Positions 1 to 64,000 of a stretch of DNA of 64,000 nt are shown piece after piece. This stretch comes from an uncultured Trueperaceae bacterium (GTDB taxonomy: Bacteria > Deinococcota > Deinococci > Deinococcales > Trueperaceae): NCBI GenBank assembly GCA_963727505.1, contig CAVSGP010000009.1, positions 192,001 to 256,000 on the forward strand, given 5' to 3'. The position numbers and the translations under genes were made by a program. Within the stretch, counting starts at the first letter, position 1. Each line of letters starts with the position of its first letter. Under the pieces are notes generated by a model that saw only the letters and a list, made by a program, of their open reading frames with translations, was not told the origin of the DNA and made no database searches.

Positions 1-314
1 TCGGCAAGCGCGCCGGCGAGAACAAGCTCACCCCCGAGGAACTGCAGGGGGGCACCTTCACCATCAGCAACGGCGGGGTGTTCGGCTCGCTGATGTCCAC
101 CCCCATCGTGAATCCGCCGCAGTCGGGCGTGCTCGGCATGCACACCATCCAGGAGCGACCGGTGGCGGTGAACGGCCAGGTGGAGATCCGCCCGATGATG
201 TACCTGGCCCTCACGTACGATCACCGCATCGTCGACGGGCGCGAGGCGGTCACCTTCCTCAAGCGCATCAAGGAGGCCATCGAGAGCCCGGCCCGTATCT
301 TGCTGGAGGTCTGA
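1..314 (+). CDS. sucB: Dihydrolipoamide succinyltransferase (E2 of 2-oxoglutarate dehydrogenase), C-terminal part; truncated by the window edge
   Basis: [32 protein letters not shown]...[22 protein letters not shown] catalytic-domain motifs; directly upstream of lpdA. Confidence 0.93.
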
Positions 315-317
315 AGC

Positions 318-1715
318 ATGCCCAAGCACGACATCGTCATCATCGGTGCAGGACCTGGTGGCTACGTCGCCGCCCTGCGCGGCGCGCAGCTCGGCTTCGA
401 CGTCGCGGTGGTGGAGAAGGAGGAGGCGCTCGGCGGCACCTGCGTGCGCGTCGGTTGCATCCCCAGCAAGGCGCTGCTGGAATCGAGCGAGCGCTACCTG
501 GAGGCGCGGGAACACCTCGCCGAGCACGGCGTGGAGGTCAAGGAGGTCGGCCTCGATCTGACGACCATGCTCGAGCGCAAGACCCGGGTCGTTAAGCAGA
601 ACACCGACGGGGTCGCCTTCCTGTTCAAGAAGAACGGGATCACGCGCTACCGGGGCACCGGGGAGCTGGCCGGCGGTCGCAAGGTGACGGTGCATGGCGA
701 GGACGGCGACGAGGATCTCGAGGCGCAACACATCGTGCTCGCCACGGGCTCCGTGCCCGCGTCGCTGCCCGGGGTGGACTTCGACGGCGGCGCGGTGGTG
801 AGCAGCACCGAAGCGCTCGACTTCCCGTCGGTGCCCAAGCGCCTGATCGTCATCGGGGCGGGGTACATCGGGCTCGAGCTGGGCTCGGTGTGGTCGCGCC
901 TCGGCGCCGAGGTGACCGTGCTGGAGTACTTCGACCGCATCCTGCCGGGCATGGACCTGGAGACCGCCAAGGAGGCCCTCAAGGTCTTCCAACGTCAGGG
1001 GCTGGACTTCCGGCTCGGCGCGCGCGTGACCGGCGCGAAGGTGTCGGGTCGCGGCGGCAGCCGCAAGGTCACCGTCGAGATCGAAGGGGCCGAGCCGGTC
1101 GAGGCGGAGCGCGTGCTGGTCGCGGTCGGCCGCCGGCCAGCCACGCAGGGGCTCGGCCTCGAGAAGGCGGGCGTCGAACTCGACGACCGTGGGCGGGTGC
1201 GGGTCGAGGACGGCTTCCGCACCTCGGCAGAGGGCATCTACGCGATCGGCGACCTCATCGAGGGCCCCATGCTCGCGCACAAGGCCGAGGAGGACGGCGT
1301 GGCCCTCATGGAGCGCCTCGCCGGCAGCCCCGGCCACGTCGACTACGATCTGGTGCCGGGCGTCGTCTACACCGACCCAGAGATCGCCACGGTGGGGCGC
1401 AGCGAGGAACGCTTGAAGGAGGACGGGGTGCCCTACCGCAAGGGGGTGTTCCCCTTCACGGCCAACGGGCGCGCCCGGGCGCTAGGCAAGACCGGGGGGC
1501 GCGTGAAGATCCTCGCCCACGAGGAGACCGACCGTGTCCTCGGCGTGCATATCCTGGGTCCGCGTGCGGGCGACCTCATCGCCGAGGCGGTGGCGGCCAT
1601 GACCTTCGGTGCCAGCGCCGAGGACCTGGCGCGCACCGTTCACGCGCACCCGACGCTGTCGGAGGTCGTCAAGGAAGCAGCGCTGGCCGTCGACGGCCGT
1701 GCGCTGCACATGTGA
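318..1715 (+). CDS. lpdA: Dihydrolipoamide dehydrogenase (E3)
   Basis: GAGPGGY FAD motif, GGTCVRVGCIPSK redox disulfide, GAGYIGLE NAD motif, HAHPTLSE C-terminus. Confidence 0.97.
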   Translation: MPKHDIVIIGAGPGGYVAALRGAQLGFDVAVVEKEEALGGTCVRVGCIPSKALLESSERYLEAREHLAEHGVEVKEVGLDLTTMLERKTRVVKQNTDGVAFLFKKNGITRYRGTGELAGGRKVTVHGEDGDEDLEAQHIVLATGSVPASLPGVDFDGGAVVSSTEALDFPSVPKRLIVIGAGYIGLELGSVWSRLGAEVTVLEYFDRILPGMDLETAKEALKVFQRQGLDFRLGARVTGAKVSGRGGSRKVTVEIEGAEPVEAERVLVAVGRRPATQGLGLEKAGVELDDRGRVRVEDGFRTSAEGIYAIGDLIEGPMLAHKAEEDGVALMERLAGSPGHVDYDLVPGVVYTDPEIATVGRSEERLKEDGVPYRKGVFPFTANGRARALGKTGGRVKILAHEETDRVLGVHILGPRAGDLIAEAVAAMTFGASAEDLARTVHAHPTLSEVVKEAALAVDGRALHM

Positions 1716-1809
1716 GCCCGGTCTCCGGGCGGTCGACGCCCTCGCAGGGGACGTCGAACTGCAAGACAGCGACCCGAGACGCTGCTGGACGGGAGCTATA
1801 CTCGGCGCA

Positions 1810-2940
<1,131 letters not shown>

Positions 2941-2947
2941 GGCGACG

Positions 2948-3844
2948 ATGGGCCGGGGCGACGCGGGAGCTCCTCCCGTGAGCAGCCGTCCGGACGCCCC
3001 GGGGGTGCCCCCGGAGGTGGCGTCGGGCCGTGTCGAGCGCCTCGGCATCGTCTCGTACACGAACGTTGCGCCGCTGCACTGGGGGCTCGCTCCCTGGCAG
3101 ACGTCGCAGGGGCGCGCGGAGTTCGTGCGGGGCGTGCCAACGGAGCTCAACGCCGCGTTGATGGACGGCGCCATCGACCTCACCCTGATCTCGTCGATCG
3201 AGTTCGTCCGCAACCGCGACCGCCTCCGGGCCCTTCCCGACTTCTCCATCGCCACCCTGGGGCCGGTGTACAGCGTGATGCTGTTCCACTGGCGCCCCTG
3301 GCAGGACCTGCAAGGCGCGCGCATCGCCGTCACCACCGACTCCGCCACGAGCGTGCAGCTGCTGAGGGTGCTCCTCGAGGCGGACGGCCTGGAGGCCGAG
3401 GTGGTCGGGATCGCGCCCGATCTGGACACCATGCTCGCGGAGTGCGACGCGGCACTCCTCATCGGCGACGCCGCGCTGCGCGAGGCGGTGACGCGCCGCG
3501 AGCTGGGCGGTCGCCGGCCCTTCGTGACCGACCTGGGCGAGGCCTGGTACCAGCACACCCGGCTGCCGTTCACGTTCGCCGTATGGGCCTCGCTGGACGA
3601 CCGGCCGCCCTCGGAGATGCTGGTCGCCCGCTTCCGGGCGGCGCGCGAAGCCGGGCTCGGCCGCTTGTCGGAGGTCGCGGCCGTCGAGGCCGAGCGCCTG
3701 GGGCTGTCGCATGAGGTGGTGCAACGCTATCTCGCCAACTTCCGCTACTACCTCGAATTGCCCGATCGCGACGGCCTGCTGGCGTTCGCGCACGCCAGCG
3801 ACCCCGCCTTCGAGGACGCGCAGTTACGGTTCTGGGAACTCTGA
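2948..3844 (+). CDS. mqnA: Chorismate dehydratase (menaquinone biosynthesis)
   Basis: ISYTN-like [50 protein letters not shown]; true start may be further downstream. Confidence 0.88.
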
Positions 3845-3857
3845 GACGGGCCCGTAC

Positions 3858-6032
<2,175 letters not shown>

Positions 6033-6040
6033 GGGCGTCC

Positions 6041-7444
6041 TCAGTCCTCCAGCCGGATCCAAGCGGTGACCCTGCGCGAGGCCAGCCTGAGGGCCTCGTA
6101 GTCCGAGGCCGTCTGTCGGGTCACGGCGCTCTCCAGCAACCGGTGGACCTCGCGGTCGGCGGAACGCCGCAGGTCCGTGTGCGACGTGCTGGCCTGCATG
6201 CGGCGCAGGCTCAGTGCCAGGTGGCGGGCCACCATCGGATCGCCGGCCGCGTTCACGCGAAGCTCCCCGAACAGGTGCTCCAGTAGCTCGCCTACCTCGG
6301 GGCGTGGCACGACGAGCCGCAGGGCGCCCCCCTCGTCGGTCATGTAGGAATCGGGGAGGCGACGGCGGGCCAACAGGTTGAGGGCTTCGGACATGCGGTC
6401 GATGCAGGTCATGGCCGTGAAGGGGTCGTTCATGCTCGGAGACAGCGCCCGGAGCGCCACCTCGAGGAGCTGATCGAACAGGAAGTAGGGGTCCTGCTGG
6501 GGAGTCCGCACTGCGCCGAGAACGTAGTACGGCTCGATCCTGCCGGTGAGCCCGTCACCTGCGTCGGGCGGGTAGATGTCGGCGAGCGGGCCGTCGAGCA
6601 TGAGGAAGCTGCCCGGCGGGTGGTGCAGCCGCAGCACGGCGTCGTTCTCCCGTGCGAGCTTCACGAGTCCCGTGAGGTCGATGGCCTGTACGTAGCCGGC
6701 GCGCGTGGCCCGAACGGTGATCGCCTCCCGGCCGAAGTCCTCCGGTAGCTCGGGCCGGGTCGAGGGGGGCCCGCCCTCGCTATCGGCTTCGGCCTGACCG
6801 ACACCGGTGCGGTTCCCGCCGGTCTCCTCGTCCTCAGGCTCCTCGTTCTCAGGCTCGTCGTCCTGTGGGAAGGACAGGATCTGCTGCGTCAGGCCGCGGC
6901 CAACACGCGCCAGCACATAACTCACCTGGACGCTCTCGGCTGCGTGATGGATGAAGTAGATCAGCACTCCGAGGCTCAGCAGGGTGAGCACCATGGCCAC
7001 GGCTACGGAGAGATGCGGCACGAAGGACTGGATGCCGAGCTGGGTGTCGGCGCTGCGTACCGTGACGAGCACCATGAGGCAGTACAGGAAGGTGCCGATG
7101 AAGGCGCCCAGGACGAGCTGGTTGCCACGGTCGCGCATGAAGTTGCCCACCAGCCGGGGGCCGAACTGTTGCGAGGCCAGCGACAGGCCCACCAGCGTCA
7201 TGGAGAAGACCACGCCGGTCACCGTGATGAGCGAGCCCGCTACCGTGCTCAAGAGGGAGCGCGCTCCGGCGGGCCCGTTGAGGCCACCGAGCGCCCGGAG
7301 GGCGGGCATTCTCGCGAGAGTGATCGAGTGGTCGACCGCGAGGGTGGCGGCTGCCAGCACCAACGCCCCCAAGGCCATGAGCGCGGGGAGGAACCAGTAG
7401 CCCGAGCGCAGCCGTTCCAGCCAGCCGAGTAGGCGTACGCTCAC
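6041..7444 (-). CDS. DUF2254-family integral membrane protein
   Basis: LRSGYWFLP, LSTVAGSLITVTGVVFSMTLV, ASQQFGPRL, RALSPSMNDPFTA family motifs. Confidence 0.85.
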   Translation of the reverse strand: MSVRLLGWLERLRSGYWFLPALMALGALVLAAATLAVDHSITLARMPALRALGGLNGPAGARSLLSTVAGSLITVTGVVFSMTLVGLSLASQQFGPRLVGNFMRDRGNQLVLGAFIGTFLYCLMVLVTVRSADTQLGIQSFVPHLSVAVAMVLTLLSLGVLIYFIHHAAESVQVSYVLARVGRGLTQQILSFPQDDEPENEEPEDEETGGNRTGVGQAEADSEGGPPSTRPELPEDFGREAITVRATRAGYVQAIDLTGLVKLARENDAVLRLHHPPGSFLMLDGPLADIYPPDAGDGLTGRIEPYYVLGAVRTPQQDPYFLFDQLLEVALRALSPSMNDPFTAMTCIDRMSEALNLLARRRLPDSYMTDEGGALRLVVPRPEVGELLEHLFGELRVNAAGDPMVARHLALSLRRMQASTSHTDLRRSADREVHRLLESAVTRQTASDYEALRLASRRVTAWIRLED

Positions 7445-7536
7445 GCGTCCCTCCCCTCTACGGGCGGCGGTATCCCCTCCATGCTAGCAGGGGTTCTCCG
7501 ACCGGGCGCGTGCGCCGTGCCCGTGGTGGCCGATTG

Positions 7537-8844
7537 TCACAGCACGTAGCGGCTGAGGTCCTCGCTGTCGACGATGCCGTCGAGTTTGCGACGCACGTAG
7601 CCCTCGTCGATGGTGACGGTGCCGAGTTCGGTCCCGAAGGACACGTCCTCGAGCACCGTCTCCAGGATGGTGTGGAGGCGGCGTGCACCGATGTCCTCGA
7701 GGTCGCGGTTGACGCGCTCGGCGTATTCGGCGATCGCGACGATGCCCGACTCGTCGAACCGGATGTGGGTGCCGTCGACGGCCAGTAGCTCCGTGTACTG
7801 CTTGGTGAGGGCGTGGCGCGGTTGGGTGAGGATGCGCTGGAAGTCGCCGGCGCCGAGCTCCTCGAGCTCCACGCGGATGGGGAAGCGCCCCTGCAATTCC
7901 GGGATCAGGTCGCTGGGCTTGGAGACGTTGAAGGCGCCTGCGGCGATGAAGAGCATGTGGTCGGTCTTGACGGGTCCCTGCCGGGTGTTGACCTGGGTTC
8001 CCTCCACCACCGGCAGCAGGTCACGCTGGACGCCCTCGCCGCTGACGTCGCCGCCGCTGGTGCCCTCGGAGCCGGCGATCTTGTCGATCTCGTCGATGAA
8101 GACGATGCCCATGTTCTCGGCGCGGTAGATCGCCTCGCGTCCCACGGCGTCGTGATCGATGAGCCGATCCGCTTCCTCTTCCTCCAGGATGCGGTGGGCG
8201 TCACGCACCTGAACGGAGCGCTTGACGCTGCGCTGAGGCATGAGATTCGACAGCATGTCCTGCAGGTTGAGCCCCATCTCCTCCATACCCGGCATCATCA
8301 CGCCGGCCGACTTCTCGTCCTTCACCTCGATCTCGACGGTGCGCTCATCGAGGTCGCCGGCGTCGAGCAGCGCGCGCATGCGCTCCCTGCCCTCCGTCGT
8401 GCCGCCGGGAAGAAGCGCGTCCAGGAGGCGTTCCTTGGCCGCGGCCCGGGCCCTGCCGCGCACTTCCTCCTTCTTCTCGGCCTCCACCATGGCGGTGGCG
8501 GAGCGCACCAGGTCGCGCACGATGCCCTCGACGTCGCGGCCCACGTAACCCACCTCGGTGAACTTGGTGGCCTCGACCTTCAGGAACGGAGCCTTCGCCA
8601 GGCGGGCCAGGCGCCGCGCGATCTCGGTCTTGCCGACACCCGTCGGGCCGATCATGAGGATGTTCTTGGGGGTGATCTCGGCCTGCAACTCCTCCGGCAG
8701 GCGCCGCCGCCGGTAATGGTTACGTAGCGCCACGGCGACGGAGCGCTTGGCCTTGCTCTGGCCGATGATGTGGCGGTCGAGCTCCTCGACGATCTGCAGC
8801 GGCGTGAGCTCGGCCGCGTACGCCAGCAGGGTATCGGCGCTCAT
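7537..8844 (-). CDS. hslU: HslU ATPase subunit of the HslUV protease
   Basis: [63 protein letters not shown]-terminal DLSRYVL. Confidence 0.97.
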
Positions 8845-9425
8845 GCCTGGGCCGCCTCGTTGGCGGCGTCGTCGTCGGACGGCTCGTCGTCCTCTTGGCC
8901 GCCGGTGACCAGCACCGTGGCGTTCCCCGAAGTGTAGATGTCGATCTCCGCGGCGATGGCCAGCGCCTTGCGCGCGATCTGTTCGGCGCCGAGATCGGTC
9001 TCGCGCAGGAGCGCCGTTGCCGCAGCCTGCGCGTAGGGGCCGCCGGAGCCCACCGCAGCGATCGGCTCGTCCGGTGCGATGACGTCGCCGACACCCGAGA
9101 GGGTGAGGATCTGTTCGTCGTCGGCCACGATCAACATCGCCTCCAGGTTGCGCAGGGCGCGATCGGTGCGCCACTCCTTGACGGTGTCGACGGCGGCTTT
9201 CAGGAGGTTGCCCTTGGCCGAGGTGAGGTAGCCCTCGAACTTGTCGAGCAGGGTGAAGGCGTCGCTGACGGCCCCGGCGAAGCCGGTGACCACGCGGCCG
9301 TCCGCGAGGGCGCGCACCTTGACGGCGCCGCGCTTCACGACGGTCTCGCCGAGGGTGACCTGGCCGTCCCCCGCGATGGCGGTGATGCCGTCCTTGTGGA
9401 CGGCCACGATGGTAGTACCGTGCAT
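8841..9425 (-). CDS. hslV: HslV protease subunit
   Basis: HGTTIVAV (N-terminal Thr nucleophile), [28 protein letters not shown]; alternative start 9434. Confidence 0.96.
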
Positions 9426-9535
9426 GCGCTTCATACGCCCCGCAGCGTATCAGAGCGCCGGAGGCGGCCGGGTATCCGTCGCGCGGCGCGTGGTGGCCAC
9501 CGACGCGGGGGGCGCGCGGGGGGTAGCATGGCGCC

Positions 9536-9925
9536 ATGCGAGCGCACGAGTTCGGAGGGGGTTGGCTGGAGCTGACCGTCGGTCCGATGTTCGGCGGCAA
9601 GTCCGAGGAGTTGATCCGTCGGGTCAACCGGGCGCTCATCGCGCGGCAGTGCGTGCAGGTGTTCAAGCCCGCCATCGACGAGGGGCGGTTCCTCGATTCA
9701 GCTCTCGTGGCCCTGGCGCTCGAGCTCGCCGACGCGGGGACGCGGGTACTGATCGCGGGTCTCGACCTGGACTTCCGTGGTGAGCCGTTCGGCCCCATCC
9801 CGGCCCACGTCGACGACCCTTTCGTGCTGGTGGGGGCCGCCGAGCGTTACGAGCCGCGTTGCCGGGCGTGCCACACGGTGGCGCGCTCGGCCCGGCTCAT
9901 GCCACTGTTCGACCTAGCACGTTAG
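9536..9925 (+). pseudogene. tdk: Internally deleted thymidine kinase paralog (two in-frame deletions, 41 and 33 aa)
   Basis: Colinear with tdk at 24074 but lacks DRYV...VAVD and TLLA...GGRP, including the first Zn-ligand pair CSC; P-loop GPMFSGKS changed to GPMFGGKS. Confidence 0.85.
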
Positions 9926-9934
9926 GTCCTCGGG

Positions 9935-12379
9935 GTGTCGACGGTGATCGAAGTGACGCTCCTGGGGGGTCCACACATTCGCGTGGACGGCCTCGAGGTG
10001 ACGCTGGGCTCGCGCAAGGCGGTCGCGCTGCTGGCCTACCTGGCTCTGAATCCCGAGGGGGCGACGCGCGAGCAGCTCGCCGAGTTGCTGTGGACGCCAG
10101 GAAAGCTGGGCAGCGTGCGCCAGGCGCTTTACGAACTGCGCAAGCTGCCGGATGCGGATGCGTGGCTCGAGGAGCGTGAGGGGCGCGTGCGCGTGCGCGC
10201 GTCCACGGATGTGGAGGCCTTCGAGGACGCCGTCGCAACGGGCGAGCACGGCGAGGCGCTGGAGTGCTGGGGTGGTCCGCTGCTCGCCGGTATCGACAAG
10301 CCCGGTGCCGGGCCGTTCCGTGAATGGCTGGCCGTGGAGCAGGCGCGCCTGGATATGGCCCGGCTCGAGGTCATGCAGCTTCGTGCCGCCGAGCTCGAGC
10401 GCGAGGGGCTAACAGCGGACGCCCTTGCCATGGTGGACGCCCTCCTTGCCGCCGATCCGCTCAACGAGACGGCCTACCGCAGCGCCATGTGGTTGCACTA
10501 CCAACTGGGACACCCCGCCGAGGCGGTGGCTGCCTTCGAGCGCTGCCGGGGGGTGCTTCGGCGCGAGCTCGACGCGGCGCCGCTGCCCGTCACCATTGAG
10601 CTGGCCGACGCCATCGGCCGCGGCTTGCCGCTCCCGGTCCACGCTGCCGTGCAGGCGCTGCCCGACCGGCTCCAACGCCTCCTCCAGGCGGTGGCGGTGG
10701 GGCGCGGGGAGCTTGGAGCGGCGGCGCTGGCGCACACCCTCGAGCGCGACCCCTACGAGGTTGCCGCCGGCCTGGTAGAGCTCGAGCGCCGGCGCCTGCT
10801 CAATGCCCACCACGGCGTGGCGCGCCACATCCTGTATGACACGGCGACCACCACGCCAGCCCCCGTGGCGCGCCTGATGCACGAGCGCATCGCACAGTGG
10901 CTCGAGGCCGACGGGGCCGGACCCGGTGCCGTGGCGCGCCACTGGCTCGGTGCCCACCGCCCGGACCGCGCCGCGCCGCTGTTGCTGGAGGCCGCGGAGG
11001 CCGCCGCCGCCGAGGGGGATCCGGGCGCTACGCTGCGGCGCTGCTACCGTGCCTTGTGGGCCGCCGAGGGCGAGCCGCGGGTGAGCCTGCGCGCCCTGTT
11101 CCTACTGGAGGGGGCCGCGGCGCAACGCCAGGAGCTCGAGACGCAAGAGGCCGCCCTCGGCGCGGCCGAGCGCATCGCCCGGAAGGGGCAGGACGACCGC
11201 GACCTGATCGAGGTGCGGTTGCGCCGGTCTCGGCAGCGACTGGCGCAGGGGCGTGTCGAGGACGGCCTGGAGCTGGCCCGGCGCGCCCTGGACGCCGCGG
11301 AACGCGTGTCCGACGCGCGCCTGATCAGTCGCGCCCGCAACGGCTTGGGCGGCGCACTGTTCTACGCAGGCCGGATGGAAGAGGCCGAGGACGCCTTCGC
11401 GTCCAACCTCGATGCCGACAACGCCACGGAGCAATTTCGCGCCCGCAACAACCTCGGCGCCATCGCGGGCATGCGCGGGGACTTCGCGCGCTCCTACCAG
11501 CACTTCGAGGTGGCGCTCACGCTGGCGCGCAGCGAGGGGCGTCGCGACGACGTCGGCGCCTGCCTCAACAATCTGGCGGCGACCGCCGAGCGCATGGCGC
11601 TCTACCGCCGCGCCGCGCAGCACCTGGAGGAGGCACGCCAGCTCGCTCGAGATCGCGGCAACCAGGCCTACGAGGCGCGGCTGCTGGCGAATCTCGCCGC
11701 GGTGTACGTCAAACAGGGGGCGCTGGGGCCGGCCTGGAACACGGCGGCGGAGGTGGAGGAGATGGCGACGGAACGCGGGGACGACCGCATGCGGGCTCAG
11801 GCGCTCGAGCTGCGCGCCGAAGTCGCCCGGCACTGCTTCGCCGACGAACGCGCCGAGGCGCTGTTCCTCGAGGCCGAGGGCATCGTGCGGGGCCTTGGGG
11901 ACGAGCGCAAGGCGCGACAGTTGGCGGGGCAGCTGGCCGTCATGAGGGAGGCGGCCGCGGCGCCCATGGAGCGCGCCGAGGACGTGCTGACGGCCATGGA
12001 GGATGCCGGCCAGCAGGACCTCGCCGCCTGGTTGTGGCTGGAGTGCTCCCTTCGGGCTCCCGATGCCGCCGACGCCGCGCGCTACGCGGAGCGTGGCGCC
12101 GCGGCTCCGGGCAACCCGCACCGGGCGAGCCTGGCCCGGGGGGCCCGCGCCTGGGCCCAGTGGCGCGCCGGTGCGGCCGGCGCCGCGGCGGAGCTGGCGC
12201 GCGCCGCCGACGCTCTCGAGTCGCTCGGGGCCGTCGAGGCGACGCTGATGTGGCGGCTGGCGGCGCGGGCGGCGTCCAGCACCGAGGACGCGGACGCCGC
12301 CCGCGAGCGCGAAGCCGCGCTCACCGCGGCCCAGGCGCCGGGGTTGCCCGCGCTCCTGCGCCGATCGCTGGCCGCTTGA
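9935..12379 (+). CDS. SARP-type transcriptional activator (OmpR-like wHTH + BTAD + TPR repeats)
   Basis: LLGGPHIRVDG..SRKAVALLAYLAL..TREQLAELLW, GPLLAG..FREWL, DPLNETAYRSAM..P.PVT; C-terminal NNLG/NNLA TPR repeats. Confidence 0.9.
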   Translation: MSTVIEVTLLGGPHIRVDGLEVTLGSRKAVALLAYLALNPEGATREQLAELLWTPGKLGSVRQALYELRKLPDADAWLEEREGRVRVRASTDVEAFEDAVATGEHGEALECWGGPLLAGIDKPGAGPFREWLAVEQARLDMARLEVMQLRAAELEREGLTADALAMVDALLAADPLNETAYRSAMWLHYQLGHPAEAVAAFERCRGVLRRELDAAPLPVTIELADAIGRGLPLPVHAAVQALPDRLQRLLQAVAVGRGELGAAALAHTLERDPYEVAAGLVELERRRLLNAHHGVARHILYDTATTTPAPVARLMHERIAQWLEADGAGPGAVARHWLGAHRPDRAAPLLLEAAEAAAAEGDPGATLRRCYRALWAAEGEPRVSLRALFLLEGAAAQRQELETQEAALGAAERIARKGQDDRDLIEVRLRRSRQRLAQGRVEDGLELARRALDAAERVSDARLISRARNGLGGALFYAGRMEEAEDAFASNLDADNATEQFRARNNLGAIAGMRGDFARSYQHFEVALTLARSEGRRDDVGACLNNLAATAERMALYRRAAQHLEEARQLARDRGNQAYEARLLANLAAVYVKQGALGPAWNTAAEVEEMATERGDDRMRAQALELRAEVARHCFADERAEALFLEAEGIVRGLGDERKARQLAGQLAVMREAAAAPMERAEDVLTAMEDAGQQDLAAWLWLECSLRAPDAADAARYAERGAAAPGNPHRASLARGARAWAQWRAGAAGAAAELARAADALESLGAVEATLMWRLAARAASSTEDADAAREREAALTAAQAPGLPALLRRSLAA

Positions 12380-12407
12380 CGGGCGCTTGACGGCGCCCGA
12401 CTACGCT
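12376..12407 (+). promoter_or_regulatory. Tandem-repeat promoter P1: TTGAC-N6-TTGAC-N10-TACGCT
   Basis: ttgacgggcgcttgacggcgcccgactacgct; 11-bp period typical of SARP sites; same architecture at 12641 and 23123. Confidence 0.7.
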
Positions 12408-12644
12408 CCTAACACACCACCCCACCGCACCGGCGCCGCCCGCGCCAGCCTTAGGCACCTGAGGACGAGCGAGCAACGCCACTTCGCCGATCTCGAAGGG
12501 TTGCTCGACTTCCTCCATCGCGGGGCGTCCCGGCGACCGCCGGCGCCTGGCCCCCCGACGCGCCCTCCCTCACGATCGATGTCGAAACCTGCGAGTCACG
12601 GGATGCCGGCGTGGCCCCCGTCCGACGCCGCGCAGCCCCATTGA
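12387..12644 (+). pseudogene. Remnant of a small BTAD-associated protein
   Basis: RASLRHLRTSEQRHFADLEGLLDFL resembles the WRASL..TGERRGF.SLE.L..FL small proteins I recall beside BTAD regulators; no start codon downstream of promoter P1. Confidence 0.45.
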
Positions 12645-12672
12645 CGGGCGCTTGACGGGCCTGCCCTAGGCT
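12641..12672 (+). promoter_or_regulatory. Tandem-repeat promoter P2: TTGAC-N6-TTGAC-N10-TAGGCT, driving the 12744-22363 operon
   Basis: ttgacgggcgcttgacgggcctgccctaggct; RBS GGGAGGGAG before ATG 12744. Confidence 0.75.
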
Positions 12673-12743
12673 CGCACGCAAGCACGAACGTTGCGCCAAC
12701 CTCGGCGAGCCCCGGCCGCCGAGGCTCCTGGGAGGGAGATCCG

Positions 12744-13877
12744 ATGCCCAAGCTCTACCTCGGTGAAGCCCTAGGTCTGATCGGCAAGACGCTGCCGTTC
12801 CTGTGGATCAGGCTCGGCAGTTACCTGGTCCTGGGCGTGGCCCTGGGCGTCTACTTCGGCGTGCTGGGCGGGGTCGCCTGGTTGCTCGGTCGCCTCTGGG
12901 CGCCGCTCGGCTTCCTGGTGTTCCTCATCGCCTTCGTCGGCGCCATCGGCGTGGTGCGTTGGGCCAGCCGCTACTACTTCTACCTCCTCAAGGCCGCCCA
13001 CACCGCCGTCATGACGGAGTTCATCACCCAGGGGCGGGGGCCGCAGGGCTCGCAGGTGGCCTACGGCAAGGAGCAGGTCATGACCCGCTTCCGCGACACC
13101 AGCATCCTGTTCGCCGTCGATGTGCTGGTGGACGGCATCGTCAAGGCCATCGTCCGCACCTTCACGCGCATCGCGGGGATCCTGCCGATCCCCGGCATCC
13201 AGGGGATCGGCCGCCTCATCGAGCGCGTGGCCGTGATGTCCACCACCTTCATCGACGAGGCGGTGCTGTCGCGCGCCTACAAGGAGCGCGAGCAGAACGT
13301 CTGGAAGGTCGCCCAGGACGGCGTGGTGCTCTACGCCCAGGCGTGGAAGCCGATCCTCGCCAACGCCGTGGTGCTGGCCCTGATCGGGTACGTCGAGTTC
13401 GTGCTGTTCCTGATCGTGCTGGGACTCCCGGCGGTCGCCATCGGTGCGGCCCTGCCCGGCCTGCGCCTGGCGCTGGGCATCGGCGTCATCATCGGTGCCT
13501 GGATGCTCAAGCTCGCGCTGGCCGACGCCTTCTCCCTCGCCGCCACGCTCATCGCCTACCACCGGGCCACCGAGGGGCTCGCGGTGGACGAGGAGTGGAA
13601 GGCGAAGATCGCCGGCGTCAGCAACAAGTTCCAGGAGCTCGGGCGCAAGGCGGCGGAGGCGGTCCGTGCTTCTCCCGGCGGCGCCGAGTCACAGCGCCCC
13701 GCCCCCCCGACGGGCGCGGCGACGGCCGCCGCCGGCGCGGATCCTGCGGCCCGCGGGTCCGCGAGCCCCGGCGGTGGCGCCACGGCGCTCCCCGCCGACG
13801 ACGAGCCCCGGGCGCCCTCGCCATCGCCCGCGACCGGTCCGACCGGCGCGGACCAGGGCGAAGACCGGGAGCGTTGA
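12744..13877 (+). CDS. Hypothetical multi-pass membrane protein with a low-complexity Pro/Ala C-terminal tail
   Basis: Several hydrophobic segments, strong RBS, GC3-rich codons. Confidence 0.8.
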   Translation: MPKLYLGEALGLIGKTLPFLWIRLGSYLVLGVALGVYFGVLGGVAWLLGRLWAPLGFLVFLIAFVGAIGVVRWASRYYFYLLKAAHTAVMTEFITQGRGPQGSQVAYGKEQVMTRFRDTSILFAVDVLVDGIVKAIVRTFTRIAGILPIPGIQGIGRLIERVAVMSTTFIDEAVLSRAYKEREQNVWKVAQDGVVLYAQAWKPILANAVVLALIGYVEFVLFLIVLGLPAVAIGAALPGLRLALGIGVIIGAWMLKLALADAFSLAATLIAYHRATEGLAVDEEWKAKIAGVSNKFQELGRKAAEAVRASPGGAESQRPAPPTGAATAAAGADPAARGSASPGGGATALPADDEPRAPSPSPATGPTGADQGEDRER

Positions 13878-13880
13878 GCC

Positions 13881-14501
13881 ATGGGCAAGAAGCTCGCCAT
13901 CGGATGCCTCAGCGTCTTCGTGGTGCTGTTCCTGGCCGGCGGCATCTTCGCCTACGTGCGTTTCGTGCGCCCCGCCCAACAGGCCTTCGCCGCCGCCAAG
14001 CAGGTGGCCGCCTTCCAGTCGCTGGACCGCGACGTGCGCGAGCGCGGGGACTACCAACCCCCCGCGGACGGCGTGCTACAGGCCGACCAGGTGGAGCGCT
14101 TCGTGGCCGTCCAGTCCGCCATCTCTGGTGACCTCCAGGGACGCGTGGACGAGCTCGATCGTCGCTACAAGGCCCTCCACGACAGCGGTCGAGAGCCCGG
14201 CTTCCGGGAGCTGGCGCGCGCCTGGTCCGACGTCGCGGGCCTGCTGGTGGAGGCCAAGCGCAGCCAGGTGAGTGCCCTCAACCGCAATAGCTTCTCCCTC
14301 GCGGAGTACGCCTGGGTGCGCGGGCAAGTCCTACGGGCCGCCGGTTACGCGGTGTATCGTGTGGACCCATCGCAGCTCGCCTCGGGGCGGGGGAACGTCC
14401 CCGTCGAGGAGGCACCCGTGCCGGCCGCCAACGTGGAGCTGGTGGCCCCCCACGCCGAGGCGCTCGACGCCGCCTTCGCCCTCTCGGTCTTCGGCCTGTG
14501 A
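13881..14501 (+). CDS. Hypothetical protein with N-terminal membrane anchor and helical soluble domain
   Basis: MGKKLAIGCLSVFVVLFLAGGIFAYVRF single TM; 3 nt after the previous stop. Confidence 0.8.
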   Translation: MGKKLAIGCLSVFVVLFLAGGIFAYVRFVRPAQQAFAAAKQVAAFQSLDRDVRERGDYQPPADGVLQADQVERFVAVQSAISGDLQGRVDELDRRYKALHDSGREPGFRELARAWSDVAGLLVEAKRSQVSALNRNSFSLAEYAWVRGQVLRAAGYAVYRVDPSQLASGRGNVPVEEAPVPAANVELVAPHAEALDAAFALSVFGL

Positions 14502-14577
14502 CGTCCCTGGCGCCCCCGGCGCCCGCCCCCCGTTCCGGCGCCGCCGAGCGCCCGCCATCCGTTGGAGGGAGACCCCG

Positions 14578-16983
14578 ATGACACGACGCCCCCCTCGCCA
14601 TCACGTCCGTCCGGCCGCCGGCGCCGGATCGGTTCGGCGCTGGGCCCGCCTCCTCGCGGTGCTCGTGCTGCTGGTCGCCCCCACCGTGGCCACCGCGCAG
14701 GGCGACGCGTCGGGGCGTCCGGTGTGGCTGCAGGACCTGGACCGTTACGTCGCGATCGTGCGCGCAGGGGTCGACGACACCGAGCCCGGGCGCCGGTCGC
14801 TCGATGATCTGAGCCTCGAGCTGGCGATGGAGGAGCCGGATGCCATCGTCGACTGGGTGCGGAGCCACGTCGCGTACCAACCGTACGCGGGGGTGCTGCG
14901 CGGGCCCGAGGGCACCATCGTCACCGGTGCCGGCAACGCCTGGGATCAGGCCCTGCTCCTCGCCACGCTCCTCAAGGACGCGGCGTTCGACGCCCGCATC
15001 GCCTACGCACGGTTGCCCGAGGGTGCCGCGGCGCGCCTGCTGGCCGCGGTCGCGGCACCGCCGAGCGCGGCGCCCGACGTCGCCGTCCCGCTGGGAGAGC
15101 TCGGCACGGTCTTGGGCTTCGATCCGGACCAGGCCGAGGCCTGGATCGCCGAAGCCGACAGGCAGCTCGGCGAGCTGCGGGACCGGAGCGATGCCATGGC
15201 GGATAGCCTGCTCGCGGCGCTGGAGGGCGCGGGCGTCGAGATCGGCGGCGACGCGTCGGAGCGGGCCGCGCTGCTCGCCGACGCCGAGGACTACGCGTGG
15301 GTCCAGGTGCGGCTTCCGGGCGGCGACTGGCGCGACGTGCACCCCGCGTTCCCGGAGGCGCCCTCGGATCTCTCGCTCGAGCCCGCCGGCGTCCTCGAGG
15401 ACGCCGTGCCCCCCGAACACCAACACCGCCTGCGTATCGAGCTGGTGCTCGAGCAGCGCCTGGGCGACCGCCTGGAGGAGAAACCCCTGATGCAACCGTG
15501 GGAGCGCCCCACGGCCAACCTCTTCGGTCTTCCGCTCACCATTGACATCTCCGCCGACGGCATGGACGACGCCGCCTACGCCGCCGGCGACGCCCAGGCC
15601 GTGCTGGACGCCACGCACTTCTTCGCCCCCAGTTTCAACGGGGCGTTGCCCCCAGGGGGCAAGGTCTTCGACCTCGCCGGGCGGGTCGTGCCGCCCGACG
15701 CCGCCGGGAACGTCGCCGCGGCGCTCTTCCAGACCGTCTCAAACGCAGCCAACAAGGCCGCGAGCGCCCTGGGCGACCTGGGCGGCAACGACGCCGAGGA
15801 CGACGCCGGCGCGATGGCGTTGGCCTCCGTGTTCGTGCGCTACACGCTCATCCTCCCGGGCGGCGAGGAGCGCAGCGTGCGGCGCGACCTGCTCGATCGG
15901 GTGGGCGCCGCCAACCGCGCCCGCGGGAGCAGCGCGTTCGGCAACGACATGAGCGAGATCGACATGCTCGAGGCGCTACAGGGAAGCACCACGCTCATGG
16001 CCATGACCGGCTCGTTCAGCGAGGCGTACAGCCTCCGGCGCGCCCTGGACGCCACCGTGGCTGTGCGTGACGAGCTTGCCCGCATCGACGAGGCGCTGCG
16101 CTCCGACTCGTTCCGGAGCTACCGCCCCACCACGGAGCTCGCCGACGCCACGCGCCCCATGGCGCACGTGCGGCTGTTCGACCTCTTCGATGCCGGGACC
16201 GCGCCCGAGGGCGCGGTGGTCTTCCGTCCCGCACCGACGCTGGTGGCGTTCGAGCAGCACTGGCCCCAGGGTCGCGACGTGGTCGACGTGATCGCCAACC
16301 CCACGAGGGCGCTGACCATGGGCGAAGACGGCCCGGCGCCGTTGCCGCGGGAGGTCCTGCGGCGCGGTGTGTGGGAGACCCGCACCGAGGGGCTCCCGCT
16401 GGCGGGCGACGGGATCGCCCGCCACGGCGCCTTCGACAGCGTCGCGGCGGCGCTCGACGATGGCGCGACGCTCGCGGTGGTGCGCGACGCAGCGCGCCTG
16501 CCGGGCGACTGGCCCGCGCGGAGCCGGGCCGCCGCGGCGCGCGATATCGAGGCGGGGTACGTGGTGCTCTTGCCGGAGGGTCCGCCGGCCGACGGTCGGG
16601 AGCCGGCTTGGTTCCGCGTCGACCCCGGGCGCGGCGTGGCCCTGGGGCTCGCCGGCGCGGGTCGGGGGCAGGAGGCCACCGAGTACCTGGTGACCGAGAC
16701 GCTCAGCTTCTTCAACGACTACGCGGGCATCGCCCTGATGGTCCGCGACCTCCACGCCTGCGACGCGAAGCCGAAGCTGAGCGAGAGGGTGTGCTGCCTG
16801 ATGGAGGTCTACGTCAACAACGTGATCGTGGGGATGCCCCTCGGGGCGGCCGTCGGCGGCGCCTTCGGCGTGGCCGGCAGCACCATGCTGACGGCCATGA
16901 GCGCGGCCAACGCGGTCCCGAACTTCGCGGCGAACATGGGCGTCTGCGAGGTCATCGACCCAACGAATCTCGATGACCTGTGA
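14578..16983 (+). CDS. Secreted transglutaminase-like domain protein
   Basis: Signal peptide (LLAVLVLLVAPTVATA-Q); WVRSHVAYQPYAGVLRGPEGTIVTGAGNAWDQALLLATLL TGase-core-like segment; YAWVQV..WRDVHP; RBS GGAGGGAG. Confidence 0.75.
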   Translation: MTRRPPRHHVRPAAGAGSVRRWARLLAVLVLLVAPTVATAQGDASGRPVWLQDLDRYVAIVRAGVDDTEPGRRSLDDLSLELAMEEPDAIVDWVRSHVAYQPYAGVLRGPEGTIVTGAGNAWDQALLLATLLKDAAFDARIAYARLPEGAAARLLAAVAAPPSAAPDVAVPLGELGTVLGFDPDQAEAWIAEADRQLGELRDRSDAMADSLLAALEGAGVEIGGDASERAALLADAEDYAWVQVRLPGGDWRDVHPAFPEAPSDLSLEPAGVLEDAVPPEHQHRLRIELVLEQRLGDRLEEKPLMQPWERPTANLFGLPLTIDISADGMDDAAYAAGDAQAVLDATHFFAPSFNGALPPGGKVFDLAGRVVPPDAAGNVAAALFQTVSNAANKAASALGDLGGNDAEDDAGAMALASVFVRYTLILPGGEERSVRRDLLDRVGAANRARGSSAFGNDMSEIDMLEALQGSTTLMAMTGSFSEAYSLRRALDATVAVRDELARIDEALRSDSFRSYRPTTELADATRPMAHVRLFDLFDAGTAPEGAVVFRPAPTLVAFEQHWPQGRDVVDVIANPTRALTMGEDGPAPLPREVLRRGVWETRTEGLPLAGDGIARHGAFDSVAAALDDGATLAVVRDAARLPGDWPARSRAAAARDIEAGYVVLLPEGPPADGREPAWFRVDPGRGVALGLAGAGRGQEATEYLVTETLSFFNDYAGIALMVRDLHACDAKPKLSERVCCLMEVYVNNVIVGMPLGAAVGGAFGVAGSTMLTAMSAANAVPNFAANMGVCEVIDPTNLDDL

Positions 16984-16996
16984 GGGTAGGGGCGCC

Positions 16997-19900
16997 ATGA
17001 CCAAGGGCCTCCCGCAACACCAGACGGGTCGCCGATCCGGCACCCACGATGGCGGGGCCGGGCGCGCGCGGGAGACGTTCGGCTTCGCCCGCTGGTTGCT
17101 CGTGCTGATCGTCGGCGTGACGATGGGCGCGGCGTACGCCCAGGACTGCACGCTCGAGACCGAGCCCAACGACGTGCCGGCCGACGCCGACACGCTCGAG
17201 GGGCACGCCTGCCTGGTGGGCGAGATGGCGGGGCAGGACCAGGATGCCTACCTCTGGACCGTGACCGAGGAGGACGCCGCCACGCCCTGGGTCGTCGAGA
17301 CCGAGGGGATCGCGGGTCAGGTAACCAAGGTCGACCTGTTGCGCGTGGCCTTCGCCGACAACGGTCGCGACGTGACCGGCGTCGAGACCCTCGGCAGCTT
17401 CGGAACGAGTGACGGCAGCCTGCAGGCCGGCCCCCCGTTCCTGATCGCTCCCGGGCGCTACGTCCTGGGCGTCTCCAAGAGCGGGGGCGAGGGTCAGTAC
17501 GTCGTCCACCTGCGGCCGGGGGAGGAGCTGCGGCGCGGCCGCCGCCCGGGCCAGGGGGCCGGCCCGGCGGAGAACGCGTTCGCGCACTTTGGCGTGCTGG
17601 ACGGGGAGCTCGAGCTGGATTGGACGGTGGCGGCCGACGGCCCACCGAGCCGCTGGGACATCGAGCTGCGTACGGCCCTGGGCGAAGCGGCGACGCTGGT
17701 GCTGAGCGCGCCGGACGGCGCCACCGTGGCGGAGGCCTCTGCGGACGCGTTGGGCCGGGCAGCACTCCGGTCGCTGGGGCCCGGGGCCGGCGACTACCGC
17801 ATCGTCGTGCGCGGCGCCTCCGGCGGCGCGCCCTACACGCTGGCCGCCGTGCCGACGGGCGTGCTCACCGACGGCGACGAGGTGGAGCCCAACGACGACT
17901 GGAGCCAGGCCAACGTGCTGACCCTGGACCGTCCGATGCACGCCGCCGGCCCGGGCTCGGACACCTTCGTCCTCGACGTGCCGCCCGAGCGGCTCGGGCA
18001 GACCTTCGACCTGAACGTCGGCGGCCAGGCGAACCTCGATGTCCGCCTGTTCGACGCCGATCGGCGCCCCCTGCAGGAGCGCCGCGGGACCTCGGGCGCG
18101 TTGCGCGGCCTGGTGCTGGATCAGGGGCGCTACTTCGTCACGGTGCGGGCACCGGACGACGGGGGTTACACCCTCTCCTTCGCGGGCGCGGCCCCCCCCG
18201 AGGAGGGCAGCGAGAGCGAACCCAACGACGCGCTCGTGGCGGCCGATCCGCTCTCGGACGCGCGGACCGTGCGCGGCGAGTTGCAGCCCCAGGACAAGGA
18301 TGTCTACCGCTTCACCGTCGGCGCACCCACGCAGCTCTGGCGCATCCAGGCGGTGGGTCCGGGCGTGCGCACGCTCGCCACCTACGACGCCGGGGGCGCG
18401 CGCCAGGCGTCGCAGCGCGGTGAAGGGCGCATCCGACTGGACAACCTGGTGCTGCTGCCGGGGGAGCACTACATCGAGGTCACCGGCGACGAGGGGCGCT
18501 ACGCGCTGCGCGCGCTGCCGATCGGGCCCGTGCCGGAGGCCGATCGGGCCGCGGCTGCGCCGCCGCTCGACGACGAGCCAGCGCTCGAGCCGGCGGCCGC
18601 GGCGCCGCCATCCGAGCCCGAGGCCATCGAGCCCGCGGGTCCGCCACCGCCCCCCGGGCTGTCCGAGCTCGAGCCCAACGACGATGAGAGCCGCGCCGAG
18701 CTCTTGGAGTCCTCGGTCGTGCGCGTCGGAGCGCTCCCCGGCCAGGACGACGTCGACATGTACCGCTTCTACCTGGCCAGCGACCAGTACCTGCGTATCG
18801 AGGCGGTACCGCCCGCCGACGGCAGCGTCTTCTTCGACGTGCCTGAGGTGGGCATCCGGGCGCAGCCCGGCGCGCTCGGCGAGAGCGCCGTGCTCGAACG
18901 CCGTTTTCTCGCGGGCAACTACTTCCTGCGTCTGCGCCCGGACATCGCGTCGGACGGGTACTACCAGCTGCGCATGACGCAGCTCGACCCCCTGGCGCTG
19001 CCCGCGGACGCCGAGCCCAACGACGACGTCGCCACGGCCAACCGCCTGCCCGCGGACCTGGTCGTTCCCGGTCGCGTAGGCGAGATCAACGGCGACGACT
19101 TCTACACCCTCCCCACCTTTGCCACCGCCACGACGCTGCATGTCGAGCTCGAGAACGACGATGCGGGGGTGCGGCTCGCGCTGCTGGGCGAGGGTGCGCC
19201 GCGTCTCGACGGGGGCGAGCCGGGCGCCTTCGATGCCGAGCTTCCGGCGGACACCCCGCTGGCGCTGCGCGTGTCGGGGCGCGGTCGCTACCGCATGACA
19301 CTCGCGTTCGGGGCTGAGGTCGACCCCTCCCAGCTCCGGCCGCCGGAAGGCGACACCCGCACCAGTGCCAGCTTCGCGCAGCCCGACTCCCGCGTGGCCG
19401 CGTACTGGCACGAGGGCCAGGTGTGGACCGGCGAGCTCACCCTGGAGAACGGGGCGGACCGCGCGCAGAGCTACGCGCTCCAGGCCGCGTCCAGCAATGT
19501 GGACTTCATCCCCGAGGTGCCGGCCACGTTCGATCTCGGCCCCGGCGAGCGCGGCAGCGTACCGGTGACGGTGCGCATCGCGCCCGACGCCCGCGACGAC
19601 CAGCCGGTACGCATCACCGTGGGCGCGCGAAGTGAGATCGGCTTGGTGACGGCCGCGGCACGGATCGCTCCCGCCTGCGAGGCGCCGCCGGTGGCGCCTC
19701 GCCCGTCGTGGGCGCTGCCGGAGCCGCTGCTCGGACGCCTGGACGTGGCCTGGACGGGGTTGGGTGCGTCCGTGGTGGACGACTCCGGCCGCGACGCCGA
19801 GCTCTTCGACGGGCGCACCTCCCCGGCGACCGGCGTGCACCACGCCGTGGGGGAGTCCGTGACGATCGACCTCGCGGGGGACGAGCCGATCCTCCTGGCA

Positions 19901-22363
19901 GGTACCACCCTTCACCCCCAGGCGGGCTCGGCCGTCCGGCGCCAGCTCCGCGACTTCCGGGTCCTCGTCTCACTCGACGGCTCGAGCTTCACGCCCGTTC
20001 TCGAGGGGCGTCTGTCCGCCGCCCGCGTCGAGCAGGCGTTCGTGTTCGAGGAGCCGGTGCCGGCGCGTTACGCGCGCCTCGAGTACGGTGCCGACCAGGG
20101 TGGCCGCACCGATGGTTCCCTGGGGGAGTGGAAGCTCATCGCGGCCGAGGACGCGCCGCTGCCGGCCGCCAACCTCGCCGATCCCGCCCTTGGCGGCCAC
20201 GTGGTGTGGTCGGACCCGTTGGTGCCGCAGGCGCGCGGCCACGCCAGCCTTCTCGACGAGGAGGCCAACCGCCCCAGCGTCGACGGGCGCGGCGTCGACG
20301 CGGCCGTGTGGGTGGTGGGCTTCCAGCACGACCGCGCCGGCCAGGTCGCGCGCCTCGAGTGGGCGGAGTCGCCCGACAGCCGGCCCGAAGGACAGTTCCA
20401 GGACGTGGTGGTGGAGGCAAGCCTCACCTCCCCGGTGGGCCCGTGGCGCCCGCTCGCCTCCTGGGAGTTGCAGCGGGATGCTGCGGGAGTCGCCGTCCTG
20501 AGCCTCGACGAGCCCATCTGGGCCCGGTACCTGCGGTTCACCGCCCGCGGCCAGCAGGAGGGTGCGCGCACGCTCTTCCCGCCCGACACGCTGCGGGTGA
20601 TCGAGCGCGCGGCGGGGGACGGCTACCGCTCCATCCTCGGCGAGTGGGGGCAGTACCGGCGGGAGGCGGCCTACGAGTGGACGCGCGACCGCGCCCCCGC
20701 CGCCGCCGTGACCGAGGCCGATGACAACGACACGCGGGAGGCGGCCCAACCCCTCGCCACGGGCGAGGTCGCGGAGGGCACGGTGGCGGTCGCCGAGGAC
20801 GTGGACTGGTACCGCGTGACGGTGCCAGACGGGCAGAACCACCTTGAGCTGCGGCTCGAAGGCGACCCCACCATCGCCTACATCTACGACCTGACCGACG
20901 CGGACGGTGCACCGGTGCCGTACGAGGAGTCGGCGGACGGCGACGCCGTGGTGCTACGCGCCTTCGTCGAGCCGGGCACGTACGACCTCCGGCTGTCCGA
21001 ACCCAAGCGCTCGGTGATCTTCGCCTGGGACACGAGCGGAAGCGTGGGGCCGTACACGCCCATCACCTACGCCTCGCTGGCGCGCTTCGCCCGCGACCTG
21101 GACCCGGAGCGGGAGTACGTGCAGCTCCTGGCCTTCAACGACCCGGCGCCGATCTGGTTGCTGCCCTACTGGAGCGCCGATCCCACCCGCGCGCAGCAGG
21201 CGATCAACGACTTCGATCGCGACGCCGATTCGAGCAACTCCGAGCTCGCCCTCCTCACCGCCAGCCGGGCGCTGTCCCAGCGCGAGGGCACGCGCGCCGT
21301 GCTGTTCATGACCGATGCGGAGTCCCCGGGCTACGCGCTGACGCCCGCGCTGTGGCGCAGCCTGGAGCAGACGCGGCCGCGCGTATTCACCTTCGAGATC
21401 AGCACCTCCGGCTCGGACTACTCGCAGGACCTGATGCAGTCCTGGGCCGACGTGAACCACGGCTTCTACGACTACGCCCGCAACGTGGGCGATTTCGACG
21501 TCGGCTTCGCGCGGGCGAGCTGCCTGCTCCGGCGCCCCAAGCGCTACCGCGTCGAGGTCACCACCAGTGCCGAGACGCCGCCCGGGCCCGGGAAGATCCG
21601 CGTGGTCGCGGGAGCGGGCGCGACGCTGCCGGCCGTAGAGGTCATCCTCGACGCCTCGGGCTCGATGGGGAAGAAGCTCCCCGACGGCACCTCGCGGATC
21701 GACGCGGCGCGCGGTGTGCTGAGAGACTTCGTGTCGGAGGTGGTGCCCGAGGGCACGCCCTTCGCGCTGCGGGCCTTCGGGCACATCAAGCCGTCGTCGT
21801 GCGAGACCCGGCTGGAGATGCCGCTCGCGCCCCTCGACGCCGGGGCCGCCTCCGACGTGATCGATGCCATCGAACCCAAGCTGCTATCGCAAACGCCGCT
21901 GGCGGACTCCATCGCCGCCGTGGCCGAGGACCTCGAGGGCGCGCCAGCGGGCGGCACGCTGCTGCTGCTCACCGACGGCGAGGAGTCCTGCGGGGGCGAC
22001 CCTGCGGCGGCGCTGGTCGCGCTTCGAGACGCGGGCGTCGACGTTCGGCTCGCCATCGTGTCCCTGGGTCTGGAGGAGGATGCCGCGAGGGGCCGCTTCG
22101 GCGCCCTCGCCGAGGCGGCCGGGGGCAGCTACGTCGACGTCACCGGTGTGGATGCGCTGCGCGCATCCGTGACGGAGGCGGCGCACCCGGCCTTCGACGT
22201 CCTCTCGGCCGACGGGGCGGTCGTCGCGTCGGGCCGCGTCGGGGGGGACGCCGTCGAGGTGCCGGCGGGCGTCTACCGTGTGGTGGTCGGCGGCGCGCCC
22301 GCGTTCGAGGACGTGCGCGTCGGGGGGGACGCGTCCGTCGAGCTCGAGCTCGCCGCCCGTTGA
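16997..22363 (+). CDS. Giant secreted protein (~1790 aa): six E-x-E-P-N-D/PPC-like repeats, Ig-like and discoidin-like domains, two VWA domains
   Basis: Signal peptide ending AYA-Q; ETEPND, EVEPND, ESEPND, ELEPND, DAEPND, EADDND; MIDAS motifs WDTSGS and LDASGSM; LLLTDGEESCGGD. Confidence 0.85.
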   Translation: MTKGLPQHQTGRRSGTHDGGAGRARETFGFARWLLVLIVGVTMGAAYAQDCTLETEPNDVPADADTLEGHACLVGEMAGQDQDAYLWTVTEEDAATPWVVETEGIAGQVTKVDLLRVAFADNGRDVTGVETLGSFGTSDGSLQAGPPFLIAPGRYVLGVSKSGGEGQYVVHLRPGEELRRGRRPGQGAGPAENAFAHFGVLDGELELDWTVAADGPPSRWDIELRTALGEAATLVLSAPDGATVAEASADALGRAALRSLGPGAGDYRIVVRGASGGAPYTLAAVPTGVLTDGDEVEPNDDWSQANVLTLDRPMHAAGPGSDTFVLDVPPERLGQTFDLNVGGQANLDVRLFDADRRPLQERRGTSGALRGLVLDQGRYFVTVRAPDDGGYTLSFAGAAPPEEGSESEPNDALVAADPLSDARTVRGELQPQDKDVYRFTVGAPTQLWRIQAVGPGVRTLATYDAGGARQASQRGEGRIRLDNLVLLPGEHYIEVTGDEGRYALRALPIGPVPEADRAAAAPPLDDEPALEPAAAAPPSEPEAIEPAGPPPPPGLSELEPNDDESRAELLESSVVRVGALPGQDDVDMYRFYLASDQYLRIEAVPPADGSVFFDVPEVGIRAQPGALGESAVLERRFLAGNYFLRLRPDIASDGYYQLRMTQLDPLALPADAEPNDDVATANRLPADLVVPGRVGEINGDDFYTLPTFATATTLHVELENDDAGVRLALLGEGAPRLDGGEPGAFDAELPADTPLALRVSGRGRYRMTLAFGAEVDPSQLRPPEGDTRTSASFAQPDSRVAAYWHEGQVWTGELTLENGADRAQSYALQAASSNVDFIPEVPATFDLGPGERGSVPVTVRIAPDARDDQPVRITVGARSEIGLVTAAARIAPACEAPPVAPRPSWALPEPLLGRLDVAWTGLGASVVDDSGRDAELFDGRTSPATGVHHAVGESVTIDLAGDEPILLAGTTLHPQAGSAVRRQLRDFRVLVSLDGSSFTPVLEGRLSAARVEQAFVFEEPVPARYARLEYGADQGGRTDGSLGEWKLIAAEDAPLPAANLADPALGGHVVWSDPLVPQARGHASLLDEEANRPSVDGRGVDAAVWVVGFQHDRAGQVARLEWAESPDSRPEGQFQDVVVEASLTSPVGPWRPLASWELQRDAAGVAVLSLDEPIWARYLRFTARGQQEGARTLFPPDTLRVIERAAGDGYRSILGEWGQYRREAAYEWTRDRAPAAAVTEADDNDTREAAQPLATGEVAEGTVAVAEDVDWYRVTVPDGQNHLELRLEGDPTIAYIYDLTDADGAPVPYEESADGDAVVLRAFVEPGTYDLRLSEPKRSVIFAWDTSGSVGPYTPITYASLARFARDLDPEREYVQLLAFNDPAPIWLLPYWSADPTRAQQAINDFDRDADSSNSELALLTASRALSQREGTRAVLFMTDAESPGYALTPALWRSLEQTRPRVFTFEISTSGSDYSQDLMQSWADVNHGFYDYARNVGDFDVGFARASCLLRRPKRYRVEVTTSAETPPGPGKIRVVAGAGATLPAVEVILDASGSMGKKLPDGTSRIDAARGVLRDFVSEVVPEGTPFALRAFGHIKPSSCETRLEMPLAPLDAGAASDVIDAIEPKLLSQTPLADSIAAVAEDLEGAPAGGTLLLLTDGEESCGGDPAAALVALRDAGVDVRLAIVSLGLEEDAARGRFGALAEAAGGSYVDVTGVDALRASVTEAAHPAFDVLSADGAVVASGRVGGDAVEVPAGVYRVVVGGAPAFEDVRVGGDASVELELAAR

Positions 22364-22366
22364 CAG

Positions 22367-22398
22367 CCCCGCGGGCCGGCCACGGCCGGCCCGCGGGG
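22367..22398. terminator. GC-rich hairpin between convergent genes
   Basis: ccccgcgggccggc-cacg-gccggcccgcgggg, perfect 14-bp stem. Confidence 0.7.
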
Positions 22399-22426
22399 GG
22401 CGTTCGGACTCGTACGCGTTTCGGGG

Positions 22427-23101
22427 CTAGAACTCCGTGCGGATGGCCCCCACCACCTGATCCACGGCCGCGTTGGAGGCCTCGGCCAGCAGCGGGCCTA
22501 CCTCCGGATCGTCGTAGGCGATGCGGCCGGTGGGGATGCGGTTCACCGCTACGTTGGGGTTGGAGGCGTCGCCGGCGCCGGTCATCGACACCACCACCTC
22601 GCCGGTGATGATGTCCGTGGCGCGCACGTCCACCTCGACCTGGGCCGTGGTGGAGCCCAGCGTCACGCCCAGAAGGCTGACCGTGGGCTTCGCGATGGTG
22701 GCGCGCGTGACCACCCCGGTCACCACGTAGCCGGCGCCGGCGGCCTCCGCAAGCGCCACGGGGTCGAGGGACTCTAGCCCCTGTTGCGCGATCAGATCCT
22801 GCAGCTCGCTGCGCTCGACGATGGTGTAGCAGCCCGAGGCCTTCATGCGGGTGATGAGCCGCGCCGTCGCGGCCGACTCCACCCCGGTCACCGTGGTGCC
22901 GTACTGGGAGGTGGTGTTGTCGAACTCGAAGATCGCCACCACGGGGATCTCGCTGCTGGCGCAGGCCTCCGGACCGGCGTCCTCGACGGCTGCGGCGTCC
23001 TCAGCCTCCGTGGACGGCGCCTCCGTGGCGGTGGGCGCGCAGGCGGCGAGGAGCACGACCAACAGGGGTATCACGGTCAGTGCTATACGGCGTGGCATCA
23101 T
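22427..23101 (-). CDS. CsgG/HfaB-family lipoprotein
   Basis: Lipobox LLAAC; VAIFEFDN, YTIVERSEL..LIAQQ, GAGYVVTG.VT, VDVRATDIITGEVV motifs. Confidence 0.8.
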   Translation of the reverse strand: MMPRRIALTVIPLLVVLLAACAPTATEAPSTEAEDAAAVEDAGPEACASSEIPVVAIFEFDNTTSQYGTTVTGVESAATARLITRMKASGCYTIVERSELQDLIAQQGLESLDPVALAEAAGAGYVVTGVVTRATIAKPTVSLLGVTLGSTTAQVEVDVRATDIITGEVVVSMTGAGDASNPNVAVNRIPTGRIAYDDPEVGPLLAEASNAAVDQVVGAIRTEF

Positions 23102-23122
23102 GGCTCTCCTTTCGGCGACCGT

Positions 23123-23154
23123 AGCCTACATGTGGGTCGTCAACGCCCCGTCAA
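23123..23154 (-). promoter_or_regulatory. Tandem-repeat promoter P3: TTGAC-N6-TTGAC-N10-TAGGCT, driving the CsgG-like gene
   Basis: Minus strand ttgacggggcgttgacgacccacatgtaggct; RBS AAGGAGAG follows. Confidence 0.75.
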
Positions 23155-23174
23155 AGTGCCCGGGAACGCGGCCG

Positions 23175-24035
23175 TCAGCGGACGGACAGCGGCCTGCGGG
23201 CCAGCACCCCCACGTTGCCGCGCGCTCTGGTAGCGGATCTCGTACGCCCCGGGATCCGTGGGTACGTCGATGGTGAGCGGCCACCCCGCCGAGGTGTAGG
23301 TGTACGTTCCGGACGCCCCCTCGGACGCCTCGCCCGGCACGATGATCACGTAGTCTTTCGGGCCGTTCGGGCCGGTCCAGACGACGTGGAAGACGCTGCC
23401 GACGAAGACGGCGTCGTCGATGACCTTCAGCGTGGCCGGGTTGGGGGTGACGGTCAGGGTGCGGCGGGCCGCGACGGTGCCGGCGCTCAGGTAGCGCAGT
23501 TCGAGCGTGCCGGCGTCCAGTGGGGCGACGGCGCCGAGATGCTCGACGCCCTCCACGTAGCCGATGAAATGCCCTCGGGCGTGGTCCAGGACACCGGGTT
23601 GCGCCGTGACGACGACGTCGCCGGCCACGGGCTCACCCTTCCACGTCACCGCGTACTCGGCGTTGACGAAGGTCGCCGGGCCGGAGAGGTGTTGGCCGCT
23701 TTGGGGGCGAGATCGAACCCGATGACGCGCAGCTCGACGGCGGGCTGCATCGCCCCGAGTTTCGCCAGCGCGGCCGTCAGGTCGCCACCGCAGGACTCCT
23801 CCCCGTCGGTGACGAGGACGATCATGCGCTGTCCCGACCCGGCGCTGAAGTCGCCGACCGCGGCCAGCAGAGAGCCGACGATCGGCGTCGCTCCCCTGGC
23901 CTTGACGGTGCCTACGCTGGTCTGCAGGCTTGCCTCGTCCACACCCGAAAGCGGCACGAAGAGCTTCGTCTCGTCGCACGCGCCGGGTGCCAGGGTGTCC
24001 ACGGTGGAGCCGTAGATTCTCAGGCCGACGTCCGT
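23175..24035 (-). pseudogene. Truncated, frameshifted VWA-domain protein with C-terminal beta-sandwich repeats
   Basis: One frame gives VGLRIYG..GATPI..IVLVTDGEESCGGD..VIGFDL; another gives VVWTGPNGPKDYVIIV..PGAYEIRY; frameshift near 23690; N-terminal MIDAS missing. Confidence 0.75.
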
Positions 24036-24073
24036 CGCTCTAGCGCGCCGGCACCCTGGGGTAGCATGACGGC

Positions 24074-24685
24074 ATGCTAGCGCACGCCTTTGGTGGAGGC
24101 TGGATCGAGCTGATCGTCGGCCCCATGTTCAGCGGTAAGTCCGAGGAGCTCATCCGGCGCGTCAACCGCGCGCTCATCGCCAGGCAACGGGTCCAGGTGT
24201 TCAAGCCCGCGATCGACGATCGTTACGTGCCGGAGGCGGTTGCCTCGCACGACGGTCGCTCCCTGAAGGCGATCCCGGTCGACGACACCGCCGGCGTCCG
24301 GCATTTGCTCGCCGACGAGACGCAGGTGGTGGCGGTGGACGAGGGCCAGTTCTTCGACGACGCGCTGGTGGGGCTGGCGCTCGAGCTCGCCGATGCCGGC
24401 AAGCGCGTCATCGTGGCCGGGCTCGACCTCGACTTCCGGGCAGAGCCGTTCGGCCCCATGCCTACCCTGCTGGCGCAGGCCGAGGTGGTGGAGAAGCTGA
24501 CGGCGATCTGCTCGTGCGGACGCGCCGCGACGCGCACGCAGCGTCTCATCGGCGGGCGCCCGGCCCACTACGACGATCCGGTCATCCTGGTGGGGGCGTC
24601 GGAGCGATACGAACCGCGCTGCCGCAGCTGCCACGTCGTTCTCAAGGAAGCGCGCGACACCCCGCTGTTCGACCTGGCATCGTAG
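24074..24685 (+). CDS. tdk: Thymidine kinase
   Basis: [12 protein letters not shown]-loop, [26 protein letters not shown] Zn site; TAGCAT-N6-ATG. Confidence 0.96.
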
Positions 24686-24688
24686 CGC

Positions 24689-25981
24689 TCAGGGCTGGAT
24701 GCGGCTGCCGTCGCGGGGGAAGGCGCGCGCGAAGCGGACGTTGGGGATGCCCAGCAGCAGGGCCGTGAGGCGCTCGGCGCCGGCCGCGAAGCCGCCGTGG
24801 GGCGGCATGCCGTGGCGGAACACGTCGAGGTAGCCGCGGAAGGCTTCCGGGTCCATGTGCCGCTTCTCCAGCTCTCCGAGCAGCATGGCGTGCTCGTGCA
24901 CGCGCTGCCCTCCGGAGGTGATCTCCACGCCGCGGAACAGCAGGTCGACGCCGCGCGTCAGCTCGCTGTCGGGCTCGGGGTAGGTGTAGAAGGGGCGCGC
25001 CGCCTGCGGGAACTTGGTGACGAAGACGAAGTCGCTGCCGTGCTCCTCGCGCGCCCAGCGGCCCAGCAGGCGCTCGGCCTCGGGGTCGAGGTCCTTCCCC
25101 CCGGTGCGGTGACCGTAGCGCTCGGCCACGAGCTCGCGGGCCTCGAGGAGGGGGATGCGCGGGATGGCCGGGTCCAGCGGGGGCGCCGCCGCCTCCATGA
25201 GCTCGAGCTGGGGAGCGCAGCGCTCGGCCACGCGCGCCATCATCGCCTTGAACAGACCCTCCTGCAGGTCCATCACCTCTCCCTCGTCCCGGATGAAGCC
25301 GAACTCCACGTCGAGCGACAGGTACTCCGCCAGGTGCCGGGTGGTGTGGCTGGGTTCGGCGCGGAACACCGGGGCGACCTCGTAGACACGTTCGTACACC
25401 GCGACCATGATCTGCTTGTAGAGCTGCGGCGATTGCGCCAGGTAGGCGCGCTTGCCGTAGTAATCGACCTCGAAGAGGTTGGCGCCGCTCTCGGCGCCCG
25501 CCGCCACCAGCTTGGGGGTGAAGATCTCGGTGAAGTCGCGGGCATCGAGGTAGGCGCGGAAGGCGCTCACCAGCTCGGCCTGCACCTTCAGCGCCGCCTG
25601 CGCCTTGAGCCCGCGGACGGTCATGTGGCGGTACTCCAGGAGGGTCTCGGGGTTGGCGTGCCACTCCTCCTTGGAGATCTCCACCGGGGGCGGGGTCAAC
25701 GCGCGGCTCAAGACCTCGAGCTCGCTCGCTTGCACCTCCACGCCGCCGGGCGCACGGTCGTTGGCGACCACGCTGCCGCGCACGCGCACGCAGCTCTCGT
25801 GCAACGGGAGCTCGGTGTGCTTGAACACGCACTGCGCCAGGCCGCTCCGGTCGCGCAGCAGCAGGAACTGGATGCCGCCCAGATCACGTCGGTTGTGCAC
25901 CCAGCCCTGCAGGGTCACGGTCTCGCCCACCTGGGTCGGCAGCGCGCGTGTGAGCGTACGCTCGTCGGTCAAGGTCTCCAT
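24689..25981 (-). CDS. aspS: Non-discriminating (archaeal-type) aspartate--tRNA(Asp/Asn) ligase
   Basis: ~430 aa, no GAD insert; GWVHNRRDLGGIQFLLLRD, YLAQSPQLYKQ, FRAEPSHTTRHL.EY, EITSGGQR, GMPPHGGF. Confidence 0.93.
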   Translation of the reverse strand: METLTDERTLTRALPTQVGETVTLQGWVHNRRDLGGIQFLLLRDRSGLAQCVFKHTELPLHESCVRVRGSVVANDRAPGGVEVQASELEVLSRALTPPPVEISKEEWHANPETLLEYRHMTVRGLKAQAALKVQAELVSAFRAYLDARDFTEIFTPKLVAAGAESGANLFEVDYYGKRAYLAQSPQLYKQIMVAVYERVYEVAPVFRAEPSHTTRHLAEYLSLDVEFGFIRDEGEVMDLQEGLFKAMMARVAERCAPQLELMEAAAPPLDPAIPRIPLLEARELVAERYGHRTGGKDLDPEAERLLGRWAREEHGSDFVFVTKFPQAARPFYTYPEPDSELTRGVDLLFRGVEITSGGQRVHEHAMLLGELEKRHMDPEAFRGYLDVFRHGMPPHGGFAAGAERLTALLLGIPNVRFARAFPRDGSRIQP

Positions 25982-25994
25982 CCTACGCTCCTCC

Positions 25995-26027
25995 AAGAAA
26001 AACACCCCGAGGGGAACCTCGGGGTGT
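25995..26027 (-). terminator. Intrinsic attenuator terminator in the aspS leader
   Basis: mRNA acaccccgagg-ttcc-cctcggggtgt then ttttctt, just before the aspS RBS GGAGGAG. Confidence 0.85.
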
Positions 26028-26047
26028 CCAATGGGCCGAACCGCGGC

Positions 26048-26110
26048 CTACGCCCCGAGCCACCTCGCGGGGGAATTGTCGTCAACCAGAAGGTTCCGGG
26101 GCGCACACAT
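26048..26110 (-). CDS. Putative aspS leader peptide MCAPRNLLVDDNSPARWLGA (20 aa)
   Basis: ATG ~10 nt after -10 TAGATT; AAC and GAC GAC AAT codons; stop lies in the antiterminator strand. Confidence 0.7.
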   Translation of the reverse strand: MCAPRNLLVDDNSPARWLGA

Positions 26111-26120
26111 CTTGGGCGGT

Positions 26121-26149
26121 AATCTAGCAGGCGTCCGCGGGCGTGTCAA
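26121..26149 (-). promoter_or_regulatory. Sigma70 promoter of the aspS leader
   Basis: TTGACA-17 nt-TAGATT on the minus strand. Confidence 0.85.
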
Positions 26150-26208
26150 CGGTGGGAGCGTCGGGACGCGCCGGCCCGGCTGCGGACGGCCGCGCCTGGG
26201 ATGAAGCG

Positions 26209-26598
26209 TTAGCCCAGCATCGCGCGCAGCAGCGCCACGTGCTCGCGGTCCTGGGGCCGGTCGAGGCGCTCCTTGAAAGCGAGCAGCGAACGCAGGTCGA
26301 CGCAGGGCCAGCCGTCCACCTGCTCGGCGGTGTCGATCAGGGCGTCGACGTCGTCACCCAGCCAGCCTCCCCAGATCTCGACCTCGGGCTCGGGTCGGAC
26401 CACCGGGTCGCGCAGCCCGCGCTCCGGCGCAGCCATCGTGCAGGCGACGCGCCAGGCTTCGCCTCGCGCCAGCACGTCGAGGTCGCGGGCCCCGCCGATC
26501 AACCCGCGGAGCAACAACGCGCCGCTACCGTGCACGACGTAGGCCCCTTCCGGGAGTGCCAGCGTCGCGAGCTTCGCGGCAGCCTCCTCGCGCGTCAT
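26209..26598 (-). CDS. Small hypothetical protein, nucleotidyltransferase-like
   Basis: YVVHGSGALLLRGL..ARDLDVL and K..LDRPQDREH pattern. Confidence 0.6.
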   Translation of the reverse strand: MTREEAAAKLATLALPEGAYVVHGSGALLLRGLIGGARDLDVLARGEAWRVACTMAAPERGLRDPVVRPEPEVEIWGGWLGDDVDALIDTAEQVDGWPCVDLRSLLAFKERLDRPQDREHVALLRAMLG

Positions 26599-26608
26599 CC
26601 GCGCGTCC

Positions 26609-27043
26609 TCAAGCGTCCGTCAGCGCGGCCGCCACGAACACAGCCCGTACCAGTGGAGCGAGCGTGCTGGTAGCCGCGAATTCATCGGGCGTCAACCAGG
26701 CGTGGGCATCGTGCTCGGCGGTGCGGACCACCTCGCCGGGCTCGGCGTCCGCGCGGTAGACCACCACCACCATGGGTTCACCGGCGCGACGCGCCTGATA
26801 GGCGGTGATGGGCCGGGAGCGCACCTGGACCTGCAGACCGCACTCCTCGCTGATCTCGCGCGCCACCGCCGCGGCGGGGTCCTCGCCCAGTTGCAGGCGG
26901 CCCGAGAGGGTCTCCCACAGCCCGGGCCCGGCGTCGCGCGTGGCGGAGCGGCGCATGGCCAGCACCCGGCCGTCGCGGAAGACCGCGGCGGCCACTGCGA
27001 CCACGAAGTGCTCGGTGATCTCGCCGTCGCTTCGTTGCCTCAC
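26609..27043 (-). CDS. NUDIX hydrolase
   Basis: GRLQLGEDPAAAVAREISEECGL Nudix box. Confidence 0.85.
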   Translation of the reverse strand: MRQRSDGEITEHFVVAVAAAVFRDGRVLAMRRSATRDAGPGLWETLSGRLQLGEDPAAAVAREISEECGLQVQVRSRPITAYQARRAGEPMVVVVYRADAEPGEVVRTAEHDAHAWLTPDEFAATSTLAPLVRAVFVAAALTDA

Positions 27044-27216
27044 CGCTGCCTCCCTTCCCGTGCCTCGCTCCCCAGGCTAGCCCCTCAGGGCGCTCGACGA
27101 AACGTGCGCCGCGCCGCTTGACGGTCATGCACCAACCTCCTAGACTTCCCCGAACCGCTCTGCGCTGGTCCGTCGAGCGGGCTCTCCACGGGGACGCCCC
27201 CCGGGAAGGACCGATC

Positions 27217-27516
27217 ATGGTCAAGAAGCAGTTCGTGAAGACGCGCAACATCACGAAGGTGACCTTCGAGGTCGACGCCAACGTCGCGGCCGACGAAGTC
27301 CAGCTCATCGCCGATTTCACCCAGTGGCATCCCGTTGCCTTCGGTCGCCTCAAGAACGGGCGGTGGAAGCTCGTGCAGGAGATCGAACCTGGCCATAGCT
27401 ACCAGTACCGCTACCGTCTGGTCAAGAACGGCGCCGTCCTGTATCGCAACGAAGAGAGCGCCGACGGGCTCGTCGGGAACACGCTCGGTACCGAGAACGC
27501 GGTTCTGAAGGTCTGA
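27217..27516 (+). CDS. Stand-alone isoamylase early-set / CBM48-like protein
   Basis: MVKKQFVK..KVTF, LIADFTQW, KNGRWK, YQYRY, AD..VGN..GTENAVL; RBS GAAGGA. Confidence 0.8.
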   Translation: MVKKQFVKTRNITKVTFEVDANVAADEVQLIADFTQWHPVAFGRLKNGRWKLVQEIEPGHSYQYRYRLVKNGAVLYRNEESADGLVGNTLGTENAVLKV

Positions 27517-27541
27517 GCCCCCGCTCGCGCGCCCCGCGCGT

Positions 27542-28750
27542 TCAGATGTCGACGGCCTCGGCCGCCTCCACTCCGACGCGGTCCAGGGCACGCAGCACGT
27601 CCTCGAGCAGGTCGTCGCCGTCCTCGATGCCGATCGACAGGCGCACCAGCCCGTCGCCGATGCCCTGCCGTGCGCGCACGTCGGGGTCCAGCAGTTGGTG
27701 GGTGGTGCTGGCCGGGTGGGTCGCCAGGGATTCGACGTCGCCCAGCGAAACGGCCTGGGCGAAGAGGGTGAGCTCGTCCAGGAAGAGTTCCGCGGCGCGC
27801 GCGCCGCCGCGCAGCTCGAGCGCCAGCATGCCGCCGAAGCGCGCCATCTGACGGGCGGCCAGCGCGTGGCCTGGGTGATCCTCGAAGCCGGGGAAGTGTA
27901 CGGCGGCCACCGCGGGATGGCTGCGCACACCGTGCGCGACCTTCTCGGCGTTGTCGCAGTGGCGCTCCATGCGCACCGCCAGCGTCTTGCAGCCGCGGAG
28001 GAGCAGGAAGCTCTCGAACGCCCCGAGAACGGAGCCGACATGGCGCAGGCCGTGGCTACGCAACTCCGCCATCAGCTCCGTCGGGCCCGCCACCACCCCG
28101 GCGACCAGGTCGCCGTGCCCACCGAGGTACTTGGTGGCCGAGTGGACCACCACGTCGATGCCGTGTTCGATCGGGCGCGTCAGGTAGGGGGTGCTGAAGG
28201 TGTTGTCGGCCACGGTGAGGATCCCCTTGCCGCGCGCCATGGCGGACACGTGGCCGAGATCGTGCAGCCCGAGGGTGGGATTGGTGGGGGTCTCGAGGTA
28301 GATCATGCGCGTCGAGGAGCCGATGGCTTCGGGAAGCTCGGCGTCGTCCACGTACCGGTGGTGCACGCCGTAGGGCTCCAACACGTCGCGCAGCAGCCCC
28401 TCGGTGCCGCCGTAGAGCGGGCCGAGCGCCAGCACCTCGTCGCCCGGCCGGAGCACGGTGAGCAGCAGCGCGCTGATGGCCCCCATGCCGGACGCGAACG
28501 CGACGGCGTCCTCGGTGCCCTCGAGCGAGGCGAGCTTCTCCTCGAACGCGCGTGTGGTGGGGTTGCCGATGCGGCTGTAGACGTACCCCTCGGCTTCGCC
28601 CGCGAACAGGGCTGCGCCGTGGGCGTAGGTGCCGTAGCTGAAGGTGGAGGTCTGGTAGATGGGGGTCGCGTGGGCGCCGGTTCCGGGGTCGGGGTGCTGG
28701 CCCTGGTGGACCGCGCGTGTCGCGAAGCGATGACGCCGTTCACTGCTCAT
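27542..28750 (-). CDS. Methionine gamma-lyase / PLP trans-sulfuration enzyme
   Basis: PIYQTSTF, YSRIGNPT, FASGMGAI, ETPTNP, DNTF, HSATKYLGGHGD, AVSLGDVESL..HPASTTH. Confidence 0.9.
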   Translation of the reverse strand: MSSERRHRFATRAVHQGQHPDPGTGAHATPIYQTSTFSYGTYAHGAALFAGEAEGYVYSRIGNPTTRAFEEKLASLEGTEDAVAFASGMGAISALLLTVLRPGDEVLALGPLYGGTEGLLRDVLEPYGVHHRYVDDAELPEAIGSSTRMIYLETPTNPTLGLHDLGHVSAMARGKGILTVADNTFSTPYLTRPIEHGIDVVVHSATKYLGGHGDLVAGVVAGPTELMAELRSHGLRHVGSVLGAFESFLLLRGCKTLAVRMERHCDNAEKVAHGVRSHPAVAAVHFPGFEDHPGHALAARQMARFGGMLALELRGGARAAELFLDELTLFAQAVSLGDVESLATHPASTTHQLLDPDVRARQGIGDGLVRLSIGIEDGDDLLEDVLRALDRVGVEAAEAVDI

Positions 28751-28859
28751 GGATGCGCTCCTTGCCCCATTGAAGCAGATGGCGCGCGGGTGGCGCGGCG
28801 TTGTCCGGCGCCGTGCGACACCGATCCGCGGCGCCGGCCGGCGCCGGGTCGCGTGCCCG

Positions 28860-30572
28860 TCAGCGTGCTTCGAGCCAGAGGGTCTGGCGGGGTTCGAGCG
28901 CCAGCGCCTCGGACGGCTCGAGGGTCCCGCCCGCGAGAAGATCGCGACCGCGCCGCGGCCGCGCTGCCGCGGGCACGGCGACGGGGCGGTCGGACAGGTT
29001 GTGCAGACACCACACGCTCCGGCCCGCTGCTTCGCGCCGCACGCCGAACACGCCCGCTTCGGTCGGGAGGATCGCCTGCGCCGCCCGGGGCGCGAAGGCC
29101 GGATGAGTGCGCCGGACTTCCAGCAGCGTTCGTAGGGCCGCCAGGACCCGGGCACGGCGCCCTTGCGGGTCGGCGAGCTCGGTGCTGAGCCGGTCCAGTT
29201 CGAGCTTCTCGCGGTTGATGCTGCGCGCCCGGCCGGTGCGCGCGACCTCCTCGGGCGCACCGCTCGAGCCGAGCAGGCTGTGGGCGTACACCCCGGGAAC
29301 GCCGGCGAGCGCCAGCATGGCGGCGTGGACCGTAGCGAAGCGCTGCACGCTGGCAGCGAGCGCTTCGCCGGGGGGCGTGAGGGCGTCGAAGAGGTTGACG
29401 TTGAGCTCGTAGGGCCGTTCCCCGCTCGCCGTCGCGCGGCTCGACACGCGCCCCCCACGCTCCTGCACCGCGGTGACCATCGCATCCAGCGCGGTGTCGT
29501 CGAGGATCCCCTCCACGGCGCGGAGGCCGATGCCGTCGTGCGAGGCCAGGAAGTTGAAGAAGCAGGTTGCTTCGGAGGGGGTCGCGAGCCCGGCCGCCCA
29601 GCTCCGCAGCGTCGCGGCGTCCCCGGACAGCACGCTGTGCAGCACGAGCGGCGGCAGCGCGAAGTTGTAGACCATCTGCGCCTCGTCGTGGCCGTCGCCG
29701 AAGTACCCGACGTTCTCGCGGTGAGGGACGTTCGTCTCGGTCAGCACCACGACCCAGGGGGCGGCCGCCTCCAGCAGGCCGCGCAAGACCTTGAGCACGG
29801 CGTGCGTCTGCGGGAGGCTGGCGCACGTCGTGCCCGGCTCCTTCCACAGGTAGGTGACGGCGTCGAGGCGGAGCAACCGCGCGCCGCGCGCCACGTAGTG
29901 CAGGAGCACCCTGGCGACCTCGAGGAGCACCTCCGGTGTGTGGTAGTCGAGGTCCACCTGGTCGGCGCTGAAGGTCGTCCAGAGGTCGTGGCGCAGCCCG
30001 CTTGCATCGTCGAAAGGGGTGGCCAGCGACGTCGTGCGGGGCCGCACCACGGTGCTCAGATCCATGTCCGGCGTGATCTCCAGGAAGAAGCCGGCGAACC
30101 GCGGATCGCCCGCGAGGAACCCCTGCAGGTAGGCGCTCCGAGCAGACACGTGGTTGATGACGGCGTCGAACATCAGCCGGTGGCTGCGCGCCAGGGCGGC
30201 GATCTCCTCCCAGCCGCCGTGTGCCGGGTCGACGGCGTCGTAGTCCACCACGCTGAAGCCATCGTCGGACGACGACGGGCAGAACGGTAACAGGTGCACG
30301 CCCGACACGGTTCCGGCGAGCGGCCCGTGCAGCAGTCGTCCCAGGGTGCGCAGAGGCGCCTCGCCGGCGGCGTGCACCTGATCGGGGTAGGAGATGAGGA
30401 GCACGTCGTCCTCGCTCAGGCGCGCTTCCGGAGGCGTCGCGCGACGCGGATGGGCGGCACGGAAGGCGTCGGCTTCGCCCTCGAGCAGCACGGCCAGGCC
30501 AGCCCCCCGCTCCTCGCCGTAGAGCGCGCGAAGATGGCGGTGCACGGCCGGCCCGAGCGCCACCGCACTCAT
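28860..30572 (-). CDS. GH13_18 sugar phosphorylase, probably glucosylglycerate phosphorylase (YcjM-like)
   Basis: SSSDDGFSVVDY, WTTFSADQVDL, RLDAV.YLWK, TETNVPH.EN, FLASHDGIG, PYELN. Confidence 0.85.
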   Translation of the reverse strand: MSAVALGPAVHRHLRALYGEERGAGLAVLLEGEADAFRAAHPRRATPPEARLSEDDVLLISYPDQVHAAGEAPLRTLGRLLHGPLAGTVSGVHLLPFCPSSSDDGFSVVDYDAVDPAHGGWEEIAALARSHRLMFDAVINHVSARSAYLQGFLAGDPRFAGFFLEITPDMDLSTVVRPRTTSLATPFDDASGLRHDLWTTFSADQVDLDYHTPEVLLEVARVLLHYVARGARLLRLDAVTYLWKEPGTTCASLPQTHAVLKVLRGLLEAAAPWVVVLTETNVPHRENVGYFGDGHDEAQMVYNFALPPLVLHSVLSGDAATLRSWAAGLATPSEATCFFNFLASHDGIGLRAVEGILDDTALDAMVTAVQERGGRVSSRATASGERPYELNVNLFDALTPPGEALAASVQRFATVHAAMLALAGVPGVYAHSLLGSSGAPEEVARTGRARSINREKLELDRLSTELADPQGRRARVLAALRTLLEVRRTHPAFAPRAAQAILPTEAGVFGVRREAAGRSVWCLHNLSDRPVAVPAAARPRRGRDLLAGGTLEPSEALALEPRQTLWLEAR

Positions 30573-31825
30573 GCCGCCACGCCCAGTCGCACCAGGGCCT
30601 CATCGACGATCCGTTGCAGGGTGTCGAGCCCGTAGTGGCGGCGCGCGAGCGCCAGATTGTGCTCGGTCATGGCCCGTACGGCGTCGCCGTTCTCGAGCAG
30701 CTCCCGCACCCGACGGACCGCGTCGGTGGTGACCTCGCCGTCGATCTCCACGAAGCGGAACCCCTTGGGTGCGATATCCGCGACGTAGACGGGGAAGCGG
30801 TTGACAAGGGCCGGGCGTCGGAACGCCACGGTCTCGAGAAGTGCGTTGCCGAAGCCCTCGTAGAGGCTGGGATAGGTCACGAAGTCGGCGTGCAGATAGG
30901 CATCGCCCAGGGCGTAACGCTTGCGTCCGTCCGGGCCGTTGCCGCGCGCGTCTCCGATCCGGTCCCCCAGCGTGCGCAGATCGACGCCGCGTTCGCGTGC
31001 GTAGCCGCACAGGCGGTCCAGATACGCGAGTCCCTCGTCGCCCGCGGCGTGGCTGATCAGCAGCACGTTGCGGGGATCGTCGAGCCCCGCCAGCAGGTCG
31101 ACCGCCAGCTCGATACCCTTGCGTGGCACCACCCGTGTCGGTTGCAGGAAGAGGCGCTGCTCCGGCTCCAGCCCGGCGGCCCGGCGGAAGTCGGCGCCGT
31201 AGGCGTCGACGCTCTCGGGCGAGGCGTCGAAGTCCATGACGTTGGGCAGGAGCAGGGCGTCGATGCCCCGCCTAGCCAGCAGCTCCCGCCGCGCGGGACC
31301 GTTGATGCTCAGGTGCACCACGCGCTCGCTGTGGTACGGGAAGTAGCGCTCGAGGAACGCCGGCACGCGGCACGCGGAGAAGCGCTCGCGCTCCCAGGCG
31401 TAGTCGTGCTCGTGCGACAGCACAGGGAGGCCGGTGTCTTCGACCAGCAGGGCGAGGGCTCGGGCCAGGGGGAGTTGCATGGGGATGGCCCAGGCGTTCT
31501 GGACGATCAGCAGCTCGGGTCGAACGTCGTACGCCACCGCCAGGAGTTGCTCCTCGAGCATGCGGGCCCGCTCTTCCAGGCGCTCGGGAAGCTCCGGGTC
31601 GGGTGGGCGCCCGCCGAAGGCGCGCTCGCCCAGCTCCACGGCAACGGCGTCCCGGAAATGCATCGCGGGAATGCAGAGCGCGCCGGGACGCTCGACCTCG
31701 CCGGCGCACTCGATCGTCTCGATCCCTCGCTCGGCCAGCGCCCCCGCCAGCTTGACGGCCTCCAGGCTGACGCCGTCGGTTCCGGACAGCCGGGTGGCGA
31801 GCATCAACGCGCGTCGCACGGACAC
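30569..31825 (-). CDS. GT4 glycosyltransferase, mannosylglucosylglycerate synthase (MggS)-like
   Basis: GTDGVSLE, HDYAWERERF, LQPTRVVPRKGIELA, YPSLYEGFGNALLE. Confidence 0.75.
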   Translation of the reverse strand: MSVRRALMLATRLSGTDGVSLEAVKLAGALAERGIETIECAGEVERPGALCIPAMHFRDAVAVELGERAFGGRPPDPELPERLEERARMLEEQLLAVAYDVRPELLIVQNAWAIPMQLPLARALALLVEDTGLPVLSHEHDYAWERERFSACRVPAFLERYFPYHSERVVHLSINGPARRELLARRGIDALLLPNVMDFDASPESVDAYGADFRRAAGLEPEQRLFLQPTRVVPRKGIELAVDLLAGLDDPRNVLLISHAAGDEGLAYLDRLCGYARERGVDLRTLGDRIGDARGNGPDGRKRYALGDAYLHADFVTYPSLYEGFGNALLETVAFRRPALVNRFPVYVADIAPKGFRFVEIDGEVTTDAVRRVRELLENGDAVRAMTEHNLALARRHYGLDTLQRIVDEALVRLGVAA

Positions 31826-31835
31826 CGCTCCCTCC

Positions 31836-32066
31836 TCATCGCCCCAACGGGAGCGGCTCGAGCATCTCCAGGCCCAGCCCCATCGCGACCAGGGCGGCAT
31901 CCCAGTTCCACTGGTGCGGAACCTGGTGGAGCCCGGGTTTGACGAGGTCGCCGACGTCGTTGGTGGTGAGGGTGAGGCGAGCGCCTTCCAGGAAGCCCTG
32001 GAACTTCTCGTCGGCCGAGAAGGGTCCGTCCAGCGTGGTCGGCTCCTTCACGCCGGTACTGTACAT
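31836..32066 (-). pseudogene. N-terminal fragment of a GH63/MGH1-like glucosyl/mannosylglycerate hydrolase
   Basis: L..ND.G..VKP..HQVPHQWNWDAALVAMGL, then a stop after only 76 aa. Confidence 0.7.
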
Positions 32067-32095
32067 CAGCCGCCCGTGGCAAAGGGTCGACCGTC

Positions 32096-33358
32096 CTATC
32101 CCTTGACGCCGCCGGCGGTGAGGCCGCCGATCAGGTAGCGCTCGAACCAGAAGAACAGCAGCATGATCGGCACCGTCACGATGACGGCGCCGGCCATCAG
32201 GAACTGGCGCGGCACCTCCTGCGAGTTGAGGCTCACCATGCCGCGCGAGAGCGTGAAGATGGAGGGCGTGTCGAGGAACATGAAGGCGAATAGGAACTCG
32301 TTCCAGGCGATCATGAACACGTACAGTCCCACCGACGCCAGGGCGGGCAGGGACAGCGGCAGCGTGATCCGCCAGATGACGGCCAGGCGGTTGCAGCCGT
32401 CGATGAGCCCGGCCTCCTCGAGGTCTCGTGGCAGCGTTTGGAAGTAGCTGCGGAGCATGTACAGGGCGACGGGCAGCGTGGTCGCCGGATAGACGATCAG
32501 CAAGCCCGGCAGGGTGTCGCGCAGGCCCAGCTGCGTGAACACGGCGTAGAGCGGGATGACCAGCACGATGGCCGGGAACATGTAGATGAGCAGGATCGAG
32601 CGCGACAGCAACTCGCGCCCGGGGAAGCGCAGTCGCGTCACCGCGTAGGCGCCGAGCACCGAGAGGACGAGCGTCACGGCCACGGTGACGAGGGCCACGA
32701 AGGTGCTGTTGAGGATGAAGCGCCCGAAGTGGAAGGTGGTCAACACCTCGCGGTACCCGACCAACAGCGAGCCGAGCGATTTGTGCACGTCGACGCCGAG
32801 GAAGGTCGGGCGCGCCAGCATCTCGGCCCGACTCTTCAGCGACGAGGCGACCATGAAGTAGAAGGGGAACGCCACCAGTGTGCCGAAGAACGTGAAGCCG
32901 ACGGCACGAAGTGCGCGCAGCAGCAGGATCTCGATCTCGGTGCGGCGCATGCGACCGAGCTTGAGGTCGCGCAGCCCATAGCGGGTGAGATGGGTTGCGA
33001 ACAGGCCGGCGAGGAGTGCCGATGCGGCGCCCCAGCCGAAGGGGAGCGGCGTCGGGCCCAGGGGCCGGCCGCGGCTGAAGGCGAGCCACAGCGCTGCGCC
33101 CGCCAGACCGATGAGCACCACGGCGCTCCACGAGCTGTCCCGCGGGCCTCGCCAGAGCGCCAGCGCCGTCCCCGTGGCCGCTCCCAGCAGGAGGGCCCAG
33201 GACAGCGGATAGGTGACGTCCAGGCCCCCGAAGATGGTGGCGGAGAGCGCCCAGGCGCCCACCATCAGGGCGTAGGAGAGCGCGCCGAGAACCGCGGCGG
33301 CAACGACGCCGGCGATCGAGAGCCGCGCCGGCGCGGGGCCCGGCCCGCCGGCGCTCAT
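32096..33358 (-). CDS. Carbohydrate ABC transporter permease with N-terminal TM extension
   Basis: LEEAGLIDGC EAA motif, FMIAWNEFLFA, GGLTAGGVKG. Confidence 0.9.
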   Translation of the reverse strand: MSAGGPGPAPARLSIAGVVAAAVLGALSYALMVGAWALSATIFGGLDVTYPLSWALLLGAATGTALALWRGPRDSSWSAVVLIGLAGAALWLAFSRGRPLGPTPLPFGWGAASALLAGLFATHLTRYGLRDLKLGRMRRTEIEILLLRALRAVGFTFFGTLVAFPFYFMVASSLKSRAEMLARPTFLGVDVHKSLGSLLVGYREVLTTFHFGRFILNSTFVALVTVAVTLVLSVLGAYAVTRLRFPGRELLSRSILLIYMFPAIVLVIPLYAVFTQLGLRDTLPGLLIVYPATTLPVALYMLRSYFQTLPRDLEEAGLIDGCNRLAVIWRITLPLSLPALASVGLYVFMIAWNEFLFAFMFLDTPSIFTLSRGMVSLNSQEVPRQFLMAGAVIVTVPIMLLFFWFERYLIGGLTAGGVKG

Positions 33359-34626
33359 GCTTCGTCCTCCGGGGCGTAGCGGAAGTAGAGCACCATGAAG
33401 GCTGCCAGGATCACGAACAGCGCCACCGCGACCGCGGCGCCTGCGCCCAGATCGGCAAGCGCGAAGGCCTGGTCGTACACCTGCACCGTGAGCGTCTTGG
33501 TGCCGGCGGCGCCGCCGGTGAGAAGGAAGATATCGTCGAACTTGTTGAACGTCCAGATGAAGCGCAGCAGGAAGAGCGTCGAGAGGATGCCCACGAGCTG
33601 CGGCAGGGTGATGAACCAGAACTGCTGCAGCGGGCTGGCCCCGTCGACCTCGGCGGCCTCGTACATCTCGCCCGGGATGGCCTGAAAGCGCGCCAGGATG
33701 AACAGGAAGGCGAACGGGAAGTAGCGCCAGGCTTCGAACGCGATCACGGTGGAGAGCGCCAGCGGGAGCGCCAGGTGCAGCCCGAACAGGTTCACCTCGA
33801 AGCTGCGCTGGCTGAGGAAGGCCACCGCCTGCCCGAGCAGCCCGAAACGCTGCCCCAGGGCGTTGACGGCGCCCGACAGCGGATCGAGCAGGAATGCCCA
33901 GGTGAAGGTGACGGCGATGACCGGTGCGACGTAGGGGAAGAGGAAGAACCCGCGTAGCAGGCCCTTGCCGATGAACGACTCGTCGAGGAGCTGGGCGGCG
34001 AACAGGCCGAGCAGGATCGAGCCGATCGTCCCGAGGATGGTGTAGGTCAGCGTGACGCCGAGGGCCGGCCAGAACTCCCTGCCGGAGAGCACCTTGCGGA
34101 AGTTGGCGAGCGTGAAGTGCAGGTTGGTCAGGACGTTGGGCGCGCGGCCGCGGATGGCCGCGCCCGCGTCCGTGGGCTCGGGTGCGCCGGCGTCGAGATA
34201 GTCCTGGGTGGCTCGGAAGGTCAGATCGAGGTTGATGCGGGTCCCGCCCTCCCAGGTCCCCAACTGGCATGCCAGGCGTGGCGCCTGGTAGTCGCATCGA
34301 GGATCGAGCTCGACCGCCTCGAGACCGGGCGGCAGGCGGTCGAACAGCGCCACCTGGGTCACGGCGACCGTCTGGGAGCTGTTGCGCATCTGGTAGCGCA
34401 CGACCAGATCGTCTCCGGCAGTTGCGGGACGCTCGAGCACGCGGACGCGCAACACCGGCTGCGGCGGCCTGAGGTCGACCAGTTTGACCGGCTTGAAGCT
34501 GATCCACACGTTGGCGATCACCGGGAACAGCACGATCGCGAAGACGATGAGGAACGTCGGCGCGAGCATCCAGAAGGCCAGGCGCGCCTCGCGCGCCGCC
34601 AACGATCCCCTCCTGGTCCGCCTCAT
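33355..34626 (-). CDS. Carbohydrate ABC transporter permease with a periplasmic Ig-like insertion
   Basis: MYEAAEVDGAS..QFWFITLP EAA motif; ~100-aa beta-rich insert after TM1. Confidence 0.9.
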   Translation of the reverse strand: MRRTRRGSLAAREARLAFWMLAPTFLIVFAIVLFPVIANVWISFKPVKLVDLRPPQPVLRVRVLERPATAGDDLVVRYQMRNSSQTVAVTQVALFDRLPPGLEAVELDPRCDYQAPRLACQLGTWEGGTRINLDLTFRATQDYLDAGAPEPTDAGAAIRGRAPNVLTNLHFTLANFRKVLSGREFWPALGVTLTYTILGTIGSILLGLFAAQLLDESFIGKGLLRGFFLFPYVAPVIAVTFTWAFLLDPLSGAVNALGQRFGLLGQAVAFLSQRSFEVNLFGLHLALPLALSTVIAFEAWRYFPFAFLFILARFQAIPGEMYEAAEVDGASPLQQFWFITLPQLVGILSTLFLLRFIWTFNKFDDIFLLTGGAAGTKTLTVQVYDQAFALADLGAGAAVAVALFVILAAFMVLYFRYAPEDEA

Positions 34627-34646
34627 CGCACCTCCCGATGGGCTCG

Positions 34647-34678
34647 GGTCGGGGTGGGGCCGCGGCCCCACCCCGACC
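34647..34678. terminator. Intergenic hairpin after the sugar-binding protein gene (mRNA stabiliser or partial terminator)
   Basis: ggtcggggtggggc-cgcg-gccccaccccgacc. Confidence 0.6.
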
Positions 34679-34689
34679 GTGTCACGGCT

Positions 34690-36027
34690 CTACTGCAGAG
34701 CGCTGATGCGCTGCTGGAGCTGATCGGCGGCGGTCGGCGCGTCGATCTCGCCGTCGAGGTAGCGGCGCACGACCTCGGCCATCACGCGGGTGCCGTAGAG
34801 ACGCCCGATGAGGGCGCCCTGGCCCTTGGAGTACGCCCAGCGGTTGCCGGTGTCGAGCCCCTGGACGATGTTGGTGATGACGTCGGGCGGGTAGAACTGC
34901 GACATCGGCGCCTTGCGATCGACCCCCATGGGGAGCTGCGCCCAGCCGTCGACGTACTTGGTGGGCTCGTCTGCCGTCCCGCGCCGCACTGGGAAGAAGC
35001 CTTCCGGCGCGAAGGACAGCCAGTCGAGGTAGCCGTCGGAGAGCAGGTACTCGACGAACTGCTGCGCCTTGGCGGTGTCGGCGTCGACGGTGATGCCCAG
35101 GTAGGTGACCTGCGCCCAGCCGGCGCCGTCGGGGTTGCTCGGTCCCGCCACGCGCGTGACGATCCCGGTGTTCTCGGCCAGCTTGGGGCTGGTGGGGTCG
35201 GCGTAGGCGGTGACCGGCACGGAGTCGCGCAGGCCCGCCAGCTCGTCGAGGATGAACGGCGACCACACGATCATGGCGGCCTTGCCGGCAAGGTAGAGCT
35301 CGCGCGACTGCTGCCAGTAGAGGTTGCCCGCCGGGCTGGCGTCGGCCAGCTTCTTGTAGAACTCGAGCACCTCGATGGTCTTGTCCTTGTCGAGGTTCAC
35401 CTTGCCGTCGGGCCCGATCAGACTCACGCCGTCGGCCAGGAAGAACTCCTCCAGGACCTGCATGGTGTAGTCGTTGTTGACGTCGGTGGCCGCCACGAAG
35501 CCGAACATGTTGGGCGGATCCCCGAGGGCAGCGACCGCCTTCTCGATGTTCGCGAAGGTGGTCGGCGGCTGCAGGTTGTGCTGGGAGAAGAGATCCTTGC
35601 GGTAGAGGATGAGCTGCGTCCAACCGCTCAGGGGCACGGCTGCGGTGTCGCCCTTGTAGGCGACCTGGGCGAGTGCGCCAGGCGCGAAGGTGCCGCGCCC
35701 GAGCTGATCGATCACCTCGTTGGCGGCCTGGGTGTCGAGGATGCCGGCATCGGCCCAGCCGATCGACTGGCTCTGTGGCGTGATGATGACGTCGGGCAGG
35801 TCGCCGGCCGAGAAAGCGGCGGTCACGCGCGGCCCGAGCTCGCTCTCCTCGACCGGCACGAGCTGGACGCTGGTGCCGGTCTTGGCCTGGAAGTCTGCGA
35901 CGATCTGCTGCTGCTTGGCCATGCGCTCCGGCTGGATCTCGGTGGTCCAGAAGACGAGCTGCGCCGAGGCGGCGCCGGCGAGGAGCAGCGCCAGCAGGCC
36001 CACGAGCGTCAAGAACGAACGTTTCAT
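34690..36027 (-). CDS. Sugar ABC transporter substrate-binding protein
   Basis: Signal peptide ASA-Q; GDLPDV, LILYRKDLF, GKAAM; RBS TAGGAGG. Confidence 0.9.
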   Translation of the reverse strand: MKRSFLTLVGLLALLLAGAASAQLVFWTTEIQPERMAKQQQIVADFQAKTGTSVQLVPVEESELGPRVTAAFSAGDLPDVIITPQSQSIGWADAGILDTQAANEVIDQLGRGTFAPGALAQVAYKGDTAAVPLSGWTQLILYRKDLFSQHNLQPPTTFANIEKAVAALGDPPNMFGFVAATDVNNDYTMQVLEEFFLADGVSLIGPDGKVNLDKDKTIEVLEFYKKLADASPAGNLYWQQSRELYLAGKAAMIVWSPFILDELAGLRDSVPVTAYADPTSPKLAENTGIVTRVAGPSNPDGAGWAQVTYLGITVDADTAKAQQFVEYLLSDGYLDWLSFAPEGFFPVRRGTADEPTKYVDGWAQLPMGVDRKAPMSQFYPPDVITNIVQGLDTGNRWAYSKGQGALIGRLYGTRVMAEVVRRYLDGEIDAPTAADQLQQRISALQ

Positions 36028-36301
36028 CGATCCCTCCTAAGGTGTGGACGTTCGGGTCGCGGTGAATCGGTTGGCTCCGAGGCCCTCCTTCCTCGGACGT
36101 CGGCGACGATGCCCGTGTCGGGGCAGACAACACCACTGCCGCGCCCCGTTTCGGTGCGCGGTTCCGCAAGTCGGTGTCGGAGAAGACAGATCGAGCGGCG
36201 TGCCGCCGTGCCGTAGGGTAGGCAGGGTTCCGCGAAGGTCTTGCCCGAGTATGGTCGAAGCGCTGTCGAAGCGTTAGTGACGCAAGTCCCGGGGCGTCGC
36301 G

Positions 36302-36685
36302 CTAGCGGGTCGCAGTGTCGTCCTCGCCGGTCCCGAGGTGCCGCGCCAGCACCCGCATGGCGGCCAGCGCACGGGGGAAGCCGGCGAACATGGCGACTTG
36401 CAGGACGGTCTCGCGCACCTCGGCCACGCTGGCTCCGCAGCGGAGCGCGCCCCGCAGGTGGGTGGGCAGCTCCCGCTCGGCTCCGAGCGCGCTGAGCAGC
36501 GCCACCGCCAGCAGCTCGCGGGTGCGCAGATCGAGCTGCGGGCGCTCGAACACCTCGCCGTAGGCCACCCGCATGATCAGCGCCGCCAGGTCGGGGTCGG
36601 TTTCGACCAGCTTGGCCTCGATGGCCGCGGCGTCCTCGCCCCAGATCCGGGCGCGCGCCGAGATGTCGTGCTCGTCGTCGCTCAT
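36302..36685 (-). CDS. Carboxymuconolactone decarboxylase-family protein
   Basis: AYGEVFERPQLDLRTRELL, HLRGALRCG, AGFPRAL. Confidence 0.85.
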   Translation of the reverse strand: MSDDEHDISARARIWGEDAAAIEAKLVETDPDLAALIMRVAYGEVFERPQLDLRTRELLAVALLSALGAERELPTHLRGALRCGASVAEVRETVLQVAMFAGFPRALAAMRVLARHLGTGEDDTATR

Positions 36686-37338
36686 GCCGATGCCTCCTCG
36701 CCCCACTCGACGATGACGGCCACCGTGCCCGAGCGCACCGTCACGGTCGTGCCGTCCGCCGCCCGGTTCGACAGTCCCAGCCCGACCCCGAACGGGAGGG
36801 CAGCGTCCTCGAGCGGGAAGCGGGCACCACGGAGGTCGACACGGGCCTCGCCGCGCAGGCTGAGCAGGCTGAACAGGGTGCCCTTCGGGAGGTCCAGTGC
36901 CGACTCGTCCCCGGCGGTCAGCAACCGGGCTTCGTGCACGCCGCCGTACAGGTGGACGCGCAGGCCGTCCTCGCGCAGGCGGGCGGCGATCAGGAGCGCG
37001 GCCAGCGTCTGATCAAGGCGGCCGTCGAAAACGCCACCCAGGATCAGCTCGGTGGCGCCGCGCTCCCGCGCCACGGCGATGGCGAGCTCCAGGTCGAGCT
37101 CGTCCTTGTCCTTGGGGTGCTCGACCCGCGGAACCTCGGTGTGGCGGCGCAGCAGCGCCGGGCTAGCGCTATCGAAGTCGCCCACCCAGAGGTCGACGTG
37201 GACGCCCAGCGCATCGGCCAGCTCCATGCCCGCGTCGGCGGCCACGACCAGCTCGGCCCCGCGCAGCGCGTGCTTCAGGCGCGCGTCGGCGTGCACCGGG
37301 CCGCCGGCGAGCACCGCCGCCAACCGACCTTCCATCAT
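36682..37338 (-). CDS. thiN: Thiamine pyrophosphokinase
   Basis: VVAADAG, VGDFDS, KDKDELDLELA, GRLDQTLA, GLSN; in the thiamine operon. Confidence 0.88.
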   Translation of the reverse strand: MMEGRLAAVLAGGPVHADARLKHALRGAELVVAADAGMELADALGVHVDLWVGDFDSASPALLRRHTEVPRVEHPKDKDELDLELAIAVARERGATELILGGVFDGRLDQTLAALLIAARLREDGLRVHLYGGVHEARLLTAGDESALDLPKGTLFSLLSLRGEARVDLRGARFPLEDAALPFGVGLGLSNRAADGTTVTVRSGTVAVIVEWGEEASA

Positions 37339-38411
37339 CGCTCCTCCAGCCTCACCCAGGCCGCCCGTGGCACCCGCACCCGGAGCGCGTCGCCCTCGCG
37401 AGGGCGCCCGTGGAGTTCCCGTGCGAACCCCTCCCAGGCGAGCTCGAGCGACCATGCGGGGAGGTCCAGCTCGAGCTGCCAGCGCAGCCCGTCGCGGCGG
37501 GCCCGGCGGACCGTCGCGGCGGTCACCGCGGCCCCGTCGTCGTCGCCGCTGCCGGTGACGTCGCTACCGGCGCCGTCGCTATAGGCGCCGTCGGGCGCGT
37601 CCGGCGGCAACAGGGTGACCATGTCGGCGCGCAGAAGGACCGGGTGGCCGTCGGCGGGGGCAACGTCCGGGACCGCCGTCAGCGCGGCCGCCTCGAAGAG
37701 GTTGCGGTGTCCCAGGAACCGCGCCGACCAGGCGCTGCGGGGTCGTTCCAGCACCTCCTCGCGGGTGCCGACCTGGGTGATGCGCCCCTCGCGCATGATG
37801 GCCACCCGACCGGCGATGGCGAAGGCCTCGGACTGGTCGTGGGTGACGTAGATGGCGCGCACGGGCAGGCGCGCCAGAAGGCTCCGCAGCTCCTCCTTGA
37901 GGGCCTCCCTCAGGCTCTGATCGAGGTTGGACAGCGGCTCATCGAGCAGCAGCACCTCGGGACGTGGCGCCAGGGCGCGCGCCAACGCGACGCGCTGCTG
38001 CTGGCCGCCGGAGAGCTCTTGCACGCGGCGCTGTTCGAGGCCGGAGAGCCCGACCAGGTCGAGCAGCTCCGCCACCCGCGCGCGCTGGTCCGGGACGTTC
38101 CAGCGCAGCTCCACCAGGCCGAACGCCACGTTGCGCTCGACGTTCAGGTGGGGGAACAGGGCGTAGTCCTGGAACACCATGCCGAAGCGACGGCGCTGCG
38201 GTGGCAGTGCGGTGATGTCCTCGTCGTCGAGGACGATGCGGCCGTCGTCGGGCGGCTCGAGCCCCGCGACCAGTCGCAACAGCGTGCTCTTGCCGCAACC
38301 GCTCGGCCCCAGCAAGGCCAGCGTCTCACGCGCCCCGAGCTCCAGGCTCACGCCGTCCACGGCGCGGGTGGCGCCGTAGTGTTTGCGAAGCTCGTTCAGG
38401 CGGAGGCTCAT
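37335..38411 (-). CDS. thiQ: ABC ATPase of the thiamine transporter (ThiQ-like)
   Basis: [39 protein letters not shown]. Confidence 0.8.
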
Positions 38412-38462
38412 GGGACGCGAAGCATCATACCGTCGAGGGTCGCGAGATCCGGCACGTCCACC

Positions 38463-40043
38463 TCAGAACTCGCTCCGCCCGCGCCGCTGCAGCAGCACCA
38501 TCACCGCTCCGGTGACCAGCATGAGCACCAGCGCCAGCGCCAGGGCGGCGCCGTAGTGCTGCGGCCCGGGCCGCCCCAGCCGGTTGAAGATCGCGATCGG
38601 CAGGGTGGCGTACTGCGGGCGCACCAGCAGCAGGGTGGCACCGAACTCGCCCATCGACACGGCGAAGGCGAAGCTGGTGGCGGTGAGCAGAGCGGGCCCG
38701 AGTTGTGGCAGCTCGACGCGCCACAGGATGCGGCCCGGACCCGCTCCCAGCGTGGCGGCTGCGGCGCCGAGCGCTGGGTCGAGGCCGCGCAGGGCCGGCA
38801 ACAACGCGCGTGCCACGAACGGGAACGCGATCAAGGCATGCGCGATGGGGATGCCCCAGGGATGGGTGACCAGCAGAGGGAACGCCAGCAGGTAGCCGAA
38901 ACCCAGGGTGACCGGGCTGGTGGCCAGCGGCAGCAGACTGAGCTGGTCGAGCGCGCGCCAGCGCCCCCGGGCCACGGCGTAGGCGAAGGCGAAGCCGACA
39001 ACGAGCGCCAGGACGGTGCTGGCGCTGGCGAACGCGAGCGAGTTGCGCAGTGCCGTGCCGAGCGTGGCGAACCCCAGCACCCCGCTGGGGCGCGCCGCGC
39101 CCGCCAGGTTGTCGAGCGACGGGAACGCCCCGTTCGCTCCCTGGAGCGCCTGCACCGCCAGGGCGACGAGCGGCGCCAGGATGAGCGCGGCGGCCAGCGT
39201 CAGGTTCAGCCCGAGCAGCCAGCGGCTGCGCCCGCGCGCTTGCGGCAGGGTCTGCGCGCGCGCGGGGAGCGCGACTGCCATCCGGGCCTGCATCCGGGTG
39301 TAGAGCAGCGTGATGGCGCCGACCACGACGAGCTGCGCGACCACCAGCACGGCGGCCGGTCCGAGCTCGAGCAGGTGCGCGGTCAGTTGGTAGATCTCCA
39401 CCTCGAGCGTTGCGAGCCCCGGGGACGGCGCCAGGATGAGGATCACCCCGAAGCTCGTGAAGCAGAACAGGAACACCAGCGTGGATGCTGCCAGCAGCGC
39501 CGGCAGGGCGAGCGGCAGGCTGACGCGCAGGGTGCCGCGCCACGCCCCGGCACCCAGGGTGCTCGCCGCCTCCAGCAGCCGTGGCGCCGCGCCTTCGAGA
39601 AAGCCGCCTACCATGCGTACGACGATGGCGTAGTTGTAGAACACGTGGGCGAGCAGCACCAGGACCAGCGTGCCGCGCAGGTCGATCCCGGTGAGGCCGC
39701 GCGGTCCGAACAGCGCCAGGAAGCCGATGCCGGCGACCACGGTCGGCATCACGAAGGGGATGGTGAAGGCGGCCGTCCACAGGCGCTTGCCGGGGAAGGC
39801 GTAGCGCGCGAACAGCAGTGCGCCCGGGAGGCCGAGTGCCACCGTGAGGGCGGTCGACAGCAGGGCCTGGCCGGTGGTGAAGCCGAGCCGTTGCCAGTAG
39901 AAGGGGTTCGTTGCCACTTCGACGAGCGCGCTTCCGTCACCCACGCTGCGGGCCAGGATGACGGCCAGCGGCAACAGGAAGAACACGGCCAGGAACGCCG
40001 AGGCCGCGACGCCGAAGGTGGTGCTGACCCAGGTCGCACGCAT
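38463..40043 (-). CDS. thiP: Thiamine ABC permease (ThiP-like, duplicated TM domain)
   Basis: LAHVFYNY, EAASTLGA, AAATLGA, SMGEFGAT; TAGACT-N7-ATG. Confidence 0.85.
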   Translation of the reverse strand: MRATWVSTTFGVAASAFLAVFFLLPLAVILARSVGDGSALVEVATNPFYWQRLGFTTGQALLSTALTVALGLPGALLFARYAFPGKRLWTAAFTIPFVMPTVVAGIGFLALFGPRGLTGIDLRGTLVLVLLAHVFYNYAIVVRMVGGFLEGAAPRLLEAASTLGAGAWRGTLRVSLPLALPALLAASTLVFLFCFTSFGVILILAPSPGLATLEVEIYQLTAHLLELGPAAVLVVAQLVVVGAITLLYTRMQARMAVALPARAQTLPQARGRSRWLLGLNLTLAAALILAPLVALAVQALQGANGAFPSLDNLAGAARPSGVLGFATLGTALRNSLAFASASTVLALVVGFAFAYAVARGRWRALDQLSLLPLATSPVTLGFGYLLAFPLLVTHPWGIPIAHALIAFPFVARALLPALRGLDPALGAAAATLGAGPGRILWRVELPQLGPALLTATSFAFAVSMGEFGATLLLVRPQYATLPIAIFNRLGRPGPQHYGAALALALVLMLVTGAVMVLLQRRGRSEF

Positions 40044-40275
40044 GGCAGGCAGTCTAGCGCCGGCCGCCGGGGCCGAGTGGCGGCCCGTTGCGGCTCCCGG
40101 TGGCGTCGGGGCGGGACGGCGACGTGTTGGCGGGCGGTAGGTGAAGCGTGCCCAGGACGGACTCCGCATCACGTTGGTCCACGAGCCCTAGACAAGCGTC
40201 CCTCTGGTCGGGTACAACTCTCGCGTGGAGCCGACGCCCGGAGAATCTGGCGTTAGGCATGCGAGGAGGCAGGCC

Positions 40276-40416
40276 ATGCTCCGCTGGCTTCGAAAGATAC
40301 GTCTGCGCCCGAAAGCTCGTCCTACGCGCGCGGTGGCTCGGTCCATCCGGCACGAACGTGCGGTGCTCGAGCGTTGGGCCAGGCGCAAAGCGAACGATTC
40401 CTACAAGCTTCCTTGA
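40276..40416 (+). CDS. Small highly basic protein (46 aa), opposite strand to the thi genes
   Basis: RBS GAGGAGG, MLRWLRKIRLRPKARPTRAVARS...; candidate promoter TAGACA-18-TACAAC; downstream hairpin. Confidence 0.5.
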   Translation: MLRWLRKIRLRPKARPTRAVARSIRHERAVLERWARRKANDSYKLP

Positions 40417-40446
40417 CCCGCCGTCCGGCTCGCGCCTGACGCGGGA

Positions 40447-40478
40447 GTTCGGGGGCGTCCGACCGGGCGCCCCCGAAC
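40447..40478. terminator. Hairpin between the convergent small ORF and thiB
   Basis: gttcgggggcgtcc-gacc-gggcgcccccgaac. Confidence 0.6.
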
Positions 40479-40532
40479 CGTTGCGGCGCGGCATCAGCGG
40501 CGGGCGCCGCGACCGCGGGGACGGCCGAGCCG

Positions 40533-41624
40533 TCAGCGCACCGCCGCCGGAGCGCGGCCTTGCTGCACCACGGCCGTCCACTGCCGGATCCAGCGCTTCT
40601 CTCCGCTCGCGATGGCCTCCGGGCTGAGCGTGGCCGTCTGCTGCGCCGTCGGTACCGGCCCGTACGCCTGGAACTCCGCCGGCACGGCTGCCCCGGCGAT
40701 CACCGGGTAGACGAACATGTTGAGCGGCATGTCCTCCTGGAAGCGCTTGGAGAGCATGAAGTCGATGAACGCCCGCGCCGCCTTGAGGTGCTTCGTGCCC
40801 TTGAGGATGCCGGCCGCCTCGATCTGCATCCAGGCGCACCCGTTGCAGGTCACGTTCGCCGTGGGGCTGGTGGCCGGCGTCGACTTGGCGAAGATCACCT
40901 CGGCAGGGGGGCTGGTGGTGTAACTGACCACGATCGGGCGGTCGCCGCCGTAGGGGCTGAAGGAGCTGTTGTAGGCCTCCTCCCAGCCGTTGGTGATCTG
41001 CACGCCGTTGTCCCGCAGCTTCGCCCAGTAATCCAGCCAGTCGCCCGGCTGGCCTTCGCCGAAGCGGGCGATGGTCATGAGCACGAAAGCGAGGCCGGGG
41101 CTCGAGGTGGCCGGGTTCTCCACCACCAGCAAGTCCTTGTAGGCGGGCAGGGTGAGGTCGGCGAGCGACGTGGGGACGGGCGCGCCCGCCTTCTCGAGCG
41201 CCGCCTTGGCGACGTTGAGGTCGACGTAGGCGGCATCGATCGGGGTGACGAGGTGGTCCGGGTCGAAGCGGTAGGCCGGCTGCACGGTGTCGAGCGCGGG
41301 GCTTCGGTAGGGTTCGAAGATGCCGGCGGTTTTCGCCCGCACCAGAAGGCTGTTGTCGACGCCGTAGAGCACGTCGGCGATCGGGTGGTCCTTGGTGAGG
41401 ATGGCGCGGTTGACCACCTCGCCGGCGTCACCGCCCTGGACGAACGTGACGCGGATGCCGGTCTGGTCGGTGAAGGCCTGGACCACGTCCTTCGAGACCG
41501 CGAAGGAGCTGTGCGTCAGGACGGTGAGCGTCTCGGCCAGGGCCGAACCGGACAGGGCCGGGCCGGACAGGGCCAGCACGACGGCAAGCGGCGGCAGCAG
41601 CGAGACACGGAACTTGGCTCTCAT
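40533..41624 (-). CDS. thiB: Thiamine ABC substrate-binding protein
   Basis: LTVLTHSSF, GDAGEVVN, ADVLYGVDN, NPATSSPGLAF, VVSYTTSP, QIEAAGIL; downstream of a TPP riboswitch. Confidence 0.9.
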   Translation of the reverse strand: MRAKFRVSLLPPLAVVLALSGPALSGSALAETLTVLTHSSFAVSKDVVQAFTDQTGIRVTFVQGGDAGEVVNRAILTKDHPIADVLYGVDNSLLVRAKTAGIFEPYRSPALDTVQPAYRFDPDHLVTPIDAAYVDLNVAKAALEKAGAPVPTSLADLTLPAYKDLLVVENPATSSPGLAFVLMTIARFGEGQPGDWLDYWAKLRDNGVQITNGWEEAYNSSFSPYGGDRPIVVSYTTSPPAEVIFAKSTPATSPTANVTCNGCAWMQIEAAGILKGTKHLKAARAFIDFMLSKRFQEDMPLNMFVYPVIAGAAVPAEFQAYGPVPTAQQTATLSPEAIASGEKRWIRQWTAVVQQGRAPAAVR

Positions 41625-41686
41625 GAGGAGGTCCTTTCCGTCACCAGCGGGGGGTCGTGGAGCAGGGTTGTGGGGAGTTCGACGCT

Positions 41687-41762
41687 GTCACGCTTCCTCC
41701 GCCCGCATGACCGGGATCAGGTTCAAGGGTCTTTCTCAGCCCCGAGGGGCACCCCTGGTGAC
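41687..41762 (-). ncRNA. TPP riboswitch
   Basis: Minus strand ggggtgcc..gctgaga..acccttgaacctgatc..tcatgc..cggaggaag; promoter TTGACA-17-TAGCTT at 41769-41797. Confidence 0.93.
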
Positions 41763-41864
41763 CCCTCGAAGCTAGCGCTCCCGCGCGCGGATGTCAATGC
41801 CGGTGTCCTAGACTGGTTCGCGGGGCGCGCCACGCGCGCCCCGGTCGGAACAGGGGTGAAGCGC

Positions 41865-42851
41865 ATGCATACCAGGCGACTGGGAAAGACGGGGTCCGAG
41901 ATCGGCGAGGTCGGGTTGGGCACCTGGGCCCTCGGCGGGAGCTGGGGGAATGTCCCCGAGGAGGACGCCCTGGCGACGTTGCGCGAGGCGCTCGACGCCG
42001 GCGTGACCTTCCTGGACACCGCCGACGTCTACGGCGACGGTCGCAGCGAGCGCCTGATCCGATCGTTGTTCGCCGAACGCGAACGGGGAGACGTCGTGGT
42101 GGCGACCAAGGCCGGGCGACGGCTCGACCCGCACGTCGCGTCGGGGTACGACTACGAGCACCTGGCGCGCTTCGTGGCGCGCAGCCTGGACAACCTCGGG
42201 GTCGAGAGCCTCGACCTGCTGCAGCTCCACTGCCCTCCCACCGACGTCTACCGGTCCGATGCCGCCTTCGACGCGCTCGAGCGTATGAAGTCCGACGGAA
42301 TGCTCCGCCACTACGGGGTGAGCGTCGAGACCGTCGAGGAAGCCGAGCTGGCGCTCGAGCACGAGGGCGTGGAGACGGTCCAGATCATCTACAACATGTT
42401 CCGCTTCAAGCCGGCGGACGCCTTCTTCGCCCACGCGAAGGCCCGCGACGTCGGGATCATCGTGAGGGTGCCGCTGGCCAGCGGCCTGCTGTCGGGCAAG
42501 ATGACCCGTGAGCGTACGTTCGAGGCCGACGACCACCGCGCCTTCAACCGCCACGGCGAGGCGTTCGACGTAGGCGAGACCTTCTCGGGGGTGGACTTCG
42601 AAGTCGGCCTGGCGGCGGCAGCGGAGCTGCAAGCGCTGGTGCCGAAGGGGTCGACACTGGCGCAGCTCGCGCTGCGCTGGATCCTCATGCACCCGGCCGT
42701 GTCGGTGGTGATTCCCGGCGCCCGCCGCCCGCAGCAGGCAGGCGACAACGCGGCTGCCTCCGACCTCCCCGCTCTCACGCCGGAGGCCATGCAGCGTGTG
42801 CGGGAGGTGTACGACGCCCACATCCGAGCGCAGGTTCACCGACGTTGGTGA
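41865..42851 (+). CDS. Aldo/keto reductase
   Basis: GLGTWALGG, FLDTADVYGDGRSE, DLLQLH, PLASGLLSGK, VIPGA. Confidence 0.92.
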   Translation: MHTRRLGKTGSEIGEVGLGTWALGGSWGNVPEEDALATLREALDAGVTFLDTADVYGDGRSERLIRSLFAERERGDVVVATKAGRRLDPHVASGYDYEHLARFVARSLDNLGVESLDLLQLHCPPTDVYRSDAAFDALERMKSDGMLRHYGVSVETVEEAELALEHEGVETVQIIYNMFRFKPADAFFAHAKARDVGIIVRVPLASGLLSGKMTRERTFEADDHRAFNRHGEAFDVGETFSGVDFEVGLAAAAELQALVPKGSTLAQLALRWILMHPAVSVVIPGARRPQQAGDNAAASDLPALTPEAMQRVREVYDAHIRAQVHRRW

Positions 42852-42881
42852 GCGCGCGAAGGGTCCGCTGAGGCGGGCCGC

Positions 42882-43559
42882 GTGACGCTGAGCGACGCCG
42901 AGGTGGTGGCGCGTTGTCCGCTCTTCGCGCAGCTACCGGACGAGGACGTGGTCGCGCTCGCCGGGGTCGGCGTCCGCCGCTCCGTTGCTGCCGGCGAGAC
43001 CCTCTTCCTGGCAGGCGAGCGGGCGCGGGGACTCCCGCTGGTGGTGCGCGGTCGCGTCAGGATCTTCGTGCTGTCTCCCACCAGTGGACGGGAGGTCGTT
43101 CTGACGATCGAGAGGCCGTTCGGTGCCGTGGCCGAGCTCGTCGCCTTCGACGGCGGCCCCTACCCGGCGAGCGCCGAGGCGATGGAGGACGGCGAGCTGC
43201 TGTGGCTCGGCCAGGAGGGGCTCCAGACTCTGCTGCGCAACCGTCCCGGCCTGGCCGTGCATCTGGTGCGAACCCTGGGGCGTCGGCTGCGCCGGCTGGT
43301 GGGGCTCATCGAGCAGATCTCGTTCCAGGAGGTCATCCAGCGCCTGGCGGTCGACCTGCTGGCGGTCGCCGAGCGGGGCGTTCCCTTCGCGCTCGACACC
43401 AACGCGGCCATCGCCGGGCGGCTCGGCACGGTGCCGGAGCTCGTGAGTCGCAACCTGTCGCGCCTGCATCAGAGCGGCATGCTCGAGCTGCGGGGGCGCA
43501 CCGTGCTGTCGCTGGACCGCGCCGCGCTCGAGGACCTCGCCGCACGGTCGGGGCGGTGA
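42882..43559 (+). CDS. Crp/Fnr-family transcriptional regulator
   Basis: cNMP domain (GETLFLAGE, YPASAEA) plus HTH IAGRLGTVPELVSRNL. Confidence 0.9.
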   Translation: MTLSDAEVVARCPLFAQLPDEDVVALAGVGVRRSVAAGETLFLAGERARGLPLVVRGRVRIFVLSPTSGREVVLTIERPFGAVAELVAFDGGPYPASAEAMEDGELLWLGQEGLQTLLRNRPGLAVHLVRTLGRRLRRLVGLIEQISFQEVIQRLAVDLLAVAERGVPFALDTNAAIAGRLGTVPELVSRNLSRLHQSGMLELRGRTVLSLDRAALEDLAARSGR

Positions 43560-43645
43560 CGCACAGACAGCGGCCTGAGCCGCGATGATGGCAGACCTCA
43601 CTGCGCGCGCGGCGATGACGGCGGCCCGGCGCCCGCCCCACGCGG

Positions 43646-43975
43646 TCAGCCGAAGCCGAGCGCGCGCCGGGCCTCATCGCTCATCGACGCAGGCGTCCAG
43701 GGCGGGTCCCAGACCACCGTCACGTCGACCGACTCCACGCCATCGACGGCTGCCAGGCGCCCTTCGACCGCGGCGACGATGCTGCCGTGCAGGGGGCAGC
43801 CGGGCGTGGTGAGGGTCATCTCGACCGCCACCGCCTCCCCGGCGATCTGCACGGCGTAGACCAGGCCCAGGGCGAGGATGTCGAGTGCCAGCTCGGGGTC
43901 GACGACCTCGCCGAGCGCCGCCAGGACGGCGTCGGGGTCCGGCGAGGGCGCGAGCATGTGGAGGGTCGGGGTCAT
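43646..43975 (-). CDS. Metal-sulfur cluster assembly factor (DUF59/SufT)
   Basis: VVDPEL..DI..LGLVY, MTLTTPGCP, VWDPPWTP..MS. Confidence 0.9.
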   Translation of the reverse strand: MTPTLHMLAPSPDPDAVLAALGEVVDPELALDILALGLVYAVQIAGEAVAVEMTLTTPGCPLHGSIVAAVEGRLAAVDGVESVDVTVVWDPPWTPASMSDEARRALGFG

Positions 43976-45252
43976 ACTTCCTCCTTGAGGACGGCGGGCA
44001 CGGCGGCCCGCTCGACACGCGCGCCATGGCGGCCGAAGAGGATCGCCACGGTCTGGACGAGCTGCGCCCACGCGCCGACTGCCAGCAGCGCTGCGGCGGC
44101 GGCCGCCCAGGGTTCGGAGCGAAGGCTGGCGGCGAGTGCGGCGGCGACGGCGCCGGCCGCCAGACCGAAGGTGGTGAGCGGCTCCAAGCCCGGCAGGAGC
44201 ATGTCGCGCAGCAGCGGTGCTCGCCCCGGGGCGCCGCGGGCGGCGTAACGCGCCTGCCAGGTGAGGAACGTCGCGATCTTGGCCTGCATCCCGCTGGCGG
44301 ACAGCACCACGAAGCCGAGCAGCAGGGCAATGCCGGCGCCGGCGCGGTGACCCGCGAGGGCGAGAGCACCCGCCAGCGGGAGGAAGGCGTGCGCCAGCAG
44401 GTAGCGCTGGACCGGCGGCTCGAGCCGCCGGCGGATGCGCACCCGCAGCAGCGCCGCCACCTCCCAGAGCTGGAGCGCCCCCGCTGCCGCCAGCAGACCG
44501 TCGGCCGCGACGTGCAGCGGAAGGTGCGCGAAGACGCTCAGCAGCTCGGCCACGATGGCCGCGTGCACCAGTCCGGTGAGGACGCGCAGGCGGTAGGCGC
44601 GGGTCTGCTTGGCCAGCGCGAACATGGCCAGCAGCCGCTGGCCGGCCGCGGCGATGCCCAGCAGGAAGGCGCCGAACAGGCCCACGGTGAGGTGGAGGGT
44701 CACGGGGTAGCCCAGCAGCCGGGCCAGGCCGGGCAGGTGCGGGGAGGCGGCGAGAAGGAAGCCGAGGGCCACGGTCAGCGCCAGGTACACCGTGGCGGTG
44801 ACCAGGCCCCGGGCGGCGGCGTCACGGCGGGTGGCGCCGGCCAGGGTGCGCAGTGCCTGGAGTGCACATGCCCACAAGGAGAGCGTTACCAGCAAACCTC
44901 CGATGATCAGGGCCGCGGGCTCGAAGCCGAGCGCGAACCCGGCCACCACCCCGGCGGAGCCCGCTACCAGGGCCGGCAGGGTGACCCTCCCCAGCCTTGG
45001 CCAGGCGAGGCGGGTCACCAGCAGCACGGGCAGCAACTGCTGCAGGGTGCCGGCGAAGAGCAGCGCAACGTAGCCGAGCGTGACGACGTGGGTCAACGCC
45101 AGGTAGGCAGGCGTCGGCGCTGCGGAGGCGAGCAGGCCAGGATGTAGCGCCAACGCGACCGCGCCGGCCGCTAGCCCCAGTGCGCCGGTGAGCAACGCCG
45201 CCAGCGGCAAGGCCGCGGGCGGGTCGCCGGGGGCGGCCGGCTGCGGGATCAC
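43972..45252 (-). CDS. Polytopic membrane protein with intramembrane His residues (NnrS/heme-copper-oxidase-like fold inferred)
   Basis: ~12 TM; ALTHVVTLG..GTLQQLLPV, LHLTVGLFG, KIATFLTW. Confidence 0.65.
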   Translation of the reverse strand: MIPQPAAPGDPPAALPLAALLTGALGLAAGAVALALHPGLLASAAPTPAYLALTHVVTLGYVALLFAGTLQQLLPVLLVTRLAWPRLGRVTLPALVAGSAGVVAGFALGFEPAALIIGGLLVTLSLWACALQALRTLAGATRRDAAARGLVTATVYLALTVALGFLLAASPHLPGLARLLGYPVTLHLTVGLFGAFLLGIAAAGQRLLAMFALAKQTRAYRLRVLTGLVHAAIVAELLSVFAHLPLHVAADGLLAAAGALQLWEVAALLRVRIRRRLEPPVQRYLLAHAFLPLAGALALAGHRAGAGIALLLGFVVLSASGMQAKIATFLTWQARYAARGAPGRAPLLRDMLLPGLEPLTTFGLAAGAVAAALAASLRSEPWAAAAAALLAVGAWAQLVQTVAILFGRHGARVERAAVPAVLKEEV

Positions 45253-45476
45253 CGCAGGGGCCCCTTCACGATGCGCACCCGCGCGCTGCCGTCGGCGAGC
45301 TCCTGCACGCTGTACTGGGCGCCCGCCTCCTCGAGCTGGGGGAGGAGGTAGACCGGCACGCGGTCGTTGTGGATGGTGAGGACGTCGCCGTCCTGCATGC
45401 TCTCCAGGGCCTCCAGCGTGCGGACCATCGGCATGGGCGGCTCCAGGCCACGGTTATCGAGCGATCGCTCAGGCAT
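45249..45476 (-). CDS. DUF2249 (SirA/TusA-like) protein
   Basis: LDNRGLEPPMPMVRTLEAL..HNDRVPVYLLPQL; TAGGCT-N6-ATG. Confidence 0.85.
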   Translation of the reverse strand: MPERSLDNRGLEPPMPMVRTLEALESMQDGDVLTIHNDRVPVYLLPQLEEAGAQYSVQELADGSARVRIVKGPLR

Positions 45477-45511
45477 GCGATCAGCCTAGGCCCGGCCGGC
45501 CCGATTCCGCC

Positions 45512-45543
45512 TTGACCTGGGTGGAGGTCTTGACCCAGGTCAT
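45512..45543. promoter_or_regulatory. Two FNR/Dnr-like boxes in the divergent promoter region
   Basis: TTGACctggGTGGA (45512-45525) and TTGACccagGTCAT (45530-45543) versus the TTGAT-N4-ATCAA consensus. Confidence 0.65.
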
Positions 45544-45582
45544 GGCGGCGCGGTGCGCCCCCGGGTGATGCTGCCGCTCGTG

Positions 45583-45705
45583 ATGCCCGAGACCGATCGC
45601 CCCACCATGATGCCGCTGCTCGCCTTGCGCGAGGAGGCCGTGCTCCGTGCCCTGGCCGAGCTGGTCGGGTCGAGCGAGCCGTCGAAGGACGGGCCGTGTC
45701 GCTGA
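45583..45705 (+). CDS. Putative small leaderless ORF (40 aa)
   Basis: MPETDRPTMMPLLALREEAVLRALAEL...; stop overlaps the next start. Confidence 0.35.
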   Translation: MPETDRPTMMPLLALREEAVLRALAELVGSSEPSKDGPCR

Positions 45706-46022
45706 GCCGCCCGCTCGAAGTCCGCCGCTTCTCCGAGGTGGGGCCCGTGCCGCGGCCCCTCAGCGTCGGAGCCGGCCTGGCCGCCATGCTGCTGTGCTTG
45801 CAGCACGGCCAGGTCCTGCAGGCGCCCGACGGCGACGAGGCCGAGACCGTGTTCACCGTGCTCGATGGAGCGGGTTTCGTCCTCGACGGCGACGAGCGCT
45901 TCGAGGTGGCAACCGGGGATGTCGTGCACGTTCTGCCCGGGCGCAGCAAAGCGCTCGAGGCCGCCGCCGGGACGTTCACGGTGCTGGGTGTGCGGCGCAT
46001 GGCGGGCGGCGGGGATGGTTAG
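45696..46022 (+). CDS. Cupin domain protein
   Basis: LCLQHGQ..ETVFTVLDG.G..GDVVHV. Confidence 0.7.
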   Translation: MSLSRPLEVRRFSEVGPVPRPLSVGAGLAAMLLCLQHGQVLQAPDGDEAETVFTVLDGAGFVLDGDERFEVATGDVVHVLPGRSKALEAAAGTFTVLGVRRMAGGGDG

Positions 46023-46254
46023 CCCGCGGCTCCCCGGCCTCCGCCGTCCCGTCGCCATGATGCTCGACCGCGAGGTCTGCATCGAGTGCGGTGCATGCGA
46101 GGATCTCGTGCCCGGGATGCTCCAAGGGCCGGAGCGCATCGCCATCACCCAGGCCACCGTGGAGGCGATGGCTCATTGCCCGGTCGGCGCCATCCGCTGG
46201 TTGGAAGCATTGGAAGGAGAGGACCCTCATGACGAACTCCACGACGACGCTTGA
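46015..46254 (+). CDS. Small ferredoxin
   Basis: CIECGAC...CPVGAI. Confidence 0.75.
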   Translation: MVSPRLPGLRRPVAMMLDREVCIECGACEDLVPGMLQGPERIAITQATVEAMAHCPVGAIRWLEALEGEDPHDELHDDA

Positions 46255-46465
46255 CGTGCGCACCATCGCGCCTCGCGAGCGCCATCCGCTCATCTTCGAG
46301 ACCTTCGACGCGCTCGATCCCGGTGCGGCCCTCGAGCTGGTCAACGACCACGACCCGAAGCCGCTGTACTACCAGTTCCAGGCCGAGCGCCCCGGGGTCG
46401 TCGAATGGACCTACCTGGAGCAGGGCCCCGAGCTTTGGCGGGTGCGGATCGCCCGGACGGGATGA
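46229..46465 (+). CDS. DUF2249 domain protein
   Basis: LDVRTIAPRERHPLIF..LVNDHDPKPLYYQF..YLEQGPELWRV; RBS GGAGAGG. Confidence 0.88.
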   Translation: MTNSTTTLDVRTIAPRERHPLIFETFDALDPGAALELVNDHDPKPLYYQFQAERPGVVEWTYLEQGPELWRVRIARTG

Positions 46466-46809
46466 GCGCGGAGGAGACGGAACCCATCGGGTACGAGCTC
46501 CTGGAGCGGGCTTCCGGCGCCGAGCTGCCGGAAGCCGGCGTCCTCAGCCGCACGTTGGCCAGGGACGGCGGCGTACGGGTCACCTGGTTCGGCTTCGCGG
46601 CCGGCGAGGAGCTGACGGAGCACACCTCCAGCCGGCCGGCCCTGCTCCACTTCCTCCGCGGCCGCGCGCGCCTCACCCTGGGGGCGGACACGGTCGAGGT
46701 CGGGCCGGGCGATCACCTGCGCATGGAGGCTGGTCTTCGTCACAGCGTGGCCGCGCTCGAGCCTCTCGAGTTCGTGCTCACCCTGCTGCCGGCGAGCGGG
46801 ACGGCGTAG
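46462..46809 (+). CDS. Cupin domain protein
   Basis: VLSRTL, FGFAAGEELTEHTS, HSVAALE. Confidence 0.85.
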   Translation: MSAEETEPIGYELLERASGAELPEAGVLSRTLARDGGVRVTWFGFAAGEELTEHTSSRPALLHFLRGRARLTLGADTVEVGPGDHLRMEAGLRHSVAALEPLEFVLTLLPASGTA

Positions 46810-46819
46810 GCCGCGACCC

Positions 46820-47623
46820 GTGGCCGTGACCCGCGCCAAAGTCCGTTGGCGCACCCTGGCGCTCCCCAACGAGCACGGTGCCTGGGCGTTCCTGCTCGAG
46901 CCCGCCCTGCTGGGGCTCGGCGTCGCGCCGAGCCCGGCCGGGTTCGTCCTGGTGGTTGCGGGTCTGGGTGCCCTGCTCACGCAGCACCCGTTGGGACTCG
47001 CCCTGGCCGACCTGCGTCGCGGAAAGCGCTTCCCCCGCACCCTGCCGGCGCTCGGCCTGGCCGCCAGCTACGGCGCGCTCACGCTGCTGATGGTGGTCGC
47101 GGCGTTCCGACTCGGCGCCCGACCGGCCGCGCTGGCGCCGCTGGCGCTGGTGCTGCCGATCGCGCTGGTGCAGCTCGGCTTCGATGCCCGCAACCGGGGG
47201 CGCGACGCGCGCGCCGAGATCGCGGGCGCGTTGGCGCTGGGTGCATTGGCCGCCGCCATCGTGATGGCGGGCGGGGGGCCGTGGGGCGTCGCCCTCGCTT
47301 TGTGGCTCGTGGCCGCAGGCCGCAACGTTCCGTCGGTGCTGTACGTGAGGGCCCGGCTGCGGCTGCAGCGCGGCGGGGCCGCGCCACGCGGTCCGGTGCT
47401 CGCTGCCCACGTCGCGGCCTTGGTCGCGGTCGCGGGGGCGTGCGTGGCGGGCGTCCTGCCGTGGCTCGCCCTGGGGGCCTTCGCGGTGTTGCTGACGCGG
47501 GCTGCCGCCGGAATGCGGCCGTCGGCTCCCGTGCTGGCCGCGAAGTCCGTTGGCATGCTGGAGATGGCGTTCGGGTTGACGACGGTAGCGGCCGTCCTGC
47601 TCGGTATTTGGGCCGGTTCGTGA
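46820..47623 (+). CDS. YwiC-like membrane protein
   Basis: LPNEHGAWAFLLEP..LG N-terminus; SVLYVRA; K.VGMLE. Confidence 0.85.
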   Translation: MAVTRAKVRWRTLALPNEHGAWAFLLEPALLGLGVAPSPAGFVLVVAGLGALLTQHPLGLALADLRRGKRFPRTLPALGLAASYGALTLLMVVAAFRLGARPAALAPLALVLPIALVQLGFDARNRGRDARAEIAGALALGALAAAIVMAGGGPWGVALALWLVAAGRNVPSVLYVRARLRLQRGGAAPRGPVLAAHVAALVAVAGACVAGVLPWLALGAFAVLLTRAAAGMRPSAPVLAAKSVGMLEMAFGLTTVAAVLLGIWAGS

Positions 47624-47681
47624 GCCGGTCCGATGGCATTGGGGCGGCCCGCTCAATCGTCAGGCGTCCCCGGGGCAACGC

Positions 47682-48119
47682 GTGAGCCGCTACGAGGTCG
47701 CCCTGCTGCGCGGCGCCGTGCTCTACCTGCTCGCCACGGCGGCCTTCGGCGTGCTGTTCACGCTGCGTCCTGGCCTGGCGGGCCTGTTCGGGCCGACCCA
47801 CGCCCACCTGGGCCTGGTGGGTTTCTTCCTCTCGACGGTGATGGGGGTGGCGTTCTGGATGATGCCCCGGCCCGGCGGGATCCGTCAGGAGGGCTGGGAG
47901 GCGGCGTGCTTCTACCTGCTCAACGCCGGGCTGCTGCTGCGCACGGTGGCGGAACCCTGGTGGCGCGCGAGCCAGGCCACGCTGCCGCATGAGCTCTTCG
48001 TGGCCTCGGGCGCGCTCACGTTCGCAGCGGTGGCCGCCTTCGCCTGGGCGATGCGTCGGCGCATCGTGACGAAGGACGAGGTGCGCGCCCGCAGCCGCGG
48101 CCGACGCAGCGCGAATTGA
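47682..48119 (+). CDS. Four-TM membrane protein with HAH motif
   Basis: THAHLGLVGF...MGVAFWMMPR. Confidence 0.65.
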   Translation: MSRYEVALLRGAVLYLLATAAFGVLFTLRPGLAGLFGPTHAHLGLVGFFLSTVMGVAFWMMPRPGGIRQEGWEAACFYLLNAGLLLRTVAEPWWRASQATLPHELFVASGALTFAAVAAFAWAMRRRIVTKDEVRARSRGRRSAN

Positions 48120-48155
48120 CCCGCCCGGCGCGTGGCGGCGCCGGCGCGCGCATGG

Positions 48156-48710
48156 TCAGTTCTCGGTCTCCACGACCCTTGTGCCGGCGAGTTTGTCGCC
48201 CCAGCGGCGCCCCTCCTTGTCGGTGATGGTCAGGAAGCCCTCCACCAGGAGCAGGATGAGCCCGGCCACCCAGGCCAGCGGGATCAGCAGCCAGCCCAGG
48301 ATCGGGATGAGCAGCAGCACGATGGCAAGCGATGTGACCACCAGCGGCCAGTTGCGAGCGGCAGACACGCGGAACGTGACGGGTGAGCCGTCGTCGCAGA
48401 GCGGACGGAGATGCATGATGCGCTTGCCGAGCGAGCGATGGTCCATGAACTCGTAGTCGAAGCCGTCGCGGAACAGGAGGTAGAGGGCGGCCAGGATGCC
48501 GCCGATCCAGGGGATGCGGCTGACGATGGCCGCGATGACGGCGTCGATCAGGAACGCCAGGAAGCGTTTGACAAGATCGGCCTTGGGCGTCTCATCCGCG
48601 GCGGTTCCTGCCACGTCGCCAACCGGGCGTGGGGGCGCAGCGGGTTCGGTCGCAGCGGGTTCGGGCGCCGCCCCCTCGGTGGGTTCTCGATGGTGGCTCT
48701 CATCGCTCAT
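48156..48710 (-). CDS. RDD family protein
   Basis: KRFLAFLIDA, SLGKRIM, GRRWGDKLAGTRVV. Confidence 0.85.
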   Translation of the reverse strand: MSDESHHREPTEGAAPEPAATEPAAPPRPVGDVAGTAADETPKADLVKRFLAFLIDAVIAAIVSRIPWIGGILAALYLLFRDGFDYEFMDHRSLGKRIMHLRPLCDDGSPVTFRVSAARNWPLVVTSLAIVLLLIPILGWLLIPLAWVAGLILLLVEGFLTITDKEGRRWGDKLAGTRVVETEN

Positions 48711-48954
48711 GACCGACTCCCTTCGCTCCCAAGGCGTCGGCCGCCGGGCGGATCCGTCCGGAGCGCGGCTCGCGGCGGCTCGACGCCACCAGTGTAGCGG
48801 CGCCGCAGGCTCTGGCGGCGTGCGATGCACCATCTCGGCGACCATGAGCGTGGTCGGGGCGGGCGTCCCTCCGGGATGCGGCGGACCGCGCGGTAAGGTG
48901 GCTCTGGAGGCGCTCGGACGCGATGTGCAGGCTTCGCGGCTCGAGCGGGAACGC

Positions 48955-51132
48955 ATGACGCAGACGCACGCCTTTTACGTGGTACCCACCGGCCCGGGAG
49001 TGGGGCTGACCTCGGTATGTCTCGGGTTGGTCCGCGCCCTGGACCGAGAGGGACTGCGGGTGGCCTTCTTCAAGCCCATCCGACAACCCGGGTCCGACGA
49101 GGGGCCGGAGCGCTCGACCCATTTCGTCCGCCGCACGACGACTCTGGAGCCCGCCGAGCCCATGCCTTTCCGCGAGGCGGAGGCCCGGCTGACGGCGAGC
49201 AAGCGGGCGGAGCTGTTGCAGGAGCTCGTCGGTCGCTACCAGGAGTCCGCGGGCGACGCCGACGTGGTGATCATCGAAGGACTGGTCGCGACGGCTGACC
49301 AGCCGGGGCTCGACACGCTCAACGCCGACATCGCGCAGGCCCTCGATGCCGAGGTGCTCCTGGTGGGGGCGCTGGGCCGCAGCAGTCTCGAGGAGTTCAA
49401 CGACCGCCTCGACCTGGTGGCTGGCCAGTACGGCGGCGTGCGCAGCCCCAAGGTGTTGGGAGCCATCGTCAACAAGGTGAACGCTCCGCAACAGGAAGTG
49501 GTGGCGAGCACCCGCACCGAGCTCCGGCCGCCGGCCCAGCTGCTCACGGCCGAACGCATCTTCGAGGCGTGCCCGGTGTTCCGCCACGAAGGGTTCCACC
49601 TCTACGGCACGGTGCCCTGGCACCAGTCGATGGTCTCGCCGCGCACCATGGACGTCGCGGCGCGCCTCGGCGCCCGCCCCCTCATCGAGGGGGACATCGC
49701 CCGCCGGCGTGTCGTGGACGTGTCGATGGTGGCTCGCACGGTGGCCAACATGACCCACCGGTTGCGGCCCGACGCCCTGCTGGTGACGCCGGGCGACCGG
49801 GACGACATCATCCTCGCCGCCTGCATGGCCGCCCTCAACGGCGTTCCCCTGGCGGGCCTGGTGCTCACTGGCGGGATCCGCCCCAACGAGCACATCATGA
49901 AGCTGTGCGAGAAGGCGGTGGCCACGGGGCTGCCGCTGCTCCTCGTCGACAGCGACTCCTACGTCACCGCGGCGCGTGCCGCGGCCATGAATCTCGAGGT
50001 TCCGATCGACGACCTGGAGCGCATCGAGCGCGTCATGGACACCGTCGCCAGCTTCCTCGATACCGAGCGCCTGCGTGCGCGCATCGCTACGGACCGGGAG
50101 CCGCGGCTGTCGCCGCCGGCGTTTATGTACCGCTTGGTGGAACGGGCCCGCAAGGCTTCGAAGCGCATCGTGCTGCCCGAAGGGGAGGAGCCGCGCACGG
50201 TGAAGGCAGCGGCGACCTGCGCCGAGCGGCGCATCGCGCGCTGCGTGCTCATCGGGGATCCGGCCGAGGTGCGGCGCGTGGCCGAAGCGCAGGGCGTGAA
50301 GCTGGGCGAGGGCATCGAGGTCCTGAAACCTACCGACGACGTCCGCGAACGGTACGTCGACGACATGGTCGAGCTGCGTCGCCACAAGGGTCTCACGGCG
50401 GACGGTGCGCGTGAACAGCTGCGGGACAACGTGGTGTTGGGCACCATGATGCTCGCACGGGGCGAGGTGGACGGCCTGGTCTCGGGGGCTCTGCACACCA
50501 CCGCGAATACGGTGCGGCCGGCACTCCAGCTCATCAAGACGCGCGAGGACGCGCGGCTGGTGTCGTCGATCTTCTTCATGTGCCTACCCGAGCAGGTGCT
50601 CATCTACGGCGACTGCGCCGTCAATCCCGATCCCACCGCGGAGGAGCTGGCCGACATCGCCGTGCAATCGGCGGAGTCGGCGCTGGCGTTCGGTATCGCA
50701 CCGCGCGTGGCGATGATCAGCTACTCCACCGGCACGTCGGGGGGCGGTAGCGAGGTCGAGAAGGTGCGCGAGGCGACCCGCATCGCCCGGGAGCGCCGCC
50801 CGGAGCTGGTGCTCGACGGTCCGTTGCAGTATGACGCCGCTACCGTGGAGAGCGTGGGGCGCAGCAAGGCGCCCGACAGCATGGTGGCGGGCCGCGCCAC
50901 CGTGCTCATCTTCCCGGACCTGAACACCGGCAATGCCACCTACAAGGCCGTACAGCGCAGCGCCAACGTGGTCTCGATCGGTCCCATGTTGCAGGGCCTG
51001 CGGCGCCCGGTGAACGACCTGTCGCGCGGCGCGTTGGTGGACGACATCATCTACACCGTTGCCCTCACGGCCATCCAGGCCGAGCAGACCGAGCGGTTGG
51101 AGCGCGAGGCGGTGGTGGACGGGGCGGACTGA
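48955..51132 (+). CDS. pta: Phosphate acetyltransferase, long form (BioD-like + DRTGG + PTA domains)
   Basis: GVGLTSVCLGL, FFKPI, TPGDRDD, RIVLPEGEEPRT, DGPLQYDAA, FPDLNTGN, PVNDLSRG. Confidence 0.96.
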   Translation: MTQTHAFYVVPTGPGVGLTSVCLGLVRALDREGLRVAFFKPIRQPGSDEGPERSTHFVRRTTTLEPAEPMPFREAEARLTASKRAELLQELVGRYQESAGDADVVIIEGLVATADQPGLDTLNADIAQALDAEVLLVGALGRSSLEEFNDRLDLVAGQYGGVRSPKVLGAIVNKVNAPQQEVVASTRTELRPPAQLLTAERIFEACPVFRHEGFHLYGTVPWHQSMVSPRTMDVAARLGARPLIEGDIARRRVVDVSMVARTVANMTHRLRPDALLVTPGDRDDIILAACMAALNGVPLAGLVLTGGIRPNEHIMKLCEKAVATGLPLLLVDSDSYVTAARAAAMNLEVPIDDLERIERVMDTVASFLDTERLRARIATDREPRLSPPAFMYRLVERARKASKRIVLPEGEEPRTVKAAATCAERRIARCVLIGDPAEVRRVAEAQGVKLGEGIEVLKPTDDVRERYVDDMVELRRHKGLTADGAREQLRDNVVLGTMMLARGEVDGLVSGALHTTANTVRPALQLIKTREDARLVSSIFFMCLPEQVLIYGDCAVNPDPTAEELADIAVQSAESALAFGIAPRVAMISYSTGTSGGGSEVEKVREATRIARERRPELVLDGPLQYDAATVESVGRSKAPDSMVAGRATVLIFPDLNTGNATYKAVQRSANVVSIGPMLQGLRRPVNDLSRGALVDDIIYTVALTAIQAEQTERLEREAVVDGAD

Positions 51133-51206
51133 AGCTGCCCCCGTGCGCCGGCCAACGTGCCCGGAGCCTCGAGCGTGACCTCGAAGTCACCTCGCCATGA
51201 GGCCCC

Positions 51207-52244
51207 TCAGAAGCGGTCGATGATGCTGAGCCCCTGCTGGGCGAAGTCGCCCATGGCAGCCAGCTCGGCGCCGGCGTCGGTGAGTGCGATCCGCTTCCCG
51301 ATCAGACGTCCGACCTCGAGACGGCCGTGCGTCACGAAGGCGAGCAGATCCCGGTAGCGGCTGGCCGCCATGCCGTGGACGCCGGTCACCACCAGCTCGC
51401 GCTTGATGACCTCGAGCATCGGCATGGGCGGGAAGGCGTCCTCGGCCAGCAGCAGTCCGACCTGGACGTGTCGGCCCCGGCGGCGCAGGCTGCGCACCCC
51501 CTGGAAGGCCGTGGCGGGCGAGCCGACGGCATCGATCGACACGTGCGCGCCTCCGGCCGTCCACTCCCGCACGACCGACACCGGGTCGCCATCACGGGCG
51601 CTCACCAGGACGTCGGCTCCGAGCTCACGGGCCCGCGCCAAGCGCCCTTCGTCCAGATCGACGGCGATCACCCGTGCGCCGAGCGCAGCACCGATCATCA
51701 CGGCGGAGAGCCCGACGCCGCCGCAGCCGATGACCACCAGCGTCTCTCCGGCGGCGAGGTGCGCGGCGTCCACCAGCGCCGCGAACGATGTCATGAAGCG
51801 GCAGCCCAGACTGGCGGCCTCGTCGAAACCGAGGGCCTCGGGGAGGCGCACCACGTTGACGTCGGCGTGGGGAACGAACACGTACTCGGCGAAGGACCCG
51901 GGTCCGTCGAAGCCCGGCTGGTACTCGTGATGGCAGAGGTTCTGGTGGCCCGTCCGGCAGGCCTCGCAGCGACCGCACCCGCAGCAGAAGGGGGCGGTCA
52001 CGCGCTCGCCCGCGCGTACGCTCCTCACCTCGGGGCCGACCGCCACGACCTCGCCCGCGAACTCGTGGCCGGGCACGTGCGGCGGCGCGACCGAGGCGTC
52101 GTGCCCCATCCAGGCGTGCCAGTCGCTGCGGCACACGCCACTGGCATGGACGCGCACCACCGCACCGTCGGCGCCGGGCTCGGGATCGGCGTGGTCGACG
52201 ATAGGCAGGGGGCCCCGGTAGGCGTCGAACTGTGCTGCTCGCAT
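51207..52244 (-). CDS. Zinc-dependent alcohol dehydrogenase family protein
   Basis: GVCRSDWH, GHEFAG, CGCGRCEAC..C, GCGGVG. Confidence 0.92.
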   Translation of the reverse strand: MRAAQFDAYRGPLPIVDHADPEPGADGAVVRVHASGVCRSDWHAWMGHDASVAPPHVPGHEFAGEVVAVGPEVRSVRAGERVTAPFCCGCGRCEACRTGHQNLCHHEYQPGFDGPGSFAEYVFVPHADVNVVRLPEALGFDEAASLGCRFMTSFAALVDAAHLAAGETLVVIGCGGVGLSAVMIGAALGARVIAVDLDEGRLARARELGADVLVSARDGDPVSVVREWTAGGAHVSIDAVGSPATAFQGVRSLRRRGRHVQVGLLLAEDAFPPMPMLEVIKRELVVTGVHGMAASRYRDLLAFVTHGRLEVGRLIGKRIALTDAGAELAAMGDFAQQGLSIIDRF

Positions 52245-52389
52245 GACGTCTCCTCGTACCGGTGCCGGGCGCGAGGTGCGGCCCCGCGCAGCCGGGATCG
52301 GCACCAGCCTACCGTGCACAGGCCTCTCGCCCGTGCCGTCGCGCGCTGCGTGGCCGTGGGGCCGACATGGGCCTGGCGCCCGACATCGG

Positions 52390-53397
52390 TCAGTCCGCCG
52401 CGGCGTCCTGCCTCCCGCCCCCTAGATCGATGGTCGTCCCCACCCCATCGCGCTCGGCGCGTTGGAGCACGTGCCAGGCTGCGGCCACGTCTTCGATGGC
52501 CAGGCCGAGCGACTTGAAGAGTGTGATCTGCTGGCGTGAGGTGCGTCCCTGCGCCTCACCGTTCACGATCTCGCCCAGCTCTACGACGGCGTGATCTGCC
52601 GCCAGGCTGCCCTCCTGGAGCGGGATGCGGTAGTCCGCCGACTCGTGGAGCAACGACTCCCTCCGATCGGCGACGATGCGGGCCCCGGCCACCGCCGCGC
52701 TGTCGAGCTCGCGAGCATCGGGCTGCGAGGCGCCGACGGCATTGACGTGCGTGCCCGGTGACAGCCACGCGCCCTCGAGGACGGGATCCCGGGACGCCGT
52801 GACGGTGCACACCACGTCGGCGCCGACGACGGCGTCGCGCGCCGAGTGGCAGGTCGTGACGTCGAGCCCGTGCGCTTCCAGCGCCCAGTCCGCGAAGGCA
52901 GCGGCGTGGGAGGTGGAGCGGCTCCACACGCGGACCCGGGTGAAGGGCCGCACCAGGGCGAGCGCTTCGAGGTGCGTCCTGGCCTGCACCCCGCTACCGA
53001 GCAGGGCGAGTGTAGCCGCCTCCGGGCGCGCCAATCGGTCCGTGGCCACCGCCGATACGGCGGCGGTGCGGATGGCGGTGATGGAGGATGCGTCGAGTAC
53101 GCCGAGCAAGCGGCCGTCGGCGGCGTCGAACATCAGAACGGCTCCCTGGTGGGAGTCGCGGCCGCGGCCGTGGTTGTCGGGGAAGATGGTGATCACCTTT
53201 GCTCCGAACGCCGGCAGCGTCGCCGACAGCGCGGGCATCAAGGCGAAAGCGTCGTGCGTGTCAGGGAGGCGTAGCACGGTACGCAGCGGGAGTTCGACCT
53301 CGCCGCGCGACAGCGACGCCAGCGTCGACGCCATGAGCGGGATGCACGCGCTCATGGGGAGCAACTGCGTGACCTGGGATTGGGTGAGGACGCGCAT
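52390..53397 (-). CDS. Ornithine cyclodeaminase / mu-crystallin family protein
   Basis: ITAIRTAAVSAVA, LGSGVQA, HVNAVG, FKSLGLAIEDVAAA. Confidence 0.9.
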   Translation of the reverse strand: MRVLTQSQVTQLLPMSACIPLMASTLASLSRGEVELPLRTVLRLPDTHDAFALMPALSATLPAFGAKVITIFPDNHGRGRDSHQGAVLMFDAADGRLLGVLDASSITAIRTAAVSAVATDRLARPEAATLALLGSGVQARTHLEALALVRPFTRVRVWSRSTSHAAAFADWALEAHGLDVTTCHSARDAVVGADVVCTVTASRDPVLEGAWLSPGTHVNAVGASQPDARELDSAAVAGARIVADRRESLLHESADYRIPLQEGSLAADHAVVELGEIVNGEAQGRTSRQQITLFKSLGLAIEDVAAAWHVLQRAERDGVGTTIDLGGGRQDAAAD

Positions 53398-53623
53398 GGC
53401 CACCTCCGTAGCCGGTCGAACCGGTACCCGCGGGCGGGACCCGCCCGGATCTCGCCCGCGTGCGGGCACGGGCATACCCGTCCGGGCGCTTCGCGTTCCG
53501 AGGAACGGCCCCAGCCAATCACGGGCGGTCGCGGCCGGTCAAGCACCGGCGCGGTCCGATGCCTCGTGGAAGGGTCCGACCGACCGCGCCCTCGCCGGGC
53601 GCCCGCCGTATACTGTCGGCGCT

Positions 53624-55990
53624 GTGAAGGTCTCGGACGCCACCCTGCAGAAGCTCTCCTTCGACCGCGTGCGGGCGGCCCTGGCGGAGCGGGCGGCCAC
53701 CCGTCTCGGCGCCGAGCGCGCCGTGGCGGTGGCGCCCGATCTCGACGAGGGTGCGCTCGACGATGCGCTGACGCGTGTGGACGAGGTGGTGGCGGGCGGC
53801 GACCTGTCGCTCGGCGGGGTCGAGGACGTGCGGCCGCTGCTGGAGAGGGTGCGCGAGGGCGGCCTGCTCGACGGCCGCGAGATCCTCTCGGTGGCGTACA
53901 CGCTGGACGCGGCGTCCACGTTGCGCCGCGCCATCGTGAGCAGCGACCGTCCCGCGCTGGCGGCGCTTGCGGCCCGCATCGGCAGCTTCGACGGCGTGCT
54001 GCGGGTGGTGCGCGAGCAGCTCGACCCCGACGGAAACGTGCGCGACGACGCAACCCCCAAGCTGGCCGATGTGCGACGTCGCCTCAATCCCTTGCGGGGG
54101 CGCATCCGCGACCGCCTGACGCGTCTGCTCGAGACCCATGCCGCTAGCGTGCAGGAGCCGATCGTCACCTTGCGGCGCGATCGCTACGTCATCCCCATCC
54201 GGGCGAGCGCGCAGTCGAGCGTGCCCGGCATCGCGGTGGATCGGAGCGATTCCGGTGCCACCGTCTTCATCGAGCCGGCCTCGGTCGTACCCATGAACAA
54301 CGAGTTGGCGCTGTTGGAGATGGAGGAGCGGGACGAGGTCCGCCGCATCCTGCTGGTGCTGGGCCAGCGCCTGGCGACCGAACCGGCGGTGGACGAGACC
54401 CTCGAGGTCGTCGCGGAGCTCGATCTTGCCAACGCCAGCGCCCGCCTGGCCCGCGACTGGCGCCTGGCACGCCCTGACATCGACGAGTCCGGCGCCGTGG
54501 TCCTGGAGAGGGCCCGCCATCCCCTCATCGAGGGATGTGTGCCCAACGACCTCGAGCTGTCCTCCGAACACCGCTTGCTGGTCGTGACCGGGCCGAACGC
54601 CGGGGGCAAGACGGTTCTCCTCAAGACGCTCGGACTGGCAGCGGTGATGGCAGCGAGTGGGCTGTTCGTGGCGGCCGGAGTGCCTACCGACGGAACCCGC
54701 GAGGGGCGTCGTCCCTCGCCGCGGCTCCCACGCGTCGATGCGCTGCTGAGCGACATCGGGGACGAGCAGAGCATCGAGGCGAGCCTGAGCACCTACGCCG
54801 GCCACCTGCACAACCTCAAGGCCATCGTGGAGGGCGCCGACGAGCGCACGCTCGTGCTCATCGACGAGCTCGGCTCCGGCACCGATCCTGACGAGGGCGC
54901 CGCCCTCTCGCAGGCGATCCTGGAGGGCGTGCTGCAGCGGGGCGCGCGGGGCCTGGTCACGACCCACCTGGCCCCCCTCAAGGTGTTCGCGTCCGAGACC
55001 GAGGGGGTCCGCAACGCGGCGATGCGGTTCGACGTGGACGCGCTGCAACCGACCTACGAGTTGGTGGTGGGCCAGCCGGGGCGGTCGTACGCGCTGTCGA
55101 TCGCCGGGCGCCTGGGTCTGGGAGAGCCGCTGCTGGCCCGCGCATCGGAGTTGCTCGGCCCCTCGGGGGAACGGCTCGAGGCGCTGCTGGAGACCCTGGA
55201 GGGGCAGAGGGCCGAGTTGCAGCAGGAGCTCGACGAAGCGCGCGCTGCAGGCGAGCACGCACGGCGCGAGGCCGAAGTGCTACGCGGCGAGATCGATCGA
55301 CTTCGGGAACGCGAGGAGGCGCTCCTGGCGCAAGCCGCCGAGAAGGCCGACAACCTCCTGCAGGACACCCTGCAGCAGGCGGCCCGGCTCAAGCGCACCG
55401 CCACGACCGACCCAGACCAGCGCTCGCGCGCCCTGGAGGAGATCCAGCAGCTCCGGCGCGAGGCCCGCACCCGTGCCGAGCCCCGAGCGCCGAAGATGGC
55501 GCCCGAGGGATTGAGGCCTGGAGCGCAGGTGCGGGTGGCGTCGTACAACGCCGAGGGCCCGATCCTGGAGGATCGCGGCGACACCGTGCTGGTCCAGCTC
55601 GGTCTGTTGAAGGTCGAGGTGCCGCGTCGCGACGTGACGCCGGCCGCGCCGGTCAGGCCCGCTGGGGACGACGGCGCAAGGGCGGGACGGACAGTCGCGC
55701 CTGCGGGGGTGTCGGGCGGCGTGGCTGGCCCTGCGGGCGGGCACTTCGACACGGAACTGAACATCCGCGGTGAGCGCGTGGAGGCGGGACTGGAGAAGGT
55801 GCGCGACTTCGTCACCGAGGCGCACGCCATGAAGGTAGGAGCGGTGAGGATCCTGCATGGAAAGGGCACGGGCGCCCTCCGCGACGCCGTTCGGAGCTAC
55901 CTGAAGGGGGACAAGCGCGTCGAGCGCTTCGAGGACGCGGTGCCCTACGAGGGCGGCCATGGCGTCACGGTGGCGTACCTGCGCGTGTAG
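53624..55990 (+). CDS. mutS2: Endonuclease MutS2
   Basis: VTGPNAGGKTV, DIGDEQSIEASLSTY, DELGSGTDP, C-terminal Smr ILHGKGTGALR; TATACT upstream. Confidence 0.95.
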   Translation: MKVSDATLQKLSFDRVRAALAERAATRLGAERAVAVAPDLDEGALDDALTRVDEVVAGGDLSLGGVEDVRPLLERVREGGLLDGREILSVAYTLDAASTLRRAIVSSDRPALAALAARIGSFDGVLRVVREQLDPDGNVRDDATPKLADVRRRLNPLRGRIRDRLTRLLETHAASVQEPIVTLRRDRYVIPIRASAQSSVPGIAVDRSDSGATVFIEPASVVPMNNELALLEMEERDEVRRILLVLGQRLATEPAVDETLEVVAELDLANASARLARDWRLARPDIDESGAVVLERARHPLIEGCVPNDLELSSEHRLLVVTGPNAGGKTVLLKTLGLAAVMAASGLFVAAGVPTDGTREGRRPSPRLPRVDALLSDIGDEQSIEASLSTYAGHLHNLKAIVEGADERTLVLIDELGSGTDPDEGAALSQAILEGVLQRGARGLVTTHLAPLKVFASETEGVRNAAMRFDVDALQPTYELVVGQPGRSYALSIAGRLGLGEPLLARASELLGPSGERLEALLETLEGQRAELQQELDEARAAGEHARREAEVLRGEIDRLREREEALLAQAAEKADNLLQDTLQQAARLKRTATTDPDQRSRALEEIQQLRREARTRAEPRAPKMAPEGLRPGAQVRVASYNAEGPILEDRGDTVLVQLGLLKVEVPRRDVTPAAPVRPAGDDGARAGRTVAPAGVSGGVAGPAGGHFDTELNIRGERVEAGLEKVRDFVTEAHAMKVGAVRILHGKGTGALRDAVRSYLKGDKRVERFEDAVPYEGGHGVTVAYLRV

Positions 55991-56025
55991 CGGAGCGGCG
56001 CGCGGGGCGTGCCATACTGTCGGCC

Positions 56026-56649
56026 ATGCGTCCCGTGATCGTCTTCGACCTGGACGGCACCCTGGTCGATTCCCTGCCCGACATCCTGAGCAGCTTCTTG
56101 CGCGCGTTCGAGCACGAAGGGTTACCGGCCCCGGACGAGGATGCGGCACGCAGGACGCTCGGGCAGCCGCTAGAAACCATGTACGCCGCCTTCGCCCCGG
56201 CCGGCCGGGTGGACGCCCTGTGCCGCAGCTACCGCGTCCACTACACCGAGCACCTGGCCGACCGCAGTCGGCCGTTCCCCGGCGTGCCGGAACTGCTGGC
56301 CCTCGTGCGCGAGCGTGGCTACCTGCGCACGGTGGCGAGCACCAAGCGAACCCTGACGGCTCGGCGCCTGGTGGAGGCGACGGGGCTAGGACCGCTTCTC
56401 GACCATGTCGAGGGCACCGACGCCGCGCCCTACAAGCCTGCGCCCGACGTCGTGCTCCGGTCGGTGGCGGCGGTCGGGGGGCGCGGCGTCTGGATGGTGG
56501 GGGACACGGCCGGGGACATCCTTGCGGGACGGTCCGCCGGACTGAAGACCTACGCGGTCACGTGGGGTTCGCAGGAGGCCGACGAGCTGGCCACGGCTGG
56601 GCCGGACCGCCTGGAGCCCGACCTGACGGCGCTGGCTTCGCTCCTGTGA
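56026..56649 (+). CDS. HAD-family phosphatase (Gph-like)
   Basis: FDLDGTLVDS, KPAPD, MVGDT..DI. Confidence 0.9.
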   Translation: MRPVIVFDLDGTLVDSLPDILSSFLRAFEHEGLPAPDEDAARRTLGQPLETMYAAFAPAGRVDALCRSYRVHYTEHLADRSRPFPGVPELLALVRERGYLRTVASTKRTLTARRLVEATGLGPLLDHVEGTDAAPYKPAPDVVLRSVAAVGGRGVWMVGDTAGDILAGRSAGLKTYAVTWGSQEADELATAGPDRLEPDLTALASLL

Positions 56650-56707
56650 GCGGGGCCGTGCGCTTCCGCTTCACACGGGCTGCGGGTGGGGCTCGGTAGC
56701 ATGTGCC

Positions 56708-57394
56708 ATGGACAATCTGGAGAAGCAATACGTCATCGATTCCCTCGCGGAGGACTCGTGGCGGATGTTCCGGATCATGGGCGAGTTCGTCCAGGGATTC
56801 GAAGAGATGGCCGACGTCGGCAAGGCCGTGACGATCTTCGGCTCGGCGCGCATGGACGAGACCACCGAGACCTACGGGAAGGCGCGCGAGCTCGCGGCCG
56901 ACCTGGCCCGTTCGGGGTACGCCATCATCACGGGCGGCGGGCCGGGCATCATGGAGGCGGGGAACCAGGGTGCCATCGAGGTCGAGGGGCGCAGCATCGG
57001 GCTCAACGTCGACCTTCCTCACGAGCAGGCGCCTAACGCATTCCAGACCGACAGCCTCAAGTTCAAGTACTTCTTCGTGCGCAAGGTCATGCTGGTGAAG
57101 TACTCGACCGCCTTCGTCGTGTTCCCGGGGGGCTTCGGCACCATCGATGAGCTGTTCGAGGCCCTCACGCTCATCCAGACGCGCAAGATCAAGCCGTTCC
57201 CCGTCTACCTCATCGGGGTGGAGTACTGGCGCGGGTTGCTGCAGTGGCTCCAGGGGACGCTGCTGCGCATCGGCACCATCGGGGAGGGCGATCTCCACCT
57301 GTTCAAGGTCGTCGACGACGTCAGCACGATCGCCGACGAGATCGACGACTACTACCGCAGCGAGCATCACGGGGGCTTCAATCTGCCCTGGTGA
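56708..57394 (+). CDS. LOG family (TIGR00730) nucleotide phosphoribohydrolase-like protein
   Basis: VTIFGSAR, TGGGPGIMEA, YFFVRKVM, PGGFGTIDELFE. Confidence 0.92.
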   Translation: MDNLEKQYVIDSLAEDSWRMFRIMGEFVQGFEEMADVGKAVTIFGSARMDETTETYGKARELAADLARSGYAIITGGGPGIMEAGNQGAIEVEGRSIGLNVDLPHEQAPNAFQTDSLKFKYFFVRKVMLVKYSTAFVVFPGGFGTIDELFEALTLIQTRKIKPFPVYLIGVEYWRGLLQWLQGTLLRIGTIGEGDLHLFKVVDDVSTIADEIDDYYRSEHHGGFNLPW

Positions 57395-57450
57395 CGACGC
57401 TCCGGCGCATGTGCGGCGTCAGGAATGGTGTCTGGTGGACCATCAGGAGA

Positions 57451-57481
57451 CTTGACAATAGGACGCTCAAGTTTCTATACT
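57451..57481 (+). promoter_or_regulatory. hsp20 sigma70 promoter overlapped by a HAIR-like (HspR) operator
   Basis: TTGACA-18-TATACT; CTTGACA-N7-GCTCAAG versus HAIR CTTGAGT-N7-ACTCAAG. Confidence 0.8.
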
Positions 57482-57555
57482 TTGAGACGTAGGGGCGTGT
57501 CCGGATCGCTCCGGCGTCGTCCTGTCCGAGATCTACATTGCAAGGAGGAGACACC

Positions 57556-57993
57556 ATGGCACTGGTTCGCAATACGCGTACCCTTCCCGTGCGGCGCTAT
57601 GCGCTCGATCCCTTCGAGGAATTCGACCGGATGCTGGGCGAGTTCACGGCCCCGTTGCAGAACCGCAGCGAATGGATGGGCTACCCCATCGACCTCTACG
57701 AGACCGATAGCGACCTGGTCCTGGAGATGGCGGTGCCCGGCGTCAAGACCGAAGACCTCGACATCAGCATCGAGGGCCGGCAGTTGAGCGTCCGCGGACG
57801 CCTGCCCGAGTCCGACGAGGACAACCGCCGCTACTGGCTGCAGAGCATCCCGCGGGGTGACGTCAGCCGCACGGTGAAGCTGCCCGCGGCGGTCGAGGTG
57901 GACAAGATCCAGGCGCACGTGCTCGACGGCATGCTCACGCTGACGATGCCCAAGCTCGCTGAGGCCAAGGTCCACAAGATCGCCATCCGGTAG
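57556..57993 (+). CDS. Small heat-shock protein Hsp20
   Basis: PIDLYET, AVPGV, LDISIEG, DGMLTLTMPK; RBS AAGGAGG. Confidence 0.93.
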   Translation: MALVRNTRTLPVRRYALDPFEEFDRMLGEFTAPLQNRSEWMGYPIDLYETDSDLVLEMAVPGVKTEDLDISIEGRQLSVRGRLPESDEDNRRYWLQSIPRGDVSRTVKLPAAVEVDKIQAHVLDGMLTLTMPKLAEAKVHKIAIR

Positions 57994-58031
57994 AGGTTCG
58001 CGGGCCGATCCGCGCGCCCCATCGGCGAGTT

Positions 58032-58067
58032 CGACGAGGCGCCCCGGAGACACGGGGCGCCTCGTCG
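58032..58067. terminator. Hairpin after hsp20
   Basis: cgacgaggcgccccg-gagaca-cggggcgcctcgtcg. Confidence 0.7.
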
Positions 58068-58146
58068 CGTGGGGCGGCGGCGCGGCCGAGAGCGCGTTCT
58101 TGCGGGCGCGACCTCGTGGGCGATGCCGGAGGTATGGTGTGCATCC

Positions 58147-59523
58147 ATGGCGTCGTGGCGACAGGAGTTCCGCGAGCTGACCCTGCTCGCTGCGCCGCTG
58201 GTCCTGGCGCAACTCGCGCAGAACGGCATGAGCGTGGTCGATACGCTCATGGTGGGCAGGCTGGGGCCGCGTCAGCTGGCCGGCATCGCGCTCGGCGGCG
58301 CCACCTTCACCTTCGTGTTCATCTTGTGCATGGGCGTCCTGTTCGCGGTCGGGCCGATGGTGGCGCAGGCGTATGGCGCCAGGCGCCCGGAGGAGGCCGC
58401 GCGGGCCGTGCGGCAAGGGCTCTGGATGGCGCTGGCATTGTCGGCGGTCGGCGTGGTGGTCTTCCTGCGTGCCGGGCCGCTGCTGGTCCTGGCAGGACAG
58501 GACGCCGTTACGGCCGGCACCAGCGCAGCCTACTTGCGGGCGATGGCGTGGGGCTTCCCGTTCGCGCTTGGTTTCACCTCCCTGCGCGGCTTCCTGGAGG
58601 GGCACGGGGACACCCGCCCCATCCTGGTGGTCGCCGCCATCGGGGTGGGGCTCAACGTGGTTGCCAACGACGTCCTGATGTTCGGTCGGCTGGGGTTCCC
58701 CGCGCTGGGCCTGGTCGGTACGGGTTATGCCACCTCGGTGGTGTACGCGGTGATGACCCTCGTCATCGCCGTGTACATCCGGGGACGTTACCGACCCTAC
58801 CGGGTCTTCGTGGGGATGCGGCACCCCGATCTCGCCACCATGCGGGAACTGGTGCGTGTCGGCTGGCCCATCAGCCTCACGCTCGGCTTCGAAGTCGGCC
58901 TGTTCTGGCTCACGGCCCTGCTCATGGGCCGCTTCGGTGAGGCGGCTCTCGCCGGCCACCAGATCGCGCTGCAGAGCGCTTCGACCACCTTCATGGTGCC
59001 GCTCGGGATCAGCATCGCCGCCGGGGTCCGCGTCGGGCAGGCGGCGGGCCGCGGCGAAGCGAACGGCATCGTTCGTGGCGGCCTGAGCGGCATGGCCCTG
59101 AGCGCACTGTTCATGGCGTGTGCAGCTGCGCTCTTCTGGGGCGCGCCCGACGCCGTGATCGGGCTGTACATGCCGGTGGCGGCGCCGGCCAATGCCGACG
59201 TGGTGGCCTTCGCGCGTCACTTCCTGGCGATCGCGGCGATCTTCCAGGTGTTCGACGGCGTCCAGGTCGCCGCGTCGGGAGCCTTGCGAGGCCTGAAGGA
59301 CACGCGCGTCCCCATGCTGTTGACGGCGGTCGCGTACTGGCTGGTGGGGGTGCCGGTCGGGGTGGGACTGGCGTTCGGAGCGGGTGTGGGCTCCTCGGGC
59401 CTGTGGTACGGCCTGGTCGCCGGTCTGGCCACGGCCGCTGTGTTGCTGGCGACGCGCTTCGCCCGTCTGCTGCGGCGACGTTACGGCACGACGTTGCCGG
59501 CGGGAGGCGCGGACCTGCGGTAG
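58147..59523 (+). CDS. MATE-family efflux transporter (NorM-like)
   Basis: VDTLMVGRLG, AGHQIALQ..FMVPLG, FQVFDGVQ..GALRGLKDT. Confidence 0.92.
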   Translation: MASWRQEFRELTLLAAPLVLAQLAQNGMSVVDTLMVGRLGPRQLAGIALGGATFTFVFILCMGVLFAVGPMVAQAYGARRPEEAARAVRQGLWMALALSAVGVVVFLRAGPLLVLAGQDAVTAGTSAAYLRAMAWGFPFALGFTSLRGFLEGHGDTRPILVVAAIGVGLNVVANDVLMFGRLGFPALGLVGTGYATSVVYAVMTLVIAVYIRGRYRPYRVFVGMRHPDLATMRELVRVGWPISLTLGFEVGLFWLTALLMGRFGEAALAGHQIALQSASTTFMVPLGISIAAGVRVGQAAGRGEANGIVRGGLSGMALSALFMACAAALFWGAPDAVIGLYMPVAAPANADVVAFARHFLAIAAIFQVFDGVQVAASGALRGLKDTRVPMLLTAVAYWLVGVPVGVGLAFGAGVGSSGLWYGLVAGLATAAVLLATRFARLLRRRYGTTLPAGGADLR

Positions 59524-59584
59524 AGTGAGCCTTCCACCGCGTCGGGAGCCGCTTCTCGCCGCCCCGAAGAGCGGAACTCTGAGC

Positions 59585-60055
59585 ATGCGTCTACCTGGAA
59601 TCGAACGCTACCTGCGGGACCCTCGGCTTCCGCGACCCCACGCCGCCGCCGTGCTGCGTGGCGTGTTCGCCGCGATGTTCCTGGGGCAGATGGTGGTGGC
59701 GCTGGTGCTGGCGGTGGTGGTGCGGCTCGTCAGCGACCTTCACACCAGTCCGAGCCCGCTGCTCGGCTGGGTGCTGGTGCTGCTCTCGATGCTCGAGCTT
59801 CCCCTGGGCGTCGTGCTTGCCGGCATCGCGGGCCGCGGCGACGACCGGCGGCGGGCGCTGTCGGCCGCCCTGCTCGGCGCGGTGATCCTGTCCACACCGG
59901 CATGGTTCGCGGCGCTGGCGCTGGCCACCGGTCAGCGCGGTGCACCGGTCTTCGTCCTGTGGGGCTTGCTGGCGCTGTACTACGGCTTCGGCGTGGCAGG
60001 AGCCGGCCGGCTGGCCGCGCGCGCCGTCGGAGCACCGCCCGCATCGCGGGTCTGA
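59585..60055 (+). CDS. Hypothetical membrane protein
   Basis: ~4 hydrophobic segments. Confidence 0.6.
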   Translation: MRLPGIERYLRDPRLPRPHAAAVLRGVFAAMFLGQMVVALVLAVVVRLVSDLHTSPSPLLGWVLVLLSMLELPLGVVLAGIAGRGDDRRRALSAALLGAVILSTPAWFAALALATGQRGAPVFVLWGLLALYYGFGVAGAGRLAARAVGAPPASRV

Positions 60056-60085
60056 GCTGCAGGCGCGGGAATCGCGCTCGCTCGC

Positions 60086-60577
60086 CTACCCGTCGCCGGA
60101 AGCGCTCTCGCGCTCGCTCTGATCGAACCACTCCCGCCAGTCCCAGGAACTCTTGAGGACCTCCGCGAGTTGGAAGGTCTCGGTGCTCGTGATGTCGGGA
60201 CAGCGGCGGGGGAGCTCGTCGGACACGAACGTGTGCAATCCCTTGACGCTGCTGTGCAGGGTCTGGATGACGATGTCCGCCTGCCCGAAGGACGTTCCCA
60301 CGAAGCGCACATAGGGGAGCTTGGCGAGATCGGCCGCGGTCCGCATGACGGTTCCAGGGCGAACGCGAACCAGGATGATGGCGGCGGCCTCGACCCCGAG
60401 CTGCAGTGGATCGCCAACAGCGGTGATGTGGATGAGCCGGCGTTCCTGGAGTCGGGTGACGCGCGAGCGAACGGTGCTCTCGGCCACAGCCAGGTCCCGG
60501 GCGATGTCTCGGAACGGCCGGCGCCCGTCGTCCTCCAGGGCGACGATGATCGCCTTGTCCAGCTTGTCGAGATGCAT
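60086..60577 (-). CDS. Lrp/AsnC-family regulator
   Basis: LDKLDKAII..LEDDGRRPFRDIARDL.VAESTVRSRVTRL. Confidence 0.92.
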   Translation of the reverse strand: MHLDKLDKAIIVALEDDGRRPFRDIARDLAVAESTVRSRVTRLQERRLIHITAVGDPLQLGVEAAAIILVRVRPGTVMRTAADLAKLPYVRFVGTSFGQADIVIQTLHSSVKGLHTFVSDELPRRCPDITSTETFQLAEVLKSSWDWREWFDQSERESASGDG

Positions 60578-60642
60578 GCGGCCTCCCTGCGCGGCGCTGC
60601 CTGCCTTTGGCAACGCATTCAGCATAACGATGCCCGTCCCGG

Positions 60643-60671
60643 TTGACAATGCGTAATAATCTAGCTTTACT
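60643..60671 (+). promoter_or_regulatory. Promoter of the peptide ABC operon in an AT-rich patch (likely Lrp-controlled)
   Basis: TTGACA-17-TTTACT in an AT-rich divergent spacer. Confidence 0.55.
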
Positions 60672-60854
60672 TGTATCACCATGCGCAATTGAGCCCCGGC
60701 GTTCTCGCGGCGGGCCTCGTGGTGCGAGGCATGGTCGCCTAGGAGCATGCAGGAGGGAGGCCCGTACGCCCTGAGCGGTAGCGAGGTGTGAAGAGGACAC
60801 ACGTTCGAAGGGCTGCGCAGAGCGCGGCCAGGGAACCAGGACAAGGAGAGAGTC

Positions 60855-62642
60855 GTGGGCCACAAACGGAAGGACGCCGACGCGGCCGAGCACAAGGCGC
60901 TCGAGCGCGAGATCGACGAAGCCAAGAAATACGACCCCGAGGATCCACTGTTCGGGTTGACCGTGGAGGAACTGAGCGGGCCGCGGTTGAGCCGACGGGC
61001 CGTCCTTCGCCTGATGGCGGCGGCCGGTGTCCTGTCCGCCCTGCGCTTCACGCCCGGCCTGGAGTCCGTCGCCTACGCGCAGGGAACCACAGGCGGACAC
61101 CTGAAGGCGGGTTGGGCTGGCGTCGGTGAGATCCGGACGCTGGACCCTGCCCAGATCAACCAGGTGCTCGAGTTCCAGATCGCCTCCAACGTGCTCGGAG
61201 GCCTGACCCACATCAACCCGAAGCTGGTCGCGGAGGGCGACCTGGCCGAGGACTGGACGGTGTCGTCCGACGGGCTGCACTACACGTTCAAGCTGCGCCA
61301 GGGCGTCACCTTCCACAACGGCGACCCGTTCACCGCCGACGACGTGCTCTACACCTACAACCGCTCCAAGGACCCCAACCAGTCCATCCAGGCCAGCGTG
61401 CTCGAGGGCGTCGACAGCGTCGACAAGGTCGACGACTACACGGTGCGGTTCAACCTCAAGGCGCCGCAGGCGTCGTTCCTGGTGAAGGTGCTGGAGCGCT
61501 CGAGCGGCCGCGCCATGGCGATCGTGAACCAGCGTGCCATCAAGGAGATGGGGGAGTCCGACTACGGGCTCAAGCCGGTCGGCACCGGCCCCTTCAAGGT
61601 GACCGGGCACCAGTTGGGGCAGGGCGTCGAGCTGGCCAAGTTCGAGAACTACTACGACCCCTCGCGGCCGAAACTGGACCGCGTGACCATCACCCCGATC
61701 GTCGAGCCGGAGCCGCTGGCGGCGGCTATCGAAGCAGGCGACATCCAGATCATCGGCGGTAACCCGCCCGCGGCCGAGCTGATCGACCGTTTCGTGTCGA
61801 ACCCCGACCTGGTCGTGAGTCAGATCCCGGGGCCCGGCTTCCAGTCGCTGTGGATCAACCCCTGGCGCGACGCTTTCAAGGTGACCGACTTCAACAAGCC
61901 GTTCTCGGAGCTGGTGCAGGAGAAGGGCTTCATGGTGCGGCTTGCCATCGCCAAGGCGTTCGACCGGGCCGACTTCATCAAACGCGCCCTGTTCGGCCGC
62001 GGCGTGCCCGCCTTCGGGACCATCAACCCGGCCATGGGCTACTTCTACGACGATGCCATCGACGGCACGAGCGAGCAGCGCTTCGACGTCGCCGCGGCCC
62101 AGAAACTGCTGGCCGACGCCGGCTTCCCCGGCGGCAAGGGCTTCCCGACGCTGAAGCTCTCCATCACGCCGGCCGGGCGGCGCGAGGGCCAGATCATCGC
62201 CGACATCCTCAAGCGCAACCTCGGCATCACGGTGGAGCTCGACGCCAAGGACTTCCCGGTGCTCATCGACCAGTTCGACGCCAACAATTACGACCTGTTG
62301 CGCATCGGCTCGGGCGGCGACTACGATCCGGACGACGGCCTGGTCGACTGGATGCTGACCACCTCGAAGTTCAACGGGCCCAACCGCGACAAGGCCACCG
62401 AGGACTTCGGCTACTTCTCGGACAAGCAGGTCGACGCGCTCGTCGCCCAGGAGCGGACGGAGCCCGACCTGGCCAAGCGCAAGGCGCTGGTGCAGCAGGC
62501 CAACAAGATCACCTCCGACAAGGTGGCGTCCGCCTTCCTCTACCACCCGCTCGACATCCTGGTTTATCGCAAGGACATCGTCTACCCGGCCGAGAGTCGC
62601 ATCCCCGGCCTGGTCGACTTGGACCGCGTCACCTTCGCGTAG
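60855..62642 (+). CDS. Family 5 (Dpp/Opp-type) ABC substrate-binding protein, Tat-exported
   Basis: LSRRAVLRL Tat motif; LAEDWTVS.DG..YTFKLRQGVTFHNG.PFTADDV; PVGTGPF; RBS AAGGAGAG. Confidence 0.9.
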   Translation: MGHKRKDADAAEHKALEREIDEAKKYDPEDPLFGLTVEELSGPRLSRRAVLRLMAAAGVLSALRFTPGLESVAYAQGTTGGHLKAGWAGVGEIRTLDPAQINQVLEFQIASNVLGGLTHINPKLVAEGDLAEDWTVSSDGLHYTFKLRQGVTFHNGDPFTADDVLYTYNRSKDPNQSIQASVLEGVDSVDKVDDYTVRFNLKAPQASFLVKVLERSSGRAMAIVNQRAIKEMGESDYGLKPVGTGPFKVTGHQLGQGVELAKFENYYDPSRPKLDRVTITPIVEPEPLAAAIEAGDIQIIGGNPPAAELIDRFVSNPDLVVSQIPGPGFQSLWINPWRDAFKVTDFNKPFSELVQEKGFMVRLAIAKAFDRADFIKRALFGRGVPAFGTINPAMGYFYDDAIDGTSEQRFDVAAAQKLLADAGFPGGKGFPTLKLSITPAGRREGQIIADILKRNLGITVELDAKDFPVLIDQFDANNYDLLRIGSGGDYDPDDGLVDWMLTTSKFNGPNRDKATEDFGYFSDKQVDALVAQERTEPDLAKRKALVQQANKITSDKVASAFLYHPLDILVYRKDIVYPAESRIPGLVDLDRVTFA

Positions 62643-62662
62643 GCGCGGCGCGGCGTACGTTC

Positions 62663-62693
62663 GGTTGCGGGGCCTCGTAGGGGCCCCGCAACC
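62663..62693. terminator. Intergenic hairpin after the SBP gene
   Basis: ggttgcggggcctc-gtag-gggccccgcaacc. Confidence 0.55.
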
Positions 62694-62758
62694 CCTCGCG
62701 CCGCCTCGCACGAGGCTCTTTCGATCGGCCCCTCGCGGGGGCCCGAGGTAGGACTACC

Positions 62759-63706
62759 GTGACGACCTATCTTCTGAAGCGGATCGTGGCCGCCATCGTG
62801 GTGATGTGGGCCGTGGCGACCCTCGTGTTCTTCATGTTGCGGGCGGTGCCGGGGGACCCCCTGCAGGCCATGCTCTTCGACATCGGCGACCCCCACGCCG
62901 CCGACGTGCTGCGTCACAAGTACGGGCTCGACAAGCCCGTGTACGTGCAGTACGGCCTGTGGATGTGGAACATCGCGCACGGCGACCTCGGCGCCTCGAT
63001 CTACGGCAGCCGGGTTCCGGTAACGCAGATCATCTCGGAGTCGCTGCCGCGCACCATGTCGCTGGCGTTGCTCGCCTTCGTCATCGCCATGGCCATCGCG
63101 GTTCCCGCCGGCATCATCTCGGCCGTTCGCAAGAACTCGGCCCTGGACCACGGCTTCACGTTCCTGGCGTTCCTGGGCCTGTCGATGCCCGACTTCTGGC
63201 TCGGCATCGTGTTGATCATCGTGTTCGCGGTGCATCTGCGGTGGTTCCCGGCCATCGGCTACGCGCCTTTGAGCGACGGCTTCATCCCCTGGATCCGCCA
63301 CCTGATCCTGCCGGCGACCGCCATCGGCACCGCCTTCTCCGCCATCCTGGCTCGCATGATCCGTTCCTCCATGCTCGAGGTGATGAAGATGGACTTCATC
63401 ACCGTGGCCCGCTCCAAGGGGCTGGTCGAGAACCGGGTGGTGTTGAAGCACGCGTTCCGCAACGCCCTCATCCCCGTGGTCACCGTCACCGGCATCGCCT
63501 TCGCGCTGCTCATGGCGGGGGCGGTGGTGGTGGAGAACGTCTTCGCCATCAAGGGGCTGGGACGGGTGTTGATCCAGGGCATCCTGAACCGCGACTACCC
63601 GGTGGTGCAGGGGGCGATCCTGGTTGTCTCCGCCATCTTCGTTGCGACGAATCTCGTGGTCGACGTGCTCTACACGGTCATCGACCCCCGCATCCGGTTG
63701 AGGTGA
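62759..63706 (+). CDS. Peptide ABC permease (DppB-like)
   Basis: PGDP, GLDKP...QY, ARSKGL..VVLKHAFRNALIP, RDYPVVQG, DPRIR. Confidence 0.92.
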   Translation: MTTYLLKRIVAAIVVMWAVATLVFFMLRAVPGDPLQAMLFDIGDPHAADVLRHKYGLDKPVYVQYGLWMWNIAHGDLGASIYGSRVPVTQIISESLPRTMSLALLAFVIAMAIAVPAGIISAVRKNSALDHGFTFLAFLGLSMPDFWLGIVLIIVFAVHLRWFPAIGYAPLSDGFIPWIRHLILPATAIGTAFSAILARMIRSSMLEVMKMDFITVARSKGLVENRVVLKHAFRNALIPVVTVTGIAFALLMAGAVVVENVFAIKGLGRVLIQGILNRDYPVVQGAILVVSAIFVATNLVVDVLYTVIDPRIRLR

Positions 63707-63711
63707 AGCGT

Positions 63712-64000
63712 ATGGCCGAATCCGTTCCGCTCGGACCGACCGCCGTCCAGACGGTGCCCGCCCGCCGCAAGAGGGCGCGCTGGCTCAAGCTGCTGCTCGC
63801 CGACCGGCGCGCGCTCGTGTCCCTGGTGGTGCTGGTGGTGCTGGTCGGCGCCGCCGCCCTGGCGCCGTACGTCTCGCCGGCCGACCCTACCTCGATGGCC
63901 TTCGGCATGATGAGCCCGCCGAGCTGGGCCCACCCCTTCGGCACCGACGATCTCGGCCGCGATTTGCTCAGCCGTGTCATCTACGGCGCGCGGATCTCGC
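63712..64000 (+). CDS. Peptide ABC permease (DppC-like), N-terminal part; truncated by the window edge
   Basis: PPSWAHPFGTDDLGRDLLSRVIYGARIS. Confidence 0.9.
   Translation, partial: MAESVPLGPTAVQTVPARRKRARWLKLLLADRRALVSLVVLVVLVGAAALAPYVSPADPTSMAFGMMSPPSWAHPFGTDDLGRDLLSRVIYGARIS

Follow-up and report, generated by a model that had tools for sequence, protein, structure and literature searches.

The locus described here, in a 64,000-nt stretch of the genome of an uncultured Trueperaceae bacterium (the whole of which we call the window), is a borrowed gene cassette under a joint switch, centred on an undescribed pair of adjoining genes that encode a transglutaminase-like protein (TG) and a giant protein with von Willebrand factor A (VWA) domains (GIANT). 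The pair probably acts at the cell surface, a putative role, and perhaps against neighbouring cells. In our preferred reading of its putative function, to which we give a probability of roughly 0.4, GIANT would act as a platform on the surface, and TG, which can be swapped, would carry a membrane-active tail that is used on contact. Newly found here are a trio of SARP-type boxes, a TG pseudo-enzyme with a zipper tail and a body shared with RHS proteins, TG swapping beside a stable GIANT, and the scars of gene transfer.

Gene calling and Pfam searches recovered every gene that an earlier note on this DNA had named (Table 1), with MEM, ANCH, TG and GIANT in a run separated by gaps of 3, 76 and 13 nt. 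Contigs from run X1, which may be the source sample, cover 9387-12136, 22394-23433 and 23408-24099 with 0 differences, and X5, a run from another study, has contigs over 22743-23443 and 23452-24121 that likewise show 0 differences; the gene breaks at this locus are therefore not assembly errors. The earlier note had proposed the locus as a candidate for an undescribed, inducible cell-surface system; the shared SARP-type boxes and the adjoining of TG and GIANT in five phyla argue for such a system, one that is regulated jointly and whose neighbourhood is conserved.

Table 1. Features of the TG-GIANT locus, in positions of the window.
Feature	Position	Strand	Details
Left tdk, broken	9536-9925	+	PF00265 in pieces; two in-frame deletions, 123 and 99 nt
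BTAD-TPR activator	9935-12379	+	PF03704 E 3e-19, 70 bits vs cut-off 22; TPR_12 E 2e-11
SARP-type box 1	12376-12407	+	TTGACGG-N4-TTGACGG-N8-TACGCT; overlaps activator stop codon
Remnants of two small regulon genes	12422-12603	+	94-aa and 148-aa ORFs in G019
SARP-type box 2	12641-12672	+	-10 element TAGGCT; predicted promoter of four-gene operon
MEM, polytopic membrane protein	12744-13877	+	5 hydrophobic segments; no Pfam/NCBIfam match
ANCH, N-terminally anchored, 206 aa	13881-14501	+	usually adjoins MEM
TG, transglutaminase-like, 801 aa	14578-16983	+	PF01841 E 6e-7, 30.1 bits vs cut-off 23
TG tail, residues 698-801	16669-16980	+	follows conserved WWRxDPxTGxTLG...GRG end of body
GIANT, 1788 aa	16997-22363	+	signal peptide, PPC, F5/8C, two VWA with DxSxS
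CsgG-family lipoprotein	22427-23101	-	PF03783 63.3 bits vs cut-off 20.8; lipobox Cys21
SARP-type box 3	23123-23154	-	-10 element TAGGCT; predicted promoter of csgG-like gene
Broken chimaeric VWA-Ig gene	about 23140-24035	-	5' end lost, one frameshift, internal deletions
Right tdk, intact native copy	24074-24685	+	PF00265 E 7e-53

The activator combines an N-terminal DNA-binding region, a BTAD domain (88-227) that scores well above its Pfam cut-off, as in activators of SARP regulons, and TPR repeats; it matched the AfsR model weakly (28 bits vs a cut-off of 1430), and a motif search of its sequence gave no match to Walker A. Three SARP-type boxes, each consisting of two TTGACG(G/C) heptamers 11 bp apart and a -10 element, are placed one after the activator, one ahead of the operon and one ahead of the csgG-like gene, and a genome-wide search returned no others. 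Among 32 box sites, a TAnnnT element, which was not part of the pattern used to find them, lay 8 nt past the second heptamer in 26 and 7-9 nt past it in all 32. Heptameric direct repeats with an 11-bp period at the -35 region of the targets are the arrangement of a SARP regulon, and the SARP-like activator would turn on three promoters, a step for which the boxes are sequence evidence and binding is deduced. The box identifies the switch, and the locus should therefore be inducible by over-expressing one activator. Several orphan TG genes retain a SARP box, and the two small regulon genes left as remnants at this locus have lost about 610 nt through three deletions. Like the SARP regulons of Streptomyces (AfsR, ActII-ORF4, PimR; PMC10972967, PMC3367932), the locus has a BTAD-TPR activator adjoining heptameric direct repeats with 4-nt spacers and an 11-bp period, placed over the -35 region. 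It differs from them in lying in Deinococcota, in an activator without the NB-ARC Walker A motif, in its TTGACG(G/C) heptamer and in targets that encode envelope proteins rather than antibiotic synthesis genes.

TG and GIANT co-occurred in the identical 13 of 36 genomes of the same family; 24 genomes from other families of the order held neither, except for one weak GIANT match (E 3e-4). GIANT was present in 38 of 80 TG loci, including 28 of the 50 outside Trueperaceae, and in 15 of the 21 loci outside Trueperaceae that had 5 kb on both sides; the cultured species Albidovulum sediminis (L050) also carries both genes. Checked across genomes, the neighbourhood conservation that the earlier note had made its test held for TG-GIANT and, within Trueperaceae, for the csgG-like gene, but not for the two membrane proteins, and the conserved cross-phylum core is two genes; the five-protein machine proposed there finds no support. 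A five-gene obligate system was rejected: MEM is not tied to TG, being present in 5 of the 13 family genomes that have TG and in 6 of the 23 that lack it, and the 28 TG-GIANT loci outside Trueperaceae have no csgG-like gene in the stretch retrieved. MEM, whose neighbours in the protein atlas are hypothetical proteins, looks like an accessory of no known family, not bound to the core. A literature search for the pair returned nothing relevant; most subscription papers lay outside its scope, and the lists of architectures in the supplements of PMC3482391 could include the family.

Within the pair, the two genes behave differently. GIANT is 92% identical between G003 and G008, whereas the adjacent TG is 31% identical; TG and GIANT identities are weakly correlated (rho 0.25; 378 pairs, 28 loci); and G035, G020 and G017 hold 5, 4 and 3 TG matches, respectively, per single GIANT match. 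These data suggest that TG genes are replaced whole and multiplied while GIANT stays. GIANT directly followed TG in 17 of 73 cases; in 26 the next gene lay on the opposite strand, in 15 it was a different gene of the same strand and in 8 a small close gene, and in 7 the contig ended. No consistent immunity gene was found 3' of these 73 TG genes, and the small close genes share no family beyond one pair.

GIANT opens with a signal peptide, five E-x-E-P-N-D/PPC-type repeats and an Ig-like domain, and continues with a discoidin (F5/8C) domain, a second discoidin inferred from alignment, a further PPC domain and the two VWA domains. Sequence analysis found no C-terminal membrane anchor in it, and comparison by sequence with solved structures gave just weak CBM32/collagenase matches. 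A complex prediction of TG (46-801) with one GIANT region, that of the first VWA, scored 0.00 in two runs and weighs neither way.

TG consists of a signal peptide (a signal-like N-terminal segment is present in 189/210 TG proteins), an inactive transglutaminase-fold domain (about 70-280), a confidently predicted domain at about 276-697 and a hydrophobic tail. Its core belongs to the transglutaminase-like (papain-fold) superfamily by its PF01841 match and by fold matches to TglA (Z 11.1, rmsd 3.4, 118 aligned) and 3isr (Z 10.3). Alignment places Ala121-Tyr239-His255 where Cys-His-Asp would be, and among 222 homologues the triad is AYH in 147, SYH in 41, SHD in 11, AHD in 8 and others in 15, with Cys in none; invariant Y-x-G-x-L-R-G and N-x-x-D motifs surround the cleft in the homologue alignment. 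TG is apparently a pseudo-enzyme that has lost its catalytic triad. The predicted structure of residues 276-801 (mean pLDDT 84, pTM 0.81) had no clear match in a fold search (best Z 5.8, on a helical hairpin) and none in Foldseek against PDB and viral models at E 0.001, an absence that is not proof of a new fold; a sequence search of solved structures with TG gave nothing significant. This large family numbers 2,435 clusters (50% identity, E up to 1e-30); one giant partner goes with it in five phyla, and it includes this 420-residue domain without a solved match. Scanning genome contigs with a single protein gave no match, and an alignment-based scan did find matches.

Both ends of the ~700-aa TG body match five Ig-rich giant surface proteins (iE 6e-16 or better at each end) and six of seven RHS proteins (iE 2e-12 or better at the TG end; 5e-9 to 0.008, a weak match, at the C-terminal DPxTG end), and one body-matching RHS protein terminates in an MsddA-like deaminase. 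RHS polymorphic toxins seem to share this body as their N-terminal module, and TG offers a handle on that unexplained module in a class of them. Passages of Zhang et al. (2012, PMC3482391) describe polymorphic toxins with inactive N-terminal transglutaminase domains and suggest that these domains bind peptides and thereby anchor proteins at the surface. TG likewise has a signal peptide directly before a triad-less transglutaminase domain and resembles TG-DUF6531-RHS proteins at both ends of its body. It differs from polymorphic toxins in that it gave no RHS match and has no enzymatic toxin tip, adjacent immunity gene or within-gene tail swapping; what it has is a short tail built on a glycine zipper, and a giant VWA protein as its constant partner.

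The tail (median 95 aa in the family) has four Cys here and Gly/Ala-rich hydrophobic helices with GxxxG motifs. Cys counts are even in 184/215 tails, which are probably disulfide-bonded, to judge from this pairing. GxxxGxxxG occurred 114 times in 215 tails against 44 +/- 7 in 200 shuffles, so that the tails share the zipper-rich hydrophobic unit of the Cdz bacteriocin of Caulobacter, an ~90-aa Gly/Ala-rich unit with GxxxGxxxG in the relevant parts of PMC5380434, which places glycine zippers in contact-dependent bacteriocins and also, frequently, in ordinary membrane proteins. Unlike the Cdz unit as described in those parts, the unit here is fused to a 700-aa carrier and has paired Cys, and neither a type I secretion system nor a CdzI-like gene comes after it; TG loci do not combine a stand-alone small peptide, type I exporter and immunity gene. 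The first tail helix is membrane-like in only 102/215, and the loop is not positively charged (K+R 0.071, D+E 0.086; 215 tails). None of 60 tails scored above any Pfam cut-off, and no toxin, bacteriocin or pilin family matched. Swapping of tails inside the TG gene was looked for and not found: tail identity tracks body identity (mean 0.93 at body >0.9; no tail <0.2 at body >0.6), and tail variability (0.22) is not above that of two internal TG regions (0.18, 0.23).

In the platform-carrier reading, TG and GIANT would both be exported by Sec, as their signal peptides suggest. From the families present, the calcium-type PPC repeats of GIANT would make a stalk, and its discoidin and two MIDAS-bearing VWA domains would bind glycans and proteins on a surface. 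The dead transglutaminase-fold body of TG would hold a disulfide-stapled, glycine-zipper helical tail that, upon contact, could be presented to or inserted into a foreign membrane, making the pair a device for interaction or antagonism that depends on contact; in Trueperaceae, a ring of the CsgG-fold lipoprotein may serve as outer-membrane dock or helper. Against this reading stand the lack of a consistent immunity gene, of within-gene tail swaps and of toxin-family matches to the tail, as well as the frequency of glycine zippers in ordinary membrane proteins and the weakness of the RHS match at the C-terminal end of the body. A close rival, itself a possible account, is a membrane-tethered adhesion or envelope scaffold, in which the tail anchors TG in the producer's membrane, the dead cleft grips a GIANT peptide or wall component, GIANT is displayed as an adhesin, and TG variety reflects drift or binding specificity. 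It is consistent with the missing anchor of GIANT and the SLH domain of one relative (P0108), with the absence of an immunity gene, with the TG body also heading non-toxin giant Ig proteins and with the surface anchoring suggested in the passages of PMC3482391 cited above. Tails with 1-4 membrane-like segments (185/222) favour it too, and 37/222 tails without any speak against it; the former fit a plain anchor equally well. Paired Cys and the lack of a positive-inside loop argue against a tail that crosses the inner membrane with the loop facing inwards, and a plain anchor leaves several divergent TG copies per GIANT and whole-gene replacement unexplained. If this scaffold existed, it would be a new way of tethering giant adhesins without sortase or type I secretion. 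A bolder, less probable extension of the platform-carrier reading casts TG-GIANT as a new weapon that soil and sediment bacteria would use on contact, putatively with a constant giant lectin/VWA platform that selects target surfaces and is loaded with interchangeable pseudo-transglutaminase carriers of disulfide-stapled glycine-zipper pore units, and with the ~700-aa carrier, whose fold is unmatched, as a general Sec-dependent delivery module that also heads RHS toxins; such a weapon would be a new delivery route for membrane-active cargo.

TG-GIANT is neither a Lap nor a curli system, nor is it a polymorphic toxin of the classical kind. The csgG-like gene invites an export model, in which its product is an outer-membrane pore secreting GIANT or TG, as CsgG does for curli. 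By its profile score and lipobox Cys the lipoprotein belongs to the CsgG Pfam family, sharing the PF03783 core of the curli channel CsgG and of the lipoprotein rings PelC and PqiC. It is the only PF03783-type gene found in the genome and matches CsgG chains by profile (E 4e-7); it has its own SARP box, 11 of the 13 family genomes with TG but 0 of the 23 without it have a strong orthologue, and a CsgG-like gene precedes TG in three Planctomycetota loci (L089, L090, L106). However, export of GIANT through a CsgG pore is doubtful because no csgG-like gene lies in the sequence retrieved around any of the TG-GIANT pairs outside Trueperaceae (28 loci). The protein also scores just 16 bits on the csgG equivalog model (cut-off 505), its first membrane hairpin aligns with that of E. 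coli CsgG but is about 4-6 residues shorter and its second is unaligned, and no curlin repeat (PF07012) was found in the 97% complete genome, an E. coli control being positive. CsgG passes small unfolded peptides, and GIANT is a 190-kDa multidomain protein. The related rings PelC and PqiC form no pore according to a passage of PMC13631591, and we consider the export model improbable.

Very improbable is a pilin reading, in which a prepilin peptidase cuts the tail after GRG and the product is built into a filament with the VWA protein as tip. After the invariant Gly, 75% of 222 tails have Glu at +5 and 63% Tyr at +6, followed by a hydrophobic helix, which resembles the Flp/class III signal. Type IV and Flp prepilins have an N-terminal cytoplasmic leader with G-1 and E+5; the Gly and E+5 are present here, yet this motif lies C-terminal to an exported body, and the GRG site is on the wrong side of the membrane because of the N-terminal signal-like segment; no pilus genes recur among neighbours in 80 loci, no pilin family matched the 60 tails, and in the L131 and L136 subfamily the EY helix follows an insertion, with different spacing.

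The least probable reading is that TG is an active protease or cross-linker processing GIANT as LapG does LapA, the role the earlier note had drawn from LapG: the fold matches (LapG: Z 9.9, rmsd 4.1, 137 aligned), the invariant cleft motifs and the Ser-His-Asp of 11 homologues point that way, but the catalytic Cys is absent throughout, PF06035 had no match in the genome, and no LapD receptor or type I exporter family recurs among 937 called proteins of the 80 loci. The Lap system comprises LapG, LapA, LapD and type I secretion. As there, a transglutaminase-fold protein adjoins a giant surface protein with VWA domains; TG has four times the length of LapG, and export is via signal peptide. MoxR-vWA conflict systems (PMC8195603) and the Esr pathway (bioRxiv 10.64898/2026.09.08.750141) likewise have genes for vWA and transglutaminase proteins close to one for a large surface protein; here the VWA domains sit in the exported giant and the transglutaminase is inactive, and neither a MoxR ATPase (in the window or among recurring neighbours) nor a recurring kinase or FHA gene was found.

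The flanks of the cassette record its arrival. Both tdk copies that the earlier note reported are there, the left one inactivated by its two in-frame deletions; a functional meaning of these copies or of the decayed VWA gene finds no support, and they look like recombination scars. Pieces of the left tdk are 95/86/89% identical to tdk of G019, from another genus, versus 83/75/67% to that of same-genus G003, while the right tdk is 92% identical to G003 and 78% to G019; the left copy thus appears to be donor-type and the right native. A target-site duplication as origin of the tdk pair was rejected, since the copies are 70-82% alike and resemble two different genera. Positions 23102-23390 are 82-91% like G019 and 67-78% like G003, whereas 23402-24034 are 76-89% like G003 and mostly 69-70% like G019, which points to a chimaeric VWA-Ig gene, donor-like at its 3' end and native in its 5' part, that marks the right crossover. 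Together, the tdk copies and the broken VWA gene look like scars of homologous-recombination transfer from another genus, and a double crossover, with one exchange on the hslV-tdk side and the other within the VWA-Ig gene, would have brought in the cassette.

All of the genes named in an earlier note on this DNA were found in the window (G000:C9:192001-256000), which belongs to a genome of 3.26 Mb with a G+C content near 70%; the cassette's own G+C (0.71-0.75) is slightly above that of the genes on its left (0.68-0.72). The host is probably a member of the Trueperaceae, since close homologues that carry a source name come from Truepera/Trueperaceae. The breaks in the locus are real, because assembled contigs reproduce its ends (the broken right end is identical, with 0 differences, in contigs of two studies, and the left end likewise in one).

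We found that the conserved core is a pair of adjacent genes, encoding an 801-aa transglutaminase-like protein (TG) and a 1788-aa double-VWA protein (GIANT), both probably exported, and that the remaining genes are its family-level setting, since they are nearly absent from loci outside the family. The literature searched yielded no description of the pair. TG has a match in 13 of 36 genomes of the same family and a central 753-residue part of GIANT matches in the same 13, compared to 0 of 24 genomes for TG and one weak match (E 3e-4) for GIANT in other families of the order, counts that are not independent because the genomes are kin. Strong orthologues of the CsgG-like lipoprotein (E <1e-49) occur in 11 of the 13 TG-positive family genomes and in 0 of the 23 others, two of which gave faint matches (E 9e-5 and 1e-3). 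The polytopic membrane protein of the operon, MEM, is present in at least 11 genomes of the family, of which 5 have TG and 6 lack it (a lower bound, as a stricter first look was applied), and the anchored 206-aa protein ANCH usually adjoins it.

A scan with a TG alignment, using one genome per species, produced 80 loci, 38 of which bear the GIANT core (8 of 21 in Trueperaceae, 2 of 9 with unclear names and 28 of 50 elsewhere, including 15 of the 21 among these 50 that have 5 kb of flanking DNA on either side). Judged by record title, GIANT-bearing loci span Pseudomonadota, Desulfobacterota, Chloroflexota, Acidobacteriota and Deinococcota, a tally that leaves out one Rhodothermales locus because it seems to duplicate a locus titled Desulfobulbaceae; these near-identical loci (L049 and L051) probably include one mixed bin. 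Among the 50 loci outside Trueperaceae, the CsgG-like gene appears at 2, MEM at 1 and ANCH at 1, with tdk and a full-length SARP-like BTAD-TPR activator at 0 each. In Trueperaceae the setting is flanked by hslUV-tdk and aspS, and its genes vary in order and direction. Of the five-protein surface system proposed in the earlier note, the TG-GIANT neighbourhood is thus kept across phyla, whereas the CsgG-like gene, MEM and ANCH are rare at TG loci outside Trueperaceae.

Several loci depart from this arrangement. At three Planctomycetota loci a CsgG-like gene lies 5' of TG, and at two of them a different large VWA protein lies 3'; this variant (L089, L090, L106) consists of a zinc-ribbon CsgG-like lipoprotein, TG, and a zinc-ribbon VWA protein of 1250-1540 aa distinct from GIANT. 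At L123, TG, GIANT, the CsgG-like gene and a BTAD gene of 1123 aa all point the same way in a single run remote from tdk. Extra VWA proteins at L023, L035 and L011 come with other partners (a legume-lectin domain, a beta-propeller, Ig repeats), and the choice of VWA partner seems modular. In several phyla TG is adjoined by small exported proteins or lipoproteins (145-190 aa) that match no Pfam family and may form one accessory family.

Coordinates of promoter sites and of features at the window and other loci
Feature	Location	Strand	Remark
TTGAC-N6-TTGAC site	window 12376	+	at activator's stop codon
TTGAC-N6-TTGAC site	window 12641	+	5' of operon
TTGAC-N6-TTGAC site	window 23154	-	5' of csgG-like gene
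Small-gene remnant	window 12422-12522
BTAD gene	G000 C4, about 216771-219299
BTAD gene	G000 C2, about 58661
BTAD gene	G000 C5, about 202274
Small exported TG neighbour	L031:1968-2537
Small exported TG neighbour	L046:9030-9491
Small exported TG neighbour	L050:9084-9569
Small exported TG neighbour	L077:12453-12902
Small exported TG neighbour	L011:14780-15226
Planctomycetota variant	L090:8700-15828
Planctomycetota variant	L106:8577-16888
TG-GIANT-CsgG-like-BTAD run	L123:2485-13710
Extra VWA protein	L023:15785-17341
Extra VWA protein	L035:6733-9939
Extra VWA protein	L011:2230-4239
TG subfamily with insertion	L131:6058-8172
TG subfamily with insertion	L136:7451-9718

The function of the locus is much less firm than its regulon and transfer history. 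Our preferred reading, to which we give a probability of roughly 0.4, is that GIANT forms a platform for swappable, membrane-active TG carriers. Besides a signal-like segment, GIANT carries five EPND-type repeats, an Ig-like domain, discoidin, PPC and a pair of VWA domains, and the DxSxS motifs of the pair vary little or not at all across 110 homologues; GIANT lacks a hydrophobic anchor, and one relative has a C-terminal SLH domain. A tethered adhesion scaffold is a somewhat less probable alternative. Export through a CsgG pore is very improbable: the CsgG-like protein, although a member of the Pfam family and the sole one found in G000, scores far under the csgG equivalog, its first hairpin is shortened, and curlin was not found in G000. 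Rings of the wider CsgG-type fold are not necessarily pores, according to excerpts of PMC13631591.

Between two family genomes, G003 and G008, GIANT is 92% alike and TG 31% alike, and the window shares 63-64% of GIANT and 29-33% of TG with these two; its TG is closer (76%) to one that stands alone in G020. Three genomes have 3-5 TG matches per GIANT match, and G029 shows the opposite (3 GIANT for 2 TG). The G003/G008 and window/G020 identities, together with the extra TG copies, point to exchange of the whole TG gene. The TG tail is hydrophobic (median 95 residues), and after exclusion of 7 tails outside 55-150 residues, the number of Cys is even in 184 of 215 and GxxxG and GxxxGxxxG occur 495 and 114 times, compared to 344 +/- 17 and 44 +/- 7 in shuffles. 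Of the 215 tails, 102 have a membrane-like first helix, and the inter-helix loop is not basic. Judged by sequence, the tail would be a disulfide-bonded unit outside the cytoplasm. A pilin-like role for it is very improbable. We also considered TG as a classical polymorphic toxin and rejected this, having found no recurring immunity gene, no swapped tails and no Pfam match of tails (0 of 60 drawn from 71 locus tails and the window's).

An active TG enzyme is the least credible reading: the N-terminal domain has a transglutaminase fold, but the catalytic positions, assigned via motif and alignment in 222 members, read AYH in 147, SYH in 41, SHD in 11, AHD in 8 and otherwise in 15, with a catalytic Cys in 0. 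The family numbers 7,344 clusters at E <=0.001 and 2,435 at E <=1e-30. Residues 276-697 have a confident predicted fold that no solved structure clearly matches; the body ends in WWRxDPxTGxTLG...GRG and is Cys-free in 189 of 222 members. Searching longer proteins for the body gave 12 matches: five Ig-rich giant proteins are strong matches at both of its ends, whereas six of seven RHS proteins resemble the TG end and, to a lesser degree, the DPxTG end. These RHS matches tie TG to the inactive-transglutaminase polymorphic toxins described in excerpts of PMC3482391, although RHS repeats are present there and TG has none. P0289, one of the RHS proteins, bears a C-terminal MsddA-like deaminase; P0282-P0286 are 2600-3750-aa Ig/LVIVD/Calx-beta/LCCL surface proteins containing the whole body without RHS repeats. 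A TG subfamily (L131, L136) has a 45-residue insertion with a second DPxxG-like motif ahead of a hydrophobic helix.

The cassette genes are very probably one regulon, and the locus described in the earlier note is real and jointly wired. TTGAC-N6-TTGAC occurs four times in G000, three times inside the window; this count is itself ordinary, because other spacings yield 0-13 matches each, but the placing is not. Across 32 distinct sites from 19 loci where the pattern had been seen (excluding duplicated loci and one ill-fitting L030 site), TAnnnT, absent from the search pattern, lies 8 nt past the second heptamer in 26 and 7-9 nt past it in all 32. In AfsR-type promoters the distance to the -10 box is 8 nt. 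A matrix trained on 28 sites, excluding the window's own and including near-identical G019 sites, ranked the window's three sites top in G000 (31-33 bits, next 18). With one mismatch allowed, the pattern has no site in G000 beyond these three; it occurs at 14 of 95 other loci and at 0 of the 50 loci outside Trueperaceae. The box was not found at several Trueperaceae TG or GIANT loci (e.g. L014, L017, L018, L122, L123). According to excerpts of PMC10972967 and PMC3367932, SARP targets are recognised by heptamers with 4-nt spacers across the -35 region. The window's activator probably binds the three boxes. No TTGAC box lies near the other G000 BTAD genes tabulated. The small-gene remnant belongs to a family (60-95 aa) whose members lie 3' of the BTAD gene or of MEM/ANCH at several loci in Trueperaceae, and whose G019 copy has no Pfam-type name in NCBIfam. 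L117-L121 come from genomes that lack TG and GIANT yet have MEM, in most cases together with ANCH, and in two cases a near-perfect box lies ahead of it; MEM and ANCH in TG-less genomes may make up a module of their own within the regulon, for the envelope or for resistance.

Transfer of the cassette between genera is the firmest part of the account, and we consider it highly probable. From 12605 to 23380 the window shares 95.7% identity with G019, a genome from a different genus, and the activator shares 88% with it; the housekeeping DNA on either side is closer to same-genus G003 (84-92%) than to G019 (70-82%). Of the two tdk copies, the left one is like that of G019 and the right one like that of G003. 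We infer that G000 was the recipient because tdk is doubled and MEM was found in 0 of the 9 other genomes of its genus. A VWA-Ig gene lies between hslV and tdk in G003, G002 and G007, and just beyond the csgG-like gene in G019. Of two crossovers, one would have fallen to the hslV-tdk side and the other within the VWA-Ig gene, yielding exactly the window's order of hslV, donor tdk, cassette, chimaeric VWA-Ig gene, native tdk and aspS; the spare tdk and the chimaeric gene would have decayed afterwards. The rise in identity from 88% to 96% points to two separate events or to a donor that was not G019.

Follow-up and report, generated by a model that had tools for sequence, protein, structure and literature searches.

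A predicted Asp/Asn leader-peptide attenuator upstream of the non-discriminating aspartyl-tRNA synthetase gene aspS2 in Trueperaceae and related families

The trp, his, thr and ilv attenuators of Proteobacteria control biosynthetic operons and use a 1:2 hairpin, and sensing of more than one amino acid is also found among the classical leader-peptide attenuators. Aminoacyl-tRNA synthetase genes are represented by pheST of E. coli, which is preceded by the pheM leader peptide with codons for the cognate amino acid and then by a terminator. T-boxes, in turn, recognise tRNA by direct binding and depend on a long stem I together with the conserved T-box sequence.

The leader of aspS2 studied here lies in a window of 64,000 nucleotides (the whole stretch of DNA that was analysed) from an uncultured Trueperaceae bacterium. 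Like the trp, his, thr and ilv leaders it combines a short uORF carrying regulatory codons with mutually exclusive folds between which a stalled ribosome is proposed to decide, although a 1:2 element is not supported here; in the shortest aspS2 leaders, unlike the classical ones, a ribosome on the stop codon alone is proposed to mask the antiterminator strand. With pheST the locus shares an aminoacyl-tRNA synthetase gene under a leader peptide and a terminator, whereas the E. coli system belongs to another phylum, concerns another amino acid and has a Shine-Dalgarno-led uORF. The window leader further differs from pheST in that two kinds of codon are putatively sensed, matching both of the tRNAs charged by the enzyme. 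The T-box leaders of aspS and asnS in Firmicutes act on the same class of target gene and likewise couple uncharged tRNA to read-through of a terminator, but the window yields no T-box in Rfam and its leader is too short for one.

The closest described system is found within the phylum. A start-site map of Deinococcus deserti was published by de Groot et al. (2014, Genome Biol Evol, PMC4007540), who listed 14 putative leader peptides for attenuation in their Table S9, among them Deide_10019 (MFAALANNNDNDPH), assigned to an "Aspartyl-tRNA synthetase, non-discriminating" with transcription starting at the A of the ATG, and for which a role in transcription attenuation is predicted. For Deide_10019 that paper reports only the peptide sequence, its transcription start and the gene under its control, with no terminator/antiterminator model, comparison beyond Deinococcus, or test. 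The earlier note on the present DNA was aware of no described attenuator of this kind for aspS2, which in view of this table entry has to be corrected. A literature search with subscription journals outside its scope returned no other paper on an aspS2 attenuator, and the accessible parts of PMC4833913 and PMC2965389 contain no mention of one.

Deide_10019 resembles the window leader in being short, rich in Asn and Asp, and located upstream of an orthologous gene for a non-discriminating AspRS, and the Deinococcus-like loci of our own sample (L026-L030) encode peptides close to it. The window leader is longer (20 codons) and has only the Asp/Asn run in common with Deide_10019. The start codon of Deide_10019 lies at the 5' end of the transcript. 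For the window leader a start at or close to the ATG is predicted from promoter spacing, the -10 ending 10 nt before the A of the uORF ATG. The antiterminator strand is situated inside the last three codons in the window versus just after the stop codon in the Deide_10019 type. The window element is therefore a diverged member of a predicted family and its mechanism is not new; what is added to a single line of a supplementary table is a terminator/antiterminator model together with comparative evidence.

The gene product is assigned to the archaeal-type non-discriminating enzymes, with scores of 543.5 bits for aspartate--tRNA(Asn) ligase (NCBIfam NF003483, cut-off 353) and 384.7 bits for TIGR00458 (cut-off 368.4), and Pfam recognises in it tRNA-synt_2 together with an OB fold for anticodon binding. 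A convergently oriented gene for thymidine kinase borders aspS2 at its 3' end. On the other side lies an ORF of 129 aa with no NCBIfam or Pfam family match, followed by a gene for a NUDIX hydrolase. The 129-aa ORF occupies the equivalent position in many Trueperaceae and carries a conserved C-terminal FKERL.RP.D..H motif.

The features of the leader are collected in Table 1. The promoter, the 20-codon uORF and the four segments reported in the earlier note are all present on the minus strand at the positions that it had given, and pairings 1:2, 2:3 and 3:4 can all form in the window sequence. The promoter is of the sigma-70 type, with a 17-nt spacer between hexamers that match 10 of 12 consensus positions and a TG before the -10; a promoter scan finds 3 promoter-like sites in 4 kb versus 0.1 expected from shuffles. 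Segment 2 spans codons Leu18, Gly19 and the first base of Ala20, begins 15 nt after the Asn codon, and occupies the stretch between 9 and 3 nt ahead of the stop codon. In the window folds the small linker hairpin is enclosed by the antiterminator helix. The terminator hairpin is GC-rich, with 12 bp and -23.5 kcal/mol, and its U-rich tail reaches 25995.

Table 1. Coordinates of the aspS2 leader and its surroundings in the window.
Feature	Position	Strand	Remark
Upstream ORF, 129 aa	26598-26209	-	
-35 hexamer TTGACA	26149-26144	-	identical in 9/9 same-genus loci
Extended -10 TGcTAGATT	26121..26129 (-10 TAGATT, 26126-26121)	-	kept across the genus
Leader uORF, 20 codons and TAG, MCAPRNLLVDDNSPARWLGA	26048..26110 (ATG 26110, TAG 26050-26048)	-	
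Segment 1 (first reading)	26092..26104	-	pairing with segment 2 possible in the window sequence
Putative sensing codons GAC GAC AAT (Asp10, Asp11, Asn12)	26075..26083	-	
Segment 2 core CUCGGGG, predicted antiterminator 5' strand	26053..26059	-	
Small linker hairpin GGCCG-cgguu-CGGCC	26034..26048	-	folds; kept in the genus
Segment 3, terminator 5' arm	26017..26028	-	covariation and folds
CCCCGAG in segment 3, antiterminator 3' strand	26024-26018	-	
Terminator loop	26016-13	-	
Segment 4, terminator 3' arm (26012-26001) and U-rich tail	25995..26012	-	covariation and folds
aspS2 Shine-Dalgarno GGAGG	25994-25990	-	
aspS2, 430 aa, archaeal-type non-discriminating AspRS	24689..25981 (ATG 25981)	-	

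Judging from sequence comparison, we consider it likely that this element is a working leader-peptide (ribosome-mediated) transcription attenuator of aspS2 that responds to Asp and Asn. Transcription would start a few bases before, or at, the ATG of the uORF, which would lead to leaderless or near-leaderless translation. As long as Asp-tRNA(Asp) and Asn-tRNA(Asn) are plentiful, the ribosome would reach the UAG and cover CUCGGGG in the last three sense codons; with this strand covered, the C-rich strand of segment 3 would pair with the 3' arm of segment 4, and RNA polymerase would terminate at the U-tract before aspS2. If either charged tRNA is short, the ribosome would instead wait at GAC GAC AAU and CUCGGGG, 15 nt further on, would stay free to pair with CCCCGAG once this is made, so that the terminator would not form and aspS2 would be transcribed. 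More AspRS2 would then provide more Asp-tRNA(Asp) and more Asp-tRNA(Asn), of which GatCAB would convert the latter to Asn-tRNA(Asn). A ribosome-mediated attenuator with Asp/Asn sensing codons is what the earlier note had proposed, and the proposal is well supported by the conserved uORF, its Asp/Asn run, the terminator and a covarying 2:3 pairing.

The predicted folds of the window leader follow the position of the ribosome. With the ribosome at Asn12 and the 3' arm still unmade, the MFE structure (-24.8 kcal/mol) consists of the 2:3 helix and the small hairpin, and with the ribosome on the stop codon the terminator alone forms. When all of the RNA is free the terminator wins, and since it is favoured at equilibrium the switch must act kinetically. 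Within the mechanism of the first reading, the part that is not supported is the four-segment scheme of the trp type. The 1:2 pairing is present in the minimum-energy fold of the window (-26.3 kcal/mol), yet across 55 loci segment 2 pairs with upstream uORF sequence at 5.33 of its 7 nt versus 4.74 after shuffling, which is hardly an improvement, and segment 1 is located in the fast-changing half of the uORF.

Relatives of the window locus were obtained in two steps. A protein search gave an orthologue-level match to aspS2 in 40 of 41 related genomes, the exception being a genome of 81% completeness with a paralogue-level match only, and a further 79 loci, the majority with a Trueperaceae label, came from scanning species-representative genomes, for a total of 119. 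Removal of 3 loci cut by contig ends and of 15 duplicates left 101 distinct upstream regions, 87 from Deinococcota and 14 from outgroups with 35-45% protein identity; all counts given below refer to loci of related species and not to independent samples. A locus was scored as possessing the leader if an ATG ORF of 6-45 codons, at most 260 nt from the gene and with at least two Asn or Asp in three consecutive codons, was followed by a hairpin of at least 7 bp. A second rule used structure only: the uORF had to stop 9-38 nt ahead of a hairpin that is followed by a T-rich tail (at least 4 T in 8).

Within the genus, all nine loci retain the promoter, an in-frame uORF with its Asp/Asn run and stop codon, CUCGGGG and the terminator. 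The first half of the uORF diverges freely with the frame intact: indels are of 3 nt and the ATG shifts by 3 nt. Of the Asn and Asp codons pointed out in the first reading, Asn6 and the Asp-Asp-Asn at codons 10-12 are both present in the window, but Asn6 is kept in only three of the nine same-genus loci. In the wider sample, the leader rule finds the element in 72 of the 87 loci from Deinococcota and in 0 of the 14 from outgroups, so that a uORF rich in Asp and Asn is conserved among the relatives examined. In two of the 72 the uORF was probably picked wrongly; in the remaining 70 the stop codon lies 10-35 nt before the 5' arm. A -10-like hexamer, accompanied by a -35, ends 7-11 nt before the uORF ATG in 65 of these 70 loci. 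The commonest distance is 7 nt (31/70), as expected for messages that would be leaderless, and the 10 nt of the window is longer. In the four remaining families of the order the leaders are built on the same principle but are shorter, for instance MRGLLNNDR, MFAAHNNVNDDPC, MKHIFNNRTDDDF and MRVRMLRADDNL, and in some families they comprise just 9-13 codons. The uORF, the Asp/Asn run, the terminator and the 2:3 antiterminator are conserved over five families.

A switch between two folds is supported by the substitution pattern in an alignment of 55 leaders of the Trueperaceae type (53 distinct rows), from which 15 loci of other families were excluded as unalignable. The antiterminator helix CUCGGGG:CCCCGAG (columns 40-46 with 81-87) is paired in 95.7% of the cells over the 53 distinct rows, with double changes at four of its seven pairs, and sliding one strand by a single column lowers the pairing to 66-69%; these pairing values are equalled by at most 1 of 500 shuffles. 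The terminator (columns 78-88 with 97-107) is paired in 86.7% of the cells and has double changes at 9 of 11 pairs, against 57-64% when slid. Both the 2:3 antiterminator and the 3:4 terminator that had been read from the window alone therefore covary across the family. The 15 loci of the other families have an equivalent pairing, between the C-run at the beginning of the terminator's 5' arm and a G-run located 2-7 nt from the first base of the stop codon. There are consequently two layouts, and in both of them, on the assumption of a usual ribosome footprint, the antiterminator strand would be hidden by a ribosome that has reached the stop codon.

It could be argued that the uORF matters, but through translation or through its peptide, i.e., by Shine-Dalgarno access, re-initiation, nascent-peptide arrest or as a small protein. 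The conserved C-terminal residues of the Trueperaceae leaders (R-W-L-G-A and similar) would fit a functional peptide. However, the third positions of the Leu-Gly-Ala codons that bear CUCGGGG are conserved as well and covary with the terminator arm, which indicates a constraint on the RNA and not on the peptide, and the leader peptides of the other families have only the Asp/Asn run in common. Control of Shine-Dalgarno access is suggested by two loci of one genus in another family (L034 and L038), in which the Asn leader and the antiterminator are present and a hairpin of 12-13 bp without a U-tract directly abuts the Shine-Dalgarno sequence; this suggests that these two loci may employ translational control or a termination independent of a U-tract. 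In the window, by contrast, the hairpin excludes the Shine-Dalgarno sequence and ends 6 nt before it, and most loci possess a U-rich tail, as the structure-only rule with its demand for T residues still recovers a uORF in 62 of 87 Deinococcota loci. We therefore regard an effect through translation or the peptide as unlikely.

The same structure-only pick bears on the possibility that aspS2 is expressed constitutively, with the hairpin serving to terminate the upstream gene or acting as a leaky pause site, aspS2 having a separate promoter, and the uORF being a by-product of GC-rich DNA. Open frames are indeed numerous in such DNA and the folding energies are only modestly lower than in shuffled sequences: the whole leader reaches z = -2.24, with 4 of 200 shuffles folding as well, and the shuffling test of the antiterminator is weak in GC-rich RNA, with a median z of -1.16 and 12 of 70 loci below -2. 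The Asn/Asp run, which the structure-only rule does not ask for, is nevertheless found in 61 of the 62 uORFs that it selects. In their last 12 codons Asp (17.5%) and Asn (11.7%) rank first and second among the residues, and the enrichment is confined to the uORF frame, given that the corresponding values for the other two frames of the same DNA are 1.1% and 0.7%. The leader rule likewise separates the 72 of 101 loci from its controls, which gave 2 of 101 for the reverse complement and 3, 3, 0, 1 and 2 for five shuffles. The uORFs of standard geometry end in TAG (58) or TAA (12) in 70 of 70 loci.

A promoter lies between the upstream gene and the hairpin and places the terminator inside the aspS2 transcription unit, and the element is kept where the upstream sequence differs, as it is in three loci of the genus. 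The window hairpin was not among the matches of a simple terminator scan; with the stem extended, only 4 of the 8 bases that follow are T. Of the 573 terminator-like hairpins genome-wide, no other has upstream of it an ATG ORF with three or more Asn or Asp in four codons, and this uniqueness, together with the conservation in relatives, places the leader element beyond chance. Constitutive expression is accordingly very improbable.

That the decision between the two folds is taken by a ribosome-independent RNA switch (a riboswitch, a degenerate T-box or a binding site for AspRS2) is scarcely credible. Such switches likewise use alternative terminator and antiterminator folds, and segment 2 of the window contains UGGC. 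However, other genera lack conservation of this motif, the sequence and length of the region 5' of the Asp/Asn codons vary with the ATG in frame, leaders of 9-13 codons leave no room for a ligand or tRNA-binding fold, and Rfam gives no match to a T-box, leader or riboswitch family. The Rfam search returned six matches at E values up to 10, all of them sub-threshold and none a T-box; the two best, at 23 bits (threshold 112) and 19.3 bits (threshold 49.5), cover mainly the terminator hairpin. On this outcome the T-box reading was dropped.

Fifteen of the 87 Deinococcota loci fail the leader rule. Three of them have a typical leader located further upstream than the 260-nt limit, five Trueperaceae loci have no leader, and the rest are seven others. 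In the five leaderless loci aspS2 starts 3 nt past the stop codon of the upstream gene. A conserved TGCAATAAT at the end of that gene resembles an extended -10 and reads Cys-Asn-Asn in frame. It may represent the promoter of a leaderless aspS2 mRNA, which would mean that the attenuator was lost in this subclade.

In this phylum the non-discriminating AspRS is also an enzyme of asparagine biosynthesis, and its gene carries a putative sensor for both of the charged tRNAs that it helps to make. This putative sensor was kept over five families while its sequence was largely rebuilt, and it provides a candidate for a compact leaderless attenuator where T-boxes are unused for aspS2. We may speculate further that it constitutes an ancient, order-wide switch by which the charging of tRNA(Asn) and tRNA(Asp) feeds back on the enzyme that starts tRNA-bound asparagine synthesis. 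This switch would exist in two layouts, which differ in whether the antiterminator strand falls inside the final codons (Trueperaceae) or immediately past the stop codon (the other four families); as a dual-input attenuator it would match the dual tRNA specificity of its target, the rare AAU would sharpen the response in this genus, and in a phylum mostly without AsnB it would be the main regulator of asparagine supply. To this extended reading as a whole we assign an even chance.

The Asn codon of the leader is AAT in nine of nine loci of the genus, and AAT makes up about 7% of the Asn codons in this genome of 70% GC, a rough figure because the long open frames on which it is based include non-coding sequence. 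Across the 70 leaders GAC occurs 94 times and GAT 64 times, AAC 44 times and AAT 85 times. The genome encodes gatB (502.6 bits), asnS (447.9 bits) and a bacterial-type aspS in addition to aspS2, and asnA was not found in it. The bacterial-type aspS has asnS as its direct neighbour in the same orientation (G000 contig C4, 155916-159799). Four genes of the AsnB family are present, one of which (G000 contig C9, 512049-513620) scores 493.5-494 bits against the asparagine synthase B model (cut-off 499). Owing to this AsnB-like gene AspRS2 is perhaps not the sole route to asparagine, which weakens the physiological logic of the Asn codon. AsnB-type matches are patchy: they occur in 10 of 41 genomes, each of which belongs to Trueperaceae, and the 16 genomes from the other four families have none. 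The composition of the leader was compared with the occurrence of AsnB, and no association is proposed, as Asp-Asp-Asn leaders occur both with and without AsnB.

A scan of this genome found no Asn/Asp leader elsewhere. The more general arrangement of promoter, uORF, terminator and gene was detected in only four cases, namely aspS2, pheS, ilvB and one unknown. The ilvB gene (TIGR00118, 774.9 bits; G000 contig C4, ~59800-60070) has a promoter-proximal uORF, MTSAPYPDAMIHDLQLGPGGSTV, with no obvious run of branched-chain codons, and a terminator. The pheS gene (TIGR00468, 310.8 bits; G000 contig C9, ~701210-701340) has the same layout as aspS2, with TTGACA...TAGACT, the uORF MRNRAVSAFTR containing one Phe codon, and a GC-rich hairpin with T7. 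For D. deserti a PheRS leader peptide is likewise predicted in Table S9 of PMC4007540.
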